Shown here one piece after another: positions 1 to 64,000 of a stretch of DNA of 64,000 nt (positions are counted from its first letter, which is position 1; each line of letters starts with the position of its first letter). The notes under the pieces are model-generated. The model was not told the origin of the DNA and did not search any database. It saw nothing but the letters and a program-made list of their open reading frames with translations. Origin of the DNA: Marsupella aquatica (taxonomy: Eukaryota; Plantae; Marchantiophyta). Where the stretch lies: assembly GCA_973895155.1 (NCBI GenBank), contig OZ316893.1, positions 17,887,836 through 17,951,835 of the forward strand. Direction: 5' to 3'. A program made the position numbers and the translations under genes.

Positions 1-2619
1 ACGCTCCGTAAGCTGGGCTACGGTGTCATTGAGGAAGTGGGTTCCACGGTCGCTTACCAATTCTAAGGGCGGGCCGAATCGGGTGAAAATCTGTTCGTAT
101 AAGAATCTAGCACTGGTTGCAGCGTTGTCCTTTACCGTAGCCCGCGCTTCGACCCACTTGGTGGAGTAATCAATAGCTAGTAGGATGTACCTGCATCTTT
201 GCCTTCGGGTAACGGGAGTAAACGGCCCGATATAATCAATTCCCTATTTTTTGAATGGTGCCAATGGAAGCACAAATGTGAGCGGGTGATGATGAGCCCG
301 TCTCGGGGCCCCAGCCCGCTGACACAGGTCATAGCCCTTAATGAAGCGTTGTACATCCCGATGCAACGTCGGCCACCAATACCCCGAGTCCAGAATCTTT
401 CGGGCTGTCGTGACCGCCGCGAAATGGCCTCCAGCTTCTTCTTCATGCAAGGCCCGCATCACGATAAGCGTCTCCTTATACTCCAAGCAGCGTCGTAACT
501 TCCCATTAACTCCTTCCTTATGTAGGTGACCCTGTACCATGATGTAAGGCCCGGCTTTCCGTAGAAACACAACGGCGGCTTCCTGATTGATGCCGTTAGG
601 GATGCGGCCCGTCAAGAGGAAGGTGATAATTGAGCCGTACCACGTTGGCGTCCCCGCCCCTACGTGGAACAACTCCTCATCCGGAAAAATATCATCAATT
701 GGCTGATCGACTGGTACGCCGTCCAGCCTTGAAAAGAAGTCGGCATTGAGGTGTGCCTTTCCGGGCCGAACCCGAACTTCGTAGTTAAATTCCTGGAGAA
801 GTAGCACCCACCGGGCTATCCGTCCTGTCACGTCCGCTTTGTTGACCATGTACTTCAGGCTATCATGATCCGTGTGGAATATGACCTTGTAGCCTAGCAG
901 ATAGTGTCGGAACTTTTTACACGAGTAGATTATTCCCAGAGCTTCTCGATCAGTGGGGGAATAATTCTTTTCGGCTGTGAATAATTGACGGCTAGCGAAG
1001 TAGATGGGGTGGTCGCGTCCGTTCTCATCAAGCTGACTGAGCACGGATCCAATACAGAACCCTGACACATCGACATACACGTGGAACTCCTTATTCCAGT
1101 TCGGAGTGACCATGATAGGTGCGGTTGTGAGTCTTTTACGGAGTTCTTCGAAAGCAATCCGTCTCCTGGGTGTCTCCTCGATTACCGCGTCCTTTTTCAT
1201 CATCTCAGTCAAGGGCAACGCTATTTTAGCAAAGTCTTTAATAAACCGACGGTAATACCCTACACAGCCCAAGAAGGATCGTACCGCTTTTTGATCTACG
1301 GGAAACACCACCGCCATCCAGGCCGCGACCTTCTCTTGGTCCACCTCGATACCCTGTTTGGACACACGATGCCCGAGTAATACTCCCTCCTCTACCCCGA
1401 AAAAACATTTAGCGGGATGTAGTTTGAGGTTAACCTCTCGGCATCGTTGCAACATTCGTCTTAGGTGTTCGGGGTGCATGGCAACGGTTCCGAAGATGGC
1501 AAAGTCATCGATAAATATCTCCAGAAATTCCCGTAGGAAATCGTGGAAGATATTCATCATAAGGCGTTGAAACATGGCCGGGGCATTACACAGACCGAAA
1601 GGCATCCTCCGAAATGCGAAAGTCCCCCACTCCGTAGTGAAAGTTGTTTTGAGCTGATCCGCGAGGCGAATCCAGATTTGGTTATAACCTGAATACCCGT
1701 CAAGAAATGTATAGATTTCATTTTGGGCTACCATATCTAGAACCATATCCGTGAATGGTAATGGGTAATGGTCTTTTCGGGTTGCGTCGTTCAGCTTACG
1801 GTAGTCCTGACAAATACGAATCTTAGGTTTTCCATCCGTACCTCCCTTCTTAGGTACAATGACAATGGGAGAGACCCAGTCGTTGGCCATTACCGGGTAG
1901 ATGATATCGGCGGCGAGGAGACGATCAATTTCCTCCTTCACTAAGATGGAGTACCTCGGGTTCATGCGACGTTGTCGCTGCCGTACCGCATGGGCTCCTA
2001 GGTTCAGATCGATCGTGTGTTCTCCCAACTCGGGGGAGACGCCTGTTAAATCATGATGACTCCATGCAAACACATCTTCATATTCCTTGAGCAAAGCTTG
2101 GATGGATTTTTCAGCCTCCCCTGTCAGAGCGTGGCCCAGGTTAAAAGATTTGTCCATCCCAATGGTGTACTTCCGGTAGTGCTCCTTCCTGATGACTTCA
2201 ACCTGGTTTCGCAGGCTCGCGTCCAGGCTCGCATCAAGCTCGGCTAACCGAACTCCTCCGTACATGGGTGGAACCGGGATTGGTCTCGGGATTGGAGTTA
2301 CTTCCTCCAATTGCGGAATGGACGGATCCCATGAGACTCGTTTCTTATGTCTCGGTCTCGAGTTTTCGGCCTCGGGCGGTTGTTGGGCTGGTTCGTGGTC
2401 ACGAGGCTCTGCAACGATAGAAGCAGCCTCGGTTCCCTGCTTAGCTGGAGCCGTGTCCTCCATCTCGATGAGTTGTTCATGCGTTTCCTCATCCCTGGCA
2501 GTAGATGTGCTTGGGGTGGACTCAATGGCAGCCCTCGGGTAGTTTAGGAGATGTGTTTCGCGGGTTGCTTCAACTCCGAAGACATCTTCCTCGGACAGGG
2601 ACGAGATGAGTTCAATCAT
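1..2619 (-). pseudogene. pol: G1 pol: reverse transcriptase, RNase H, integrase
   Basis: RT motifs: CQDYRKLN, LDGYSGYNQI, MPFGLCNAP, FIDD. RH: FHVYVDVS, DREALG. INT zinc finger H..H..CQR. The core continues past a stop at 244 (GIDYIGP, IDYSTKWVEA, SDRGTHF). Confidence 0.95.
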
Positions 2620-5300
2620 ATTGAGTTCCTTTCCTCCAAGGTCTCCAAATCATATTCCTCGGGTCCTTGTGGGGTTTCTCCCTGATAATCGTCCATTGCC
2701 CATGATACCCGTACGGTGGGTTCCCCGAACCGTAGCTCCTTCTTTCCCCAATCCGTGACTACGCTGCCACCGCACAGCCACGGCCTGCCCAGAAGAACCG
2801 GGTAAGAGGAGGGACGAACCGGCCTCATGACTAGGAAGTTGAGATAGAACTCCACCCCTCCCACCAGGGTGAGCACTCGTGTGAGCGTGCCTAATGGGAG
2901 GACCCTTGCCCCGTTTGCTAATCTGATGGCTCGGGCTGTGGGTTGATACGTGAGGTATCCTAACTTGACTGACGTTTCTTTAGTCATGATGTTGACTCCC
3001 GCTCCTCCGTCTACAAGAACCATCTTGATGGTACAATCATTAATTTTGATCAAGATGTCCGGCGCTCCAAGGTCCTCGCATATCATGTTGCAGTCCGCGA
3101 TCCCAACTCGGGGTAGTCTCCTCCTCCGGCGACCCATGAGCAACTCCCTTAGTTGCCATCTGTACTGTGGGTTGTTCTGCAGCAGTTGCCCCACCGTCGT
3201 TGTAACCAGGCAACTCTTCATGTCTTCCTTAATATCGTAGTTCTCCTTTTTATCCTCTTTCGGCTGCAGCTTGGCTTCCTCTTGCTTTTCTTGCTCTTCT
3301 TGCTCCTGGCGTCGGGCGGTCTCGGCTGCTTTGATGTCCTTATCGATTGCCTTCTGGTATTCCCGAGCTTCGTAAGCCTCCAACTCTTTCTTTACCAGTT
3401 CTTCGATGCGGGGGTAGAATAGCTTCGGGTCATCCCGTCGGTAGTCATCGTCCTTTTCCGGGGGTATATCTATCGCTGGCTGCACCGGAGTAGTATCTTG
3501 CTTTTTCCTTCGTTTCTCCTTCGTCTTCTCTTCCTTCCGTTCGGCCCTTGTCGACACTCGGTAGCACTCGGCCTCATCCAATGGATCAGGGTGCTCTGCT
3601 ACGTCCACCAAATTCACCCACTTGGTGTTGTCATCTTGCCATTCTACAGCAATCATTTGGACGACTGCATCGTTCGTGGCCGGTCCAGCCTGGGCCGGTC
3701 TAGCTACGCTCGTTCGAGCAGCAATTACCAACGGACAGTTGGCCGTGGAATGAGCCTCCGTTTTGCAGACTTGACATAGTGGGGTGCCTCGGCCATCTCC
3801 CTGACGTCTTGGTTTGGTGCATTCCCTCGCAAAGTGTCCTGGCTTTTCACAATTATAACAAACCGGGGATCGCCAAATCCCTGGCTTAGGAGGGATGCTC
3901 GGGTTACTGATAACCTGGAAACTCCGGCCATTGTTTGGGTAGGGGTACGCAGTTCTACCCGCTAAATTACGCGGACCTACCGTTGAAATCTGGTACACAG
4001 AATCAGGAGGGTCCTCAAAGAAATACTCCGTGGACTCCGATTCGGGACTCGGGTTGTCAACATCATCCAGCTCTACTTGGTGAACTCGGTTCTTCCACCT
4101 TGGGCATTCCTGCACCACATGGCCGGATTGGAAGCACTTTGAACACCACGCATGGGCTCAAATCTCAGATGGCTTCTTCTTCTCCATCGGCTTTTCAGCA
4201 AGATGTACTGACAGTGCTTTGAGTTGATCCGTGATTTCGTTCAACTTGTTTGCTTTGGCAGCCTTTGGATCTGGTATCGTTCTTCGCGCCCGGGGTTTGA
4301 TCTTCCCCTCCTTCTTCACTCGTCTCTTCTTCTTTTTGCACCGGCTTTCGCTCTCCGAGTCACTTCCTGATGAACTGGAGGTAGAGGATCCGGTGCTTGA
4401 AGCTGAATCCGAACTGGATTCCGTCTCCGAGCTGGACGAGGTCGAACGATGTTTCTTCTTCTTCTTGCGTTTCTTCTTTCTCTCATCGTCCAATTCGGAG
4501 TCACTGTCACTGAAGGTCTCGTACTTACCCTTCTTGCGGCGTGCTTGCTGGCTCCGCCGAGAGTTATAGGTGGACTCCCGGTAAGTTTTGGCGCACGCTA
4601 TGGCCGCCTGCATTGAAATTGCATTATTCTGGCGTACCCAGAATTGCATATTCGTGGGCAAACCATGAAGGAACCATGTAAGCTGGAGCGCGTCTCCCGG
4701 CCTGGGCCGGATCTTGGCCGCAAGTTTCTGAAACTTCTGAATGAACTTCCGCAGGGACTCCTTCTTTCCCATGCGAAGCTGGCCAATCTTTAGTAGAGAA
4801 CGCTATTCTGATCCAATGGCACGAAACTCCTGCAGCAATGCAGCTTGGAATTGTGCCCATGTAGTCCCGGGTGGCAACGAGTTGTACCATGGACGAGCTT
4901 CTCCCCGCATCACTCCCGGGAGGACGGTTAGTTTAATGGCGTCTTCCCCATTAGCTTTAGCAGTGGCTTCAAACTCATCCAACCATTCATCCGGATCATC
5001 CCCATGACGCCCCTTGAAAGGTCGATAATGAAATCGCGATCGTTGCGATATTTGTGGAGGAGCTTGAGCAGCGCGGGCCATCGGTGGAGCGGCTACCATA
5101 GGTGGTGGTGGTGGTGGTGGTGGCGGAGGAACCACAGTAGGACCGGTCGAACCGGACCCCGAAGGTCCCGGGGGTATGTTCATACGTCGGGGCGATTGTG
5201 AGTCCTCCGAGCCCGAAGAATCGGAACTTGTCGTGGTTGCACTTTCTCGTTCGCTGGTCAATCTCCTCAAGTAAGCTGCTTGAGAACGAGTGACGGGCAT
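2616..5300 (-). pseudogene. gag: G1 gag plus aspartic protease
   Basis: Retrotrans_gag-like segment (DPDEWLDEFE..ARPWY), three CCHC knuckles, protease VLVDGGAGVN..LLGRPWL. In-frame stops at 4803 and 4158; frameshift at about 2618. Confidence 0.9.
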
Positions 5301-5393
5301 TTACTCATATAAATGCGATGGTTAGTACTACGTCCTGATGTATCCTGCCTAGGTGAATACGCACATATCTCCCCTCTACGATATGCAGAGTGC

Positions 5394-5411
5394 CCCCTCC
5401 ATCTAGCGCCA
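5394..5411 (-). promoter_or_regulatory. Primer binding site of G1 (tRNA-Asn type)
   Basis: Minus strand reads TGGCGCTAGATGGAGGGG, 17/18 complementary to the plant tRNA-Asn(GUU) 3' end as recalled. An identical 18-mer occurs in G2 and G3. Confidence 0.85.
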
Positions 5412-6317
5412 AAAACAAAGGCTATGTCATGTCGTCGGCTTCGGCCTTAACTCAGACTTCAGCTTAGACGGGCACATCCCTTGTAAATCTGAGGGTTCGG
5501 GCAGGAAGGGAAGCACGTAATGCACCTTATTCTCATAAACTAGCGCTAAGTGCGCATACTGCTAAATATGAACACCTCCTAGGTATGGTTTGTGTTCCGC
5601 CACCGGAATGTACCTTAGTCGATAGCAGGATCGACCCCGGCTTAAGGGCTTCTAAGCCTTCGTGCTGTCCACCTTCGATCCAGATTCAATGATACAGGTC
5701 CTCAACCCGTGCTCGCAACCACTTACCCGTAGGCTACACCCTGTGCACGTCTCGGGTAGTGCGTTCGGCCTGGCCCTGCCACCCATATACAAGAAACCCA
5801 CACACATACACACGCACATGCATACAATCTTGATTTACACGAAGGAAAATGATGGGAAAGGATTTTACTACAAAGGGAACATATGCGTACACTTAGTTGA
5901 CCCGACAGCCCCGGAATGAACAGGTTCAAGGGCGAGGGTGCACACTACAATGGAGCCCGGCTCCGCACTCGCCCGACGAGCTTAGTCCTACCCCCCCCTT
6001 GGTACTCTTTCATTCCCAGAGGTCGGGACTCCCCGCACATACCGCGGACGTCCAACTTTGAAACTAAAAACCCCCCTGCCTCTACCGAGGGGTGCACTAA
6101 ATACTAAGGGCCGAGGGACGGGGTGTCCTCTCGCCGAAGATTCGCTGACTAAGGTCCTAACTATGCTGACAATCAGGCCGGAAACGGCTGTGTCTTATTA
6201 GAAGATCCTAATCTACGTAGGCTGGACAGCATGGCAGCGATGCTGTACCTAAGGCAGGTGCCTGTCCCAAGAGCTTGACTAAGCTAGTCCTAATCCTAAT
6301 CTATTCCTACTCCGCCG

Positions 6318-8959
6318 CTAATGCCTGGCACGCTTGCCAGAGCCGCCTGAATGGGAGCGGCCATCCCGCTGCCTTCGAAGCCTGTCATTGTCCGCCTTGA
6401 GGAGCTGGACCTGGTCCAGCAGAGATTCGTTCTCTCACCTCGCCGCGTCCGTCTCCTCTGCTGCCTCCTGACATGCCTCCTCCAGCTGCTGGGCGTCGCT
6501 CGTCAGTTTACCCGCCAGCTGGTCCTGCTTCTTGGCCTCGGTTTGGAGCCGCGCCACCTCGGCCTGCAGCGTGGCTATCTCCGCCGTATCCCGCTGGGCC
6601 CGTTCCTCGGCCTCCTCCAGGTCTTTCTGCAAGGTGACAGTTTGATTCTTCAAACTCTCAATCTGGTTCCGGAGTCGTGTAATCTCGGCCTCGTTCCCAG
6701 CTTTGGCCTGTTCGGCTAGGGCGGTAAGAGCGTGCGCCTTTGCTAACAACTCATCGGTGGTTGCAACCTTGGGTCATAGTTGCCAAAGCTCAGCCTCTTG
6801 AGCCGCAACTTCGTTCTTTAGGTACACGGACTCCACCCGGTACCGCTCTATCCTCTGAAGGGCCTCTGACTGGGCCGGACCTGCCTTTACTGTGGCAACC
6901 AACTCCTGATTGAAGAAATAGGCTACCTTCCGGGCCATGAACTCCCCGGTATCCCGGGCAATTTGATGAGAGAAATCTCCCAGAAGCCCGTTCAGAAATG
7001 TACCCGGTACGAAGAGTTCCGGGTGGTCCAGGTTGTGCATGTCCGGAGTTGGGCACCGGCAGACGTCAACACGCGTGGGGGCCGGGGCAGTGACGTCCAG
7101 CCCTGGGGACGTAACGTTGGAAGGGGCTGGAGCGTCCTCCTGTAGCAATGTCCGGTTCTCCGGAATAGCCACCGGTGGGTCTTTGGGAGAACCGGGCTCG
7201 GGTAAGACCTCCGCCGTACCGACTTCTGTACTTAGCCCGGCCTGTTGGGTCGCATCAACGGTTGCAACACCTGACCCATCCGGTACCTCCTCGGTTACGA
7301 CTACAGCTACTTGTGGAGGTGGGTGGGTGAAGCTGGCGTGTCCGCTGGACTTCGAGCCTCGGGTTGGGGCCGTCTCTCCAAGGCCGGGAAAACCCACCTA
7401 GCTGGGACCAGCTTTGTAACGTTGACACGGGGAAGGGTTCGTCGATCAAACCGAGCGTACCACTCAAGAATGATCTCGATGTGGCTAGCAAAATATGCCT
7501 TCCCGCCAATGTACAGGGTCTTCCTTCGCCGCTCCATCTCTTCATGGAATTTCTTAGCGAAGTACGACGCCCACCTCCTAGGTCGATAGTTCTCGACCTG
7601 GATAACCTGGGCGGCGGAGATCTCTCCCCGGGGTTCCATCATGTGGAGGGCGTACCTCTGGAACTCCAGTCGCTCAGCTATCTCCGGGATGAGACAGGTC
7701 CTCATCACGAACCCGTTGTCCACTGCTCCCTCTGAGGGAAAGCTTGAAGATTGGTACTTTGCTCCCTTGCCCCCGGGAGCCCGTGATTTGACTCGATGGT
7801 CACCTTCGGGTAACCCGAAGATCATCCTGAGCCGTTCTTCCGTGAGGGACATACTCCTTCCCCGCAACCGAGTATGTTGATGCGCGTCGTCATAATTCCT
7901 GACGAACTCCGTCATGTCCTCCCCGTAGTACCTGCAAGTGTTCCAGGGGAGGGAGGCGAGGTGCTCGAATCCCTGAGTCTTCAGGTACACCGCATGCTTG
8001 GGATGGAGGATGTTTTTGTGAACGTTTTCCCCCATGCGGTGCATCGTCACCTTGGCTACGGCTACCGTGGCCAACGGTAACCCGGATGCAGTGGCGGATT
8101 CCTTCCTCTTCTTCCCCCGTGACTGGCTCGGGGAAGGTGACACCTCCCCATCCTCCCAATCAGGCCTGGGTAGTGCCACTGCCGTTAGTAACAGGCCCGG
8201 GTCGGCCACGGTCACCATGTTGTCTGCCGGGGCCGCTCCTGGGGTCAGAGCAGGGGGTGGGGACGATATAGTGTCGGCCCCCTGAGCGCTTGTTCCTCTG
8301 GGCCGCCTGGTCAAGGGTGGGGTAGCCTCGTCGTCATCGCTAAGATCCACAGCGTTGATGACGGAGCGTACTTGTGCTGGCTGGGCGATCGGTGGTGGGG
8401 TTTGGCTAGGCTGCGGCTGAGGCTGAAGCTGAAGCTAAACCTGAGGTTGTATGGGTACGGGTATGGGTACGGGTACGGCTGAGTTGGTCATATTGGTTGA
8501 TGGCCGAGTTCCCCTGAAGCTCTGTAGGTGCTGGTAGAAGTTCTCTGAAGTGAGTGCAGACGACCTTGTCAAACGGGTAGTGCTGGACTCGCGGTTGATG
8601 ATAGCCCGAACCTGAGCAGGGATGTGGTCGAAGTGATGTCGTTGCAAGTCGATCGTACCCGGGATATTGAAGACCTCGTCCGGAAGCCGAAGCAATGCTT
8701 CCCAAAACCCGATATATTTGTCTCCGTTGAAGAAGTACCCAGATACTTCTGCTGGTCGGTAAAGCTCGCTCTGAGACAGGTAGTCAAAGTTAAGGATGTA
8801 GTGGTGTCGTCCTGCTAGGCGAATGGCTCTCTCGTACTCGCGTTCGATTTCGTATCGGTGCGGGTTGGTGTGTTTCAATGAGTCGGCCAAGTGCCTTCCG
8901 GTAGATAGGAATTGCGTCCAGAATCGAATGGCCGAGCTGGAGAGGATCGTGTGCAACAT
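6318..8959 (-). pseudogene. LTR-encoded accessory ORF (N-terminal helical domain, Athila-ORF1/plant-mobile-domain-like domain, coiled coil)
   Basis: Joined ORFs 8435-8959, 7307-8350, 6774-7397 and 6435-6749. Motif EFVRNYD..LRGRSMSLTEERLRMIFGLP. Homologous to 29756-32395 with many synonymous changes. Confidence 0.8.
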
Positions 8960-9060
8960 TCAGAGGAGATAGTAGTGGCGACTTAGAGCGAACGAGAGAG
9001 CTGGGGTCGAAGCTGGCGCGTGGACTGATGGACTGGTGCACTACAAAGGGTTGGCTCCCC

Positions 9061-9067
9061 TTTTATA
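9061..9067 (-). promoter_or_regulatory. Candidate TATA box (TATAAAA) upstream of the LTR ORF
   Basis: About 100 bp upstream of the ATG at 8959; conserved as TATAAAAA near 32495-32501 in the second copy. Confidence 0.55.
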
Positions 9068-9426
9068 CCTTGAGGGCTTGTCGATCCTCCGATGTCTCCT
9101 CGATGCCCATAGGCTGAACCGCTCACGCTTGTGGTGTACCGGCCACTCCGCCGGTCTGAGTCAGCGCGTGTCAGTGGCCGCTTCCTTAAGTTCGTTATAC
9201 GGACCCGAGGGAGGGGCCCCTCCACGCTCGTAACCCGGGTGTGCGAATAGCGACCCGCCGCCAGTCCGAACCTGAATTCCCCCTTATTGCCTAATGATGT
9301 CCTACCCATAATGATTACCTAAATACTGTCGTTATGCTAATAATAGCGGCCTAAGACACTCCTAACGCACATGCTGAGCGCAGTTAGACCAAATCACTCA
9401 TTAACCGCCGTACCGGCGGCGTCACA

Positions 9427-10915
9427 ACCCTTCTCCTTTGCAACCCATACAAAGCTTGACTGGCTGACCATCCGCTTGTTTCCTTGCATTGGTGCACTCC
9501 CGGGAGAAGTGACCTGGTTGACCGCAGTTGTAGCATGCTGCAAATCTCTGAACATTTGGTTGTGGAGGTGTAGTTGGATTTTGAATGATGCGGGGATACA
9601 TCTCCCCTGAAATGGTTCTCAACGCTCCCCACAAAGAAGTGGGTCGGTTAGCCAAATCTCGGGCTCCGGCCTCACTGATGCCGAACACACTATCCGCGGC
9701 ATCTCCAAGTATGTACTCCACCTCAAACTCCCCTATCGTTCCATCGGTTATCAATCGAACATGCTTTGTACCATGCTTTGGACAGACATCCTTATGATGT
9801 CTGGTGGTATAACAGTGAGCGCACCATACTGAGGTGTCATCGGCTGCCTCCTTCTTCACCGGCTTTGCGTTGGCTAATAATGCTTTCAGCTGCTCCGTGA
9901 TAGCTGTTAACTGATCCGGAGATGCTTTCTTGGGATCCAACTTGGTTTTCACCTTTTCCGCAACCCTCTCTTTCTTTGTGATTTTCTTTTTCTTACTCCT
10001 GTCACCATCCTCCGAGCTGGAAGATGTTTCACTCTTACTGGTATCACTCTCAGAGCTACTACTCTCCTCCTTGGCTTTCTTGGATCGCTTCTTCTTGGTC
10101 TTTTTCTTGCCGGATTCCTCCTCTGAAGATGAATCCTCAGACTTATAGTGCTTTTTCTGGCTCGTGATATCAGCATTGATGTATAACTGAATATCACGAA
10201 TTACCTCCGCTAAAGACTCTGGATTCCCCTTCCTAATCGCGAAACTCATCTTTTGAGGTAGAGCATTAACCAACCACTGCAACTGCATCTCGTCTGATGC
10301 ATTGGTCTTGGTTCGTTGCACCAATTTGTGGAATCGCTGCAAGAATTTCCGGAAAGACTTGTTCTCCTTGAATTGAAGCCGTCCTAGCTTCAACATTGCC
10401 AATTCAGACGTCCCAATGGGACTGAATTCCTTGACAAACAGCTGCTTGAAGGTGACCCATTCATTCTGCTCCCCTGGTTCCAAATTGGAATACCATGGTC
10501 GAGCCTCACCCTTAAACAACCCAGGTAGGATCTGCATCTTAATAGCGGACTCTCCATTAGCAGTTGCAGTCCCATCAAACTCCTCTAGCCAGTCATTCGG
10601 ATCCTCCTCATGTTTACCATGGAATGCTTTGTAATGGATTCGTGATCTCTGACTGAGTCGTGGTGCTGCTTGCCCACCAAATTGTGGATCCAGCTCACCC
10701 ATCTCTTGCACTGGTGAACTGGGTTGGGTACTGGGCGCGTTACTACTCAACAGATCCCCTTCCACGGTTTCTAGTTCCACTCCAAAAGCACTTCGTGAAC
10801 CGCCGTTGCCGATTGCAGTCTTCACCCTCTTTGACTCTTTCCACCTCGTAATTTGCTGCAATCGCGCTTCTTCCCTTAGTGTTGCTCGCTCTTCTCGTGG
10901 TGTGAATTCGTTCAT
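9427..10915 (-). pseudogene. gag: G2 gag, truncated in the third zinc knuckle by the G1 insertion
   Basis: DPNDWLEEF..ARPWY; knuckles CAHC..H..C, CYNCGQPGHFSREC, and CMGCKGEG cut at the G1 LTR. Confidence 0.9.
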
Positions 10916-10956
10916 CACCTAACTCTGCGCAACAAACAATTCACAAGTAAGAATGC

Positions 10957-10974
10957 CCCCTCCATCTAGCGCCA
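10957..10974 (-). promoter_or_regulatory. Primer binding site of G2
   Basis: Same 18-mer as in G1, 4 nt from the LTR terminus at 10979. Confidence 0.85.
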
Positions 10975-10978
10975 AAAA

Positions 10979-13900
10979 TGTGGCACGTTTCCCAAGACCT
11001 CTAACCCCAAGAACTACCCTCAACCGATCATAAACCACTTGTTTATGTCCGTCCTCTTGCCTTATGGCAGCTATTCGGCTTGGAAATGTGATACTCTCCT
11101 TCGATCCACACTTACCGGACCGATTCTTTCACTGGGCTTGTGAATTGTGCACAACTGAGACACCTAATTCCTCTTTAACTTCTTTAGGTATATTTGTATT
11201 CCGCCCCCGGAATGTACCTCTACGGCTTAATTTCTTAAGCCGGCTGAAGGTCTTTGTCAGACTGACTCAACCCACACTTCACCGACTAACACTCTCAATC
11301 CTCACTTTTCTCTCAGAGTTTGATTGGGCAGTTTCCAATCAAGACAATGCGATTGTATTTTGCTCAACAATTCACCCTATTTGACTTAAATCGATCAAGC
11401 AATAGATATCATAACACTCAATTTCTTGGATGGCAAGAATCTGCAAACTATGCAATGAGGCCAACTCAATTCAAACAATTCCTCAGAAATCCAAGGGAAC
11501 TGGTGGTTTACTGATACCCTGCGGTCTAGATTTAGCCAAGAGCTTCCTGTGCTCACAACAATACAGATTAACACTAAAGCCTTGACTAAGAAAAAGCCCC
11601 CGAAGCCACGCTGCCCAGGTTTTTATCCTTGCAGCGCATTCAGGAAAAAACAAACGGAAATCCTAACCACCACACACGGCCTTCCACCGCGATAATCCTA
11701 CCAAAAAACTATCACCTAAAAACTTGAATAGCCCGGAACCCTGTGTGAACCGAGCATCTACTACTACCTAAGCTGACAGGGCGCTACTTGCCCTGTCCCA
11801 TCCTACAACGGCCGCGCCCTTCTGGCCCAAGCCCTTCTCCTGCCGCCACGTCCTCCTTCCAACCGATGACTGGCCCTCCTTAATTGTCAGATGACCGGGG
11901 GTAAGTCCGAATCTTCTAACTCTGCACCTTCTCCTGCCATCGGCCCCGGCCTGACCCCTTCGGCTTCCTCGACTTTGGCTTCTGGTTTTCCGGCCCCGGC
12001 CTCGGTCTCGGCATCGGCATCTGCATTGGCATCCTCCTGGGAAACGGCTTGGAGAGCCTTTGCCTTAACTTCCTCAATCCAAGCCTTTTCCCCGATGCGC
12101 TCGGTCTCGATAACCCACGGTTTCACGTTCTGTGCGTCCATAGAAGCAGTACCATCATGTAAACCTTTTACCGCAGCTCCAAGTTGATCCGCAGTACTTA
12201 CCTCTACCACCGCTGCCTTCAGGGCCACAGGTCCACAAATGTGAGCGGCCATGCTCTCGACTTCCTCCGGAGTGGCTTTAAGGGCCTTAACTTTATTATC
12301 GCCTGGCCCCATGAACGTCTTTGCCAAGTCTGCCACCAACTGCATGGCTTTGCCCCCAGTCACGCTTGACAACAGGGAGCTTGGCTTCGGCTTCGGCTTC
12401 ACTATATTTCCGCCTACCATACTACTGTCGGGAAGCCTTTCAGTTGGTGACCCATATCCCGCTTCGGCATACTTCTTCAATTTCTGCGTTTGATTGTCGG
12501 CACGCCTCTGCAACCTGATCATCTTATCCTTGGCCTCCTCCAATTCCTGAGATACGTTTTCAATTTCATCGTTAAGCCGTAGTATCTCGGCCCTGGCCGT
12601 CTTCAAGGCCGTCTTCAACTCCTCATTTAAGATCTGCACGATCTCCAACTCTTGCTTATCTATGGCTGCTTTCAAGGAGTCGTTGATACCTTCCAGTTTT
12701 GTGACCTCGTTCGTCCATGCCTGCTTTGTCCTGGTTAGCTCCTCCTGAAGCTCCTTGCGTATCTGTTGAACCCGATTTAGGTGATCATTGGCCGCCGTGC
12801 ACATGGCGTCATCATGCTTCTCACGCATGGCCTCCAACCGGTCGAGTAACTTATCATACTTCCTTTGGGCTTCTGCCAAGGCCTTTGGGCTTCTGCCAAG
12901 GCCTTTTCGCTTTGGGTGGCCTGCTCCTTAGCCGTCTTTCTAAGCCTCTCAACTTGGCGATTTAAACCCTGTACTTCTACTTTTGAATTGGCTAACTCCA
13001 GCTCTATCTTCGTCAACTTTTCCTTGATCTATTGGTTATCCAATTGGTAGTTTTCCAATTGGTTGTTTGCCACTTCCAATTCCTGCTGCCTAGCCAAGAG
13101 ATCCTGCTGAGTTGGTTGACCAGACTTTGTCTTAGCAACTTCGGCCTCCATGGTGCGAAGCCGAGCGATTACTTCCTCCTTCTTCAATTGCTCCAATGTC
13201 ATTGCCTCCTCCAGTCTCGTCTGATCAGCCATTTCTTTTCTAAGAAATGGCCCGGATTCCAACTCGTAGCTGAAGATTTCTAAGGCTAAGAGTCCACACA
13301 TGTCTCCATACTCCTTAGCCCAATTTCTTGCATAGTTTGACCTCCCAGGTGATACTGGCATCTGCCATCGAGGTCGTCTCTCCCAAGCTTTTGCCCGTAA
13401 TTGGTCGAAGTCAGTGAGAGGTTCGGCTTGCCTCTCACTAAGCCGTCTTATTCCTTCCAGCCACTCTCCTCCTGGTAGCTGGCATTCATGTTCTGCATTT
13501 CGGGCCCCCCACTCCTTAATCTTCTCATGTAGCCCGGCTTCAACTTCCTTCATCTTGTCGAATTCCAATGGCATCACATCTGGTGAGGAGATTCTGGCAT
13601 TTTCTGGTCCTCCGGTTTGCCATAGAAGACCACGGGAAGTCTTCTACAAAACCTTCCCATCGTTCTAACTCCTGGTACCGGCCTCTCCCCGTGATCGACA
13701 TAGTCATCGTCGTAATCATCCACATTAACCTGACTACCTAACATGCCGGCCTCTCCTCCAAAGCCCCCGATCTCTTCCTCTGAAAATTGTTGGGCTGCTG
13801 CTGGTTGACCTTCCTCCACGGGTCCGTTCACTTGGGCTCTGTTAGAAGCTTTTACTACCGGCCTCTCTTGGCCTCGGCTTACCTCCTCATCTGTCTCCAA

Positions 13901-15645
13901 ATCCATTCGCTCGTCATATTTCTTTCTCTCTTTGGTAGTCATCTTCCTCTCGACCAACTGGATGCCTACATATGGATTATTGCGAGTAGGCCGGTGTAAC
14001 GGATTTCTCACTATATCATATGTTACTACCTCTGGCTCCTTGATAGGGGAATGCTCCCATTCTCGTGTTGCCTGTGTTGCCGACCTCCTCCCGTGGTGTC
14101 GTATGTTTAGAGGCTCCTCATCCTCCTCCACCTCCTCAAGTGGTGCAGTGATCTGCATCCGCTCTTGTATAGGCAACACTGGTGCAAAAGACTGGCTTCT
14201 TGCATATCGGCAAAGTAATTGCAGATGGTACCCTAGTCTGGATACCGCTCCCTCCCCAATGCTCTGCTTCTCTTCGTTTAATGCCTTCTTCAACTGCATT
14301 AAGAGATAGCCGTTGTAGTCTCGGCTTGCATCGATATTCTCTACCAAAAATACCTGGGCTTTGCCAATTTCTGCTCTTGGCAAGGTACAATGCAATGTGA
14401 CTCTCAGGAAATCAATCAGCTGCCCTATATGTGGGTTGGTACATTGATTCCTGAAAAACCCATTCTTAGTGGAAGGCCCTGGAAATGACCTGAACTGGTC
14501 GTCCGGCAACGTCTTCCTCTGCTCCACCTTTGTCTTCCTTCTTGTTGGTAAAGCGAACACGGCTTCGATAAGCGCAGGTGTTAATTCGAACACCTTTCCA
14601 TACAGCAGCGTTGTGTTGGAAGAAGCCTCCCAGCATCCCACGAAGTCCAACAGATCCTCATCCGGTATGTCTACCATTCTCCAGGACAACCTGACAATGC
14701 CCTCCAACCCAGTATCATTCATATATCCTGCATATTTGTTATCCTGAACGGCACTGAAGACCTCATCCTCATCTCTTGCGAACTGTAATTATAAATTGGC
14801 AGGTAACTTGTTCGCCCACCCTGTCATGTTTTTATCTTCTACAGCCCGATCTCTAATTGGCCCGGATTCCATCTTGATTGGTCTCTCCGACCTAGTTTGC
14901 TTTGCTGGAGTTGCAGATGCCGAAACTTCCTTGCGCTTCATCTCTTCAGCGCCTGAATACTTCCCAAGAATAGCTGCCTTCGTCCACTTCGCAGTGTGAC
15001 CCTTCAATTCCCAAAGTGGTTGCCCGGCGTTCTTGATTGCCTCCCTGATCCCCACGACCTTATTCTCCTGAATTAGCAATTCGCCAAGCTCTGCACTGGT
15101 GGGTGTCCACAAGAACTTTTCCAACACCTCCTCCGTATCAACGAATGCCAATTTGTGAATTCCCCACAATCACGCAAGCTCTGCTCGTTCTCTGGCTGCG
15201 CGCTCCGGCTCAACGTCTTCATACGTAGGTATCAGCTGCCTTGCTTCTTCAAGCAAACAGCCCCAAAACTTCCCTGCCTGATTCACCATGTTCATTCCAC
15301 CGAATGCCAAGAACTTGCGCAATTTCCCAAACCACCTCCTCCGATCGATCGGCAGCTGATTCCACCTCCCTAGGTTGATCGAACAAGCAATTGCACTAGT
15401 GTATAGAGTGTCGGTCCCCTCCCTACGAAGCCGCCTCCTGATGGCTTACCTGATCAAGCCCTGATTAGGTCATAACCCTAATCCCACTTAATCGCGACCG
15501 TTGGATCAGATCCCATCACAATTTCCCTTGAACATATTGCAATCGGCTTCGATCCTTATAACTCCCTAATTATATCTACCTAATCTTTATTTAGCCATTA
15601 TTTTAGGCTTAACTAAGTACTTCGTGATCCTGGCACGGCATCACA
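10979..15645 (-). repeat. G2 5' LTR, about 4.7 kb
   Basis: TGTGG...TCACA termini, adjacent PBS, homologous to 60107-64000. Unrelated coding sequence starts right after 15645. Confidence 0.8.
11887..15289 (-). pseudogene. G2 LTR-encoded accessory ORF (plant-mobile-domain-like plus long coiled coil)
   Basis: ORFs 14789-15169 (in frame with an ATG at 15289), 13574-14722, 13029-13577, 12777-13016 and 11887-12879. Motif LLDFVGCW..YGKVFELTPALIEAVFALP. A 20-bp duplication at 12862-12901 causes one frameshift. Confidence 0.8.
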
Positions 15646-18600
15646 CAAAATGTGGATGACATTGAGAAATCGGTGGTCAATGTCATTGAAAAGCATGTGA
15701 TGTCATTTGAAGTTGATGCGAATGGGTTACCAAAGGAGCCTCCAAGAATTCCTTTATGTCGTCTCGTTCACATGGAGGTTGTGCGCAATCTTCAGAGGAA
15801 TAGTCAATCGATTGAGAAGCTAAAGGACTTGTTCCGGATATCTAGATACAATTCGTCCATTGGCATGCGCTTTTTTGTTCAGCCATCCAACGCTGAAGGT
15901 AATCCGCAGATTTGTACAGATGAAATTTGGGGCACTTGGGATCCTCTTTGGATCATGGAGAACCAGTTGTTCGAAGCGGAATGTGAATCAGACCCCGCTT
16001 TCCACGTCCTCAAGGACAAAATATTCTATGTTTTTGATGGAAATCATCGGCTGTTTTTGTGGACTCAAGTCACAAACAAGAGTCCAAAGAATCCTAAGTA
16101 TCATCCTGGCATGCAATGCACAATTTTCAAAGGAGACAAGGCATCAATCATCGAGATTGAGGCAACGATGCATATTGTTAACCAGTGAGTTTTCTTTCAC
16201 CACCGACTACTCTTCCCAATTTTGATTGTTTCCCTTCGACAATTTCTCCCTTTTTTCAGGTTGTATTGTTAGGTTAGCGCCAGGCGCTATTTCCAATGTC
16301 CTCAATTTCACAGGACGAGACAGGCAGTGGTAGAGTCTTCTTGGATTTTGGATGCAGAGAGAATCATGAGGATTTTGGCTCATGATCTTGAGTACTACAA
16401 ACCCATAATTGATGAGGCAAATTATGCAAAATTTGAGAAGACAAGGAAAGGAACCCGAAAGGGTTCGTGGTTTACCAAGAAGATGCCAATGGATGCGTTG
16501 GTATACATCTTGTGTGAAAACAAGATCAAATCGTACTCGCAGCAATTTCAGGTGATGAAGAACCAGGCGAGCAGTTCCGACGCTCCATGGTCAGTCGAAG
16601 AGACGAATCTTTGTCACAGTCAGATGATGAAGGAAGCCACTAAGGAGTGGACTGTGAAAACTCCGAAGCTCACTTCCTTGCTGAGCCCAGAGTTTGAAGA
16701 TTTCATGGACACTTGTGTTGAGATGTATTGTCTTACAGATCGACTCAAATGTGAAAAGGTCCCTGAAGCTGTATTCTACACCATGGATAGAGCTTGATGT
16801 TCACTGCCAATTTGGCATTAGATCCAAAATTGCGAAGTACATTGCTTGTTGCACATTGTACTCCCAAGTTAAGGAAACAGTTTTTCCATCCGCTCGGAGT
16901 ATCGGACGACCTCGTGAAGCAGTGGTGCCACACCTGGCATGTTTGGAACACGATTGAGGGGATAGCAACTACTCTCCTTGAGGCATGTTTGAAGGAGGCT
17001 ATGGGTTCATGCACCAAACAACGTCTTACAACACTCGGTGGAGAACTAATTTCCTTTGAGAAGTTGAAGGCTTTGATTGTAGATGATTTTAGAAAGTAGG
17101 GGGATTCCGTAAGGGCCAAGTTTTTCAACACTATTTGGGAGTCCAAGTACGTTGACAAGGAGGATTTGAGTGAAGTGAACCGCAAGAGAGCCAAGAGATA
17201 TTTGTATCGATAGTATGTGAAAATGGAGAGGAGTGACCCGAGCTATTTCTGGGCTCATCCTGGTGCCTTCCAAAAATGGGCCGTTGTGAATATGAGGTCT
17301 GAAGCGTCTGGAGACTTTCTTGGGTACACCATGTACCCACCGGAGGGAAAGTTTCCCCCAAGGAAAATGGCAAAGTGGGAGGTTTTGCATTGTCCGTGGT
17401 ATCTTGACACAGACAAGTTTGATGAGACAGAGAAAGATGCTTTTCACAAGCTATCAAAGAATTTGGAGCCCATAAACATTTTGTCAGAGATGAAGCAGGG
17501 AATTGATGTCGAGATTGATCTCTTGGCGATAGAACTCCAACGGATTTGTGAGACGCAAGTCGTCCAAGTTGCAAGGAGTCGAAACCAAGAGCAAAATCCA
17601 AGCAAGAAACAACCCCAAGTGGATCTCAAAAAGAGACCAAAAAAAGTGAGTTCCTAATTTTGTAGCTTCAAATCTTCGTAATTGTCAATGTTTTATTTGG
17701 TTAGCACCAGGCGCTGTTATTAATGTAACAATTTCTCTAGCAGGATCTCGGAAATCAGATGCAGGGTTGGTGTCGGGTAATGCTTTGACTGCAACTCCAT
17801 AGCTTTCTCGTGACAACAGTCTTGGGAAGGATGAGGATCCGCCAGAGGGGTCAGAGACCCCGGAGGATGTGAGTGCTCCGCCAGTGGATGCCACGAGCAC
17901 TAGGAAGAAGAAGAAACGTTGCGTTTCTACTTCTGGTGGGTCTCACAGGGAAACGCTTGCGGCGACTAGTTTACAGAGGAATGTGGGGGACTTCAAGGGG
18001 AATAAAACCAGGCCCACATTTGTGGAGTCTACCTTGGCATAGTTCTACGATAGTGTGTTTCAGAGGGAAGCCATCTTGGGTTTCTCGTGTAGAGGCCTGG
18101 GGAAAGAATCTTGTGAAGTCGGGTTCTTGATCGAAGGGGGTTATTAGAGGTGGAAAAGTTAGGGCATTTGGTGTCGATGCAGGATTTCTATATCTGCCTA
18201 CCGGATTGAGGCCATCACTTTTTGACAAGAAAGTCCCGAAATGGAATGTGCAAGACCACTCTCTCCCTAGGGCTTTCTTTAGCGCAATGGACCCTTTCCT
18301 ATCGGACGATGGACTTCTGGCTATTCTTCACACTGGAGAATATGACCAGATTTCAGAAGTGATATCTGCATGCCAGCAGTCACAAAACTTTGACTGTATT
18401 GCATCGTATATAGTTGTCATGGGGTTTCCTATGTACAAACCTAAGTCTGACACTCAAGTACTTAATGACATCCATTCTGGTCGGGTATGGCACACGTGAC
18501 AGTAAACAGGAAAGAGATTTATTGGTACCAGCAAAATTTTTCCTGTTACCAGCAAAAACTTACTGTTACCAGGAAAAATAACCATGTCAAAATATTTTCT

Positions 18601-19558
18601 AAAAAGTCTAATTTTCCAAAAAAATTTAAGTTACAACATCTTTTGGCTAGCTTTGGGCGCTAGCAAATAAAATGAAATTTTGAAAAACAAAACCCTTTTT
18701 TTCCCCAAAAACAAATTTCAAAAAAAATTCACAAAAAATTCACAAAAAATTACCACTCATTTTCTTGTTACCAGTTTCTGTTACTGTTTGCTGTTTCCTG
18801 TCGTTTGTAAATACCCCTTTTGGCCAGCGCCAGGACCTAACCTTGTATATCATTCATTTTGGCCAGCGCTAGGCGCTAATGTTGTATATCGTTCATTTTG
18901 GCCAGCGCCAGGCACTAATCTATGTCTTTTTATGTCATGACCTTACTATTCTATTGTTTTGTAGATCTTCACGCTACGGTTGGATATATTCGATCGGGTT
19001 TTGAGAAAATAAACAATACCAAAAGATCCCAAGTTCCGTCCATTGTTGCCTTTCGAAGATCCTTCAATTACAAATCTGGTAGGACTTCCGTCTTTAAAGT
19101 CGGATCCAATGCCATAACTTGTGGCTTGTGGAAATGGGCGGCTCACAGTTGCTTTTATGCAGTCCATTATAGAGATCATCTCCTGTCCAGGGGATATTGT
19201 GATCGACTGGACCTGTTGCTCAGGAAGTTCATTCGTGGCGGGAGACTATTATGGTAGATTTGTTGTTGGGGTGGAAGGGCGAACAGAGTTTGTCACGGCT
19301 TCAAAGTGTATCTTAGCTGACCTTTTGGAGCCAAAATCAACTTTGACTCCAGAGAAGAGATTGTCAAGGAAAGTGAAAGAGAAGTTGGATAGAGTACGAT
19401 CAATTTTGAACTTTGATTCCGAAGAGAGCGAGCCGGATGTTGCTGGGGAATCTGATGAGGAAAAGATTCCAGTTGTCAATCTAGGAGACAACGAGGGAGA
19501 GAAAACAAATCCCTCAGGATCAAAATATGATTTCGAGGATGAGGAGTCTTCTAAGTAA
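15646..19558 (+). pseudogene. Spliced ParB/Srx-domain plus N6/N4-DNA-methyltransferase-like gene, copy A (5' end displaced by G2)
   Basis: ParB-like IPLCRL..FYVFDGNHRL. MTase-like VDAGFLYLPTGL, FLSDDGLLAILH, IIEIISCPGDIVIDWTCCSGSSFVAGDYYGRFVVGVE. Predicted GT-AG introns at about 16185-16313, 17646-17743 and 18458-18964. Confidence 0.75.
18491..18808. mobile_element. MITE-like insertion in an intron
   Basis: Inverted repeats GACAGTAAACAGGAAA (18498-18513) and TTTGCTGTTTCCTGTC (18787-18802), 14/16 match. AT-rich interior; no TSD found. Confidence 0.6.
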
Positions 19559-19631
19559 TGCTCGTAAGTTCACTCCAAATGTACAACTGTTTTCAACAAC
19601 ATATTTTTGGTAAACTTAGTGTTTGTTTTAA

Positions 19632-19944
19632 TATGGATGAAACTTTCAGGTTGGAGTGGAATACGCGAAGAAGGTTTGAACTCCGGAAAATGATCGCTGA
19701 AGCTATGGAGATTACACCAGAAAAACCATTTATTCTCCCATCCTATGCTGAGAAAGCCGCCAGAAAAGTAGAGAGGTCTCGGACATTATCTTGGGAAACA
19801 AAAGGTCTAAGACTTAGAAGAGGTTCTGATAGGAAGTTTTTGGTGAACAAATTTGTGGATGACATGTGCCGGAGTGAGTTTGTGGACGACGAGGCGGAGT
19901 CAACCGATAGATCCGATAGTAGTGAGACAGAGTCATCTGAGTAG
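19632..19944 (+). CDS. Small conserved protein or terminal exon downstream of the MTase-like gene
   Basis: LPSYA..KFVDD plus an acidic tail, similar to LPCYA..KFVND at 56058-56312 in the same position relative to copy B. Confidence 0.5.
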
Positions 19945-21789
19945 ATCATTTATGAGAACCCCATTTGTATCATTTCCATCGTATAAAAATGTTCAGACAT
20001 GAACAAATATTTGTAGTCAAATTGGTATATTGTGTTCACAAGTGAGCTTGGAGAAATATGAAAGTTCAATATTTCACTTTAGCGCCTAGCTTCATTCCAG
20101 AGACTATTGCAAAACTTGGATTCAGATTATTTTGGGGACATGCTCTGGGTGACTCGTATTGTATAGCGTCTGGCATTGATCAAATAACATGTTTTCGGAA
20201 TTTCCAAGGAACGAAAATGATATGGAAATGACTTTGTTTTTGATAGCGCCAGGCGTTAGTCAATAATATGCCTTCCAGAACGAGTATTACCGTTGAAGTT
20301 TTGTCGGTTAAGTGAAATGAACGTTAGCACCCATTGGAGCGATATTCCCCGTCGGTCCATTCTCATGCGTTGGTTTGGTCGTATGTCCGTTGAATCCAAA
20401 AAATGGCAATCCTTTGAGGGGGCATACATTCAAGTATCTATTCACAGTGTGACCGTCAGTCAGCGAAACAAGTATCTCCGGGAGGCCTAAGAGCACAGTG
20501 TGAATAGCTGGAATGAAACTCGTCTGGAGGGCTTAAGAGTCTAACCGTCAGTCAGCGAAACTGTCACAAGCGTTGAGTAACCCGATCAAAGTAACCGTCA
20601 GTGGACGATATGGAGCGTCTTGGTGTCAATGTCGATAACATTGTGCGGCCCCAGAGGGAAGTGCCAGCATTGGAGGAGCAGACCGATCAGACGGTCAACT
20701 TTGGGTCATCGACATCGATTGCAGACACCGAGACTTGCGTGACCAAGACTTCCGACATAAGGAATCGTCTCCAGCTGCCTGCAGACGAGGATATGAGCCC
20801 GGGTAAATGGAACATTCCTTGGCTTCCTGATTCTCCTCCGAGGCCATTTCATGAGAGATTCTCAATTCATTATCCAACTCCCGAACATCCTTCATCGAAT
20901 GTCTTCTGGGATGTGGAATTTCAGTCTGCCTAATTTCTTGGTCGTATCAATTTCTATGATACAAACCTTCTTGAGTCTTCATCGCGCCCTTCGCAAAGGC
21001 TTCCAAGTGCGCGGTACGTTGCAACTCGAACATTTGGCTTTCGACAGAAGCCAAAACGCAAGAAGGCAGGGCTCAACAACAAATGTGAATCTTTGTTTGA
21101 TTTGGGATCATCCTAGGATCATGGTGGTCATGGTCTGGGTAGCGCCTAGCGCTACTCATTTCATGGAGGAGACCCACATCCGGTTTGTAGTTTGGAATTG
21201 GAGGAGGTGCACTTGGTGCTTCATTTTGGGGTTAGGCTAGGCTTGTGAATGGGTTCTTTCACCGAGGGTTACTCTGTTAGAGTGAGGTTGACTACAGTTC
21301 GCAGGGCTCAATGACGGATTTGGGTCTTTCTCTGATCCGGCATTCTTGAATAGAATTGTGGTTAGACTCTTAGGCCTCCCGGAGATACTTGTTTCGCTGA
21401 TGCGATCTGTGATCCGATGAATAATTTTGAATCGGTGGAGGTGGACTTTAGGCTCCTCATTTTGGAATTTTGTATTGTGCTTCATTAGTAGAAGTGTGTA
21501 TACACAATGTTTTCGCTTTAGTAAAAATAATTTTTGGCTTGAGTTTTGTGAACTGGTATCATTATGTTTTTCATTTTTGGGTAGCGCCTGGCGCTATGAT
21601 GTTTCATGGTTGTGTTTCATTATGGTATTCATTTTTGGGTAGCGCCTGGCGCTATGATGTTTTCACGTTTGAGTCGATCACTATGTTTGGAACCATGGAT
21701 GATTAAAAGTGAACATTGCTTTGGATTTTGAGAGTTTTTACCCATTGACTAGCCGGGTTATTCATGGAATATTCTCTTTGCACATGTTA

Positions 21790-21882
21790 TTTTGGGATAT
21801 ATTGTTGACATTTTGGTTGAATTATTTTCCTGTTTCCTTTTTGCTGTTTCCTGTTTGGATTTTCCTGTTTCTTGGCACGGTG
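21790..21882. mobile_element. Candidate right terminus of the DNA transposon carrying copy A
   Basis: The reverse complement CACCGTGCCAAGAAACAGGAAA resembles the MITE left end CACACGTGACAGTAAACAGGAAA. Repeated TTTCCTGTTT subterminal motifs. Confidence 0.4.
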
Positions 21883-23166
21883 GTGATACCCTATGGTTAA
21901 TGTGTAAAGTTTTTTGGAGGGATACATGTTGGGGGATAATATTGTTGGCGATCTTCGCTAACAATAAGTTGTCCTATACAACATACAAAATATGAAAGTC
22001 TACCCGTCAATTGATACTCTTTATCAATATACAATATTATATGTCAATATTGCTAGTGAGGATATATTCTTGTTATCTTGGCTTAACAACAATGCTGCAA
22101 AGTGAACATATGAGGACAATTTATCCAAAAGTTGCACAAATTTTCCTTATACCATGAGTTTTTTTCCTAATAACAGTAAAATTTCTCCTTTTTATTAACA
22201 TCGTTAGTATACCCTTCAGTAGAGTTCTACTAGGGAACCTGTCTTGCTCAATTCTCTCCTCGCTCTCTCTCACTCTGTGTCTCTCTCTGTCTTGCTCTCC
22301 ATTGTCTCCACTTTCCATCATCCTCTCTCCTGATTGTTGGCACTTGCATTCTGCTTTTGTTATGAAGCTTCAATTGCTTCTTTGCCTCTGCTGAGGTGTG
22401 ATTTCAACTCCGCGGTCCAGTCCTGTCCTCAGTTGCAGAGTGCTAATTTGTGTCTTGCAACAACCCTTCAAAACTGTGCACTGCAATGCTCCATCTCCAA
22501 TTTTATGAATTAGAAGTTAATACGCGCGCCTATATGCTTGACTTGTGCCTTTTGAGGCTTTTGGATTAGAGGTTGCTACTATCCAATCTCAGAGCCCTAA
22601 ACTTCAAATTTCCTCTATGCAATTCTACCTCTACATTCATGTTTTGCCAACAAGAAGAACGCAAAGGGAGCGGGCCACTCTTCCATTGACTACTTTGCCA
22701 CTGTATGTATTTAATGCACAGGACATTAATGAAATGTGACACTCTATAATCTACTCCTATGCGGACAACTGATGAGCCAAACTCTATTTGTGGCACTCTA
22801 TCAGAACATTTTTCCACCCGATTGAGAGCTTTCTCTTTTGCCAAGCTAGGCACAAAGAAATCATTCCAGGGTTTCTGAATGCCTGAGGTCTGTAATCACT
22901 CCGAGCCCTCTGCATTGTCATTGCTTTGTCTTCAGTGGTGGTCAGGCCTTTGTGCTACCATTGCCAAGATTTTATTTGCTGCCTGCAGACTTGCATGTTT
23001 GCTTCAATTTGCTACTCTACGGCTAGTCATTAGTTTTCTTTCACGATTAGCGAGTGTCCAATGTTAGAGTCCTGGGTCTCCTGGCATGTCTGTAGCAGCT
23101 TTTGTCTATTCCATTCAACTCCACTAAGACTGGCCATACTGTGTTGTTTCTATCGGGGTTGAAGTC

Positions 23167-23893
23167 ATGGCTTGTCCAAAACGGCCAGCACGCAGAGGCG
23201 AATCACACGTGAGGCACGAATCCATGAGTAGACATCGTCATTGGTCCAATGTACAAATTCATTAGAAAGTCGCTCATGTCTATGCCATTTGTGATGATGG
23301 AGGTGACCTAGTCATGTGTGATGGCCCCTGCTTGAGACAATTCCATGTCAATTCCTAGTCCACTTATGCACTAGAGAATGCATGCCCTAGGGTTGGGCTC
23401 CAGGAGGACCATCAGGGTGCTTGGACCTGCTTTGATTGTGCCACTAATATCAACAAGTGTGCTCAATGTGGCACAAATGGCACTCTTGGGGGGGGTGAAG
23501 CAGAGTTGCAAAAATATCCCGACAGGTTCTGTGTTTGTTTTTTCTGTTTGATATGCCTGCCCCATGATAACTCTCTTTGCCCACTGCATATTTGTCCTGT
23601 TTGTGGGGAGCCTGATGATGACTACTGGATAGACATGGTCCATTGTCCCAGATGTCCCACAGCCTGGCACGTACCATGAGTGTTTACTAGCCCTTCAGGA
23701 AAAAGGGTATGCATGTGACCGACAGATTTATTCCCACTCTGCACACGGGGTTGATAGGTGGTTTTTGTATTGCCACCTCCATATGATTGACCCTCATCTG
23801 CAGACCCCTACAAGAGACCACTTGACTTGGCTATTGTTGGATGACACCTCCAGCGCCAGCAACAAAACAAGAGAATCAGTACCAACAGGCTGA
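23167..23893 (+). pseudogene. EDM2/NSD-type multi-PHD finger module
   Basis: Manual translation gives AICDDGGDLVMCDGPCLRQFH, WTCFDC, KCAQCG, CPLHICPVCG, HCPRCPTAWH and IDPHLQTPTRDH. Contains stops and frameshifts. Confidence 0.75.
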
Positions 23894-24780
23894 GCTAAAT
23901 GAATCCAAGTTCATTGCACATTTCACATTTTGGACTTCTTAATGAAGTGGGGCACCTCACTGCAGTGTCAACCATAGATCAAAAACACCATTCTACACTG
24001 AGTTGTCTTTCAAGTTTGTGACTGCATAGTCAATTTTGATCTTGCTTTTTCAGTTCAGCCATACATGGTTCTGTCCTTATACCTTCGTACACAATGACAC
24101 CTCAAAAACTAAGTTAACTTTTTTTTTGAAGACTGATTAAGTTAATTGCAATTTCAAAGTTAGGGCCTACACAAGGATGTCTGTGTGTTTTCCACTTTGA
24201 GCAAATCATGTGTATGGTAAGAGACCATAACTGTGAAAGACTAAAAATTCCAAGCAGACAGTGTTTCCTGGAATAAACAAATAGGCATGCATTGGAGTAT
24301 GAAAATACATATATAGCTCAAATTATGTATTTGTTTTTGCTCTTTACAAAGGTCATCTGCCTGTACCTGACCCATACATTTGTACAATTACAGATGTGAC
24401 TGGAAATTGGGCTTTTGAATGAAATCATTCTCAATCCCCACCACTATGACCTAAGAGACAGGTATTTTTATGTGAATTCAGGCTATATCCACAACAAATC
24501 AATATATAGGGCCACGTGTATGCTATGTGTGTACTCAAATGGGTTGTCACTCTACTTTCATCATTCTCTTTACATAAACACATCATGGTTGATATATAAT
24601 ATGACTGAAGAGCATATGGTTTGTCATATAACTTCGTCATGGGATTTACTGCATGTATTGACTTTTGATCCTGTCATGTGGGCCACAATCAGGGAGAGTG
24701 CACTTTGTGTCATCAGAGAGCATCGGGCTGAGGGACAGGCAATGCAGGCATTGGTATTTCTCTGTTGGCTTTTATTATAG

Positions 24781-25590
24781 GAGGCATCACGCCTTCCAAA
24801 CGGAAGCGCAAACCTGTCCTTCTTCCACCTTCCCAGTGTGCTCCCATCTTCCAAGGGGTCAAAGTCTTTTTCAATTGTCCCAGGTATTCAGAGTGCAAGA
24901 TTGGATATCCTTAGGAGAAAACTCATTGAGCGTCATGGTACAGAGACACAATCTCAACTACAGGACACTAAAGTCATCCATATTATTGCAGAAGCATGGG
25001 AACATTGTCTGCAAATGGCATCTTGGTCGGTTTTCTATGACAGTCTTCTTGAGGCATGTCAAAGTACTTTCAGCAGAATGGATGTCTGACTCCTTTAGAA
25101 AAGGGAGTGTCCAAGATCCTGATGATTATAATTGTTTGAGAGCAAGTACAACAGCATCCAAATGATGAAAGACAATCAAGATTGGCACAAGGCATGTAGA
25201 ATTGCAAGGAGAGATGGTAGTAGGGTGCCCTCTATTGACCAGATCACAAAAGTATACAACAACATTATCCCATATGAGACACAACCCTTCCCAAACCGTA
25301 CCATGTTCAGAGGTTTGAGGGCTGCTATACTTGACAAGTCTATCAAACCATATAGGGTCTGTCGTTTCAAGAGGGAGATTAGTAGAAGAGGTGGTATTGT
25401 GATTGAGAAGCTCACTAATGAGACCACCCATCTCATTGCTTATTCATATTCTAAGGCATGCCGAGAGTATGGAAAGTCCACGGTACGATGGCTCATCACA
25501 CATGGGTTGCGTGTGGTCTGCCCTGAATGGGTAAGGCAGTCACTTTCAGGAAATATGCGATTGGATGAGCATAAATATGATTTTGTATGA
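24781..25590 (+). pseudogene. Tandem BRCT domains (DNA polymerase lambda-type)
   Basis: GIQSARLDILRRKLIERHG..VIHIIA..EWMSDS and MFRGLRAAIL..GGIVIEKLTNETTHLIAY..VCPEWVRQSL. AG acceptor at 24780. Confidence 0.7.
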
Positions 25591-26131
25591 AGTATGGCCA
25601 GCAAAGCCATTCATTCCCTATGACGACTTAGAATATGTTACTTCTGAGTTCCAGACCACGGATGAAGAGTTTTTTGATAGTGCGTATGATTTTGTTAATT
25701 AGCCCTTACTAATGATTATGAATAACTAAGGTCTCAACTGTCTATGCTATCTAGACCATTACATTTTTGAAAACTTTTGTGTGTTATTTTTGGTCTACAA
25801 GACATTACTCCTTTTCATCCTCCAAATGTCTTGGTTTTGCATGTGGAGATGTATGGCAGTGTATGATGTTGTACCATTGACTGGTCAACGACCAAGCACC
25901 TCATCGATTATAGAAAGTTTGTTATGATGTTGTTGCCTGTAGTGAGCAGATGATACATGAGCAGGTCGGGCGCCAGCACAGAGCAGACTTGATAGTGAGT
26001 GTGTTTAGCGTCTATGATATTCCCTTAATGAAACTTGCATGTCTCCCTCGATGTACTTAGAATATGAAATTGTATAAACCTGTTTGGTGCACAGGGTACA
26101 TAGCCAAGGGGTGCCTAGGATAGTTGAAGGT

Positions 26132-28873
26132 ATGCATCAGGCAAGTGAGGATGGACAGTTGGGCAAAAGAATCAAAGACATACCATTGAACTATGACTCC
26201 CTTTGCATCACCCATTGAGGATCACACGTCATGACTCCAAGTTGTGGAATAGAGAGGTGCTTAGAGCAAGCAGGGGCAGAAATGCCCGGATGAGATGCCC
26301 CTGCACAGAGTGTCGAGGATACCACTCGATGACCCAGAATCAAGTGCATTCTCATCTTCAAAGGCATGGAAGACATCCAATCTGCAAGGTCTGGAATGTG
26401 CCAGAGGAAGAGGATTCATCGGATGATGAATGGAGAGCAGATTTTGAAAATGTGAATACTGCAAGACGCTCTGCATTCTTTCATAACGTCACTGGTCCTG
26501 CAGGGAACAATGCCAAAGATGAGTATGTTCCATAGGGAGGTCCCAAGACTTCTAATGAGGACGGGGCAGATGTTCCCCGGATGGTTTCAGACATTTTTGA
26601 AGACCTGGATGCACTTTATGAAGATGCATAGGCACAGGGGGACAAAGAACCAGACATGCATGGTGCAGGTCCGTCGGACCAAGAAGAGTTTGACATTGGA
26701 GAACGAGCTGGAGATTATGGTCAATTCTTGGGAATTGGGGCCAACTTGGAGGAAGCTACGTCCCCATTGTATGGTGGTGCAAATTGCTCCAAAATAGGGT
26801 TCATAGTGATATTCCTCAATATATGTGGATGTCACCGTGTGCCCAACATATGTGTTGTGAGTTGTTGATGTTCCTATAGAGGACAATACTACCCGCTGGA
26901 AACATTGCTCCTACGAACATGTATGAGGCAAAGAAGGTGATGAGCAAACTTGGTTTGAATTATGTGTCTATCCATGCATGCCCAGATGGCCATGTACTTT
27001 TCAAAAAAGAATATGCTGATTGCCTATCTTGCCCTATCTGCGGACAGCATAGATATAAGAACGTGGGGAAGTCAACTCAACCTGCTAAGGTCTTGTGGCA
27101 TTTCTGGGGGCATTTCCCTCTCATTCCAAGATTGCAGCCCCTCTATAGGTGTCCATCCATTTCTAAGAAGATGACTTGGACCTTTGATCACAAGAGTACA
27201 AATGGTTTGCAACGTCACGATGGCTTTTTGTCCTGGGAGATATGGTGCCCCTGGACGCTGGAGCATTAACGATGCAATTAGATGTATGGTAGATTTCAAT
27301 TCATTGCCAAATGTGGACATTGTAGGAGTCACTGCTATTTGTGGACGCTTGGGAATGAGATCAATTCAGGACGGATGGTCGGTGGAGACAGGGGGCTGGA
27401 AAGACCTTCCGCTTAGGGGGCAGGTGCTGCGAGGATTCACGGGGGAGCACAGAGGGCTGGCTAGAGCGTTCCTAGGGAGAATTTGGGAGTCAACTGCCTG
27501 CAGGTGGGACAGGGATCCTCCGGCCAGACAGTGGAGCTGGTCTGACAGGGCAGAACCTCTCAAGGACTTTCAGATCACCAACTGCAGGGTCTACCAGTTC
27601 TTGAGACCCAAGATGAGCCGTCATGTGCTGCTTAATAGGTGCTGGTCCTCACACCGGTCGGAAATTGAATGGTGCATTGGATGGAAGAAGCTGTGGATTT
27701 CTGACCTCTCCTGCAGGGCAAAAACCTTTATCTGGCGGATCCTGGTTGGTGGATTGTTTACTGGTCAACGGGCCCTCCGTATCCAGGCTGGTACTGGGAA
27801 TTGCAAGCTTTGCTATGGGGTCTTGGAGACGATGCAACATTTGTTCATTGAATGTTCCCATGCCTCATGTTGATGGAGGATGTGTGACAGGATTTTGACG
27901 GAGCTTCGCTTACCCATTGGAGGTGGTCTGCTGGCTATTCTTGATGCATCGACAAGACCGGAGCCTATTCACACTGCTAGGATCTTTTGTGTATATCAGA
28001 CTCTTTGGATGATTTGGCTGGGAAGAAATGAACATATGTTCTCTGACAAGGTGGGACGTTCATTTGACTTGGGCCTGATGCTTGCTGAGACTGCCAATCA
28101 CATCCATGCGGTTGGGGCTGGTTTACGCTTTGGGCGGCGTCGCTCTCGGTTGAACCGGGCTCAGGAATGGTTGCGGGGAACGAGGCAAATCTGGCTGAGA
28201 CGGGGTGGGGACAGGATTCTCTTGGTGCCCTCTAGCAGCGGCGTTGCTAATTGAGGGGTCTGCTTTTTGGGGGGCTGCTGTGGGAAGGGCATGGATGCTC
28301 TCTTGATCGGTGTTATTTCCCTTCTTTGAGGGGGGGCTCTCCCTGGGGCTTTGATGCTCTCTTTTGTGCTTTTGGGCTCTCTTTGTGGCTCGCTAGTATG
28401 TTGTTGCTGTCCCTGTATTAAGGGCTGTTGTTCCCCCTATCCGTGGGGTCTTTCACGGTATTAAAATTTATAAAAAAAACCATTCCAAGGAACGTCACGT
28501 TGGTGATTCCAACCATTGGAAGTACATAGATGAGGATTGGCCGGACTTTGCAGTAGAGAGCATAAATGTGAGGTTTGGTCTAAGCCTTGACGGTGCTAAT
28601 CCTTTTGGAGACAAGAACAACGTGTATTCCTTGAGCAGTATCAAATTCCAGGGCCACGGGCGATATCTTCCTGCCAACCACCCTTTCAGGCACAGGCAAT
28701 CCCACATAGCCCGCTTCAACAACCAGAGGGAGCTTTGAGAGCCACATGTGTTGGTTAGTAGAGACCAGCTTCTGCAATGGGGACTGAACAAGGTGTCTTA
28801 TGATGAATATGGTGCTTCTAGAGACGTGCCAAACCACCCAATAAAGACTCATGGCATCAAAAGACAGACAATC
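26132..28873 (+). pseudogene. CACTA/En-Spm transposase (TnpD-like), degenerate, split by a LINE
   Basis: CPCTEC..HLQRHG, EATSPLYGG, IHACPDGH..CPIC, HFPLIPRLQ; resumes after the LINE as WKYIDEDWPDFA..NVRFGLSLDGANPF, HGIKR. Confidence 0.9.
27220..28490 (+). mobile_element. 5'-truncated L1-type LINE
   Basis: zf-RVT (KTFIWRI..CKLC..ETMQHLFIEC), poly(A) at 28472-28479, 9-bp TSD AACGTCACG at 27211-27219 and 28491-28499. Confidence 0.9.
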
Positions 28874-31800
28874 ATGGACACCTAGGCCTAGGCCTTAACC
28901 CGGGCTTTGGCTTAGACAAGCACATCCTTCGTAAATATGAGGGTTCGGGCAGGGAGGGATGCACAAAATGCTCCTAACTCACATAAACTAGCGCTAAGTG
29001 CGCTTACTGTTATGTACAGACACCTCCTAGGTATAGTTTGTGTTCCGCCGCCATAACGTACCTTAGTCGACACGAGGTCGACCCCGGCTCACGGACTTCT
29101 AAGCCTTCGTGTTACCGCCTTCAATCCGGATCCATTAGTACAAGGGCTCAACCCGGGCTCGCAACCCCGTTCCCGTATTCGGCACCCCGTGCACGGTTGG
29201 CATAACGTGTTTGGCCCGGCGTTGATACTTTGCACACGAGACTCATACATGCATTCATACATAACAGAAATCTCGATTTACACGAAGGAATTAAGGAGAA
29301 AGGATTTCATTCATTTATGATCATACACTTTACGATTGGTTGACCCGACACCTCGTGAACGAACGGGTCCAAGGCCAAGGAGTATACACTACAATGGAGC
29401 CTAGCTCCGCACTCGCCCAACGAGCTTAGTCGTATACCCTCCCCTTGGCACTCCGGTACTTCACCGAGTTTGGGACTCCCCATGCGTACTGCGAATGGCT
29501 AACCTCTGAGTCTAAAATCCCCCTCCCCTAACCTCTACTAGGGGGCCGCTAAATACTAAGGGCTGAGGACCGGCCTGGCCTTTGCCTGAATCTACGCTAA
29601 CTTATATCCTTGCTAAGCTGGTGCTTGCTTGTCCTATTAGTTTAACCTATTCTACACAGGCTGGCTAATGTGTCAGCGCCGCTATCTTTTGGCTGGCACT
29701 TGTCCTACCAGCCTATTTTAGCTACTCCTAAGTCTATTCTAAGCCTAACCCTCCGCTAATGTCTGGTGCGCTTGCCAAAGCCGTCTGGGTGGGAGCGGCC
29801 ATCCCGCTGCCTACAAAGTCTGTCGTTGTCCGCCTTGAGGAGTTGGACTTGGTCCAACAGAGATTCATTTTCTCGCTTTGCCGCATCCATCTCCTCAATT
29901 GCCTCCTGGCATGCCTCTTCCAATTGTTGGGCGTTGCTCGTTAGCTTGTCCACCACTGGGTCTATTTCTCGGCTTTGGCTTGAAGCCGTGTCACTTCGGC
30001 CTGCAGGGTGGCAATCTCCGCAGTGTCACGTTGGGCCCGCTCTTTGGCCTCCTCTAGGTCTTTCTGCCAGATGATAGTTTGGTTCTTCAAACTGTCAACC
30101 TGGGTCCGGAGCCGTGCAATCTTGGCCTCCTTCCCGACTTTGGCCTGTTTGGCTAAGGCGGTAAGGGCATGCGCATTTGCTAACAACTCATTGGCGGCTG
30201 CAACCTTGGGTCATAGTTGTAGAAGCTCAGCCTCTTGAGCTGCAACTTCATCCTCTAGGTACACGGACTCAACCCGGTACCGCTCTATCCGTTGAAGGGC
30301 CTCCGATTGAGCCCGACCTGCCTTTACTGCGGTAACCAACTCCTGATTGAAGAAGTAGGCTACCTTCCGAGCCATGAACTCCCCGGTATCTAGGGCTATC
30401 TATTGGGAGAAATCTCCCAAAAGCCCATTTAGAAATGTACCTGGTATGAAGAGTTCCGAGTGGTCCAGGTTATGCCCGTCTGGAGTTGGGCACGGGCAGA
30501 CGTTAACTCGCGTGGGAGCCGGGGTAGTGACATCCAGCCCTGGGGATGTACTGTTGGAAGGGGCTGGAGTGTCCTCCTCCACCATCGGGCCATCCTCTGG
30601 AATAGCCACTGGTGGGTCTTCTGGACCCTCGGGCTCGGGAAAAGCCTCCACCGCCCCGACTTCTGCTCCAGGCCCGGCCTGGTTGATTGCATCTAAGGTT
30701 GCGATCACTGCCTCTTCCGGTACTTCTTTGGCCATGGCTACCGCTACCTGTGGAGATTGGATGGTGAGGCCTGCGTTGCCGCCGGACTTTGGGCCTCGGG
30801 TTGAGGCCGTCTCTCCAAGGCTGGGAGATCCACTTAGTCGGGACCAACTTAGTTACGTTGACCCGGGGAAGGGTTCGTCGATCAAACCGGGCGTACCACT
30901 CGAGAATGATCTCGATGTGGCTCGCGAAATATGCCTTCCCGCCAATGTATAGCGACTTCCTTCGCCGCTCCATCTCTTCATGGAACTTCTTAGCGAAGTA
31001 CAAAGCCCACTTCCTAGGTTGATAGTTCTCAACCTGGATAACCTGGGCAGCGGAGATCTTTCCCCGGGGTTCCATCATGTGGAGGGCGTACCTCTGGAAC
31101 TCTAGCCGCTCAGCTATCTTGGGGATGAGGCAGGTCCTCATCACAAACCCGTTGTCCACTAACCCCTCGGAGGGAAAACTCAAGGATTGGTGCTTATCTC
31201 CCTTGCCCCCGGGAGCCCGTGATTCGACTCGATGATCGCCCTCGGGTAGCCCGAAGATCATCCTGAGCCGCTCCTTTCTGAGGGACATATTCCTCCCCCG
31301 CAGCCAAGTATGCTGACGGACGTCATCATAATTCTTGACAAACTCCGTCATGTCCTCCCCGTAGTATATGCAGGTGTTCCAGGGGAGAGAGGCGAGGTGC
31401 TCAAACCCCTGAGTCTTCAAGTACACCGCATGTTTGGGGTGGAGGATGTTCTTATGCACGTTTTCCCCCATGCGGTGCATTGTTACCTTGGCTGCGGCTA
31501 CCGTGGCCATGGGTAGCCCGGATACAGCTGCGGGTTCCTTCCTCTTCTTTCCCTGAGACTGGCTCTCGTGATGGCTCGGGGAGGGTGACACCTCCCCATC
31601 CTCCCGATCGGGTATGGGTAGTGCCACCACCATTAGTATTGGGGCCGGGGAGGCTACGGTCACCGTGTTATCCGCTGGAGCAGCTACTCGGGTCCGGGCC
31701 TGGGGAAGGGGCGATGTAGTGTCGGCTCCCTGGGTGCTTGCTCCTCTAGGCCGCCTGAGCAGGGGTAAGGTATCGTCTTCGTCGTCGCTCAGGTCCATAG

Positions 31801-32870
31801 CATTGACGACGGAGCGTACTTGTACTAGCGGGGCGACCGGCGGTGGGGATTGGCTAGGTTGAGGTTGAGGTTGAGGTTGAGGTTGAGCCTGGACTGGTGC
31901 GGGTATGGGCATGGCTGGGCTGGCACCGGTGGTCGATGGTGTAGTTGCCATGAAATTCTGTAGGTGCCGGTAGAGGTTTTCTGATGCAAGTGTAGACGCC
32001 CTTGTAGATCGGGTAGTGCTAGACTCGTTGTTGATGATGTCCCGGACCCGAGCGGGGATGTGGTCAAAGTGGTGCCGCTGTAAGTTGATCGTGCCCAGGA
32101 TATTGAAGACCTCGTCCGGGAGCTGAAGCAACGCCTCCCAGAAGCCGATATATTTGCCTCCGTTGAAGAAGTACCGTGATATTTCTTTGGGTCGGTAAAG
32201 CTTGCTTTGAGATGGGTAATCAAAGTTAAGGATATAGTGATGGCGGACTGCTAGGCGGATGGCTCTCTCGTACTCGCGTTCAATCTCGTATCGTCGCGGG
32301 TTGGTGTGTTTCAACAAGTCGGCCAAGTGCCCTCCGATAGACAGGAACTGTGTCCAGAATCGTATGGCCAAACTGGAAAGGATTGTGTGCGACATTCAGA
32401 GGAGATGGAAGGCGACTAAAGATAAGAGAGAGAACTAGGGTCAAAGCTGGCACGTGGACTGAAGAACTGGTGCACTGCAAAGGATCGGCCCCCTTTTTAT
32501 ACCCTGAGAGCTTGTCAATCGCCCGTCGCCTCCTCATCGCTTATAGGTCTAGCATTTCACGCCTGTAGTGTACCGGCCACTCCGCCAGTCTGGGTCAGCG
32601 CGTGTCAGTGGCCGCCTCCCAAAGTTTGTTATACCGACCCGAGGGGGGGAAAGGGGAGGGCCCATTACACGCTCTCAACCCGGGTGTGCAAATGGCGACC
32701 CACCGCCAGCCCGAACACGAACGCCCCTTATTGACTAATGATTTCCTACTCATAATGGCTACCTAAATAATGTCGTTATGCTAATAATTACGGCCTAAGA
32801 TACCTCTACCGCGCGTGCTAAGCGTGGTTAGGCCGAATCATTTATTAGCCATCGTACTGACGACGTCACA
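28872..32870 (-). repeat. Solo-like LTR of the G1 family
   Basis: Colinear with 5425-9426 and ends in GTCACA. The left terminus is eroded; neither PBS nor PPT is adjacent. Confidence 0.85.
29756..32395 (-). pseudogene. LTR-encoded accessory ORF, second G1-family copy
   Basis: ORF 30503-32395 plus downstream pieces, clearly homologous to 6318-8959. Confidence 0.8.
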
Positions 32871-35135
32871 ACAACTTATCAGTCACCCTTGGGAAGTGTG
32901 ATACACTCTCCCCAACAGCCACCAAGGCATCCACTTCTAACAACTTCCCCTTCATGTACATGTGGAATTTGGGAAATAAGCATGGTCGTCGACTATTGTG
33001 CTTATCCTCCTCATAAAATGTGGTCCATTTCCCAACAATCTCTTGAGAGTTATACAACATGAATGCAATGAGTTTAGTGCGCTCACTAGGGTCAAGAAGC
33101 CGTTCTCCCTTTGCACCTGTCAAACGGTCATCCTCATAGTCTGCTTCTCTTGATGCCTCATCTATCCACCCCATTGGAGCATTTTAATCAAGTGTATCAA
33201 TAATGTTTGTACAATAAAACATGCTCTCTGCTCCAAGATGACGCTCAGCAATGCTACCTTCCACCCTTGCGTGATTTGAAACATAGGACTTCATCACTCC
33301 CATGTACCGCTCCACCCACTACATCCAACGACAATGTACAAGGCCTGCAATACCAACCTCACGCACTTGATGTAGTAGAAAATGAACCTGACCATCAAAA
33401 AATGAAGGAGGAAGGGCCCTTTCAAGTTTGCACACAACCTCCACTCCAAACACCTCCATTGATGCAACCTCATCCTCGTTCACCTCCTTTTGACACACCC
33501 ATCTCAACAACTTACCCAACAACCAAAGGGCATCACAAAGATCCTCACTACCCAATCCAATAATAGCAACTGGAATAACATGTTGCAATAAGCAATGATA
33601 ATCATGGGTCTCCAAGAAAGCTGGCCATTTTGGAGAGTCAAGTCCACCAAATGCCTTGCGGAGATTGGCACCATACCCTATAGGAAATCGCATAGACCCT
33701 ATGCATTTGCAAAACTCAGTCCGCTCACCTTGTGTCAAAACTTGTCGCGCCCATAATCCGGGCCTTAAATCCAAGTTAGTTCCCTGGGGTGACCACGACC
33801 ACTAGTAGGGGTGTAGTGGTCCCGATTAGCCCTAAGTTGGGCTAAGTCGATATACTTGCCGATATAATACTTACGTAACTCGTACGGGTATAGGTATATT
33901 TGTTTTCCACCGCTGGAATATTCCCACAGTTAGTGACTTGGACTAACTCCCGGCTTGGGGCTTTCAAGCCATCCACGCGACTTAGAACCTTGCGTTATGC
34001 AACCCGAGGCAATCCCTACCATTAGTCCGCACCCGGTACGTCCCTTCAAATGGCGTCTTTGCCCAGACAAAGCATGCACACAACACCAGTTACTTGCGAT
34101 AGAATCAGAGGGAAAAGACTACATTTTACTCAGCAAAGAATCGGTTTACATAGTTGACTTGACTTCTAAGGGGTCAGTAGGCCTAATGGCAGTCGATGCC
34201 CAGTCTCTACGAGGCCATGTGTAGTTTGTCAGGGAAAACCAAAAAGCACACTTTATGGTCTTCCAACTCGGTATTCGTTCCCGTAAAGAACAAGATGGGG
34301 TTGGTTTGATAGATTTAAACAACAATAATAGACTTAAGATGTTTTCCACACATAGTAATCAAGTTTGATTACTTTACTAAGGTATTTTGAAGATCGCTCC
34401 ACAGCAGTGAGAAGTTTTTAATGATATCTCAGCATTATGTAACCATAAATTAATGAAAAGGGAATGATTAACAAAATATTAAAAAAAAATTATCTTAAAG
34501 TATGCTAAGGGAGTCTGGAATTGACCAAGGTTGCTCCTTAGACATAAGTCAAAATGAAAAAACTTAAGTATTCAAATCCATATTGTTTTTCAGATCTAGA
34601 ATGTTTACTAGATTACCCTTTTAAAGTGCCGTCAACACGTCTTGTCTTTTCTTTCTAAGTGGTACTCAGACAAGATCTAAAAGAGTGACTACTTCAACAT
34701 TTAGATGGTACTAAGCAACATGAAAGAAAATCCATCAATTTCAATAAGACATAAACTCAATGAGTTAACTTTAAGAACTTAGGAATTTGTAATGAGTCAC
34801 CAAGGAGGAATCTTTCATCACAAGATCCAAAGATTTCTTACAAATGCAATTTTACTTCTTGTGTTTATGATAAGTGTAGAAACACAAGGAGGTAAGTCTC
34901 TCCTGTTATTAAGCCTAATTTAGAACTCATAGGTTCAGAATCAATAGACTTAACAAGAGGGAGAGGCAAAAATGCACAACTTAACCATAAACTACACTAG
35001 TGGTGGAGGGGTCTTATAGTAAAAATCTACAGAGTAAGAGGGTCATAAGGTCGAAGAGACATGCCTCTTCATACTCCTCAAAAAGTTAAAATGATGATTC
35101 AGTAAGTGAAAAGCCGGAAAACTGGCTAAGTCTGA

Positions 35136-35330
35136 ACTCGTAAACTAGTAAAAACGTAAAGTCGTAAAGTCACTAACTCGTAACTCGTAATCGTAAGTAA
35201 CTCGTAAGTAATAAACTAGTAACTAGTAAACTCGTAAACCCGTATACCCGTATACTCGTATTGCGGTATACTTAAGAAACTTAACGAATTCAACTATTTT
35301 TAACTTTCTACTCGTAGCTCATAAAACTCT
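35136..35330. repeat. ACTCGTAA/ACTAGTAA short-repeat array
   Basis: More than 10 degenerate copies. Confidence 0.85.
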
Positions 35331-35484
35331 CAAATTTGCCAGAAGTCTCTCCTAAGTACAGACTACACCCTAAAGTAGTCTCATAGTTTTTAAAAGCTCT
35401 AGAACACATTTCTAAAAATTGGACAAGATGTACTACTCTAAAACTTAACTAAAAACACTTAGGACTTCTGCCTTAATCTTGGTG

Positions 35485-37698
35485 TCAAATGTTGTTGGGT
35501 TCGAGAAGCTCCACAAAAACAATGGTGCCTGATTGGACAACCTCCATGAGCTCAGCCTGTCGTGGTGAACCTCGAGAATAGGGCAAGCATCTCAATTGCC
35601 TCTCTGGGTACATCAGAGGCATTTTCCTCATCAAATAACAAGAATCTATTTGAAGTGCCTCCCGGTAAATTCCAATCACATCATTGATTGCAAGTAGCAG
35701 CATGAACCTGGGGATAATAGGATAGGAAATCCTCAGTCCTCATCATCTTTGAGTAAAAAGGTCAAAGTCTCCAACAAACATCCTTAAAGTACCCGTTGAA
35801 CTTGGCCAGGGTCTGAGTGGTGACATTATTCCAGATGCTGAGCTGCTTCTCAGCCAATGTGCTGGTTGAAACCAGCTCAACCTTAGGTTTCTTAGGGATG
35901 TAATTGTTCTGCCAAGAAGTGGATTTCTTACTCTGCATGAGGAAAGAAAGCACAAAGTCCAGGACATAGGCTGCAAAATTCCCAAAGTAGGTCAGGACCA
36001 GATCAGGATCCTCCACTTCTACATCACCTTGTAGCAACATCACTGCCAGAATAGGTCAGAACTAGACAGAGTCAGTCCAGTGCTCATCATACTGGGCCAT
36101 TTCCAATCGGGAAGTCCCATGACACCTCAGGTCAAAAATGTAGCTCGCCTCAGTTTTCTTTAAGTAATAATATCTCCAGAATTCTCCAACTGGTGGCCTG
36201 TTGGCATGCATAATCTTACAAGTGTCTACATACTTTTGTACTTGGGCCTGAGGAAGCCTGGGGTACTTCCTCTCAATAGTGCATTCTTGGGAGTCTGAGT
36301 AGAGGATGTAACAACTGCTACTAGGTTTGGGTTTGACCTCAGAGCTGTATCAACATCCTCAAATCCTTGCCTGGGTGATGACTCAAGAGAATTGTCATAA
36401 GATCTATAGGTGTCATTATCTGAAGGCGGGTCAGAGTCATCAGAAAGATCTCGGCTAACATAAGGATCTTCAGGCTGACCCCGAGTGAAGATAGGTCCAT
36501 CAGTGGGTTCATAGTTGGAATCAGGACTCTATGAGTAAGGATCTGGATTATGAGGAATTTATGCAACTGGGGATTTCTGAGTTAAGTTGCTAACAATTGA
36601 CATTATCTCCCGTGGCTCACACTGTAGCATGCCTAATAAATTATTTACAATGGCAGCATAGTTTATATCCTCTGTCACAGGAATAGATTCATTTGGCTCT
36701 ATAGGCAAACTTGGTGGGGCAGCAGGGGTAAGGGCAACGAATTCTTCTGAGGCTGATCCCTCAATAGGAGAAGTTGTCCTGACAGGAGTTAATTGGTCTG
36801 GGAATGGAGATGATAAGCTAATTGCCTCTGATCTTAAATCACAGAGAACATCGTAGAGCTCAGCATCACTACAACCAAAAAGAGAAATTAACTTATCAAT
36901 AAGTTGTTGATTGAACTCTGCTTTTGAAGAAGTAGTCGTATCAACCCTTAAAATGGCAGCAGTAGTCAGGTCAACAACATCTTCTTGTTGCTCAGAGAAG
37001 TCCTCATCTTCTTCAGCTCCAGATCGATCTCCCGTATTAACTTCTCGTGAATATACCAGGTTATCCAAGGGATATCAAACTAGCTCCAAGTCGTGAGTAG
37101 GTGAAACTTCAAGTTCACCCATAGAGGCCTCTTCCAAATCCATATCAACATCCACATTTTGATCATTAGAATCCAGGGCAATAGCATCCACTGGTTCTTC
37201 CACACCAATTTCTTCTTCAATGCCTAGTTCGATCAAGAGTAATCCTCTTTCTGTTCTCTCCTCTGGATGTAAACAATCATAAGCCTGATAGAGCTGAGAC
37301 AAATAAACCTGCAGATAAGTGGGTCTACCTGCCTTCATGCTCCTCACCTGATCCTTCATCACATTGAAAATTAACAAAGCCCAATTCACCTGGATGGCTC
37401 CACTATGTGCAACTACAATAGTATTCACTAAAGCCACTAGACAGATGATTGGCTCTTTTGGGTGTAAAATTGGCATTAGAAATTCCAGAAGCACTCTCAA
37501 ATTTGGATAAGTACACTGTGTTAAATTCCAGCCATTTGTGAGATTGCGAATCCTAGAGAAGTAGGGAGTAGACAAATCTTTCTTCAAGATTCGAATACAA
37601 TCCTTCTCCTTCTGGAGGGCAGCGGAAGGCATGAGTACTTTGCTCCACAGTCCATAGACTTGGCCGAGCTTGAATGGTCTGTCAAAATTCAAGAGCAA
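35485..37698 (-). pseudogene. Coding remnants inside the nested LTR (plant-mobile-domain-like plus acidic region plus an unknown ORF)
   Basis: LLEFLMPILHPKEP..VNWALLI..YLSQLY at 37075-37698, followed by 36559-37068, 35762-36043 and 35485-35703. Confidence 0.6.
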
Positions 37699-38079
37699 TC
37701 AACGACCCTCTCACGAAATCTTGTAAGTAAGAATCAAGCTCAACATTCTAGGGAATTGCAAGTAAATGCTCTAGTCCAAGCTGCTGCAGTGAAGTTCGTA
37801 AATTTGCACAACTGTCAGGCGCCTTTAGAATCCGAGCGACCACCCCCTTAGGAATTTCCGGAGCATCGACACGGTACTGCTCGTCAGTGCCGATGTCAGC
37901 CATAGCTCCTATCTTTGATGAGAGCGCAAAGAAATGGGGAGGTTGAGAGAGTCGATAGAGGAGGGATGGAGTCAGGAGTGAGTGCCCGAGGTCTACATTG
38001 CCTTCGCTTCAATGCACGCTCGCCATTCCATTGCTAAGTCCCGTTGAATGTAGCCGTAAGACGTCGCAATCCCCGGTCG

Positions 38080-38245
38080 CCAACTCGTAAGGCAAAACTC
38101 GTAAAGCCCTAACTAGTAAACTCGTAACTAGTAAACAGTCGTGAACTCGTAAACTCGTAAACCAGGATACTATTAACTAGTAACTAGTAAACTCGTAAAC
38201 TTGTAAAAAGGAGTTTACTTGTAACTTAGACTTGGGAACCCGTAA
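38080..38245. repeat. Second ACTCGTAA/ACTAGTAA array
   Basis: Same motif as 35136-35330, within the same LTR. Confidence 0.85.
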
Positions 38246-38857
38246 CTTATAGACAAAATGCTATCTCCGCTATGTTAGCAATAATTATAGTTTAATCACC
38301 ATAGAAAATTTTAAAAAATTCAGTTTCTTCCTACTTTTGGAATTACCCACTACTTACACCCTGCCCCGCGCTTGCCCAGCAAGCTCGACTCTGGCTCTCA
38401 CTCCTTAGTGCACTCTGACCTTGCTCAGGCCGGGACTCCCCGTGCCTTGCCTTTTCTAGCGCTAAGGTGAACTAAGTCTTCTCCCCCTCCCACAGCGGAA
38501 GGGGAAGCCTAAATACTACGTTTGCGGAAAGGAGCCAGAAGATATTACCTCCCGGGGTAATGCCTACTGACTAACTACCTTCTGACTAACCGGCCGTACT
38601 TCTTCTCACCGGATGACCGTCAGTGGCAAGGGGCGCTGACCAGGGTGGCAGTAGCTAAGTCTACTGACCAAAATTCTAGTCCGTTGATGGACTCTATCCT
38701 ACGTCGGCTGATCCTAACTGATCCAGTCCTAATTTTTCCTATTGTGCCGCTAATCGGCGCCTAATGACAGCTATTCTGTTGTTAAGCTTAATCAAAAAGA
38801 TGTTGTTGACTCAACTGCCTCGTGCAGTGCCTGCTCACACCCTCCGCTAACCATCCC

Positions 38858-41175
38858 TTACGTGCGTGCTGTGGTCGGACCAGGGTTTGTCCCCTTGTCG
38901 GGGCGAGACCTCGAGCCACCTTGATCAGAGGTGGGTCTAGGTCTTGCTCGCTGGCTGACGAGCAGGGTAATGCGATCCTTCAAGGCCTTGTTATCCCGTA
39001 CCGCCTCCTCTGCCTCGTTCGCAACTTTGTTGACCTCGGTCTGGAGCCATGCTACCTCCAGGCTGAGCTGGCCGATGGAGTCACAATAGGTCTGGTTCTG
39101 CGCCAACAATTTATCTCGCTCGGCGGAGAGACTAGCCACCTGCTGAGCTACCAACAGGAATTGGTTGTTGAGGTTGGTCAGGCTGGTAACCCGAGCCAAG
39201 GATTATGAGCGCAACTGAAGCACAGTGTCGTCCAGCTTCTTGAGATATGCTTGCACCGCGCTCAACTCCTGGTTCAGTCCTTCCCGTTGTTCAACGGTGC
39301 AAACTAACTCTTCACGGCGGGTGGTAGCCTCCTCTTTGAGGTGTTCTACTAGCATTTGGAGGCGCCCGATCTCGTTCCCCTTTGCCATGAGTTCTTCCTC
39401 CAAGCGGCTTACGATCCGTGGTTGGTGCTCTAACATGAAGAAGGCTGGTTGGAAGTACGCCGAGACCTGTTGCCCGATGTACATTGCCAGCTCCCCTGAC
39501 ATAGTCTGGCTAAACTTCTGGACCAGGTCGTAGGCCATGGTCCCCGGGGCTACTTGGTAATCCTCCATTCTCTCGGGCACCGGTGGTTCCTCGAGCTGTG
39601 TGGCAAGCTCCTCCGTAGTCTGCAATGGGGAGGGGAAGGTTTCTTCAGGTGGTGGAGGGATTGGGGGTGGTTGTACTGGGGGCAGCGGAGGCTCGACAGA
39701 AGGGGGCGGCGGGATTTCAACGGGAGGAGGTGGCGGAGTATTAGTCGGGGCCACAGGCTTGGGGTTTGCCCGAGACGTAGTGGTTTGCTCGCTCGGGGTA
39801 GCCTCCTCCATAGCGGGGCCGATGCTAGTCGGGGTTGAGGTGGCCATATTCTTTCCCTTGGCCTCCCGCCGTGCCTTGTACCAGGCGAGGATGATGGCAA
39901 TGTGACTTCCTAGGTAGGTCCTTCCCTCGATAGACATACCTCCTTGAGCCCGCCTAAGCTCCCCCGAGAACCTATGGTAAAAGAATTGGGCCCAGTTCTA
40001 TCGTTTGTACTGTTCCACCAGTATGATCGTACAAAGGGAGATCTCGGACCGTGGCTCAATCATGTGTAGGGTAGTCCGTATGAAGTTAAGCCGCTCCATA
40101 CAGACTAAGTTGGTGCATGACCCCTGCTTGTACCCGTTGTCTGTCTTACCCTTGGGTTTGAAGCGTCGGGGTGTATACTCCTTATCCCGAATTCAGAGTT
40201 CAACCGACACCGGCCTGGTTGGCAGACAAAAGATTTGTGCCAATCGATACTCCGTAAGTGATAAGGTCTGCCCTGAAACCTTGGTGGTTGCCGCATCGAT
40301 GTTGAAATTGGAGATAAACTCATAACCTCCCTTGGCCCGACTGCGTTAGGTCTCCATAGCAAGTGAGCAAACTGCTCCAACTGATACTCCTTGAGATAGT
40401 CCGTGTGGTCGGGTTTCTTGATTGTTGTCCAGACTACCTTGGGGACGCGGATTACCTGTAATAAGTTGGGCTGTTGATTATCCGAGGATTGTCGGGACTG
40501 GTTAGTTGGCGGGTTGGTCGGGGCAGGTCCAAGGGTAGCGTTGGTTCGCACCGTCAGTTTGGGGGCCGGCGTGGTCCTTGCCCGCTTTCGAGAACGCTGC
40601 TCAAGCTGCGGACTAACACGCTTGGAACCCGAGGAACACTCGGTGTTGTTCACGGGACAGACTTGGGACCGGTTTGGTGGTACGCCGGTGGTCATCGGCT
40701 GAGGGGCTAGGGATGGCGTTGGGGTAGCCATATCCCAATTGAAGGCGTTGGAGCTTTCCTCAAGGAATGTAAGATTACGCGCCGCTTCCTATTGTCTGTT
40801 GATGTCTTCTTAGCACTTTTCAGCTGCAATCTGCTGGTCGATGTAACCCGGGATCTTGTCAAACTCCGCTTGAGTCAGCCTCTAGCTGCCCTTCAGCCTA
40901 AAGAACTTTGCGGGGACTTCAAGAATTGCCTTTGCTACCGATCTAAGCCCCTCCTCGCTGAGATATAGCTTGGTGATGTAGTCCCGCAGCTCGTTGTAGC
41001 TGGAATCCCTGGTGATGGTTGTCTTCTCATAGTTAACCTATGCTACCTTGGCCACCAACTTCACGTATCTTTGTTCGTAAGCGGCTTTCTCGGGGCAAGA
41101 GTACCAGTAAGTCTCAAAGAACTTAGCACCTACCTCGCCAAACAAGGTCCAAACTCCCAAGGCTGTAAGGGTCAT
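38858..41175 (-). pseudogene. Accessory ORF inside the solo LTR
   Basis: IEGRTYLGSHIAIILAWY aligns with IGGKAYFASHIEIILEWY of the G1 LTR ORF; the N-terminal FDKIP matches FDHIP; C-terminal coiled coil. Confidence 0.75.
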
Positions 41176-43980
41176 ACTAACCTTTGTAGTCTAGTTCGTT
41201 AAGTCCGCGTCCCCGCCTGGCAGTTTTGCTTGCTGGTGGAGGCCTTACTTGCCCTGACTAAATCCTGCCACAATCCGCTCTTACCCTTCGATAATTTCCT
41301 CGTAAAAGTTAGCTCGATTCGAGCAAAAGGTGAGAGTGAATGGCAGCGTCCGCAAATTCCGAAAGGTATGAATGAGCAAATGGGCCGCGGCACCATTGAC
41401 TCAGATCTTATGGAGGTGCTAGGGTGAGCCCAAACGTGAGAAGGCGAGGCCATTTTGGTCGTTGATAATGGCCCAAAGTTGGGTGTCTCGGTCCAAGCGT
41501 GATCTCCTAATGGAATTTTACTCCGCCGCCACCACCGTACCTCGGCCGATCGTAATAATTTTCTTCCCTTAATTTGTAATCATTCAACTAACCTACTCCT
41601 AATCTACTCATAATGGCAAAGATGACTATTTGTACTACTCTACACTACGGCTACTATCCTAATGACCGTATAAGTCCTAATCTAGGACCTGCGCTCGGTT
41701 AAGTGACACGTTACCCGTGTCACAAAACTCAAGGATGATGAATAGTAAGGGGGCATTATTGGGATCCATAGATGGCCAAAAACCATGAGGGCCATGCATC
41801 CCTATCTCTTCACAACTCTCTCTCTAGTTGTTGTCTTTCTCTCCATATAGGTGGCAAATCAAGGACCTCCCAACATTTCCCTCAATGTGCATAGGGTCAA
41901 ATAAATGGTTAAGTGGCATCTCAGCACAATAAGGCAGTTGTGACAATGCAGACAAACAAGTCATGCCACATCGGGCAAACTGCAATGGGTCATCTAGATT
42001 AGATACTCTCCCCCATACCTCTTTCCAATATGCAAGATCTTTTGGTATAGGTTGTGGTCGTTTGTCTGGTTGGCCATCCTCAGTGTCATATAAAAAGGGG
42101 TCACTCCTCCAATCATGGTCTGTAGGGAGGTACTTGGTGTGACACTGTCTTCCTCAAGGTCTTTGACTTTGGCCGCGCTATTCCTTCCAAAAATAGTCCA
42201 CAAGTTGGGCAAACTCGATATCCTGGTGTGGTCAGGCCAAAAATATATCCAAACCCTGCATATAAATATATATCCCATGCATAAGTAAATAAGTCTATTA
42301 AAAGATATATGTGCTCCTAGCTAACTCAATACATAACAAAATATGCTAGGTGTGGTTGCCCTATGGGATGGGGTAATTTAACAAAGATTCATACCTGGAA
42401 GATCATGTATGGTCCACATAAGAATGGCCTTCAACTTAAATTCTTGACGTAAGCCCCCCGTTTGTACTCGACCATCATAGCAATCCACACCCCTCCAAAG
42501 CTTTTGTAGCTCCTCAATCAATGGTTGCAAGTACACATCAATTTTTTTCACTTGCTTAGGACCAGGGATAATCATGGAAAGGAGCAAATGAGCCTTCTTC
42601 ATGGACATCCATGGAGGGATGTTGTAATTATTAAGGACCACTAGCCATAGTGAATATGGTTGGGCCTTACCTGCTAGTGCAAATGGGCTGATGCCATCCG
42701 CTGCCAATCCTAGGTGAACATGACGTGGGTCAGTTCGAAACTCACCCCATCTCTCCTCCACAAACTTGTTTGCAAGGGAGTCAACCATCATGCGCATGGT
42801 GGGTGGTTGTGAACTCATATCTGGGCGATTTTGGGAATGCCAAACCAACTCAGCACATCTATATTGGTGGCGCAAACGAGGTATAAGAGGAAAGTACCTC
42901 ATGACCTTCTGAGGTACTTTTCCCGTCAACATGTCCTCACGATCCCTTGGCTTCTCACATGTAGGACATGACATTGCATCTTTACAAATGCCTCTAAATA
43001 GAACGCAATCATTCACGCAAGCATGTATGACTTCGTACTGCAGACCTATGGACTTCAACACCTTCTTTGCCTCTTTCCAAGAGTCTGGCAAGTTGTTTCC
43101 TTCAAACCTCAATTTAAGGAATACTGAAGTATTAGATTAATTCCAGTTTTATCTGAATATTATTAGTTAATGAATGATCAACCTCTTTAACATTTGTTGG
43201 GATACTCAAAAACCGGGAATGTTTTGTTGGCACAAGATCTTAATAACAATGCTTCACTAAATGACATCAAGTACCTCTTGATCCATGCACAAATCCTTAA
43301 TTAAACTGTCATTCATTGTCTCAATTTAAGATTTAATTACTATAGGGTCTTTTATATACAACAAAAACACGCACCAGGGCGCGTGACCTACAATCATAGT
43401 ACCACAGTCATGGCAATAGTACCCCCCCTTAGTTTCTATTGCTTTGACTCAATCAGACATGGAATCATACTTCATATAAAATGAGAAATCATTGAAAGTT
43501 GTGGTCACTTGTCTGAAGGTGTATAATTATTATTTATTAATAGGATTATTGTATATTACAATGTCTACTCGACATTCATTTGAATGTCAATAATATCATG
43601 CCTTAATATCACCAAACTAAGGCCCCACTAACTAATATTATATCTTAAGTAAACTAACCAACTAACTAACTTTATTAGACAATAAGACTTGTCTAAACTT
43701 GAGTTCTTTGGCTACTACTATTCTGAGCAACTGCCTTTTAAACTGTGTGTTGAACTTGTAGCTTCATTACTGTCTAGGATTTCTCACTTGCTATGCATGT
43801 CAAGAGATAGTCTCTTGCCTTGGCAGCAACATTCTTTGGAATTCCAACCAGCCCTATCATTGGTCCTTTGTGTGCTTTGAAACACCACAAGGCAGAGGAA
43901 ACATCTATTGTCTCAGCTTCCTTGTATATTGGAGCTGGATCACGTTCTCATTTCTTATCCCAAGAATTTTCCCACCACTC

Positions 43981-46900
43981 TCATGGCTGCCAGTCTGATT
44001 GACCACATGGCTTCTTTGCCATAAATGGTCTAAACCACTCAACGCCACATACATGAGTAAGAAGGGTTTGTTCATTCACTGGTCCTTCTACCACATCTGT
44101 AACAACTAACCCCATATGGACGGGATAAACATCTAGGTCTGAGTTGTCCGGCCGTACCAACACATAACAGCCCTTCATGACATCAACCCTAGGGTTAAAA
44201 CTCTTAGGAGGTTTATCTTTTGCAGGTCCCACATAATCCACTATTTCTTCCAACTCACATGCCACATTTCGATATTCTGGTGGAAGGTGCTCTCTCCATA
44301 TTGATAAAGGCCAAAACCCGTATTCCAAGTTGTGTGCACCTTTGGGTTCATATTGCACCTGCTCACCCTGTAGAGTATCTACAATGTCATTCCAATAATT
44401 GATGAGAGTTGTCCAACGTCGCTTTGGTTCTTCCACTTTTGTTTGCTTTAGAATAAACTCAAAGAATGACACATGCTTCTTCAACCCTGTCAGCACTTTA
44501 GGAAGCATTTCAGCTCCATCATTGGTAGCCATTTGGTCACCCCAATTGGGATGTGAGGACTTTTGTCATCTTTCCATGATCACATTTCAATACCTTCCTT
44601 GGGTAACCATCCCTGATCAGTAGACTTCATTTTGTATTGGAAGCATGACATACTATCATGACGAACATAGAACCTAAACAACCTGGGTTTTGTATGCCCC
44701 ACCAATGCCTCAGGGCCCCTCAACATGAATGGAGCTAAGTAGCTTTTGAAATCCGGGACCTCCTATAGAAAATGGGCGACTGGATTGGGTGTCCTTGCTC
44801 TCATGAACAAGGACATTAACTCAGGCAATGAGTATGTGGGGTTATGCATCATAGACTCTGAAAAATGCCTGAACATACCATCCACGTCCTCATGAGTATG
44901 CCCAACCACCATAAAACCAAGATGAACCTCTTCAAACATCTCCCTTGCCGTCAACAATGACAAATAAGTCATCATATATCTGTTCTTGTTGTCTGAGGCA
45001 CAATTATCCAGTTGTAACTTCAATACTCGTGGAAGGGGCATGAACTTTGGTGCCTCAGGTGCTACATCACAATGTAACCCAAGACAATCTCATAATGCTT
45101 TTCATGCATATGAAAGAAGATAGTGAAACCCTAAACCCTAAACCCCAATTGTACAAGATAAGAAGCCAAGAAGCTTTTAAATAAAACCCTAGTCAGACCC
45201 TAAACCCCAATGTAGGGTTTAGGGTTTACACCCTATTAATGAAACCTTGGCTAGGAGCAACAACTACACAAAGTAGAGTGTCAGTGTGTGTGAGCTTATA
45301 TTATTAATAATAAAAGGATTGTGAGTAAAGTACCTAGGCTTGAGATGTAGACAATGTCAACCTCAAATGCTCTAAGGGCACTTGCCTCCAAGATATCTTT
45401 TCGACCAAAAAGGAGGTCTTTAAAAAGACTTGTTGAGTCTGGCCCCTCCACAAGTGATTTGATCATTGGATTTGAGTTTTCCAACATCCTTAGTATTGAA
45501 TCAATTGACCCAATAGTGATGTTGACATCACCTGGCCACACTCCAACATGATATTGGGCTATGGCCTTGGGACCATGACCATGAGTAAGGATACCAGTGA
45601 CAATAATTGGGAACTTTTGGGCACCATCCACATGCTTAGGATTGAAGGACATTCTTGGGAGAGTTGTCTTTGAATGATCCATCTTATCATGAATAAGGCA
45701 TAACACTTCCTTTGGTCGATGGATGGACTCATATCTCCAGGTATGATAGTAAGCACATTCTTTGTTGTGTGTGGTCTTGGTGATGTTTCTCCTTGTCACG
45801 CCTCAGGCCCTCTAACTTTTCCTTAGCTCCTGTAAGGTTTGCTTTCCATTGAAGCAACTCATTACAAGTTGTACACTTTGAAAAGTTGTTGCCCTTTTTG
45901 TGGCGCGAGAACTCCCTGAAATACATCTGATGTAGATGACTCAAGGTGGGTTGGGAAATTGGAGGAAGACCAGCCTCCTTGTCGACAACATTAACCCGAT
46001 TCTAATATTCTCCCAAGTAAGATTTGTTGGCAATTCCCTCAAAACCATCCTTGTATTATCTGCCATGGTTCTCAACTTGGCTGGATGATGATCAGTTGCC
46101 TCCTCAATAATCTCTTTCATTGACATGAACGCTTGAGATACTTTCTCGGACATAAACTTGGCTGGATGATGATCAGCTGCCTCCTCAATAATCTCTTTCA
46201 TTGACATGAACGCTTGAGATACTTTCTCGGACATACGCCTTTTTCCAGCATTACCATGGGTACCTATGTTCATTCCAGCCATCACAGTCTTCTTCAAGAC
46301 ATAAAATTGAGTCTTTCCTCTTGAATGAATGATTCTCCATGTCTCCAAGCACAATACTTTGCCCCCCACTGCTAGAATCCTTTTGCCAGTACCCAAGTGT
46401 ATTGTATTTTTAATAGCCTTGATTTCCTCCTTGCGCTCCGCAAAAGATTTTGACCACCACTTTTGCCTAATTGCCATAGCCAAGTTGTGGTCCAAATATT
46501 GGCAACAATGTTCACTACAACAGTCCTTCATGTTTATCAACAACACATCTTGATGTGCCAAAGATGTGTCTCTTCTAGATGTTTGGGAAGATGGACTCTT
46601 TCTTTTCCTACTTTTATGGACGTAGGACCGCTTGCCACTTGTTGGAGATGTGTTTCCTCCCATAGTTTGCCTGATGTTGTGGAAAGATAACAAGTTGCCA
46701 TCCTTGGCAATGAGTTGGTCCATCAACCAACCTTTTAAGCAATCTCTATGCTTCAGATGATCAACGGTAGCTCCCTCGACAAAATCGTTGATCATAATTC
46801 CCACATGTGTATTCCCAAGGGTGACATCCCCAAGCTTCACTATAGGATCTAGAACATGTATAGTTGTCACTGCAAAAATCAACTTGTTCTCATCCACCAC

Positions 46901-47002
46901 CTTTACAGGCATGCCCATCCACAAGGCCTTTGGTAAAACTATTTCCACACGAGACCGACTCTCATTATGGTGTAGGAAAACCGTCAGCTCTAGTCTAGAC
47001 AA
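43981..47002 (-). pseudogene. Sola-like DDD DNA transposase
   Basis: CCSEHC, FSKCTTC, LIHDKMD, LQLDNCASDNKN, MVVGHTHEDVDGMF. Probable intron near 45090-45340; an 81-bp tandem duplication at 46074-46235. Confidence 0.7.
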
Positions 47003-47005
47003 CTA

Positions 47006-47960
47006 TGCGGAACATGAGAGCACTCAATCTCACACTATGCCAACAAGACACCACAATCATGGAGAAACTCCTGAAGGATCCTCATGAGATTGAACATGTG
47101 AAGAATGAGGGAGAGAATGCTATCCCTCCAATCTATACCCCCCAAGGGGGACTAAGATATGTGGGCCTAAATAAGTGGATCTTATCCTAACTAACCAAGG
47201 GTCAATTAACCCTAGTAAGGCCAAACTAACTATAGTCAGGAACTCGAGTCAATTCCTAACAATCTCCACCTTGACTCAAGTTCACACAATGAGTCAGGGT
47301 GATATACAATATGTAACTAAGTAACATATCTATATAGTCTCTGGTTTGGCCTTAACATTAATTATATCCACACAATGACTAAAGCTACTAGTAGGTAAAA
47401 CTTTGGTAAGCATGTCTGCAGCATTCTCCTCTGAAGCCACCTTCTCCAAAAACATCTGCTTCATCTCAATCACCTCACAGATGAAGTGATAACAAATATC
47501 AATGTGCTTTGTCCTTGCATGGAACATTGGGTTCTTAACCAGATGCAAAGCACTTTGACTATCACACAACAACACCGGTCTTTGAGGTGAAAGACCCAAA
47601 TCACTCACCAATCTCTGTAGCCAGATCAGCTTCTTGGTTGCCTCGCAAGCAGCCATGTACTCAGCCTCAGTAGTAGACAACGCAACACACGATTGAGTTG
47701 TTGACTTCCAGCTGATACAACCTCCACCCAACATAAACACATAGCCTGTAGTAGACTTTCTATTATCCAGTTACCAGCATAATTTGAATCTACATAACCT
47801 CCCAACTCTAATGTAGAGTCTACTTTATCGTCAAATAGAATCCCACAATCTAAGGTTCCTTTCAGATATCACAAAACCCACTTCACTGCTTCGCAATGAG
47901 GTTTACCAGGGTTTGCCATAAATCTGCTCAAAATGGTAACGGCGTGAGCAATGTCAAGTC
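47006..47960 (-). mobile_element. Ty1/Copia 3' end: RT/RNase H remnant, PPT and a ~256-bp 3' LTR (47006-47261)
   Basis: [35 protein letters not shown]. Minus-strand PPT AAGGTGGAGA is followed by TGTTAGG. Confidence 0.9.
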
Positions 47961-50900
47961 CACCATCCACATAGCAATAGTGATTCAGCGGTTATATCAT
48001 GGCTAGCAGTGTGGTCAACACCGGAGAGGAAGCTGGCGAATGATTAGGGAATACCTTTGGCAGACTCCACCAGGATTTTAGAAGAGAAGGGAGGATTTGC
48101 ATTGGCAGACAGCCTTGATGCTCGGTGTGACCTTTGAATGGGGGAACCGGATACTTTGGGCTCCCCGATGTCTCCTACCTAGAGGTGTGGGAATGCTGGC
48201 CCTTCCAGCTGAGTGAAGGGAGAGGAGGTTTTGAGAGACGAGATGAAGTTTTTTCATTTTGCCTCTTGGAATGTCTGCGGACTGTGTGATCCGGACCAAA
48301 AGAATGTTGTTTTGAAATGGGCCTCCAATTTGCGACCCCACATTGATGCGCTTGCCTTACAAGAAGTGAAGGCTGAGGCTTTCAGGCTGGATATTGCTCT
48401 ACGAGCAATATTGCCTTCCTTTAAGTATTACTACTCGGCTCCTGACAAGGGAAGAGGTGAAACTGCCATTTTATTGCATCCATCCTTTGGGGTGCGCTCA
48501 TCTGGCACCATTGATAGAGGCCGAGCAGTATGGATTCGACTGGAGCATGCGAAAGGTGATTTTGGTTTAATCAGTGTCTACGCACCTAATTCATCAGGAG
48601 AACAAAGCTTACTGTGGAATGATCTACTTAATATTTTACCACAGGACAGATGGATTATCTGTGGTGATCGATTTCAATATGATTGAAGACCCACAAGATT
48701 CTACATGTGTAACTTCTATTATCCGAGGTAGGGAGTTGGACCTTTGGCGACTATTAAAGCTTAGATTTGATTTGCAGGATGTCCAAGGAATTTTGGGACT
48801 GGTAAAGGGTTCCAACTTCACTTGGAGGAGGGTTCGCTATGGGCGCATTATTCAGTCTCGACTTGACCGTTTTTACCTTAGCAAAAAAGGGCAGTGGATG
48901 GCGGAAATCATTGAACTTAAACATGATGGCTCTTATGCTTTATCGGATCATGATCTAGCTACCTTTACCTTTTGGATGACCCCTCTCTACGATACGGAGC
49001 TGATTACTTGCAGAGCCACTTACTTTAAAGCAAACCCAACGATTCTAAGAAAAACTGAGAATATCGAAACTCTAGCAGAGGCATGGAAGGATGGGCAGGA
49101 AAGTAGGATGGATGCACATTTGAAGTTTGCCAATGCATTTCAGAGGCTGAGACGAAGCTTCATGGAATTACAATACTCTCCGGTCCCGTGGGATGAAGAA
49201 ATGGTGAGAGTAAGGAATAAACTTTGCTTGCTGAAAATTGCAATCATGGATGATTACTCCGAAGATACTATACAAGATTTTGCTTGTACTGATCAGTGCG
49301 TACGTGAAATGGAATTAGAAGAGGCCCATCATCATCAACATCTGTCTAGAATAACGTGGCTGGGACAGGGAGAGGAACCTTCTAAGTTTTACTTTTCAAT
49401 GGTAAAGGCTAAAAGAGTAAGAGAAAATATGGAATATCTGATCACTGAGGAAGGGAGGGAGATACGAGAGGAGAAATTGATACTGATGGAGGCTCGGGGG
49501 GTTAACTAAGTGTATATTTTGGGGTACCACGTGCGATCCTAGCTTAATATAAATAGACCTATTTTATAAAGAAAATATTCCAAGAATATTCTCTATTGTC
49601 AATATTAATAACCTATTTTACTTTATAAAAGGTATATATTAAAGAATATTCTATAAACATGAGTTTATAATACCTTCTTTTGCCTCCTACGCTTTTTAAA
49701 AATTTAGTTAAAATATGCCAAAAATACCTATTTTGGATCGCACGTGGTTCCTAAGATTTTTGATAGTCAACCCCCCGAGGATGGAGGTACAACGACATTG
49801 CCAGGCATTGTACACCCCACCGGTAGTGAATAACGAGGAGCTGAGAAAAATGCATGTGGCCAGAGACAGATTATGTCAACACACTCACTTCGCTCTGCCT
49901 ACTGCGGAGATCCGAAGGCTGGAGAGGCTGCCTACTATGGAAGAGTTACATGAGACACTGAGATTACTACCAGGAGATAAGGCACCAGGAATAGATGGCA
50001 TGACCGCTGAGGTCCTACGTGCTTGCTGGGCCTTCATGAAAGAAAATTTCTTTGAAATGGTGTGCGATTTTTGGAGGACCGGTAACATCGCTTTTGGAAT
50101 CAAAGAGGAAGTGATCCAGTTCATTCCCAAGAAAATTGACAAAAGAAGATTGGGAGATTGGAGAGGGTTAACTATGCTCACAACTACATACAAGGTGATT
50201 GCTAAGTTACTTGCTCTGCAACTCAAGATACTACTACCTAGATTGATTAGTCCATAGTAGACGGGATTCATCCTGGGGCGACACATTTTGGAAAATATTT
50301 CCCTTACCTGGCTAGCAAGCGACTGGATTAATCTTACGCAAACTCCCACTCTATTTCTACAACTCGATTTTGAAAAGGCCTTTGATAGGGTAGATCATTC
50401 CTATATCTGGGAGACGATGAACTTACTAGGAATAGGGTCTCCTTTCATCTTTCTGGTTCGATCTTTACTTAGCAATGGACTATCCAAACCGTTAGTGAAT
50501 GGATTGTGGACGGAGGAAATTGGTACGAGCCGGGGTGTGAGACAGGGATGCCCTCTCTCCCCGCTGCTGTTTGCTATCTCCACGCAACCATTTATGGATT
50601 TCTGTAATGCAGAGATCGCTGCTGGTAGATTGCAGGGTCTTAGGATTAATTCTTCTTTACACATATGCTTTAGATTGTTTGCGGATGATGTAGGATTTTT
50701 CATTCCAACCACTGTTGAAGCTTTTGACTAGGTGAAGGAGGCGATTAGTTGTTACAAAACGGCCTCAGGAGCCAGACTGAATCTGAAAAAATCTGTGATC
50801 ATCCCATTTGCTTTGGAGGTGATTTCGGAGTGGCTTAGAAACACCAGATGCAAAATTAGCAAAAAAGGTATGGTGTAGTGCTACCTCGGAGCACCCTTCG

Positions 50901-52783
50901 GAGTGGACCTGTTGGAAGCACAGCTGCATAAATTTTGTCTAGATAAAATTGGGGCGAGGCTATCATCGTGGTCCACCAGATTTTTATTGTTCACATGACG
51001 TTTACTACTGATAAAACACGTCTTACAGGCTATTCCAATTTATCACATGATGTTTATACAATCATTAGGGGAGCTAGCTAAGAAGATGACAATTCTGAAT
51101 AGAACTTTTCTATGGGGAAGTAACCATCTCGGAGGACGTCGAATACCATTGGTGGCGTGGGAGAAGATGACACGACCTAAACTAGAGGGGGGACTTGGAT
51201 TGAAGGAATTTAGAAGTCATTTTGATGCCTTGTTGTGCAAATGGTTTACTAGGGCACTGGATGACCCGAATTTTGAATGGGCCAAAATGTATGCGGCGAA
51301 TCTCAGACTGACAAAGTGGCAAAATTACAAGACTATGAGGAGGAATCACTATTCCATGACGGATCTGCTACTACTGAGTACCCCAAGATCTTTTGGTAAA
51401 TTGGCATATACTAGAAAGCTTTGGGGTGCATGGGCAAAGGTACGAGAATACTTTATTTTTTGCCCTGGCACAGGCTCTATTCCAGGGAATTGGGGCATTG
51501 AGGACACGATACGTTGCTTGCACGGTTTTACCATCTGCCCGAGAAGGATATCACAGAGATTGTCCAAATCTTTGGCCGATTGGGAATTCGGACCACACGG
51601 GACCTCTGGTCTACAGTGGACAATAGATGGAAAGACATGTCAGGAAAATTACAAAGATTGAGAGGATTCACCATCACTGGCCAAGCACACAACGCATTAC
51701 TTCTGCAAAATCTTACTGAAGCCAGGATTGAAAGCAGCGCACCACTGGCGGATGCCTGCCTTTGGAGATGGACAGATTTAGCTGCGAGGATGAGGAATTT
51801 TGGATTATCCAATATGAGGGTATATGAGATGCTACGACCCAAGGGCACAGACTCGGATCGATTAAACCGAATATGGACAGAAGCACTTACAGAGATGGAG
51901 TGGAGAGGCATTTGGAAAGTGTTGTGGAGATCAGACCTTTCTATGAGAGGGAAAGTTTTCATTTGGCGTGTTCTAGCACAAGGATTATTCTCGGGATCAA
52001 GGGCATTGAAGATTGAGAAATCTAATGGTCATTGTCTGCTCTGTGACAACATGTTAGAAACCATCTCGCATCTATTCTGTCACTACCGTCATGCACGATA
52101 TTGTTGGATTGAAGCTAAAACTTGGATGAACGGGGATCTCATTGGTACTTATCTGAGCATCATTGGGCTGCTGAGATCATTTCAAGGTCGCACAGTGTTA
52201 CACTCACTCAGGGCATTTATAATTTGCCAGATTGTATGGAGCATCTGGCTTGCTAGGAACAGTCAAACCTTTGATTTGGCACAGCGACGAGTGTTTGATC
52301 AACTACATGTCATTTCAGACACAATGGATCATCTGGCTGCCATTATTGTAGCTGCCATCCCCACCTCTGACAGGAAAAGGAGTCGACTACACGCTACATC
52401 TGAAATGCTGAGAGAGGAATGCACAAGGCTGGTTAGGTCTGGAGTTAGAAGGCTGATAACTCGATAGGGGTTTTTTTTAATTAGGAAGTCTTAAGGTTCT
52501 ACGAGGATTTGCTTTCAGCTATGGACTTGCTATGAAAACCAAGTAGAAGCCCATAGAATGCTAGGTGGAAAGGACATCTGACTTATCCTTCTCCTGGATT
52601 TTAACTGTAGATTGAAATCTAAGGATTCTTACCAAGGTGCTGTTAGTTTGGCTTAGGGTCTTGTGGAAAATCTTTACTACCCTTGGGGATTTTTTTGCCT
52701 TTGCGGCCTGCTGGTTTCCCTCTCTGTGGGGTTCAAGCGGAATAAACAAAAATTTAAAATTAAAATAAAATAAAATAATAAAA
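47960..52783 (+). mobile_element. L1-type LINE with degenerate ORF2 (APE endonuclease, RT, zf-RVT)
   Basis: SWNVCGL, LQEVK, SRLDRFY, SDH; KAPGIDG, LDFEKAFDRV, GVRQGCPLSPLLF, LFADD; CLLC..HLFC. A-rich tail at 52741-52783. Confidence 0.95.
49493..49779. mobile_element. 287-bp MITE with 8-bp TSD
   Basis: TIR CTCGGGGGGTT(A/G)ACTA, 15/16 match. TSD GATGGAGG at 49485-49492 and 49780-49787. Removing it rejoins the LINE frame (LILMEVQRH). Confidence 0.92.
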
Positions 52784-55493
52784 TGTGGTGTTACATCGAC
52801 TACGTTGGTTGTATCTTGTTGACCGATTTTGCTGAGAAGGCCTACCAGCCTGGCAATTTTAGCGGAACGCGAGAGGAATTTGCTGAGATATATAGAAAGC
52901 TTTACCGATCTTATGTGCAAGAGAAATCCTTAAAAGTAGGCGGTGACATTTGGAATGAAGGGAATACCAAATTGGCGTTTCGGGAAGCATGGATAAAGCA
53001 AACAAAGCGGTGCGTGACAAGATTTCTCATACATCAGGAGAACATGAATGCAACAATGTTGAAACAACTACCATTGGCGATTAGATCTTGGATGGAGGCT
53101 ACAGGTAGCCTTAGCATGTATCCATGTGATGGTTGCATGCCTCATGGCAGAGTATTCTTGGATTGGGAACGGAGGAACTGCCCATGGTACATGGAGTATG
53201 ACAATTGGAACACTTTTCTCGAGGTTGCCGAGAAGGATAGTGCAGACCTGCTCAAAGAAGCACAGGAACCTTGTAATTACTACGATATAACAAAGTTGCG
53301 ACAACTATCAGATTCAGTAACGGAGGCAACAGAGGTGGAGACCCTTATCCCAACTGACCCTGCCTATGACGGGAAGAAGGCCAGAAAAGAAGGTGAACGG
53401 AAGGTTGAGAAGGAACCATCGAGCAACATCAGTCAGTCTGACTCTCTAACCAGTCCAAGAAAAACATCAGGTATTACTCGATTCCTTTTGCACTGCATAG
53501 TGGTTTCATTTGGAACTACATCTTGGCTGGGTTTGCTAACATAGTACTAAACCAATTTTGGGGTCGTTGAGCTATACTGCATCTCATCTCGGCGAGGCTC
53601 GCTGAGAACAAACAAGTTTCAATCGCATCTCGTCCGAACCCTTGGATCTCATCTTGGCGAGGCTTGCTGAGAAGAACATCCAAATGTCGTCCGGACCCTT
53701 GGAGATAAAGTATAACGTCCAGTGTCTATGGATCTCATCTCGGTAAGGCTCATTGAGAAGAACAACCAAATGTCGTCTGGACCTTTAGAGATGAAGTATA
53801 ATGTCAAGTGTCTGGATGTCATGTCGGCTAGGCTCGCTGACAAGCTTAGGATCAATAACCCCATTGCTTTGCAATCTATCCAGGTATGAAGGAGATACCG
53901 GAGGAACCAGGTTCTATAAAAAGCAAGGCTGTAGAAGTGGCTTCAAAGCCAATTATAGAGAAGGCTCCACAGCCAACAATAGAGTCAGCTACAAAACCAA
54001 CTGCAGAACCAACGATAGAGCCGGCTATACTACAACAAGGCAACCAGCAAGTGGAGCAACAAAGCGTGCAGCCTTCGACAGAGCCAATGGTAGACCAGCC
54101 TCTGGACCAACAAAGCGAGTAGCAACAAGAGCATGACGCATCCTAGGGAGAGAACGCAACCCAAGGAGGGGATCATTCAGATGACGTATGGGTAGATAAA
54201 AAAGGAGAAGATGAACGGGTAGAGGACGAAGGAGAAGATGAACAAGAGGGGCGTGAGTCTGATACTCCGGCGCCAAAATGGATGCCATTATCCTCAAGGC
54301 CGAAGACAAAGGCTGCAAAAAAGACCAAAACAACGAGGCCCAAACCTCACCGCGCAAAAGCATGTGACACTGAGCTTGAAGACATTCTGCCCAGCCCCAT
54401 AGAGCAACCCGGAGTCGGATGGCATAGAGGTGGTTGGAGTTTGGCGTTCAAGCGCCGATAACTTTTCTTCCCCGCTCAGGCATTGTTATTTTAAATGGTC
54501 TCCGTATCTTTTTAAAACTTACTTTGACGCTGCCAATGACAGTAAAGAACCGGCTGTGGTACTCCGTTTTAGAGACTGGTGCAGAAAGCTTGGGCGGGCT
54601 GGTTTGGCTGCAGAAGGTTGGGTAAAGAACGGGAAGCCTGCAAGGTCTGGTGCAAATCTGATTCAGATTCAAATGGGATTAGACACCCGCATGCACGCAG
54701 ATGGGAACATCCCATTGTGGAATTTGTTTCGGCCAGACGACCTCAGTCGGGTTGAGGATTTTGTGCAAGTTTTCCTCGATGATGAGGGATTGTTTGGCAT
54801 AGTGCACAGTGCTTCGGTTGCCCACTCCGCAGTACTTTGTGACAATCTCAATTACAAAGAGACCAATTGGGTGCTGAAAGACACCTTTTTCATCTAGAAT
54901 GCCACACCCACCTTCGACTTCACGACTCGAAAGCGGGTAAGTCTAATAGATTTAACTCCATTCTTGTCTGATGTTCTTTTGGTGACTTGTACTCAGAAAG
55001 ACTCATCACTGACTTTGTTATGTACGTCCAGAGTGAATATCTCAAGCTGGACCTTTGGGGATTTAAACCGTCTGCCGAGGTATGCCCAAAGGATGACGTG
55101 AAGCCAATCAATGTCGAGCTTGATATGAAGTTGAGGAACGGGCTAACTAACTATACAACGGGTCAGAATGAGACCATTGATGATTTTGGTGGCACCTTGT
55201 CTCCAGCTACACTCCAATGTATAATAGAATATACAACTAAGCCAGGGGGAACTGTTGTCACGTTCAATGCACACTTCGGGGCTATCTTTAAGGCTGGTGA
55301 GAACTGTGGGTGGATGGTCTTTGGGACCAAATCCTATCCGTACTTCAAATCTTATGCGTTAGACACGATGACAGAGTTCATTGGAGTGCCTCTAACGGAG
55401 CAAGAGGAGGCAATGGATCGTCAAACATCCAATCCAGAAAAGCGCAAGAAGAAAAAGCCTTCATGTGAGTTTACTACCGTTTCCCTTCAATGA
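52784..55493 (+). pseudogene. MTase-like gene copy B (ParB end missing at the LINE junction)
   Basis: WERRNCPWY matches WEVLHCPWY of copy A; IPLWN, FLDDEGLFGIVH, IIEYTTKPGGTVVTFNAHFGAIFKAGENCGWMVFG. Predicted intron 53471-53883. Confidence 0.7.
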
Positions 55494-55867
55494 TTTTAAT
55501 ATTGTCCCATAGTATTTCAGCGGACTCTCCGAGATGGCTCTCCATCTAGGAAAATCCATCTCGGTTGACGTCTTCGAGATGCATGTCGGCGGGCCTAGCC
55601 GAGAGGATTGCATCTGGCCCGGGCACTTTGAGATTTGCTGGAAAGTCCCTCTCAGCTGGCCTCTCCAAGATGCATGTCGACAGGCCTCGCCGAGAGGAAT
55701 CGCATCTGGCCCGGGCATATTCAGATTTCCAGGCAAGTCCATCTCAGCGGGCCTCACCTAGATGAATCCCGGGTGGCCTGGCCACGTCAACTTCTACTGG
55801 CAAGTCCACGTAGGGCCTTAGATGCGTCTGGAGGGACAAAAATACATCTTGGCTAGCCTCTTTGAGA
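53587..55867. repeat. Palindrome TCTCGGCGAG-S-CTCGCCGAGA in two clusters
   Basis: Copies at 53587, 53652, 53738 and 53822 (intron) and at 55584, 55650, 55675, 55742 and 55847, plus degenerate copies. Confidence 0.85.
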
Positions 55868-56057
55868 TCTATCTCAAAAGGCGACTCAATGGAATATCTG
55901 GGGTGTCCATATTGGCTCACTTGCCCCACAAATTTGTTCTTGTGATCTGTCTATTTCGGTGCAATACATGATTTGATTTAAGTATAACTTAGTAGCAGTT
56001 CCCGACAAGACCACCAAGTCGGCAACCAAGGAATGGGACACACAGGACAGACGACTT

Positions 56058-56312
56058 GTGAAGCTTGCTTGGGAGGAAGCTTTGGCATTATTCTCTTCGG
56101 AGAAGTCAAGCCTACCGTGCTACGCTGATACGTATCATGAAGAAAGAGTTGCTCATTGTGTGAAAGAGAGAACAAGGAAGACTCTCAAATTTGTCAATGA
56201 TAGGGCAGAAGAGGCTGAATCGGATGAGAGTAGCTCGGTAGGAAGTGATAGTGATAGTTTCCAAACTCACCATGCAAGCATAAGTTTGTCAAGCTCCAAT
56301 TTCGAAGAGTAA
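56058..56312 (+). CDS. Small protein or exon homologous to 19632-19944
   Basis: LPCYA..KFVND plus an acidic tail. Confidence 0.45.
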   Translation: MKLAWEEALALFSSEKSSLPCYADTYHEERVAHCVKERTRKTLKFVNDRAEEAESDESSSVGSDSDSFQTHHASISLSSSNFEE

Positions 56313-56411
56313 TTTTTGGGTGAATTTACCTTCATTGCAGCTCAAAAGCAAATTGAGCCACAACAACCAGTCGATGAGGCAGTGACTGCCTAGCAAGGAG
56401 TCAATCAGGGG

Positions 56412-57139
56412 GTGCTTGTGCACCAACGACCAAATCAGGGGGTGCCTGCACAACGACATCAACCCGCCATACTTGCGACCATAGTCAAAGAAGCATTGGA
56501 CCCCAACAGGGACCAAGATGAAGTCCTAGTCAGCCTCGGCGACTTAAAATTGAAGAGAAAAGATTTCAAATGCTTGAGGGCAAAAAAATGGCTCACTTGG
56601 GACATCATCAATGCTTACATTCCTCTATTGGAGCGTAGAGCAAAGGTCATTGCAAAACCTAAATGCATGCTTTTGCCCACACATTTTTACAATGTCTTGA
56701 CGCATCCTACGTATAGCTTCAACGCAGCGTTGGCATTTGTGAAGGGCATTGACATCTTTTCATTGGACCTCATTCTAATCCCATCCATAGGCCAAAACAT
56801 TGGGTACTAGTTGTGGTCGATTTTACTTTGCAGCAACTACATTTGCTCGATCCCATTGGAGGCAAAGCATTGGAATGCGACGATTTGGTGAATGTCGGTC
56901 GGTTTCTCCATGACCTGTCCCGCTTGCGCAGTTGTCCCCACTCATCGCCATTACAATGGCAACGCATTGTCCGCGACGATATTCCAGCCCAACCCGATAG
57001 TTACAATTGTGGAGTATATGTCATAATGTACATGGAGCGTCTTTCTAGAGGTTTTGTATTGGCGGTTGACCCTAAACATTTACTGCTTATACGACAAAAG
57101 ATTATTGTAGACCTAATCTGCCAAACGATCAGTTTGTAG
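56412..57139 (+). pseudogene. Ulp1/C48 SUMO-protease-like gene
   Basis: WLTWDIINAY, (frameshift) IHRPKHWVLVVVD, LDPIG, QPDSYNCGVY. The His-Asp-Cys triad and oxyanion Gln are present. Confidence 0.88.
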
Positions 57140-60037
57140 ATAGGGGATCGATGGATTGCCTTTGTGAATTCAACTGGTCCACCTCTTGTGCTTCCTCTGG
57201 AATTGAAGCTAAAGAGGTGGACTCTATGGCAAAGCAGTCCTTGGTCTCTTCTTTGCATTCTTCCAAGTCACTCTCCATAGGTTCTTGCCATAGTCCGCTG
57301 GGGGGTACTTCTGGTCCAAAGACACTTTCTTCAGTTAGGTCAGTGAGGCATTCTAGCCAACGTACCTCATCAGTTGACTCCAGTCCATTGTCGTACCCGT
57401 CTACCTCCCTGATGCTTCTCCTACGGTCATCCTTGGTGTCCCAGGATACTGTGATAGAGGGGGTCCCAAAAGTGAACTCCTTCTTACCCCAATCCTCTAT
57501 TACCTTGGCTAGGTACAACCATGGCCTGCCAATCAAGAGCCGGAATGACATAGGGTAACTTACCGGCTTCATCACTACATAGTTAATGCTAAAGAAGATA
57601 CCTCCTATCTCTATTTTGATGCCGGTTAACACTCCTGTGGGAATGCCCTGGTACCCATTTGCCATGTTCAACACTCTTCCAGTCATCTCCGGTGTTAGAC
57701 CCCACCCTTTTGCTATGGAATCAATCATAATACATACCCCTGATCCTCCATTGATGGGTACCCATAGTAATATTTCTCCTTGAATCATTAATGGTAATGT
57801 TGGGGCTCCTTGATCTTCTTCTATCATCAATACATCAGCTCTGGTTGCTACCTTGGGTAATCTTGGCTTGCCGAGAATGGCCTTCCTTAACTGTTTCCAA
57901 AAGTACGGGCTATTTTTCAACAGTTGACCTACTGTTGCTGAGACTCTAGATTCTAATACATCTTTAGCCAGGTCATAGGGGACTATCGGCTTCTTTGGCG
58001 GTGTCTCCATATTGGCTTTGGCCTGTTTTTTCACGCCAATTTCCACAGCCCTTGGATCCTCCGAAGCAAACAATGCTTTTGCTCGTTTCACATCCTTGGC
58101 TATGGCTTCGGTATTCTCCAGGGTTTCTAATTCTCGCAATCGTTCTTTAACACTAGCCGTAATAGAGGGGTAGAACAACTTAGGGTGATCTTGATTGAAG
58201 TCGCTGTCCTGTGAAGGATTGGGCTCACTGGTGGGCTCATGGCTTACCTGCGTTGCCGGCGCCTTTCCTTCTCCTTCTATTGATGTTGACGAAGAGTCGA
58301 TCTTCTCTTCTTTAACCTTCCCTTTGTTTTTGGCCAGCCCATCCCACCTTTCCTTCCTTATGGTGGATTGAGTAGAGACTTGGTAGCAATCATGATCCAA
58401 ATCCTCTTCTGAGAATGTTGATAGGGCATCGGCCTCATCATCAGATGGTCCAAATTCTGCCGCGGCATCCGTTTTCCATCCGAGTTTGACGTGGTTGATT
58501 TGAACTCCTCCTGGGGTAGTACCTCGCGGCAAGACCTTGACTGGCAAGAGTTTATGATTTGCGGCCAGCCCTGCCAACCAAGTAGGACATTGTCCTAGCA
58601 TGTGACCCTCCTGCCGGCATCCCATACATAGCTGAGCTGGTTGTCCATCACCTTGTTTGCGGGCATTTGGGCATTCTCTAGCAAAATGGCCAGGTTGACC
58701 ACAATTATAGCATGCCGCAAATCTTTGTACATTCGGCCTAGGAGGTACTGACGGATTTTGAATAATCCGAGGATACATCTCTCCCGGATTGTTCCTTAAT
58801 CCTGACCTGAGAGATGCAGGTCAATTGGATAGGTCTTGTGCTCCAGTCTCACTGATGCCGAAAACACTATCAACGACATCCCCTAGAAAGTATTCTACTT
58901 CTCCCTGACACGGTCTGATCTCAATTATATGCCAAACATGACTAGCAGTGAGTTTAGGACATGCATCTTTATGGTGTCCGGTTTATAACATAAGGCACAC
59001 CATACAAAGCTATCTTCCAGTACTACTTTCTTCTTTGGCTTTACCTCTGCTATTATAACCTTAAGCTGCTTGGTAAGAGCCACAATGTTATCTGGCATTT
59101 TAGCCTCTAGCTTGACTTTCAACTTCCCCCTCCTTCTGCCCTTCTTTTTCCTAGATTTTTCTTCTTCAAAACTAGAAGATGACTCACTCTTGCTACCTCC
59201 ACTATCCGAGCTTGAGTTATCACTTCTTGACTTCTTAGAATATTTCTTTTTCTTATCTTTTTTCTTATGGGGTGATCCTTGCTCCGATGAGCTGTTTCTT
59301 CCGGCTTGTGATATCTGCATTAATATACAATTGAATATCTCTAATTGCCTCGGCTAAAGTCTTTGGGTTCTCCTTTCTAATTGCAAAGCTCATCATCTGT
59401 GGCAAAGCATTCACCAACCATTGAAGTTGCATACCTTCAGATGCATTGGTCTTTGTACGTTTACCAGCTTTTGGAAGCGTTGCAAGAACTTCCTGAAGGA
59501 TTTGTTCTCCTTGAACTGAAGTCGTCCCAACTTCAGCACTGCTAGCTTTGAGGTTCCAATGGGTCGAAACTCCTTGACAAATAGTGTTTTGAAGGAATGC
59601 TAGATGACTTGATCTTCCACATTCAATGCTCTGTACCAAGGCCTAGCCTCACCCTTGAACAGGCCGGGAAGAATTTGCATCTTAATGGCTGATTCTCCAT
59701 TTGTTGCAGCGGTTCCTTCGAAGTCATCCAACCATTCATCTGGATCCTCATCTCCTCTCCCATGAAATACCTTGTAATGAATGCACGACCATTGGCTCAG
59801 TCTGGTTCCTGGCCTCTCTTCTGGCCGTGCCTCCGGTTCCCCCATGTCGGTTGGGGACTCACTTCTACTTACCGACTCTTCTTCTGGTATTTCTTCTTCG
59901 ATGCCACTTTCAGTTACAGAGCTACTAGCTCTTTCTGCCCCTCTCAGTCATTGCGTATCATGCCACCCGGCGAGCTGCTGCAGACGAGCTCTCTCCCGTT
60001 GAATTGCTCTTTCCTCCCTCGGTGTAGGTTCAGTCAT
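57129..60037 (-). pseudogene. gag: G3 gag plus protease, truncated before RT
   Basis: Close homolog of G2 gag (MTEPTPREERA, CYNCGQPGHFAREC); protease INGGSGV..LLIGRPWL. Confidence 0.9.
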
Positions 60038-60084
60038 TACCTACGCTTCCTTCCTAACTTCATATCTCACGGCTTAAGAAATGC

Positions 60085-60102
60085 CCCCTCCATCTAGCGC
60101 CA
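60085..60102 (-). promoter_or_regulatory. Primer binding site of G3
   Basis: Same 18-mer as in G1 and G2, 4 nt from the LTR terminus at 60107. Confidence 0.85.
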
Positions 60103-60106
60103 AAAA

Positions 60107-63100
60107 TGTGGTGCGTCCCACGGCTCCCTAAACCCAAGAAACCCCCTTGCACAAGCCGATTCCCGCAGGTTTCGCCCTTGGCCAGGCCGGTTTTGCGGCT
60201 TAGCGGCATGGGACGCTGCTAACCTCCTTCTACTAACATTTTACACACATATACTGGACAGGTCCTTCATCGGGTCATGAGATACGTAGCCGGCCTCTTC
60301 TATATCTTCCCTTGGTCTCCTCTCTTGGTCTTCCTTTAGGTATGTTTGGATTCCGCCGCCGGAATGATCCCCAACTGGCTTGGGTAAGCCGCTAAGACCT
60401 CTCTCAGCTTGACACATCCAACTCTTACTACCTTACTTACTCCCTTCTCTTGGTTGATGTAGGCAATCTTCAAACAAGTTAATGCGACACACAAATAGCA
60501 AAATGACTCCTTCTGACTGAGTTATACCATGCACTTGCCATACAAACAATACTTCTCATACACAAGATCTGCGAACTAAGCCATGAGGCCAACTCTATTC
60601 ATCTCTTAGGCATGAGGAAACGTGAATATACACAAGGGTCACAATATAACTAACTGAGAGCTTCTTTTACTACCTGATCCCAGCCCTGCTAGTGCACTAA
60701 AAACTTGCTAAAGAAGAAGACCCTGAACTCCCCGCAACCCAGGTACTTATCTTGGCAGTGGATCCGCCTAATTCTTTGCAGCGTAAGCCTAATCTACCTA
60801 ACTATAATCTACCTACGTACAGCGAGGCAGGAGCACAAGTGTTGCTCTTACCAGTGGATCCGCAATCCCACTAATCTAAGTGTCAGGGCCGCCTCCTGGT
60901 CCTGATCCTAGTTCTAAACTTGGAAATCTGAGCCCACCCTGCCCACTCACGCCTCCTCCCTCCATGTCCACCCTCCTTAAAAGGAGTGGCCCTCCACCAC
61001 CATCATGGTAGCGGTGGCTGATCCTCAATGGATGCCCCCAACGCTTCTTCCGCAGCCATTGCCGTAGGTCCATCCTCTGACAGATTACCTGCCCCGGACC
61101 GAGTCAACTCTCCATCGGCCTGACTGGGTCCACCCTCAGCTTTGGTCTCAGCATCGGCCACGGCCTCTAATACGGCTACGGCCTCCCCGACATGCTCTAG
61201 TGGAGGATCCGATACCCCGGCTTCATCACTGATTGTTCCGGCCTCGGCCTTACCATCCCCGCCTTCTAGGGGTGGATCTACTGTGATCCTGCGTGAGGTT
61301 GGCGCCGGTTGTACCTCCTCTGTCATGATGGCTTGAGAAGCCGCATTACTCCCTAACCCAGAAGGTTTCCGCTTCTTCTTCTTCCCTGTTTTGGCAGCTG
61401 GTCCCATCCCCTTGCCACTTATCTCCGGCACCGGTGCGAGTATCACGGCTTGTCCTTCGGCCAGTACTACTCCTGGCAACTTGGTTGTCCCAATTGGACT
61501 TGATGAAGCCAAGCACTTAAATACTGCGGCTTGTTTCTTTAGCCACTCCGTTTGGTTGTCGGCTTGCCGCTATAAGTTCTCCATCTTCCTCGTGCTTTCC
61601 TCCAACTCCTCCTGCACTTTGTCCAAGTCCTTGCGCGCCTCCTCCAGCTCCTTCTGGGCTTCCTCCAAATTCTTTTTTAAGGTAGCCCTCTCCTCCTAGG
61701 TTGCACTTAGCTCCTTGTCGAGCTCCGCTATGACCTCAGACTCCATTTTATTCATCTTGGCATAAGTCTGATCGAGCTGGTCGTCTTTCTCACGCAGGTC
61801 GGCCTTGAAGCTGGCCGTCAGGGATGCAAGCTCCTGCTGCAGCACAATAATCCCTTGATAGGTTTTCCGTAACTCGGCCTCCTTTTGCTTAAGGGCTCCG
61901 CGGATATCCTCGAGTTCCCCCTTCAACGCCCTTTCCCTTCTCTGAGTCTCCGCCATGGCCTGATTGTTGGCTGCTATGTGGGCCTCCTCTGCATCCCTCA
62001 GCTCCCGCTTACACTTCTCCCTTTCCTTGACTGCAACGGCCAACTCCCCCTAGGTCCGAGCCAATTTATCCTTGATAATCTGATTATCAGATTGAGCAGT
62101 ATCCAATTGCCCCTGCATGATGTTTAGCTCATGCCGCTTAATCCATAGCTCATCTTGGGCTTTCTTGGCAGCCTTCAGGTCTTCCACCTTGGCTTCCCTT
62201 GCCCTAAGTCGACGGATGACCTCGTCTTTCTTTCTTCTCTCCAAAGCCACCGCTTCTTCTAATCGGCGTTTTTCCAACATCTCCCTCTGGAAAAAGGTCC
62301 CTGCTCCAACTCCTCCCCAAAGATGTTGAGCGCAAGTTCCCCACACATCTCCCTGTACTCCATGGCTCTGTCTTTAGCATAGGTGGAGTGAGTAGAAGTC
62401 ATTGGCATCAACCACCGTGGCCTTTGTTCCCAAGCCGCCTTGTGGATTTCTTCTATCGTGGCTGGAGGGCTGCTTTGTTTTTCTGCAAGCTCCCTGATGT
62501 CCTCTGGCCATTCTCCCCCTGGTAAATCTTTCTCCCTAGCCAGGGCTACCCTCTCTTCCTCCCTGAGTCGCTCCTGAAACTCTTGTGCTGTCTGTTTTAT
62601 GCCGTCAAAGCTCGGGGGAGCGACATCTGGCTGGGGGACTCGGGGCTGTTCTGCTGGGTGGGGTCCCCTCAAACTACTCTTGGAAGCGTGGGGATGAAAC
62701 GGCCAGAGGTCCTTATTCCTGGAACATGATGGTCCGACCCGTAGCCGGAGTCATCATTGCCATAGTCCTCCACCGCCTCCTCCACTGCTTGGACTACCGG
62801 TCCCCCCCGCTGCTCCCCTGGTCTTGCCGTGAACACGGCCTCCTGCCGATCATAGCTAGCAGGTCCTAGTTCCTCCTCTAGCTTCCAGGCTGTCTTCTCC
62901 CTCTGTGTCCCCTGAACAAGAGCCTTAGGCTGCCTTCCCTCGGCTATAGGACTCGAGGCTCCTACATACATATGAATCCTCGGCTCGTGTTCCGGCCTCC
63001 TTCTTTCCTTGGGTCCGGTAAAGGGGTTTCCTTCATGAGTCGACTTAGGCCGACCTCTGAAGGAGTGTCCTGTACCTGTGCCGTTGCCATTGCCGTTCTC

Positions 63101-64000
63101 TTTTCCTTCTCCAGCAATTTCAGCAAATTCTGCATGACTGGTTGTTGCATCGGCAAGTCCTCCATCCTCGGCCTAAACACCTGCTCGATTGTAGGATTGT
63201 CAGGCTGGTTTGGTTTCTCTGTTGCCGGCCTCTGTTCCGGAACCTCCTCTGGTGCCTTGCTTGCAGTGGAAGTACCGGGGCAAAGATCTGACTTTGGGCA
63301 TACCAGCATAACAACGGCATGTGATAGCCAAGTCGGGACACGCTTCCCATGCCGATCACCTGCTGTTCCTCTTTCAAGATCTTTTTCAGTTGGGTGAGGA
63401 GGTACCCGTTGTAGTCCCGGCTTGGGTTTGGCCTTTCTACTACTAGGTAGACCTGTGCCTTGCCAATCTCTGGCCTCGGCAAGTTGCGGTGCATGGTTAC
63501 CCGCAAGAAATCGATGATCTCTCCTATGTGTGGGTTGGTGCAGGTGTTCTGAAAGAAGCCATTCTTTGTTGATGGCCCTGGGAACGATCAGAACTCTTTG
63601 TCTAGCAAGGTCTTCCGGGTATCTACTTTGGTCTTATTGCCCATCGGCAAGCCAAACACTTTGGCAATCACCCGGGGAGTGAGATAGAAATCCCCCGAAG
63701 AAATCCTTCCCATACACCCTTGTGGAATTGGTCTCAGGTTCCCATGATCCCACAAATTCTAATAAGTCTGAATCCGGCACCTTCGGCTTCATCCATGGTA
63801 ATTTCACAAAAGCTTCCAAGCCGGATCCGGCCATGAAGCCCTGGTACTTCCGAGTCTGCATAGCCGTAAAGCATGCATCCTCTTCACGTGCAAAGTGTAA
63901 TTGCACTTCCTTGGGGAGGGTCGCCGCCCAGCCTTTCCAGGTATCATCTCTTGTTGGAATGGCATTGATGGGGTTGACCTCCTCTTCTTTGGCTTTGTCG
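60107..64000 (-). repeat. G3 5' LTR (runs off the window) containing an accessory ORF at about 60876-64000
   Basis: TGTGG terminus. The ORF pieces match the G2 LTR ORF (DLLEFVGSWE, EIGKAQV, SRLGYH, WEQRPRW). Confidence 0.85.

Follow-up and report, generated by a model that had tools for sequence, protein, structure and literature searches.

The locus raises the question whether the LTR of a plant retrotransposon can hold a whole protein-coding gene, and whether this gene outlasts the loss of gag and pol. Within the window, i.e. the whole stretch of 64,000 nucleotides that was analysed, all units described here lie on the minus strand. The element G1 is inserted in the gag zinc knuckle of a second element, G2. 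Its 5' LTR (5425..9426, 4002 bp, TG...CA) starts on the minus strand with TGTGACG at 9426 and ends with TGACA at 5425; the two ends show an inverted match at 10 of 15 terminal bases. A primer binding site (PBS, 5391..5411) of 21 nt follows, which is identical in G1, G2 and a third element, G3. It is presumably tRNA-Asn-like, where Athila elements have a PBS for tRNA-Asp or tRNA-Asn; a text search with the motif returned no relevant paper and identified no matching tRNA. With the TG/CA ends and the PBS at 5411 found on the minus strand, the LTR coordinates of the original prediction are correct. Since the spacer between CA and PBS has 13 nt in G1 versus 4 nt in G2 and G3, the 3' boundary of the G1 LTR is unsure by about 10 nt.

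Behind the PBS, a stop-broken gag (4158..5300) was recognised by BLASTP to gag of G2 and G3, followed by zinc knuckle, protease, RT, RNase H and integrase (1..4157, Pfam) that continue past the window edge. G1 thus has the Ty3/Gypsy order of gag and then PR-RT-RH-INT as well as the Ty3/Gypsy feature of a TG...CA LTR followed by a PBS. A stem-loop motif near the 3' end of the LTR (5581..5615) is common to G1, G2, G3 and one of the solo LTRs described below (solo2), and Rfam gave no match at E≤0.1 over 5300-16000. Judged by shared short words, the ends of the 4-kb unit do not repeat each other, which suggests that it contains no short terminal LTR pair.

The outer end of the LTR was examined in contigs. 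In runs X1-X4, 13, 18, 16 and 16 contigs, respectively, left position 9426 into unlike sequence (agreement 0.40-0.43), and the depth in X1 dropped from 21,638 to 740 across the TG end. The uninterrupted G2 gag site was present in all four runs (4/4). Position 9426 is a real integration end with many flanks. The mean summed contig depth over 5501-9350 was 4.7-, 5.6- and 5.2-fold that over 1-4950 in X1-X3, a figure that does not equal copy number according to the tool's own warning. All seven LTR depth bins exceeded the highest of the nine internal bins, and no peak was seen over 5501-6050. Run X5 showed no raised-depth pattern over the LTR and was excluded from the ratio. The loose-end consensus resembled a PPT end in X1 and X2, but not in X3 and X4.

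Two thirds of the G1 LTR are occupied by an accessory ORF (6318..8959; ATG at 8959, stop at 6318) of 2.64 kb or ∼880 codons oriented like gag-pol. Stops at 8435-8437, 6774-6776 and 6435-6437 and a frameshift near 7310-7400 interrupt it. The encoded protein consists of an N-terminal helical domain, a Pro-rich linker, a VANC/PMD-like core, a second linker and a coiled-coil-like tail. The dN/dS check proposed along with the original prediction gave 0.11 for the core, 0.22 for the N-terminal domain, 0.41-0.52 for linkers and tail and 0.16 for N-terminal domain and core together (bootstrap 0.105-0.22). Because of this core value and of core differences of 13/13/48 over the three codon positions, the ORF is not a chance reading frame; the accessory gene evolved under purifying selection. 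Word-based homologue searches gave no match, while a full HMMER scan yielded 33 proteins. Unbroken relatives are P0154 (906 aa) and P0167 (787 aa), and the homologues in Calypogeia are annotated as unnamed proteins. Scans of viral contigs found no relatives, and a bacterial genome scan gave one distant contig. A putative TATA-like box (9060..9067) lies 360 nt inside the TG end and ∼100 nt upstream of the ATG. It is common to G1 and the G1-family unit solo1, with counterparts at 339 and 459 nt in the related loci L004 and L008. A TATTTAG word just downstream of the ORF is conserved in G1, solo1 and solo2.

The same arrangement recurs in the window. The 5' LTR of G2 (10979..15645; TG at 15645, CA at 10979) has 4667 bp and holds a related ORF of ∼3.4 kb (∼15300-11887; profile HMM E 2e-33) in front of a PBS at 10974 and gag at 10918-9427; its depth was above that of G2 gag. 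The G3 LTR (60107..64000) also contains a related ORF (HMM E 5e-13 and 6e-8), with the PBS at 60102 and a gag-protease frame at 59950-57132 that is then truncated. Three further units stand as single LTRs. Solo1 (28870..32870) belongs to the G1 family with 80% identity over 4028 columns, i.e. its whole length, and has an ORF at 32395-29756 and no gag-pol; its 3' terminus lacks 2-3 nt and it has no clean 5-bp TSD. Solo2 (33743..41724; 3838 bp net of a nested unit) is a solo LTR of another family than G1. It has TG..CA ends, a perfect 5-bp TSD (AAACT on both sides), no gag-pol and ORF remnants at ∼41300-38860 (HMM E 1.7e-17 to 1.5e-5 on four fragments), and the CACTA-like frame that hosts it resumes across the insertion site. 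Nested in it lies solo3 (34220..38358), a probable solo LTR of 4139 bp with TG..CA ends and a related ORF at ∼37700-35500 (BLASTP E 3e-13 to the L001 ORF and 9e-12 to the L008 ORF). Judged as single LTRs with no internal region and a TSD, solo2 matched at 5/5 and solo3 at 4/5 TSD positions, and solo1 was not clean. The ORF of solo3 is flanked by two same-orientation arrays in which a 7-nt motif recurs 8 and 11 times; no such array was found in G1, solo1, G2, G3 or solo2 (1/6 units positive).

Hence, the gene lies between the integration end and the PBS and survived in a TSD-flanked solo LTR. The original prediction had placed the ORF between the TG/CA termini and on the LTR side of the PBS in G1, G2, G3 and the solo copies. 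This holds for G1, G2 and the solos; for G3 it could be followed on the CA/PBS side, as its TG end lies beyond 64000. The predicted ORF size of ∼2.6-3.4 kb agrees with 2.64 kb in G1 and ∼3.4 kb in G2, and solo2 directly shows that the gene is retained when a solo LTR forms, as predicted. All window copies of the ORF that were examined are broken, and the 64-kb window holds no full element with both LTRs. Among these units, none of them full-length, the outcome that would have spoken against the original prediction, a 3' repeat of a short terminal part lacking the ORF, did not appear.

The lineage of G1 and its relatives were used to place the ORF relative to the second LTR. The RT-RH region of G1 is closest to a Calypogeia fissa protein (71%), and in an RT tree G1, Calypogeia and metagenome elements group together, separated from five unlabelled angiosperm rows (100/100). 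L001, L004 and L008 fall in a clade sister to G1 and Calypogeia (99/97). No additional RNase H was found in G1 up to the window edge, including the stretch between RH and INT, nor in 6/6 related pol frames, which have one RH region. In L001, the pol stop is followed by the TGTTCGCG motif with a purine tract, by TGTGGGAGC and then by the ORF. Over 9 nt, this TGTGGGAGC perfectly inverts the end that precedes the L001 PBS, and the ORF begins 514 nt into the 3' LTR, behind the PPT. L008 and L004 have the same order; the terminal inverted repeat was checked on L001 only. A first-round profile missed L001 and reached L008 only with E 0.076, while a profile built without L001, L004 and L008 finds the L008 ORF with E 4e-8 and the L001 ORF with E 7e-7 (best reversed control 0.27).

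L002 and L003 likely keep the ORF internal. In both, a purine tract precedes the ORF and a motif and PPT also follow it; therefore, an upstream purine tract alone does not mark an LTR start. L005 was left out as undecided between the two layouts, because in its sister L002 a comparable purine tract lies upstream with no LTR start there. A 4.2-kb repeat in L006 was rejected as an LTR pair because it spans part of pol. Two Calypogeia gene pairs, near-identical and on the same contig, were likewise dismissed, since the accession order suggests opposite orientation. Among 80 metagenome loci, no full element of the G1 clade with both LTRs was found.

As a real integration end lies on one side of the gene and the PBS on the other, standard reverse transcription should yield two gene copies per element. 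The raised depth over the whole unit and the L001 ORF inside the 3' LTR after the PPT back this, and we infer that each full G1-type element carries the gene in both LTRs, as originally proposed. With a PPT upstream of the gene, reverse transcription would very probably copy promoter and gene into both LTRs. Recombination between the LTRs would then delete gag-pol, but not the gene. The gene probably lies in U3 and would use its own TATA promoter ∼360 nt from the TG end, with the genomic RNA starting from a second promoter further downstream. As a likely origin, an internal 3' extra ORF like that of L002 and L003 would have been drawn into the LTR as priming shifted to the upstream purine tract.

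The function of the protein was approached by structure prediction, as sequence comparison gave little. A PDB sequence search returned nothing below E 0.16. Neither PF09331 nor PF10536 was found at the curated threshold in any of 36 alignment rows, no Pfam family reached its threshold, and Transposase_32 gave a weak, sub-threshold match in 2/36 rows. The core domain (7400..8062, 221 aa) was modelled from the solo1 core, which is 90% identical to that of G1 (pLDDT 93). The best Foldseek match of the model was the VANC21-DNA complex (9lnj/9lnk) with E 1.5e-3, slightly above the Foldseek cut-off of 0.001, probability 1.00 and TMq 0.55, followed by the next hit at E 0.9. In a second search against 48,161 chains, VANC21 was again on top with Z 8.0 (borderline by the tool's grading), rmsd 4.2 and 206 aligned residues at 10-11% identity. 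Apart from VANC21, no solved structure reached Z≥5 in this search, and the next hit had Z 2.3. Atlas neighbours of the core were DUF1985 (0.90) and PMD (0.89). The core thus likely shares the predicted VANC/DUF1985/PMD fold. The N-terminal domain (pLDDT 75) had no clear fold match, with a best Foldseek E of 1.7, a best VIA Z of 6.0 (helical bundles) and no Atlas hit.

Taken together, we slightly favour, as somewhat better than an even guess, a liverwort-type non-chromovirus Ty3/Gypsy element with an LTR of ∼4 kb whose gene is kept in solos, is inferred in both LTRs and likely encodes a DNA-binding protein of the VANC/PMD fold that would keep its own family unsilenced. More tentatively, at a little under even chances, the protein might oligomerise by its coiled-coil tail, bind short motifs in non-coding LTR DNA and oppose silencing in trans like VANC, so that intact solo LTRs would act as helpers. 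It is conceivable, albeit rather doubtful, that a VANC-like anti-silencing gene was taken into the LTR by a bryophyte Gypsy lineage and that solo formation, the chief way in which the host purges such elements, leaves behind many self-contained anti-silencing cassettes by which the family stays active in trans.

The same layout could also serve another function. The protein might restrain its own family like MAIL1/MAIN, be a plain LTR transactivator or tether the particle or integration complex to chromatin by its coiled coil, to which together we give under one chance in three. In Arabidopsis MAIL1/MAIN, the PMD fold acts in silencing; the non-coding LTR DNA of G1 holds no VANC-type motif array, the identity to VANC21 is low and no fold clearly matches the conserved N-terminal domain. 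These points are opposed by VANC21 as the sole solved structure at Z≥5 and by the motif arrays of solo3; moreover, help in trans would more easily explain why a gene found in many solos is under purifying selection. A further alternative concerns position only and is independent of protein function. The gene may lie in R or U5, with the TATA at 9067 as sole LTR promoter, a genomic RNA that begins with the accessory gene and a strong-stop DNA of >3 kb. It agrees with this that the initial 900 nt of G1 and solo1 contain a single consensus TATA, placed upstream of the ORF, and that L004 and L008 show the same. However, gag would have to be expressed from downstream of a 2.6-kb ORF, the strong-stop product would have to be very long, and the TATTTAG word downstream of the ORF could be the second promoter. 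This placement, too, appears unlikely but deserves consideration.

Two other readings deny that the 4-kb unit is an LTR. In the first, the ORF is taken as a usual 3' extra ORF of the internal region; the actual LTR would comprise only the last ∼0.6 kb, and the layouts in the window would stem from tandem or recombined elements. L002 and L003 likely have this layout, and G1 6041-5990 resembles the pre-PPT motif and G-run of L001 (p 0.065). As a relic PPT after the ORF, this segment was rejected with the same p value; it is absent from the other six segments. The reading is largely refuted and very improbable, given that many flanks adjoin the integration end at 9426, that the perfect TSD of solo2 encloses the whole unit, that there is neither a depth peak over 5501-6050 nor a repeat between the unit ends and that two independent families, G1 and G2, have a TG end upstream of the ORF. 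Even less credible is a separate non-autonomous mobile element that sits before PBS and gag. The unit indeed occurs alone three times in the window, the spacer to the PBS in G1 is 13 nt instead of 4, and the arrays of solo3 are of a subterminal type. Yet the unit adjoins the PBS in 3/3 PBS-bearing elements of the window, its TG..CA ends and 5-bp TSD fit a Gypsy integrase, and the L001 unit begins at the PPT while its end recurs before the PBS.

Solo LTRs are usually seen as coding-dead products of a purge route in plants. Here, they keep a selected gene of ∼2.6-3.4 kb and likely its promoter. If intact solos were expressed, the purge of gag-pol would leave the family regulator in place. The more doubtful reading of anti-silencing cassettes, if true, would amount to an LTR-built counter-silencing system of LTR retrotransposons. 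It would also suggest the VANC/PMD fold as a retrotransposon accessory factor outside flowering plants. Through the predicted fold, the extra ORFs of plant Gypsy elements, long without an explanation, may be tied to the solved VANC21-DNA structure, and their function would become directly testable. Relatives that differ in whether the LTR includes the ORF provide a natural example of how an LTR boundary shifts. Coding LTRs of 4-5 kb can be missed by LTR finders and annotated as host genes.

A literature search found no plant precedent for a gene-bearing LTR. The LTR of MMTV is much shorter than the 4-kb LTRs described here. It likewise contains a whole ORF, sag, with a promoter within the LTR named in a title cited there (PMC9412291); MMTV, however, is a retrovirus with an unrelated protein, and the likeness is one of convergent layout only. 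Rice Retrosat2, RIRE3 and RIRE8 share LTRs >3 kb, many solos and an extra ORF0, but in the available part of PMC3485330 this ORF0 is upstream of gag-pol, was queried apart from the LTR and is not placed in it. The Athila/Tat 'zero' elements are non-chromovirus Ty3/Gypsy elements with extra ORFs (PMC6317226; PMC13468544; PMC7264820). The elements described here resemble them in the PR-RT-RH-INT order with no extra RNase H seen, in the 5-bp TSD, in large LTRs (up to ∼5 kb in non-chromoviruses) and in an extra ORF of the PMD/Transposase_32-like group. In line with the original prediction, the sources consulted place the extra ORFs of plant elements internally, and the giant LTRs of Ogre (1.9-6.5 kb) are treated as non-coding there. 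Unlike in Athila, Ogre and Retand, the ORF here lies between TG end and PBS and in solos. The additional RNase H of Tat (TatI-III, Ogre, Retand) was not seen in G1, as in the Tat Z lineages. In contrast to Phygy with its 4-bp NCGN TSD and no extra ORF, solo2 has a 5-bp TSD and an extra ORF is present.

The core would belong to the same structural group as the PMD-A proteins (bioRxiv 2024.09.27.615353), which are also Gypsy-encoded, and as MAIL1/MAIN, which have the PMD fold and promote TE silencing (PMC5418596). It differs from both in the missing PF10536 or PF09331 hit at threshold, in its LTR location and in its non-seed-plant lineage. VANC is described as dicot-specific and MuDR-encoded, whereas the protein here is encoded by a Gypsy LTR in a liverwort-like host; it shares 10-11% identity with VANC21 and has an extra N-terminal domain, and its DNA binding and anti-silencing are predicted only. 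In the available part of PMC5735166, short motifs of non-coding TE DNA are given as the binding sites of VANC, which removes methylation from related copies. With VANC21 of the VANDAL Mutator-like transposons (9lnj/9lnk; PMC5735166, as far as its available part describes it), the protein would have in common the predicted core fold, a coiled-coil region and the status of a transposon accessory gene and, in one unit (solo3), tandem motif arrays in non-coding DNA.

The accessory gene lies within a unit that extends from the integration end to the primer binding site (PBS), stays in solo copies and is under purifying selection. In the Ty3/Gypsy element G1, the 4-kb unit (9426-5425, minus strand) starts with TGTGACG and ends with TGACA, and its termini show an inverted match at 10 of 15 terminal bases. 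The PBS is located 13 nt past the unit end, its first 21 nt being the same before the gag genes of the elements G2 (10974) and G3 (60102). Downstream of it, gag is followed by PR-RT-RH-INT, which runs off the window edge. The accessory ORF was found in sense orientation (8959 to 6318, minus strand), interrupted by three stops and a frameshift. Related ORFs lie on the LTR side of the PBS in the units of G2 (15645-10979; profile E 2e-33) and G3 (beyond 64000 to 60107; E 5e-13). The original prediction had placed the ORF between TG/CA termini on the LTR side of the PBS in all three elements; this held entirely for G1 and G2 and, as the TG end of G3 lies beyond 64000, for the PBS side only in G3.

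The G1 unit is inserted in the zinc-knuckle coding sequence of G2 gag. Contigs of four public sequencing runs (X1-X4) were mapped onto 9290-9520, and 13, 18, 16 and 16 of them, respectively, left the unit exactly behind 9426 into dissimilar sequence (agreement 0.40-0.43). As depth also drops sharply there and the G2 gag site was found without the insertion in all four runs, 9426 is a true integration end. In X1 and X2, the consensus of the loose ends initially resembles a relative's PPT end in reverse complement, which is only a hint of a PPT end; in X3 and X4 it does not. In a depth profile spanning 1-16500, mean summed contig depth, which is not equal to copy number, was 4.7, 5.6 and 5.2 times as high at 5501-9350 (7 bins) as at 1-4950 (9 bins) in X1-X3. 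The weakly covered run X5 showed no raised LTR depth and was excluded from this ratio. No peak was seen over the final 0.6 kb of the G1 unit in X1-X3.

All six units (G1-G3 and three solo-like units) measure 3.8-4.7 kb where both termini are visible. Solo1 (28870-32870) is 80% identical to G1 over its entire length, is short of 2-3 terminal bases and has no clean target site duplication (TSD). Solo2 (33743-41724) is a clean solo of a different family from G1: bounded by TG..CA and the TSD AAACT on both sides, it contains ORF remnants and no gag-pol, in agreement with the expectation that solo-LTR formation spares the gene. The reading frame continuing across its site is presumably a CACTA-like host frame. 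Solo3 (34220-38358), inside solo2, has TG..CA ends, a 4/5 TSD and a related ORF. This ORF lies between two arrays of a 7-nt motif that share one orientation and comprise 8 and 11 copies (35136-35236 and 38083-38244; ACT(C/A)GTAA on the plus strand); arrays of this kind are absent from the other five units. They are candidate VANC-type binding arrays or subterminal repeats of another element.

Selection was studied by comparing G1 with solo1. For the core of 221 codons, dN/dS was 0.11 with 13, 13 and 48 differences by codon position, and shifted frames gave 1.7-1.8. It was 0.22 for the N-terminal 160 codons and 0.41-0.52 for linkers and tail. The measurement called for in the original prediction yielded 0.16 for N-terminal part and core combined (bootstrap 0.105-0.22). 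The accessory ORF is thus a real gene under purifying selection. A conserved TATA-like box is located ~100 nt upstream of its ATG, and the gene probably resides in U3 with a promoter of its own. A HMMER search found 33 relatives including Calypogeia fissa proteins, and an unbroken relative of 906 aa is encoded on a 3.6-kb Logan contig.

None of the 80 metagenome loci examined was a full element of the G1-related clade. In locus L001, the pol stop is followed by the TGTTCGCG motif with a purine tract and then by TGTGGGAGC, a perfect inverse of the LTR end preceding its PBS; the ORF begins 514 nt past TGTGGGAGC. L008 and L004 have the same order. The ORF of L008 is complete, and a second PPT was not seen in its final 218 nt. 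These three loci form a sister clade to G1 and Calypogeia (support 99/97; 37-row tree, midpoint root). The accessory-ORF profile missed the L001 and L008 ORFs or matched them weakly in round one; in round two, a profile built without them gave E 7e-7 and 4e-8, respectively (reversed controls 0.27), and both are distant homologues. Very probably, a PPT lies upstream of the gene and leads to its copying into both LTRs. In L002 and L003, the motif and PPT lie after an ORF of the accessory family, which is therefore likely internal; L005 was assigned to neither layout. Given these two orders, internal and LTR-resident layouts likely occur in one lineage. L002 (3714-7576) and L003 (3321-5400) have a purine tract on either side of the ORF as well as the conserved motif and PPT downstream, possibly an intermediate arrangement between these two layouts. 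In a more distant clade (L010, L013, L016, L017), a long sense ORF without match to the core profile starts 100-200 nt past the pol stop, and the interval contains no PPT. L081, a Gypsy pol relative on a bacterial MAG contig (Dehalococcoidia label), is probably eukaryotic contamination.

The G1 RT-RH shares 71% identity with Calypogeia fissa proteins; among named bryophytes, Riccia and Marchantia come next, and a liverwort is therefore the likely host. Given a 5-bp TSD and no sign of an additional RNase H, the sequence fits an Athila-like or Tat-zero lineage, without a specific lineage name, and not Phygy (features from sections of PMC6317226 and PMC13468544). Plant extra ORFs had been expected to be usually internal, and the available sections of PMC7264820, PMC6431247, PMC11963269 and PMC3485330 bear this out, placing them internally or upstream of gag-pol. 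Searches of openly available full-text literature found no gene residing in the LTR of a plant retrotransposon; the available parts of PMC12885004 and PMC12859917 make no mention of one. LTR-resident cases may hide in data like those of PMC6317226 because extra ORFs are scored there, in the sections available, solely by whether they precede or follow pol.

The window is a nest of transposons. G3 (57100-60102) ends after the protease, without RT, and adjoins a plus-strand remnant that we take to be Ulp1-peptidase-like. The G2 insertion site lies at the beginning of a plus-strand ORF (15628-17000) without Pfam match, whose DGNHR motif is, we assume, reminiscent of ParB-like domains. Two LINE 3' ends (zf-RVT; one poly-A tailed) and CACTA Transposase_21 remnants occupy 27175-28480, 51502-52467 and 42381-43136. 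Four otherwise dissimilar LTR families have in common a TTCC-N-C..GGAA stem-loop (5595, 11199, 33905, 60351), which is located 160-250 nt in from the LTR 3' end and is degraded in solo1. Its G1 and G2 copies had no match in Rfam; it is possibly a packaging or priming element. The window has four copies of CTAAATAC (6097, 9319, 29549, 38509), all in non-coding LTR of G1, solo1 and solo2. This count was reached in 2 of 100 shuffles, the motif having been picked after being seen; the motif may be a second TATA-like element or a binding motif.

The accessory protein had no Pfam match at threshold (Transposase_32 weakly in 2 of 36 rows) and matched the Atlas clusters DUF1985 (0.90) and PMD (0.89). 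The core was modelled with a pLDDT of 93, and its best Foldseek match was DNA-bound VANC21 (E 1.5e-3 and TMq 0.55, with the next match at E 0.9). Of 48,161 chains compared, VANC21 alone reached Z>=5 (Z 8.0, rmsd 4.2, 206 aligned), with a sequence identity of 10-11%. No clear structural match was found for the N-terminal domain model. Judging from the predicted fold, the protein could perhaps bind DNA and act against silencing in trans. The direction of the effect is not set by the fold, as PMD-C proteins share it with VANC (bioRxiv 2024.09.27.615353; PMC13547354) and MAIL1/MAIN promote TE silencing (PMC5418596), according to the available portions of these sources. The precedent for an LTR-resident ORF is MMTV sag (PMC9412291, in part). 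VANC binds short motifs, often tandem repeats in non-coding TE DNA, and removes methylation from related copies (PMC5735166, sections available).

What the first reader, a model, noticed from the sequence alone, without database searches (positions are those of the whole stretch)
15646..19558. Spliced ParB/Srx plus N6/N4-methyltransferase-like fusion gene in plant transposon DNA
Seen: an N-terminal DGNHR motif, and a C-terminal block matching the beta-class amino-MTase pattern (S.PGD.V.D...GSG.....A...GR...G.E) preceded by motif IV-VI-like strands. The gene has GT-AG introns and a second diverged copy at 52784-55493. Known: ParB-MTase fusions are typical of phages and prokaryotic mobile elements, ParB folds use the GxxR patch for nucleotide binding, and bacterial-type N4C MTases have been co-opted in Marchantia and bdelloid rotifers. 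Inference: a prokaryote-derived module is now carried by a plant DNA transposon.
Basis: partly seen in the sequence, partly recalled or inferred. Interest (0 to 1): 0.85.

Follow-up and report, generated by a model that had tools for sequence, protein, structure and literature searches.

The report
Dead transposon ParB-methylase gene with palindromes
This is a broken copy of a many-copied, intron-containing plant gene that joins a bacterial ParB-type fold to a DNA-methylase fold lacking the usual catalytic motif; each subfamily here carries its own palindrome in its introns, which the protein likely binds to keep its jumping gene active, an arrangement already reported in algae.

Summary
Five exons (15646-19944, longer than reported) encode a ParB/Srx-fold domain, a helical domain and a beta-class DNA amino-methyltransferase fold. 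Homologues occur in liverworts and ferns, some as single full-length gene models. This copy is dead (7 stops, 3 frameshifts). The second copy is another subfamily (27-31% identity), split by a LINE and lacking its ParB exon.

The catalytic [DNSH]PP[YFW] motif is absent in all 39 family rows that reach it (usually DxP-S/T/E; YLPT here), yet this exon shows purifying selection among sister copies. Each window copy also carries its own palindrome in introns and flanks (10 and 14 sites), and related loci carry others.

Best reading: a transposon accessory protein that likely binds its element's palindromes, VANC-like, with a probably non-catalytic methylase fold. Element ends, partner transposase, expression and a prokaryotic donor were not shown. 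The ParB+methylase transposon gene is published for Ectocarpus; my searches found no land-plant description. This scan noted it before on other DNA, including this genome.

The parts
15646..16184 (+). Copy 1 exon 1: ParB/Srx-fold domain, DGNHR at 16036-16050. The 5' end is cut off by a higher-copy retroelement-like nest ending near 15643 (inferred).
16185..16313 (+). Intron 1 (GT-AG, phase 2), position shared across the family; holds one palindrome (16275-16289)
16314..17645 (+). Exon 2: helical domain of unknown fold; frameshifts near 16790 and 17645, stops at 17097 and 17211
17646..17743 (+). Intron 2; holds one palindrome (17702-17716)
17744..18457 (+). Exon 3: low-complexity basic linker and first half of the methylase fold; motif IV reads YLPT (18191-18202); stops at 17800, 18040, 18128; frameshift near 18066
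18458..18964 (+). Intron 3; three tandem palindromes (18825, 18864, 18903) and a MITE-like insert (about 18483-18818) that holds a weak fourth site (18648)
18965..19554 (+). Exon 4: second half of the methylase fold with motif I (19205-19225); stops at 19010 and 19115
19650..19944 (+).
20244..21654 (.). 3' flank sites of the copy-1 palindrome TAGCGCCWGGCGCTA (20244, 21140, 21582, 21640)
47946..48017 (+). Copy 2, surviving piece of exon 2 upstream of the LINE
48018..52782 (+). LINE-like retroelement inserted into copy 2 between two adjacent codons
52783..56312 (+). Copy 2 (other subfamily): exons 52783-53470, 53884-54936, 55032-55464 and about 55999-56312; motif IV region reads IQIQMG (54661-54678)
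53519..53844 (.). Copy-2 palindrome array (consensus CATCTCGGC-N7-GCCGAGATG) in its intron 2
55557..55869 (.). Copy-2 palindrome array in its intron 4
56394..57139 (+). Broken Ulp1 protease gene just downstream of copy 2; possibly the same element (not shown)
   Evidence: PF02902, E=6e-14

Best explanation
This is a dead copy of a spliced, multi-copy land-plant gene whose intact product joins a predicted ParB/Srx fold and a helical domain to a predicted beta-class DNA methylase fold, and which likely serves a DNA transposon by binding that element's own palindromes.

Shown: the gene structure, the two predicted folds, the fusion, the loss of the catalytic consensus, purifying selection on the methylase exon, and a different palindrome in the introns and flanks of each window subfamily.

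Inferred: a dimer loads at the palindromes as ParB does at parS, may spread along the element in a nucleotide-gated way, and keeps it transcribed or transposable by shielding it from host cytosine methylation, as Arabidopsis VANC proteins do for VANDAL elements. The methylase fold is more likely a DNA- or base-binding module than a working N4C/N6A enzyme, at least in this subfamily, where Tyr replaces the catalytic Asp.
For: Folds: the exon-1 model (pLDDT 94) matched 12 of 48,161 chains at Z>=2, led by KorB (Z 7.0, rmsd 2.5, 92 aligned), PadC, sulfiredoxin and pNOB8 ParB; I recall all 12 as ParB/Srx-fold proteins. The Riccia methylase domain P0162 (pLDDT 80) matched M.BceJIV, CcrM, MboIIA and PvuII at Z 17-18 (Foldseek CcrM E=1.7e-12).

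Fusion: P0158 (1244 aa) and P0178; L023 and L016.

Motif IV: of 39 rows, Asp first in 31, Pro third in 37, Pro second in 0, aromatic fourth in 1. No majority change at the Tyr codon in sister copies from 4 runs.

Selection: 16 of 30 listed differences are synonymous against 23% expected (p=3.5e-4).

Palindromes: copy 1 has 10 sites (at most 1 in 30 shuffles), none in exons; copy 2 has 14 sites (at most 2 in 30 shuffles), 13 of them intronic; neither motif occurs in the other copy. Other clades carry other palindromes, with arms better conserved than flanks. In a palindrome-blind test, 7 of 21 gene regions against 1 of 17 controls had a significant palindrome (Fisher p=0.045).

Precedents: PMC12477816, the Bostrychia preprint and PMC5735166.
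Against: No binding, nucleotide or methylation data exist. The ParB match is below Z 8 and had no Foldseek hit at E<=0.001. The helical domain was not folded, so no DNA-recognition helix is shown.

No terminal repeats, target-site duplication or transposase could be tied to copy 1. The DUF7869 gene beside copy 2 lacks its palindrome, and none of 100 ORFs from long loci hit a transposase family.

The two apparently intact contigs (L016, L023) show no array in the DNA held, and 14 of 21 top repeats in the blind test were not significantly palindromic. The Fisher test is marginal, and related loci are not independent.

Asp and Pro of motif IV and a Gly-rich motif I are kept in most subfamilies, which fits a working enzyme.
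Confidence: 0.55

Rival explanations
1. The family is an active amino-methyltransferase with a non-canonical DxP active site. It would be guided by the ParB module to the palindromes and would mark its own element with 4mC or 6mA.
For: Asp in 31 of 39 and Pro in 37 of 39 rows; motif I and a complete beta-class fold are kept; the exon is under purifying selection; both window palindromes are CG-rich; the Ectocarpus authors propose this.
Against: The stacking aromatic and the first proline that PMC4738411 names as catalytic are missing in 38 and 39 of 39 rows. The window subfamily has Tyr at the Asp position, and copy 2 departs further.
Confidence: 0.27
2. The repeats are sites for the transposase or a TnpA-like helper, or are ordinary minisatellites, and the ParB-methylase gene is unrelated cargo.
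For: Several arrays are direct tandem repeats with weak symmetry (L052, L058, L038, L019); L016 and L023 lack arrays; subterminal repeats bound by element proteins are known for CACTA elements (recalled).
Against: Sites lie in introns deep inside this gene, differ between its subfamilies, and in copy 1 share only the palindrome (arms 0.86, flanks 0.49).
Confidence: 0.13
3. The family is a domesticated host gene family, not transposon cargo.
For: Present in liverworts and ferns with conserved introns; no element ends were found.
Against: Thousands of short contigs 80-99% alike lie on the region; copies are decayed and nested among other elements; many diverged paralogues exist in one Riccia genome.
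Confidence: 0.05

Closest known systems
Accessory gene of Sola1-1_Ec32, Ectocarpus (PMC12477816; passages and one supplement row read)
   Same: ParB-like domain plus N4C/N6A methylase domain in a protein of about 1100 aa on a eukaryotic DNA transposon; proposed to bind and modify its own element.
   Different: Brown alga, not a land plant. Its catalytic motif and any palindromes are not given in the passages read. Sequence homology to this family was not tested.
PAG2 and PAG3 of red-algal Plavaka, Mutator and Zisupton elements (bioRxiv 10.1101/2025.02.11.637652; passages read, supplements closed)
   Same: Transposon accessory genes with a PF01555 domain (PAG2) and a ParB domain next to tandem inverted repeats (PAG3).
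   Different: There ParB is fused to a 2OG oxygenase and the methylase to a SET domain, in separate genes; here the two are one gene.
VANC/VANDAL anti-silencing system of Arabidopsis (PMC5735166; passages read)
   Same: Element-specific motifs amplified in introns and intergenic DNA, differing between subfamilies.
   Different: VANC motifs are 8-9-base non-palindromic words, no ParB or methylase fold is described for VANC in the passages read, and VANC function is experimentally shown.
Bacterial ParB-parS (KorB, Spo0J, Noc)
   Same: Predicted N-terminal fold, a GxxR-type patch (DGNHR), and palindromic sites of about 14-24 bp.
   Different: No ParA partner seen; helix-turn-helix, CTP binding and clamping untested; fused to a methylase fold.
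Marchantia DN4MT1a/b and bdelloid N4CMT (bioRxiv 10.1101/2021.02.12.428880, PMC8885841; passages read)
   Same: Beta-class amino-methylase fold in a eukaryote (the rotifer structure matches at Z 15.5).
   Different: They keep (T)SPPY, are active host genes and have no ParB domain; DN4MT1 has no extra domains.
Fungal DUF3723 (PF12520), conserved Starship cargo (bioRxiv 10.1101/2021.12.13.472469; passages read)
   Same: Top language-model look-alike of the ParB+helical half (score 0.96-0.97); also cargo of mobile elements.
   Different: No Pfam PF12520 hit on any family protein scanned; a lead only.

Membership tests
ParB/Srx fold superfamily | ParB/Srx fold in the N-terminal domain | tested here: met
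   12 chains at Z>=2, best KorB Z 7.0 over 92 residues; Foldseek top rows Noc, ParB and Srx, best E=0.04. Moderate strength.
ParB/Srx fold superfamily | GxxR-type nucleotide-binding patch | tested here: met
   G124, H126 and R127 at least 90% conserved and N125 invariant in 40 rows
ParB (parS-binding CTPase clamp) | Helix-turn-helix site-recognition domain | not tested
ParB (parS-binding CTPase clamp) | CTP binding, dimer clamp and spreading from palindromic sites | not testable with these tools
   Needs biochemistry; the palindromes themselves are present
Beta-class DNA amino-methyltransferases (PF01555) | Circularly permuted Rossmann fold, motif IV before motif I | tested here: met
   Z 17-18 to M.BceJIV, CcrM, MboIIA and PvuII for Riccia P0162; same order in the window
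Beta-class DNA amino-methyltransferases (PF01555) | Catalytic [DNSH]PP[YFW] motif | tested here: not met
   0 of 39 rows; YLPT in copy 1; definition from PMC4738411
Beta-class DNA amino-methyltransferases (PF01555) | SAM-binding motif I | tested here: inconclusive
   Acidic and Gly-rich in Riccia and fern rows; DWTCCSG and TFNAHFG in the two decayed window copies
Beta-class DNA amino-methyltransferases (PF01555) | Pfam score above the gathering cut-off | tested here: not met
   Best 24.5 bits against 26.7; window exon 22.8
N4C-specific methylases (DN4MT1, N4CMT) | Ser-led SPPY motif | tested here: not met
   No row begins with Ser
Accessory gene of a TIR DNA transposon (Sola1_Ec32 type) | Lies inside an element with terminal repeats, target-site duplication and a transposase | tested here: inconclusive
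   Multi-copy; a conserved divergent gene lies upstream in L069 and L030 without a Pfam match; no ends found; no genome held
VANC-like anti-silencing factor | Subfamily-specific motifs amplified in non-coding DNA of the element | tested here: met
VANC-like anti-silencing factor | Binding to the motif and loss of methylation on expression | not testable with these tools
   Needs EMSA, ChIP or transgenic plants

The most novel reading that the evidence does not exclude
Liverwort and fern DNA transposons carry a bacterial-type ParB-parS system: a nucleotide-gated clamp that loads at a palindrome unique to each subfamily, spreads along the element and, through a methylase with a non-canonical DxP active site, writes a 4mC or 6mA self-mark that blocks host silencing. 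The same ParB-helical module may be the unexplained DUF3723 cargo of fungal Starships.
Probability: 0.22. Interest if true: 0.85.

Novelty: new variant of a known kind. Interest (0 to 1): 0.5.

Why it matters
Only one sequence-specific anti-silencing system of plant transposons (VANC) is named as proven in the papers read. This family offers a second candidate with matched pairs of protein and site across liverworts, ferns and unnamed plant-like contigs, so the algal authors' untested idea (a transposon protein that binds and modifies its own element) becomes directly testable by swapping proteins and palindromes. It also asks whether a ParB clamp can work in a eukaryotic nucleus, and whether a DxP methylase without the stacking aromatic is active. 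The copy in this window is itself only a fossil.

Tried and rejected
Genome and expression: no genome is held, so element ends and true dN/dS could not be worked out. No RNA holder was listed; this says nothing about expression.

Homodimer prediction for the ParB+helical half of P0158: no answer (score 0.00); not used as evidence.

Pfam and PDB sequence searches found no ParB family for exon 1 or its relatives, and nothing for the first methylase half.

Prokaryotic or viral relatives: none for the ParB profile in viral contigs. The four short hits L081-L084 fall in unrelated frames and have no second domain nearby; rejected as chance. These are pattern-limited searches, so a donor is not excluded.

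The DUF7869 gene (43770-47100, minus strand) as partner of copy 2: the orientation fits the Ectocarpus layout, but a copia-like fragment lies between them and it lacks the palindrome; not accepted. The divergent gene of L069/L030 looks Mutator-like by a recalled motif only; Pfam, PDB and (for the L032 ORF) the Atlas gave nothing. No partner LTR was found for the sequence that cuts the 5' end.

The first candidate donor for intron 3 (18485) was dropped for 18458, which fits sister copies and homologues. The original Sola paper is not held.
Full report
OBSERVATION. The last methylase exon hits PF01555 (E=1e-4, below the cut-off), PHROG DNA methyltransferases (E=2e-5) and, weakly, DpnA, CcrM and MboIIA in the PDB (E=0.04-0.33). 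Four GT-AG introns give five exons: 15646-16184, 16314-17645, 17744-18457, 18965-19554 and 19650-19944. Spliced by coordinates, the last three align to Riccia P0158 residues 887-1230 in one frame across introns 3 and 4. 31 of the 39 other rows of alignment A3, which I picked from 150 listed hits, stop at the intron-1 column, as a shared phase-2 intron would cause. No RNA run was available, so the splicing rests on homology.

STATE OF THE COPIES. Copy 1 has seven internal stops and three frameshifts, near 16790, 17645 and 18066. Its 5' end abuts a higher-copy repeat (depth step). Public runs hold many sister copies: 2887 and 7411 contigs, 80-99% alike or more, lay on 13000-26000 in two of four runs. 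In them the stops at 18040 and 18128 are open and the 18066 gap is filled in part of the contigs. Copy 2 is another subfamily, 27-31% identical, with introns 2-4 at matching places. A LINE-like element splits it between two adjacent codons (47946-48017 | 52783), and none of 153 family proteins found a ParB exon for it in the window.

FAMILY. A profile of the N-terminal half found 374 proteins at E<=0.001. Named members come from Riccia sorocarpa, Calypogeia fissa, Adiantum nelumboides and A. capillus-veneris. P0158 (1244 aa) holds both domains complete, P0178 (fern) holds both with a gap at motif IV, and contigs L023 and L016 carry all exons on one piece. The fusion is therefore real. In a 37-row tree of ParB domains the window copy groups with the Riccia proteins (92/97), apart from the fern rows and most metagenome loci; the root is at the midpoint only and several branches are long. 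No prokaryotic or viral relative was found by pattern-limited scans, so bacterial origin rests on the folds alone.

FOLDS. The exon-1 model (pLDDT 94) matched 12 of 48,161 chains at Z>=2: KorB 7.0, PadC 6.4, sulfiredoxin 6.2, pNOB8 ParB 5.7, then SerK, Atu1540, SbnI, SspE, Spo0J, BrxU and a Dnd protein. That all share the ParB/Srx fold is my recall. Z is below 8 and Foldseek gave no E<=0.001 (best Noc 0.04), so the match is consistent but moderate. The methylase domain was folded from Riccia P0162, not from the window (pLDDT 80). It matched beta-class amino-methylases at Z 18.2-16.9 (M.BceJIV, CcrM, MboIIA, PvuII; Foldseek E=1.7e-12). The helical middle domain was not folded. The ESM Atlas likens the N-terminal half to fungal DUF3723 (0.96-0.97), a Starship cargo gene, but Pfam did not confirm this.

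CATALYTIC MOTIF. PMC4738411 defines these enzymes by [DNSH]PP[YFW], the aromatic stacking the target base. Of 48 aligned rows, 39 reach the motif: Asp first in 31, Pro second in 0, Pro third in 37, aromatic fourth in 1 (four rows are one decayed locus family and one is a mis-spliced model). Copy 1 reads YLPT, and no majority change at that Tyr codon was listed in four runs (absence of a row is weak proof). Yet among the differences that one search lists for this exon, 16 of 30 are synonymous against 23% expected, and 19 of 28 places are third positions (p=3.5e-4 and 2e-4; the table is a filtered selection). The domain was thus kept by selection without the standard catalytic residues. Kept Asp, Pro and a Gly-rich motif I in most other subfamilies leave an unusual active enzyme possible.

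PALINDROMES. Copy 1 carries TAGCGCCWGGCGCTA at 10 sites with at most 3 mismatches between 16275 and 21654, six in introns 1-3 and four downstream, none in exons; 30 shuffles gave at most 1. Three sites are one tandem triplet and one lies in a MITE-like insert. Copy 2 carries a different word, CATCTCGGC-N7-GCCGAGATG, at 14 sites, 13 of them in introns 2 and 4 (at most 2 in 30 shuffles); neither word occurs in the other copy. L001 has two copies of the copy-2 word in its first intron. Among 80 metagenome loci, 13 of the 26 that are 2.3-7 kb long had five or more sites of some near-palindrome, against 0 of 10 window tiles. Clades differ in their word: TCTCGG-N2-CCGAGA (L018, 15 sites), GGTGCC-N6-GGCACC (L032, 17), ACTTTC-N6-GAAAGT (L073, 12), TTCGGCGCCGAA (L054, 7), with arms more conserved than flanks. 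Because that search looked for palindromes, I repeated it blind. Of 29 gene regions, 21 had a direct repeat in five or more copies, and 7 of those 21 consensus units held a palindrome at p<0.05; of 21 controls, 17 had such a repeat and 1 passed (Fisher p=0.045, and p=0.08 at the stricter cut). Against: copy 2 itself did not pass the blind test, arrays in L052, L058, L038 and L019 are weakly symmetric, and the apparently intact L016 and L023 show no array in the DNA held.

ELEMENT CONTEXT. No terminal repeats or target-site duplication were found for copy 1. Copy 2 is followed by a broken Ulp1 gene and preceded, on the other strand, by a DUF7869 gene that lacks its palindrome. A conserved gene lies head to head upstream in L069 and L030; it looks Mutator-like by a recalled motif but has no Pfam match, and none of 100 ORFs scanned (taken mostly from the 145 listed for 14 long loci) hit a transposase. 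Transposon cargo is therefore likely, not shown.

MECHANISM. Most likely (0.55) the intact protein recognises its element's palindromes as a dimer, as ParB does parS, and keeps the element active against host methylation, like VANC proteins whose motifs sit in introns and intergenic DNA of VANDAL elements (PMC5735166); the methylase fold then probably serves in binding rather than methyl transfer. The main rival (0.27) is an active enzyme writing a 4mC or 6mA self-mark. All binding and chemistry steps are inferred.

PRIOR WORK. PMC12477816 (passages, one supplement row) describes a 1104-aa ParB plus N4C/N6A methylase gene opposite the transposase of Sola1-1_Ec32 in Ectocarpus and proposes self-binding and self-modification. 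The Bostrychia preprint (passages) reports PAG3 (ParB plus 2OG oxygenase) beside inverted-repeat arrays and PAG2 (PF01555 plus SET); its supplements were closed and might list more hosts. Iyer 2011, cited there, was not seen. Marchantia DN4MT1 and rotifer N4CMT (passages) keep SPPY. Six searches found no paper on a land-plant version; most subscription journals are not covered. Unchecked notes of this scan describe the same system on other DNA, three of them in this genome. I had the motif-IV reading before and the palindrome results.

VERDICT. A real but dead copy of a conserved land-plant gene family; a new variant of a kind known from algal transposons. Interest 0.5.

Noticed in passing
window 18483-18818: MITE-like insert in intron 3 with imperfect terminal repeats; depth is several-fold higher there and sister copies skip it.
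   Followed up: partly
window 43770-47100 (-): Broken DUF7869 gene (PF25273, E=2e-30), Sola1-like by a recalled motif, with an 81-base tandem duplication at 46074-46235; lies next to CACTA Tnp2 remains at 41800-43140.
   Followed up: partly
window 23200-25590 (+): High-copy broken gene with PHD-like and BRCT-like domains just upstream of a CACTA transposase (26197-28735); possibly a chromatin-reader accessory gene.
   Followed up: no
window 20460-20546 and 21360-21400: 34-base perfect inverted arms around an open frame at 20595-20933 with no Pfam match, inside the palindrome-bearing 3' flank of copy 1.
   Followed up: no
window 56394-57139 (+): Ulp1 protease pseudogene directly after copy 2; Ulp1 cargo is typical of Mutator-like elements (recalled).
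   Followed up: partly
window 35117-35252 and 38093-38205: Two clusters of an 8-base unit (AACTCGTA/AACTAGTA) about 2.9 kb apart, perhaps the ends of another element.
   Followed up: no
L032:1755-3942; L032:3-731 (-): Fifteen palindromes lie between the ParB exon and a divergent open frame of 243 aa with no Pfam or Atlas match; looks like a young head-to-head element.
   Followed up: partly
L069:2400-6000 (-), L030:59-1061 (-): Conserved decayed gene upstream of the ParB gene, transposase-like by recalled motif, unknown to Pfam.
   Followed up: partly
P0158 residues 130-620: ESM Atlas look-alikes are fungal DUF3723 proteins, the unexplained Starship cargo; they may be ParB-like.
   Followed up: partly
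window 5437-9428 and 28885-32872: Two 80%-identical copies of a 4-kb retroelement-like segment.
   Followed up: no

Follow-up and report, generated by a model that had tools for sequence, protein, structure and literature searches.

Candidate palindromic protein-binding sites in the introns of a predicted ParB-type transposon accessory gene family in liverworts

Two copies of a probable accessory gene in a 64-kb window

The window, meaning the whole 64-kb stretch of DNA analyzed here, is a nest of plant-type transposons with Gypsy, Copia, LINE, and CACTA pieces. Within it lie two copies, A and B, of one gene, which are homologous over three regions at 26–31% identity and whose introns are all predicted from sequence. 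Copy B is a pseudogene interrupted on either side by retroelements, and the window does not contain the part of it 5' of 47946, to which the ParB-like exon belongs. The remaining parts and their neighbors are listed below.

47946..48017, + strand: 24-codon piece of copy B exon 2 to the left of a LINE (tblastn, protein P0001 residues 155-178)
48018..52772, + strand: LINE inserted in exon 2, limits approximate, not part of the element (Exo_endo_phos, RVT_1, zf-RVT)
52773..53470, + strand: rest of exon 2, encoding the C-terminal half of the helical 'CPWY' domain (37 homologs at E<=0.001; alignment)
53471..53883, + strand: predicted intron 2, phase 1, with motif B sites at 53587, 53652, 53738, and 53822 and a possible one at 53521 (GT-AG, in-frame join)
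53884..54936, + strand: exon 3, encoding an acidic/basic linker and the N-terminal half of the methyltransferase-like region
54937..55031, + strand: predicted intron 3, 95 bp, without motif B
55032..55464, + strand: exon 4, encoding the C-terminal (SAM-binding side) half of a beta-class methyltransferase fold with degenerate motif I (HHalign 89%; homology to copy A)
55465..55998, + strand: non-coding stretch, probably intron 4, with motif B sites at 55559, 55584, 55650, 55675, 55742, and 55847
55999..57139, + strand: broken Ulp1 SUMO-protease coding region, fused via intron 4 or a separate gene (Peptidase_C48 E 6e-14, zf-CCHC)

The LINE carries an A-rich tail at about 52745-52772, and residues 179-418 of P0001 map to its right, from 52783 (tblastn). 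Predicted intron 2 matches the position of the copy A intron at 17646-17743, which agrees with the original observation that palindromes lie in the intron following the CPWY domain, at a position shared with copy A. Donor-like read-through tails occur at this intron in homologs of both clades of the family. Exon 3, which is homologous to copy A and 34% identical to the Calypogeia protein P0004, contains three in-frame stops and a frame change near 54410-54500. A second cluster of palindromes had been placed just past the methyltransferase exon; it does follow exon 4, and it probably lies inside intron 4 and not past the gene. A GTGAGT donor at 55465 is in phase 1, and three of five nearby AGs fit the phase, with an acceptor at about 55992-55998; it could splice in frame to the Ulp1 region, a weak case for a further intron. 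Following the Ulp1 region, a Gypsy-type gag reading frame runs on the minus strand. The element ends and transposase of copy B were not found in the window, nor was any convincing pair of CACTA termini.

Copy A retains its first exon and is followed by other candidate parts of an element.

15628..16185, + strand: exon 1, encoding a probable ParB/Srx-type domain with invariant DGNHR and terminal Asn (profile and homolog alignment)
16186..19943, + strand: remaining gene with the helical domain, the methyltransferase-like region, and a last exon; motif A is present in each of introns 1, 2, and 3
20244..21654: four more motif A sites downstream of copy A
26197..27266, + strand: start of a CACTA-type transposase, oriented like copy A and lying downstream of it beyond a PHD/BRCT gene (Transpos_assoc E 3.6e-7)

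The copy A gene, the PHD/BRCT gene, and the CACTA transposase start are a candidate single element, which is not proven. No motif A occurs in the PHD/BRCT or transposase region beyond 21654.

Domains and clades of the gene family

The domain encoded by copy A exon 1 has eight homologs, and a DGNHR(L) motif is invariant in all nine members. Several comparisons suggest that it probably has a ParB-type fold, which is seen in copy A's family alone. Its profile aligns to 13 phage ParB-N domains over about 28 columns (HHalign 59%, E 9e-5), and 40 column-shuffled controls reach at most 2.2%. Three of the nine members match a ParB-like PHROG (best E 0.054), three match the DGQHR family of NCBIfam (best E 0.0011), and the ESM Atlas returns weak matches to ParB_N (11% of a cluster's members) and DUF3723 clusters. 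Pfam ParB_N matches none of the nine, and a phage tblastn search with the domain gave nothing under E 4. The structure model is poor (pLDDT 47), too poor for a fold search. The GERRxRA arginine patch is absent, with DGNHRL in its place in 9/9 members; this does not exclude a ParB fold, because the phage ParB-N domains compared also deviate from it (GGNxR, GHQR, DGFHR). A viral scan with the domain passed one of 41 stretches, an out-of-frame false match that was rejected.

The helical middle domain is represented by 37 sequences at E up to 0.001 and is modeled at pLDDT 86 as almost entirely helical. Foldseek found no match to it in PDB or BFVD, and no helix-turn-helix or other DNA-binding fold was identified in the model, the best VIA result being Z 6.0 over 45 residues; the missing PDB/BFVD match does not show the domain to be a new fold. 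ESM Atlas matches to dynein tails, with fewer than 170 shared features, were taken as helical look-alikes and set aside. The viral scan with this domain passed none of four stretches. A scan of prokaryote genomes passed none of 44 stretches, and PDB sequence searches returned nothing.

In the methyltransferase region, the C-terminal half matches phage beta-class methyltransferases (HHalign 89%) as well as PHROGs, and PF01555 matches the region at E 1e-4, below the cut-off. The N-terminal half gave no alignment to phage methyltransferase profiles (under 1%). Catalytic motif IV, (D/N/S)PP(Y/F/W), is absent from all + frames of copies A and B and from P0004, and motif I is altered to DWTCCSGSS in A and TFNAHFGAI in B; the motif IV and motif I check covers these three members, and both window copies are pseudogenes. 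With the catalytic motif lacking, a DNA-modifying role for the region appears doubtful.

All named homologs of the gene come from the leafy liverwort Calypogeia fissa and none from an alga, so the host is probably a liverwort. A tree of 31 rows, from which near-duplicates and pieces under 100 residues were left out, splits the family into an A clade of 18 rows and a B clade of 13 rows with support of 100/100, and Calypogeia proteins fall in both clades. A metagenome scan passed two of 50 stretches. One is a genuine exon of the B clade, which stops short of the intron; the other was rejected as a false bacterial match. A word search with the B exon for longer proteins yielded none among 936 candidates.

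Palindromic motifs and their distribution between clades

Motif B is a 21-bp palindrome of which at least nine copies had been reported. A scan of the 64-kb window at <=5 mismatches returns nine, all within 53587-55867 and none elsewhere (starts 53587, 53652, 53738, 53822, 55584, 55650, 55675, 55742, and 55847; 1-5 mismatches each), with the correction that the palindrome is perfect in the consensus alone. Each individual copy is imperfect, with 5-9 of its 10 arm pairs matching. At 55559 there is a tenth copy with seven mismatches, and 53521 is a possible eleventh. Dinucleotide shuffles (n = 200) give a mean of 0.145 and a maximum of two matches, a test that is partly circular since the consensus was derived from the same nine copies. 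For this reason, the weight of the case lies less in the shuffle number and more in ten decayed copies converging on a perfect palindrome. With its flanks, the motif extends to 25 bp, with 9-bp arms (CATSTCGGC and GCCGASATG) around a variable 7-bp center. The copies are confined to two clusters, both non-coding, of a decayed multi-copy gene; two pairs of sites in the 3' cluster are arranged head-to-tail, 25 bp apart.

The pattern of change within the copies is largely one-sided. Among 100 arm pairs, 63 are consensus, 33 carry one-sided changes, two are compensated doubles, and two are uncompensated doubles, and 22 of the 41 departures from the consensus are C-to-T or G-to-A. The symmetric change noted originally at 53822 (TGTC...GACA) is present, although it is weak evidence: the same letter occurs one-sidedly at 55584 and 55675 (4/20 half-sites), indicating a tolerated position rather than covariation. 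Tandem units of 86 bp and 92 bp carry motif B copies, and seven of the ten copies lie inside or overlap such units; the copies are thus not independent.

Motif A is TAGCGCC-W-GGCGCTA. At <=3 mismatches, the window contains 11 matches, ten within 16275-21654 and the remaining one at 12297. As originally stated, copy B lacks it, with no match at the same threshold. The two motifs never cross-occur between the window copies, and all sites lie in introns or non-coding stretches of the gene. Intron 3 of copy B is free of motif B, whereas the matching intron of copy A holds motif A four times.

The relation between motif and clade was examined in homologs through peptides that read through into intron 2. 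Exon ends were set by hand for 23 of 50 proteins, and after four near-duplicates were dropped, 19 tails with 377 residues remained. These peptides were back-translated and scored for compatibility with the motifs, which makes the evidence peptide rather than DNA. Two of the four B-clade tails of at least 20 residues can encode motif B, and the other two are without it. One of the two fitting tails, that of P0003 (47% identical to copy B), fits the motif twice with no arm mismatch and a different 7-bp center; the other, that of P0006 (38% identical), fits with one mismatch. In the A clade, one of five tails of this length can encode motif A (P0019, no mismatches, 37% identical to copy A), and four are without it, although in both clades a tail extends no further than its first stop codon. 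None of the tails fits the other clade's motif at <=1 mismatch. At this threshold, three windows fit the B arms against 0.00 in 300 shuffles, and one fits motif A against 0.033; the peptides had been noticed by eye before this test, and the arms-only pattern was set after P0003, which bears on how these numbers are read.

Congruence between motif and protein tree, proposed as a check at the outset, holds insofar as the motifs never cross between clades, but label shuffles reach the observed match in 97 and 102 of 500. The support that this lends to the lock-and-key idea is independent but thin; it amounts to a single contrast of two clades and two motifs, and cis-linkage in one element predicts the same. 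There is no sign that each subfamily has its own site: each motif appears to be old and clade-wide, persisting across 37-47% protein identity, a slower turnover than the original idea implies. Persistence of a non-coding motif over such distances suggests selection, and retention of the arms while the 7-bp center changes, as in P0003, is expected for a dimer site.

Readings of the palindromes and comparison with related systems

Long arms, a freer center, tolerated one-sided changes, and conservation in otherwise unconstrained introns suggest that a dimeric protein recognizes the palindromes as duplex DNA. The reading we favor, and to which we give an even chance, is that the palindromes are predicted duplex DNA-binding sites for a dimer of the probable ParB-type transposon accessory protein encoded by the same gene, with self-specific anti-silencing as the most likely role. 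That the accessory protein binds the candidate sites seems somewhat probable, and that it binds them for self-regulation or anti-silencing falls a little short of an even chance. The lock-and-key diversification of protein and site originally proposed survives in that there are two deep clades, with read-through peptides of independent homologs that fit the clade's own motif in the same intron; it is weakened by resting on one contrast, for which linkage suffices.

The sites might instead be bound by some other product of the element, for example a transposase or TnpA-like protein, or by a host factor, with the match to clade arising by co-inheritance. Linkage and co-evolution cannot be told apart from a single contrast, a CACTA transposase lies downstream of copy A, and Spm TnpA and the AtMu1 transposase are described in the available text as recognizing clusters of family-specific motifs, in groups that parallel the phylogeny of the elements (bioRxiv 10.64898/2026.08.24.746577). 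We nevertheless regard this reading as unlikely: TnpA effects are limited to element termini in that account (bioRxiv 10.64898/2026.08.24.746577), whereas the sites here lie inside or just after the accessory gene, and motif A does not reach the PHD/BRCT or transposase region. Somewhat more unlikely is a role in which the accessory protein itself binds the sites as a parS-like transposition handle, bridging or condensing the element or holding excised DNA, and not as an anti-silencing factor. ParB proteins are reported to spread along, bridge, or condense DNA once they have nucleated at specific sites (PMC7333895), and the doubtful DNA-modifying role of a methyltransferase region without catalytic motifs would fit such a handle. 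The internal, intronic placement instead matches that of VANC targets as described (PMC5735166), and the neighboring domains are chromatin-related (Ulp1, PHD, BRCT, methyltransferase fold).

Two further readings dispense with a protein bound to duplex DNA. If the palindromes acted as pre-mRNA hairpins or cruciforms, in splicing or as small-RNA substrates, one would expect the observed folding of both arrays, which is better than that of shuffles (z -2.9 and -1.9), and a lean of one-sided changes toward G-U on the sense strand (16 against 7 A-C), along with the two compensated doubles. Folding well is, however, a property of any palindrome array, and the G-U excess includes one change common to four tandem intron copies. 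Only two of the 37 altered arm pairs are compensated while 33 are one-sided, and there is no Rfam match at E<=1. A one-base center is also useless to a hairpin, given loop geometry, which counts further against this reading; we consider it improbable. The arrays might otherwise be neutral tandem duplications or relics of small inserted elements, as the overlap of most motif B copies with the 86-bp and 92-bp units would suggest, but two unrelated repeat units share the motif, and it is met again in the same intron of proteins with 38-47% identity; we consider a neutral origin about as improbable.

Returning to the favored dimer-site reading, the helical middle domain would read the two 9-bp arms, and the ParB-like domain would dimerize and let the protein spread from clustered sites along the element. 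The degenerate methyltransferase fold may act on local chromatin rather than methylating DNA, as perhaps may the Ulp1 protease in B. The most likely outcome would be self-specific protection from silencing, as with VANC and TnpA, and the pairing of two clades with two motifs would prevent the two element lineages from activating each other. A phage ParB is reported, in the available text, to activate a DNA-modifying enzyme without needing its NTP residues (PMC13229309), so sliding as a clamp cannot be taken for granted. A more ambitious version, which we hold to be unlikely, is a self-loading ParB-type sliding clamp in land-plant transposons that would load at clade-specific palindromes in its own introns, slide, and carry a pseudo-methyltransferase and SUMO protease that strip or block silencing, with two orthogonal pairs long coexisting in liverworts.

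Should binding prove true, this would be a third independent route of sequence-specific self-recognition in plant transposons beside VANC and TnpA, in which a short site would act over a whole element by clamp spreading, and it could give orthogonal 15-25-bp targeting modules. The two candidate protein-site pairs, with motifs that can be written out, form a built-in cross-control, and liverworts have a transformable model, Marchantia.

The original description of the locus as the best candidate for an undescribed system does not stand, since ParB accessory genes with inverted-repeat arrays and ParB-methyltransferase fusions have already been proposed for algal transposons. In Ectocarpus, Sola1-1_Ec32 encodes a 1104-aa accessory protein with ParB-like and N4C/N6A methyltransferase parts, and similar proteins are cited for green and red algae (PMC12477816). 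The available text describes an accessory gene of similar size, with a ParB-like domain and a prokaryote-type methyltransferase, proposed to bind and modify its own element (PMC12477816). Compared by description, it differs in belonging to a Sola element of a brown alga and in that no palindromes or clade-specific motifs are named in that text, and the methyltransferase motifs look lost here (PMC12477816). Red-algal Plavaka elements (EnSpm/CACTA) carry a ParB-domain gene, adjacent inverted-repeat arrays, and a separate PF01555 methylase gene (bioRxiv 10.1101/2025.02.11.637652). As described, PAG3/PAG2 resemble the present gene in the ParB-like N-terminal domain, inverted-repeat tandem arrays at the gene, PF01555 on the same elements, and proposed self-binding, but PAG3 combines ParB with a 2OG oxygenase, and the methylase is encoded by a gene of its own that includes a SET domain (bioRxiv 10.1101/2025.02.11.637652). 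In the present land-plant case, by contrast and again by description, a single predicted gene covers the ParB-like, helical, and methylase-like parts, and the sites fall within its introns. A literature search, mostly outside subscription papers and algal supplements, returned no land-plant case and no clade-specific palindromes. What is new is a predicted land-plant version with two defined candidate protein-site pairs, of a kind already proposed for red and brown algae.

Bacterial parS sites are palindromic. The bacterial ParB-parS system, as summarized in the available text, also shares an N-terminal ParB-type domain and clustered specific sites with the gene described here, which differs in having DGNHR rather than GERRxRA, an insertion of roughly 45 residues, no recognized helix-turn-helix, and no ParA (PMC7333895). 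Within liverworts, Marchantia MpDN4MT1 is likewise a prokaryote-type beta-class methyltransferase, but in the accessible portion of that report these are host genes with an intact TSPPY motif, absent here, and with no mention of ParB (bioRxiv 10.1101/2021.02.12.428880). ParB-HTH-fused methylases are noted in chlorophytes, with few such enzymes in land plants (PMC4738411), and the fungal transposons described as bearing TET/JBP are without ParB in the text available (PMC12730594).

The VANC/VANDAL system of Arabidopsis resembles the present one in that tandem repeats have multiplied short motifs within introns and intergenic sequence, and in that different protein lineages have different motifs (PMC5735166). 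VANC motifs are 8-9-bp non-palindromic words in Mutator-like elements, established by ChIP and EMSA, whereas those here are candidate sites from sequence, and the motifs here appear to persist over much larger protein distances than the available text indicates for VANC (PMC5735166). No Mutator transposase or VANC-type Pfam match was found among the scanned ORFs, and the nearby transposases are CACTA-type.

VANDAL targets are also described as gaining and losing array units (PMC5735166), as the arrays here do between family copies. Copy B is covered by contigs from four of six runs. Three of these runs yield hundreds of pieces, from >99% to <90% alike, which indicates that copy B belongs to a multi-copy family. 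At 12 positions inside the sites of the 3' array, at least two of the four runs have a different majority letter, and ten of these changes move toward the consensus, one away, and one is neutral (40 of 42 rows), which places other copies closer to the palindrome; undoing of C-to-T decay and contigs aligned to the wrong tandem unit could contribute to this excess. One run contains an extra 25-bp motif B site, and joints show arrays of other lengths in other copies.

Left edge of copy B and its candidate parent element

Directly next to the remnant of exon 2 in copy B, the decayed plus-strand homolog, lies a Copia element's 3' portion, and because of this junction we suggest that a deletion took away the 5' parts of both the Copia element and copy B. 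An element carrying a DUF7869 gene and a CACTA tnp2 gene could be the one to which copy B once belonged, in divergent orientation.

33322-33801, DUF4218 part of the CACTA tnp2 gene, on the far side of an insertion
42000-47000, minus strand, DUF7869 gene, upstream of the CACTA tnp2 gene
46074-46235, minus strand, in-frame 81-bp tandem duplication, 99% identical
47097-47945, minus strand, 3' part of the Copia element

The 81-bp duplication lies within a 353-codon open reading frame, itself upstream of the DUF7869 matches.

Sequences downstream of copy A

20460-20493 and 21367-21400, perfect 34-bp inverted repeat, arms 873 bp apart
23359-25590, broken gene, weakly matching PHD-variant and BRCT domains, that separates copy A from the transposase next to it

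Both arms of the inverted repeat sit amid the downstream motif sites of copy A, and the short word CCGTCAGT recurs close to it; these features may reflect either a second motif or the insertion of a small element. From its weak domain matches, the broken gene is read as additional chromatin-type cargo.

Helical domain and 8-bp arrays

The structure of the helical domain (~420 residues), the middle 'CPWY' part of the gene family, was predicted with high confidence in the protein P0047 (model m30d21381062e), and comparison of this model with PDB and BFVD gave no clear match. Elsewhere, two arrays of 8-bp units (AACTCGTA / AACTAGTA) lie ~2.9 kb apart.

35117-35260, 8-bp-unit array
38093-38207, 8-bp-unit array
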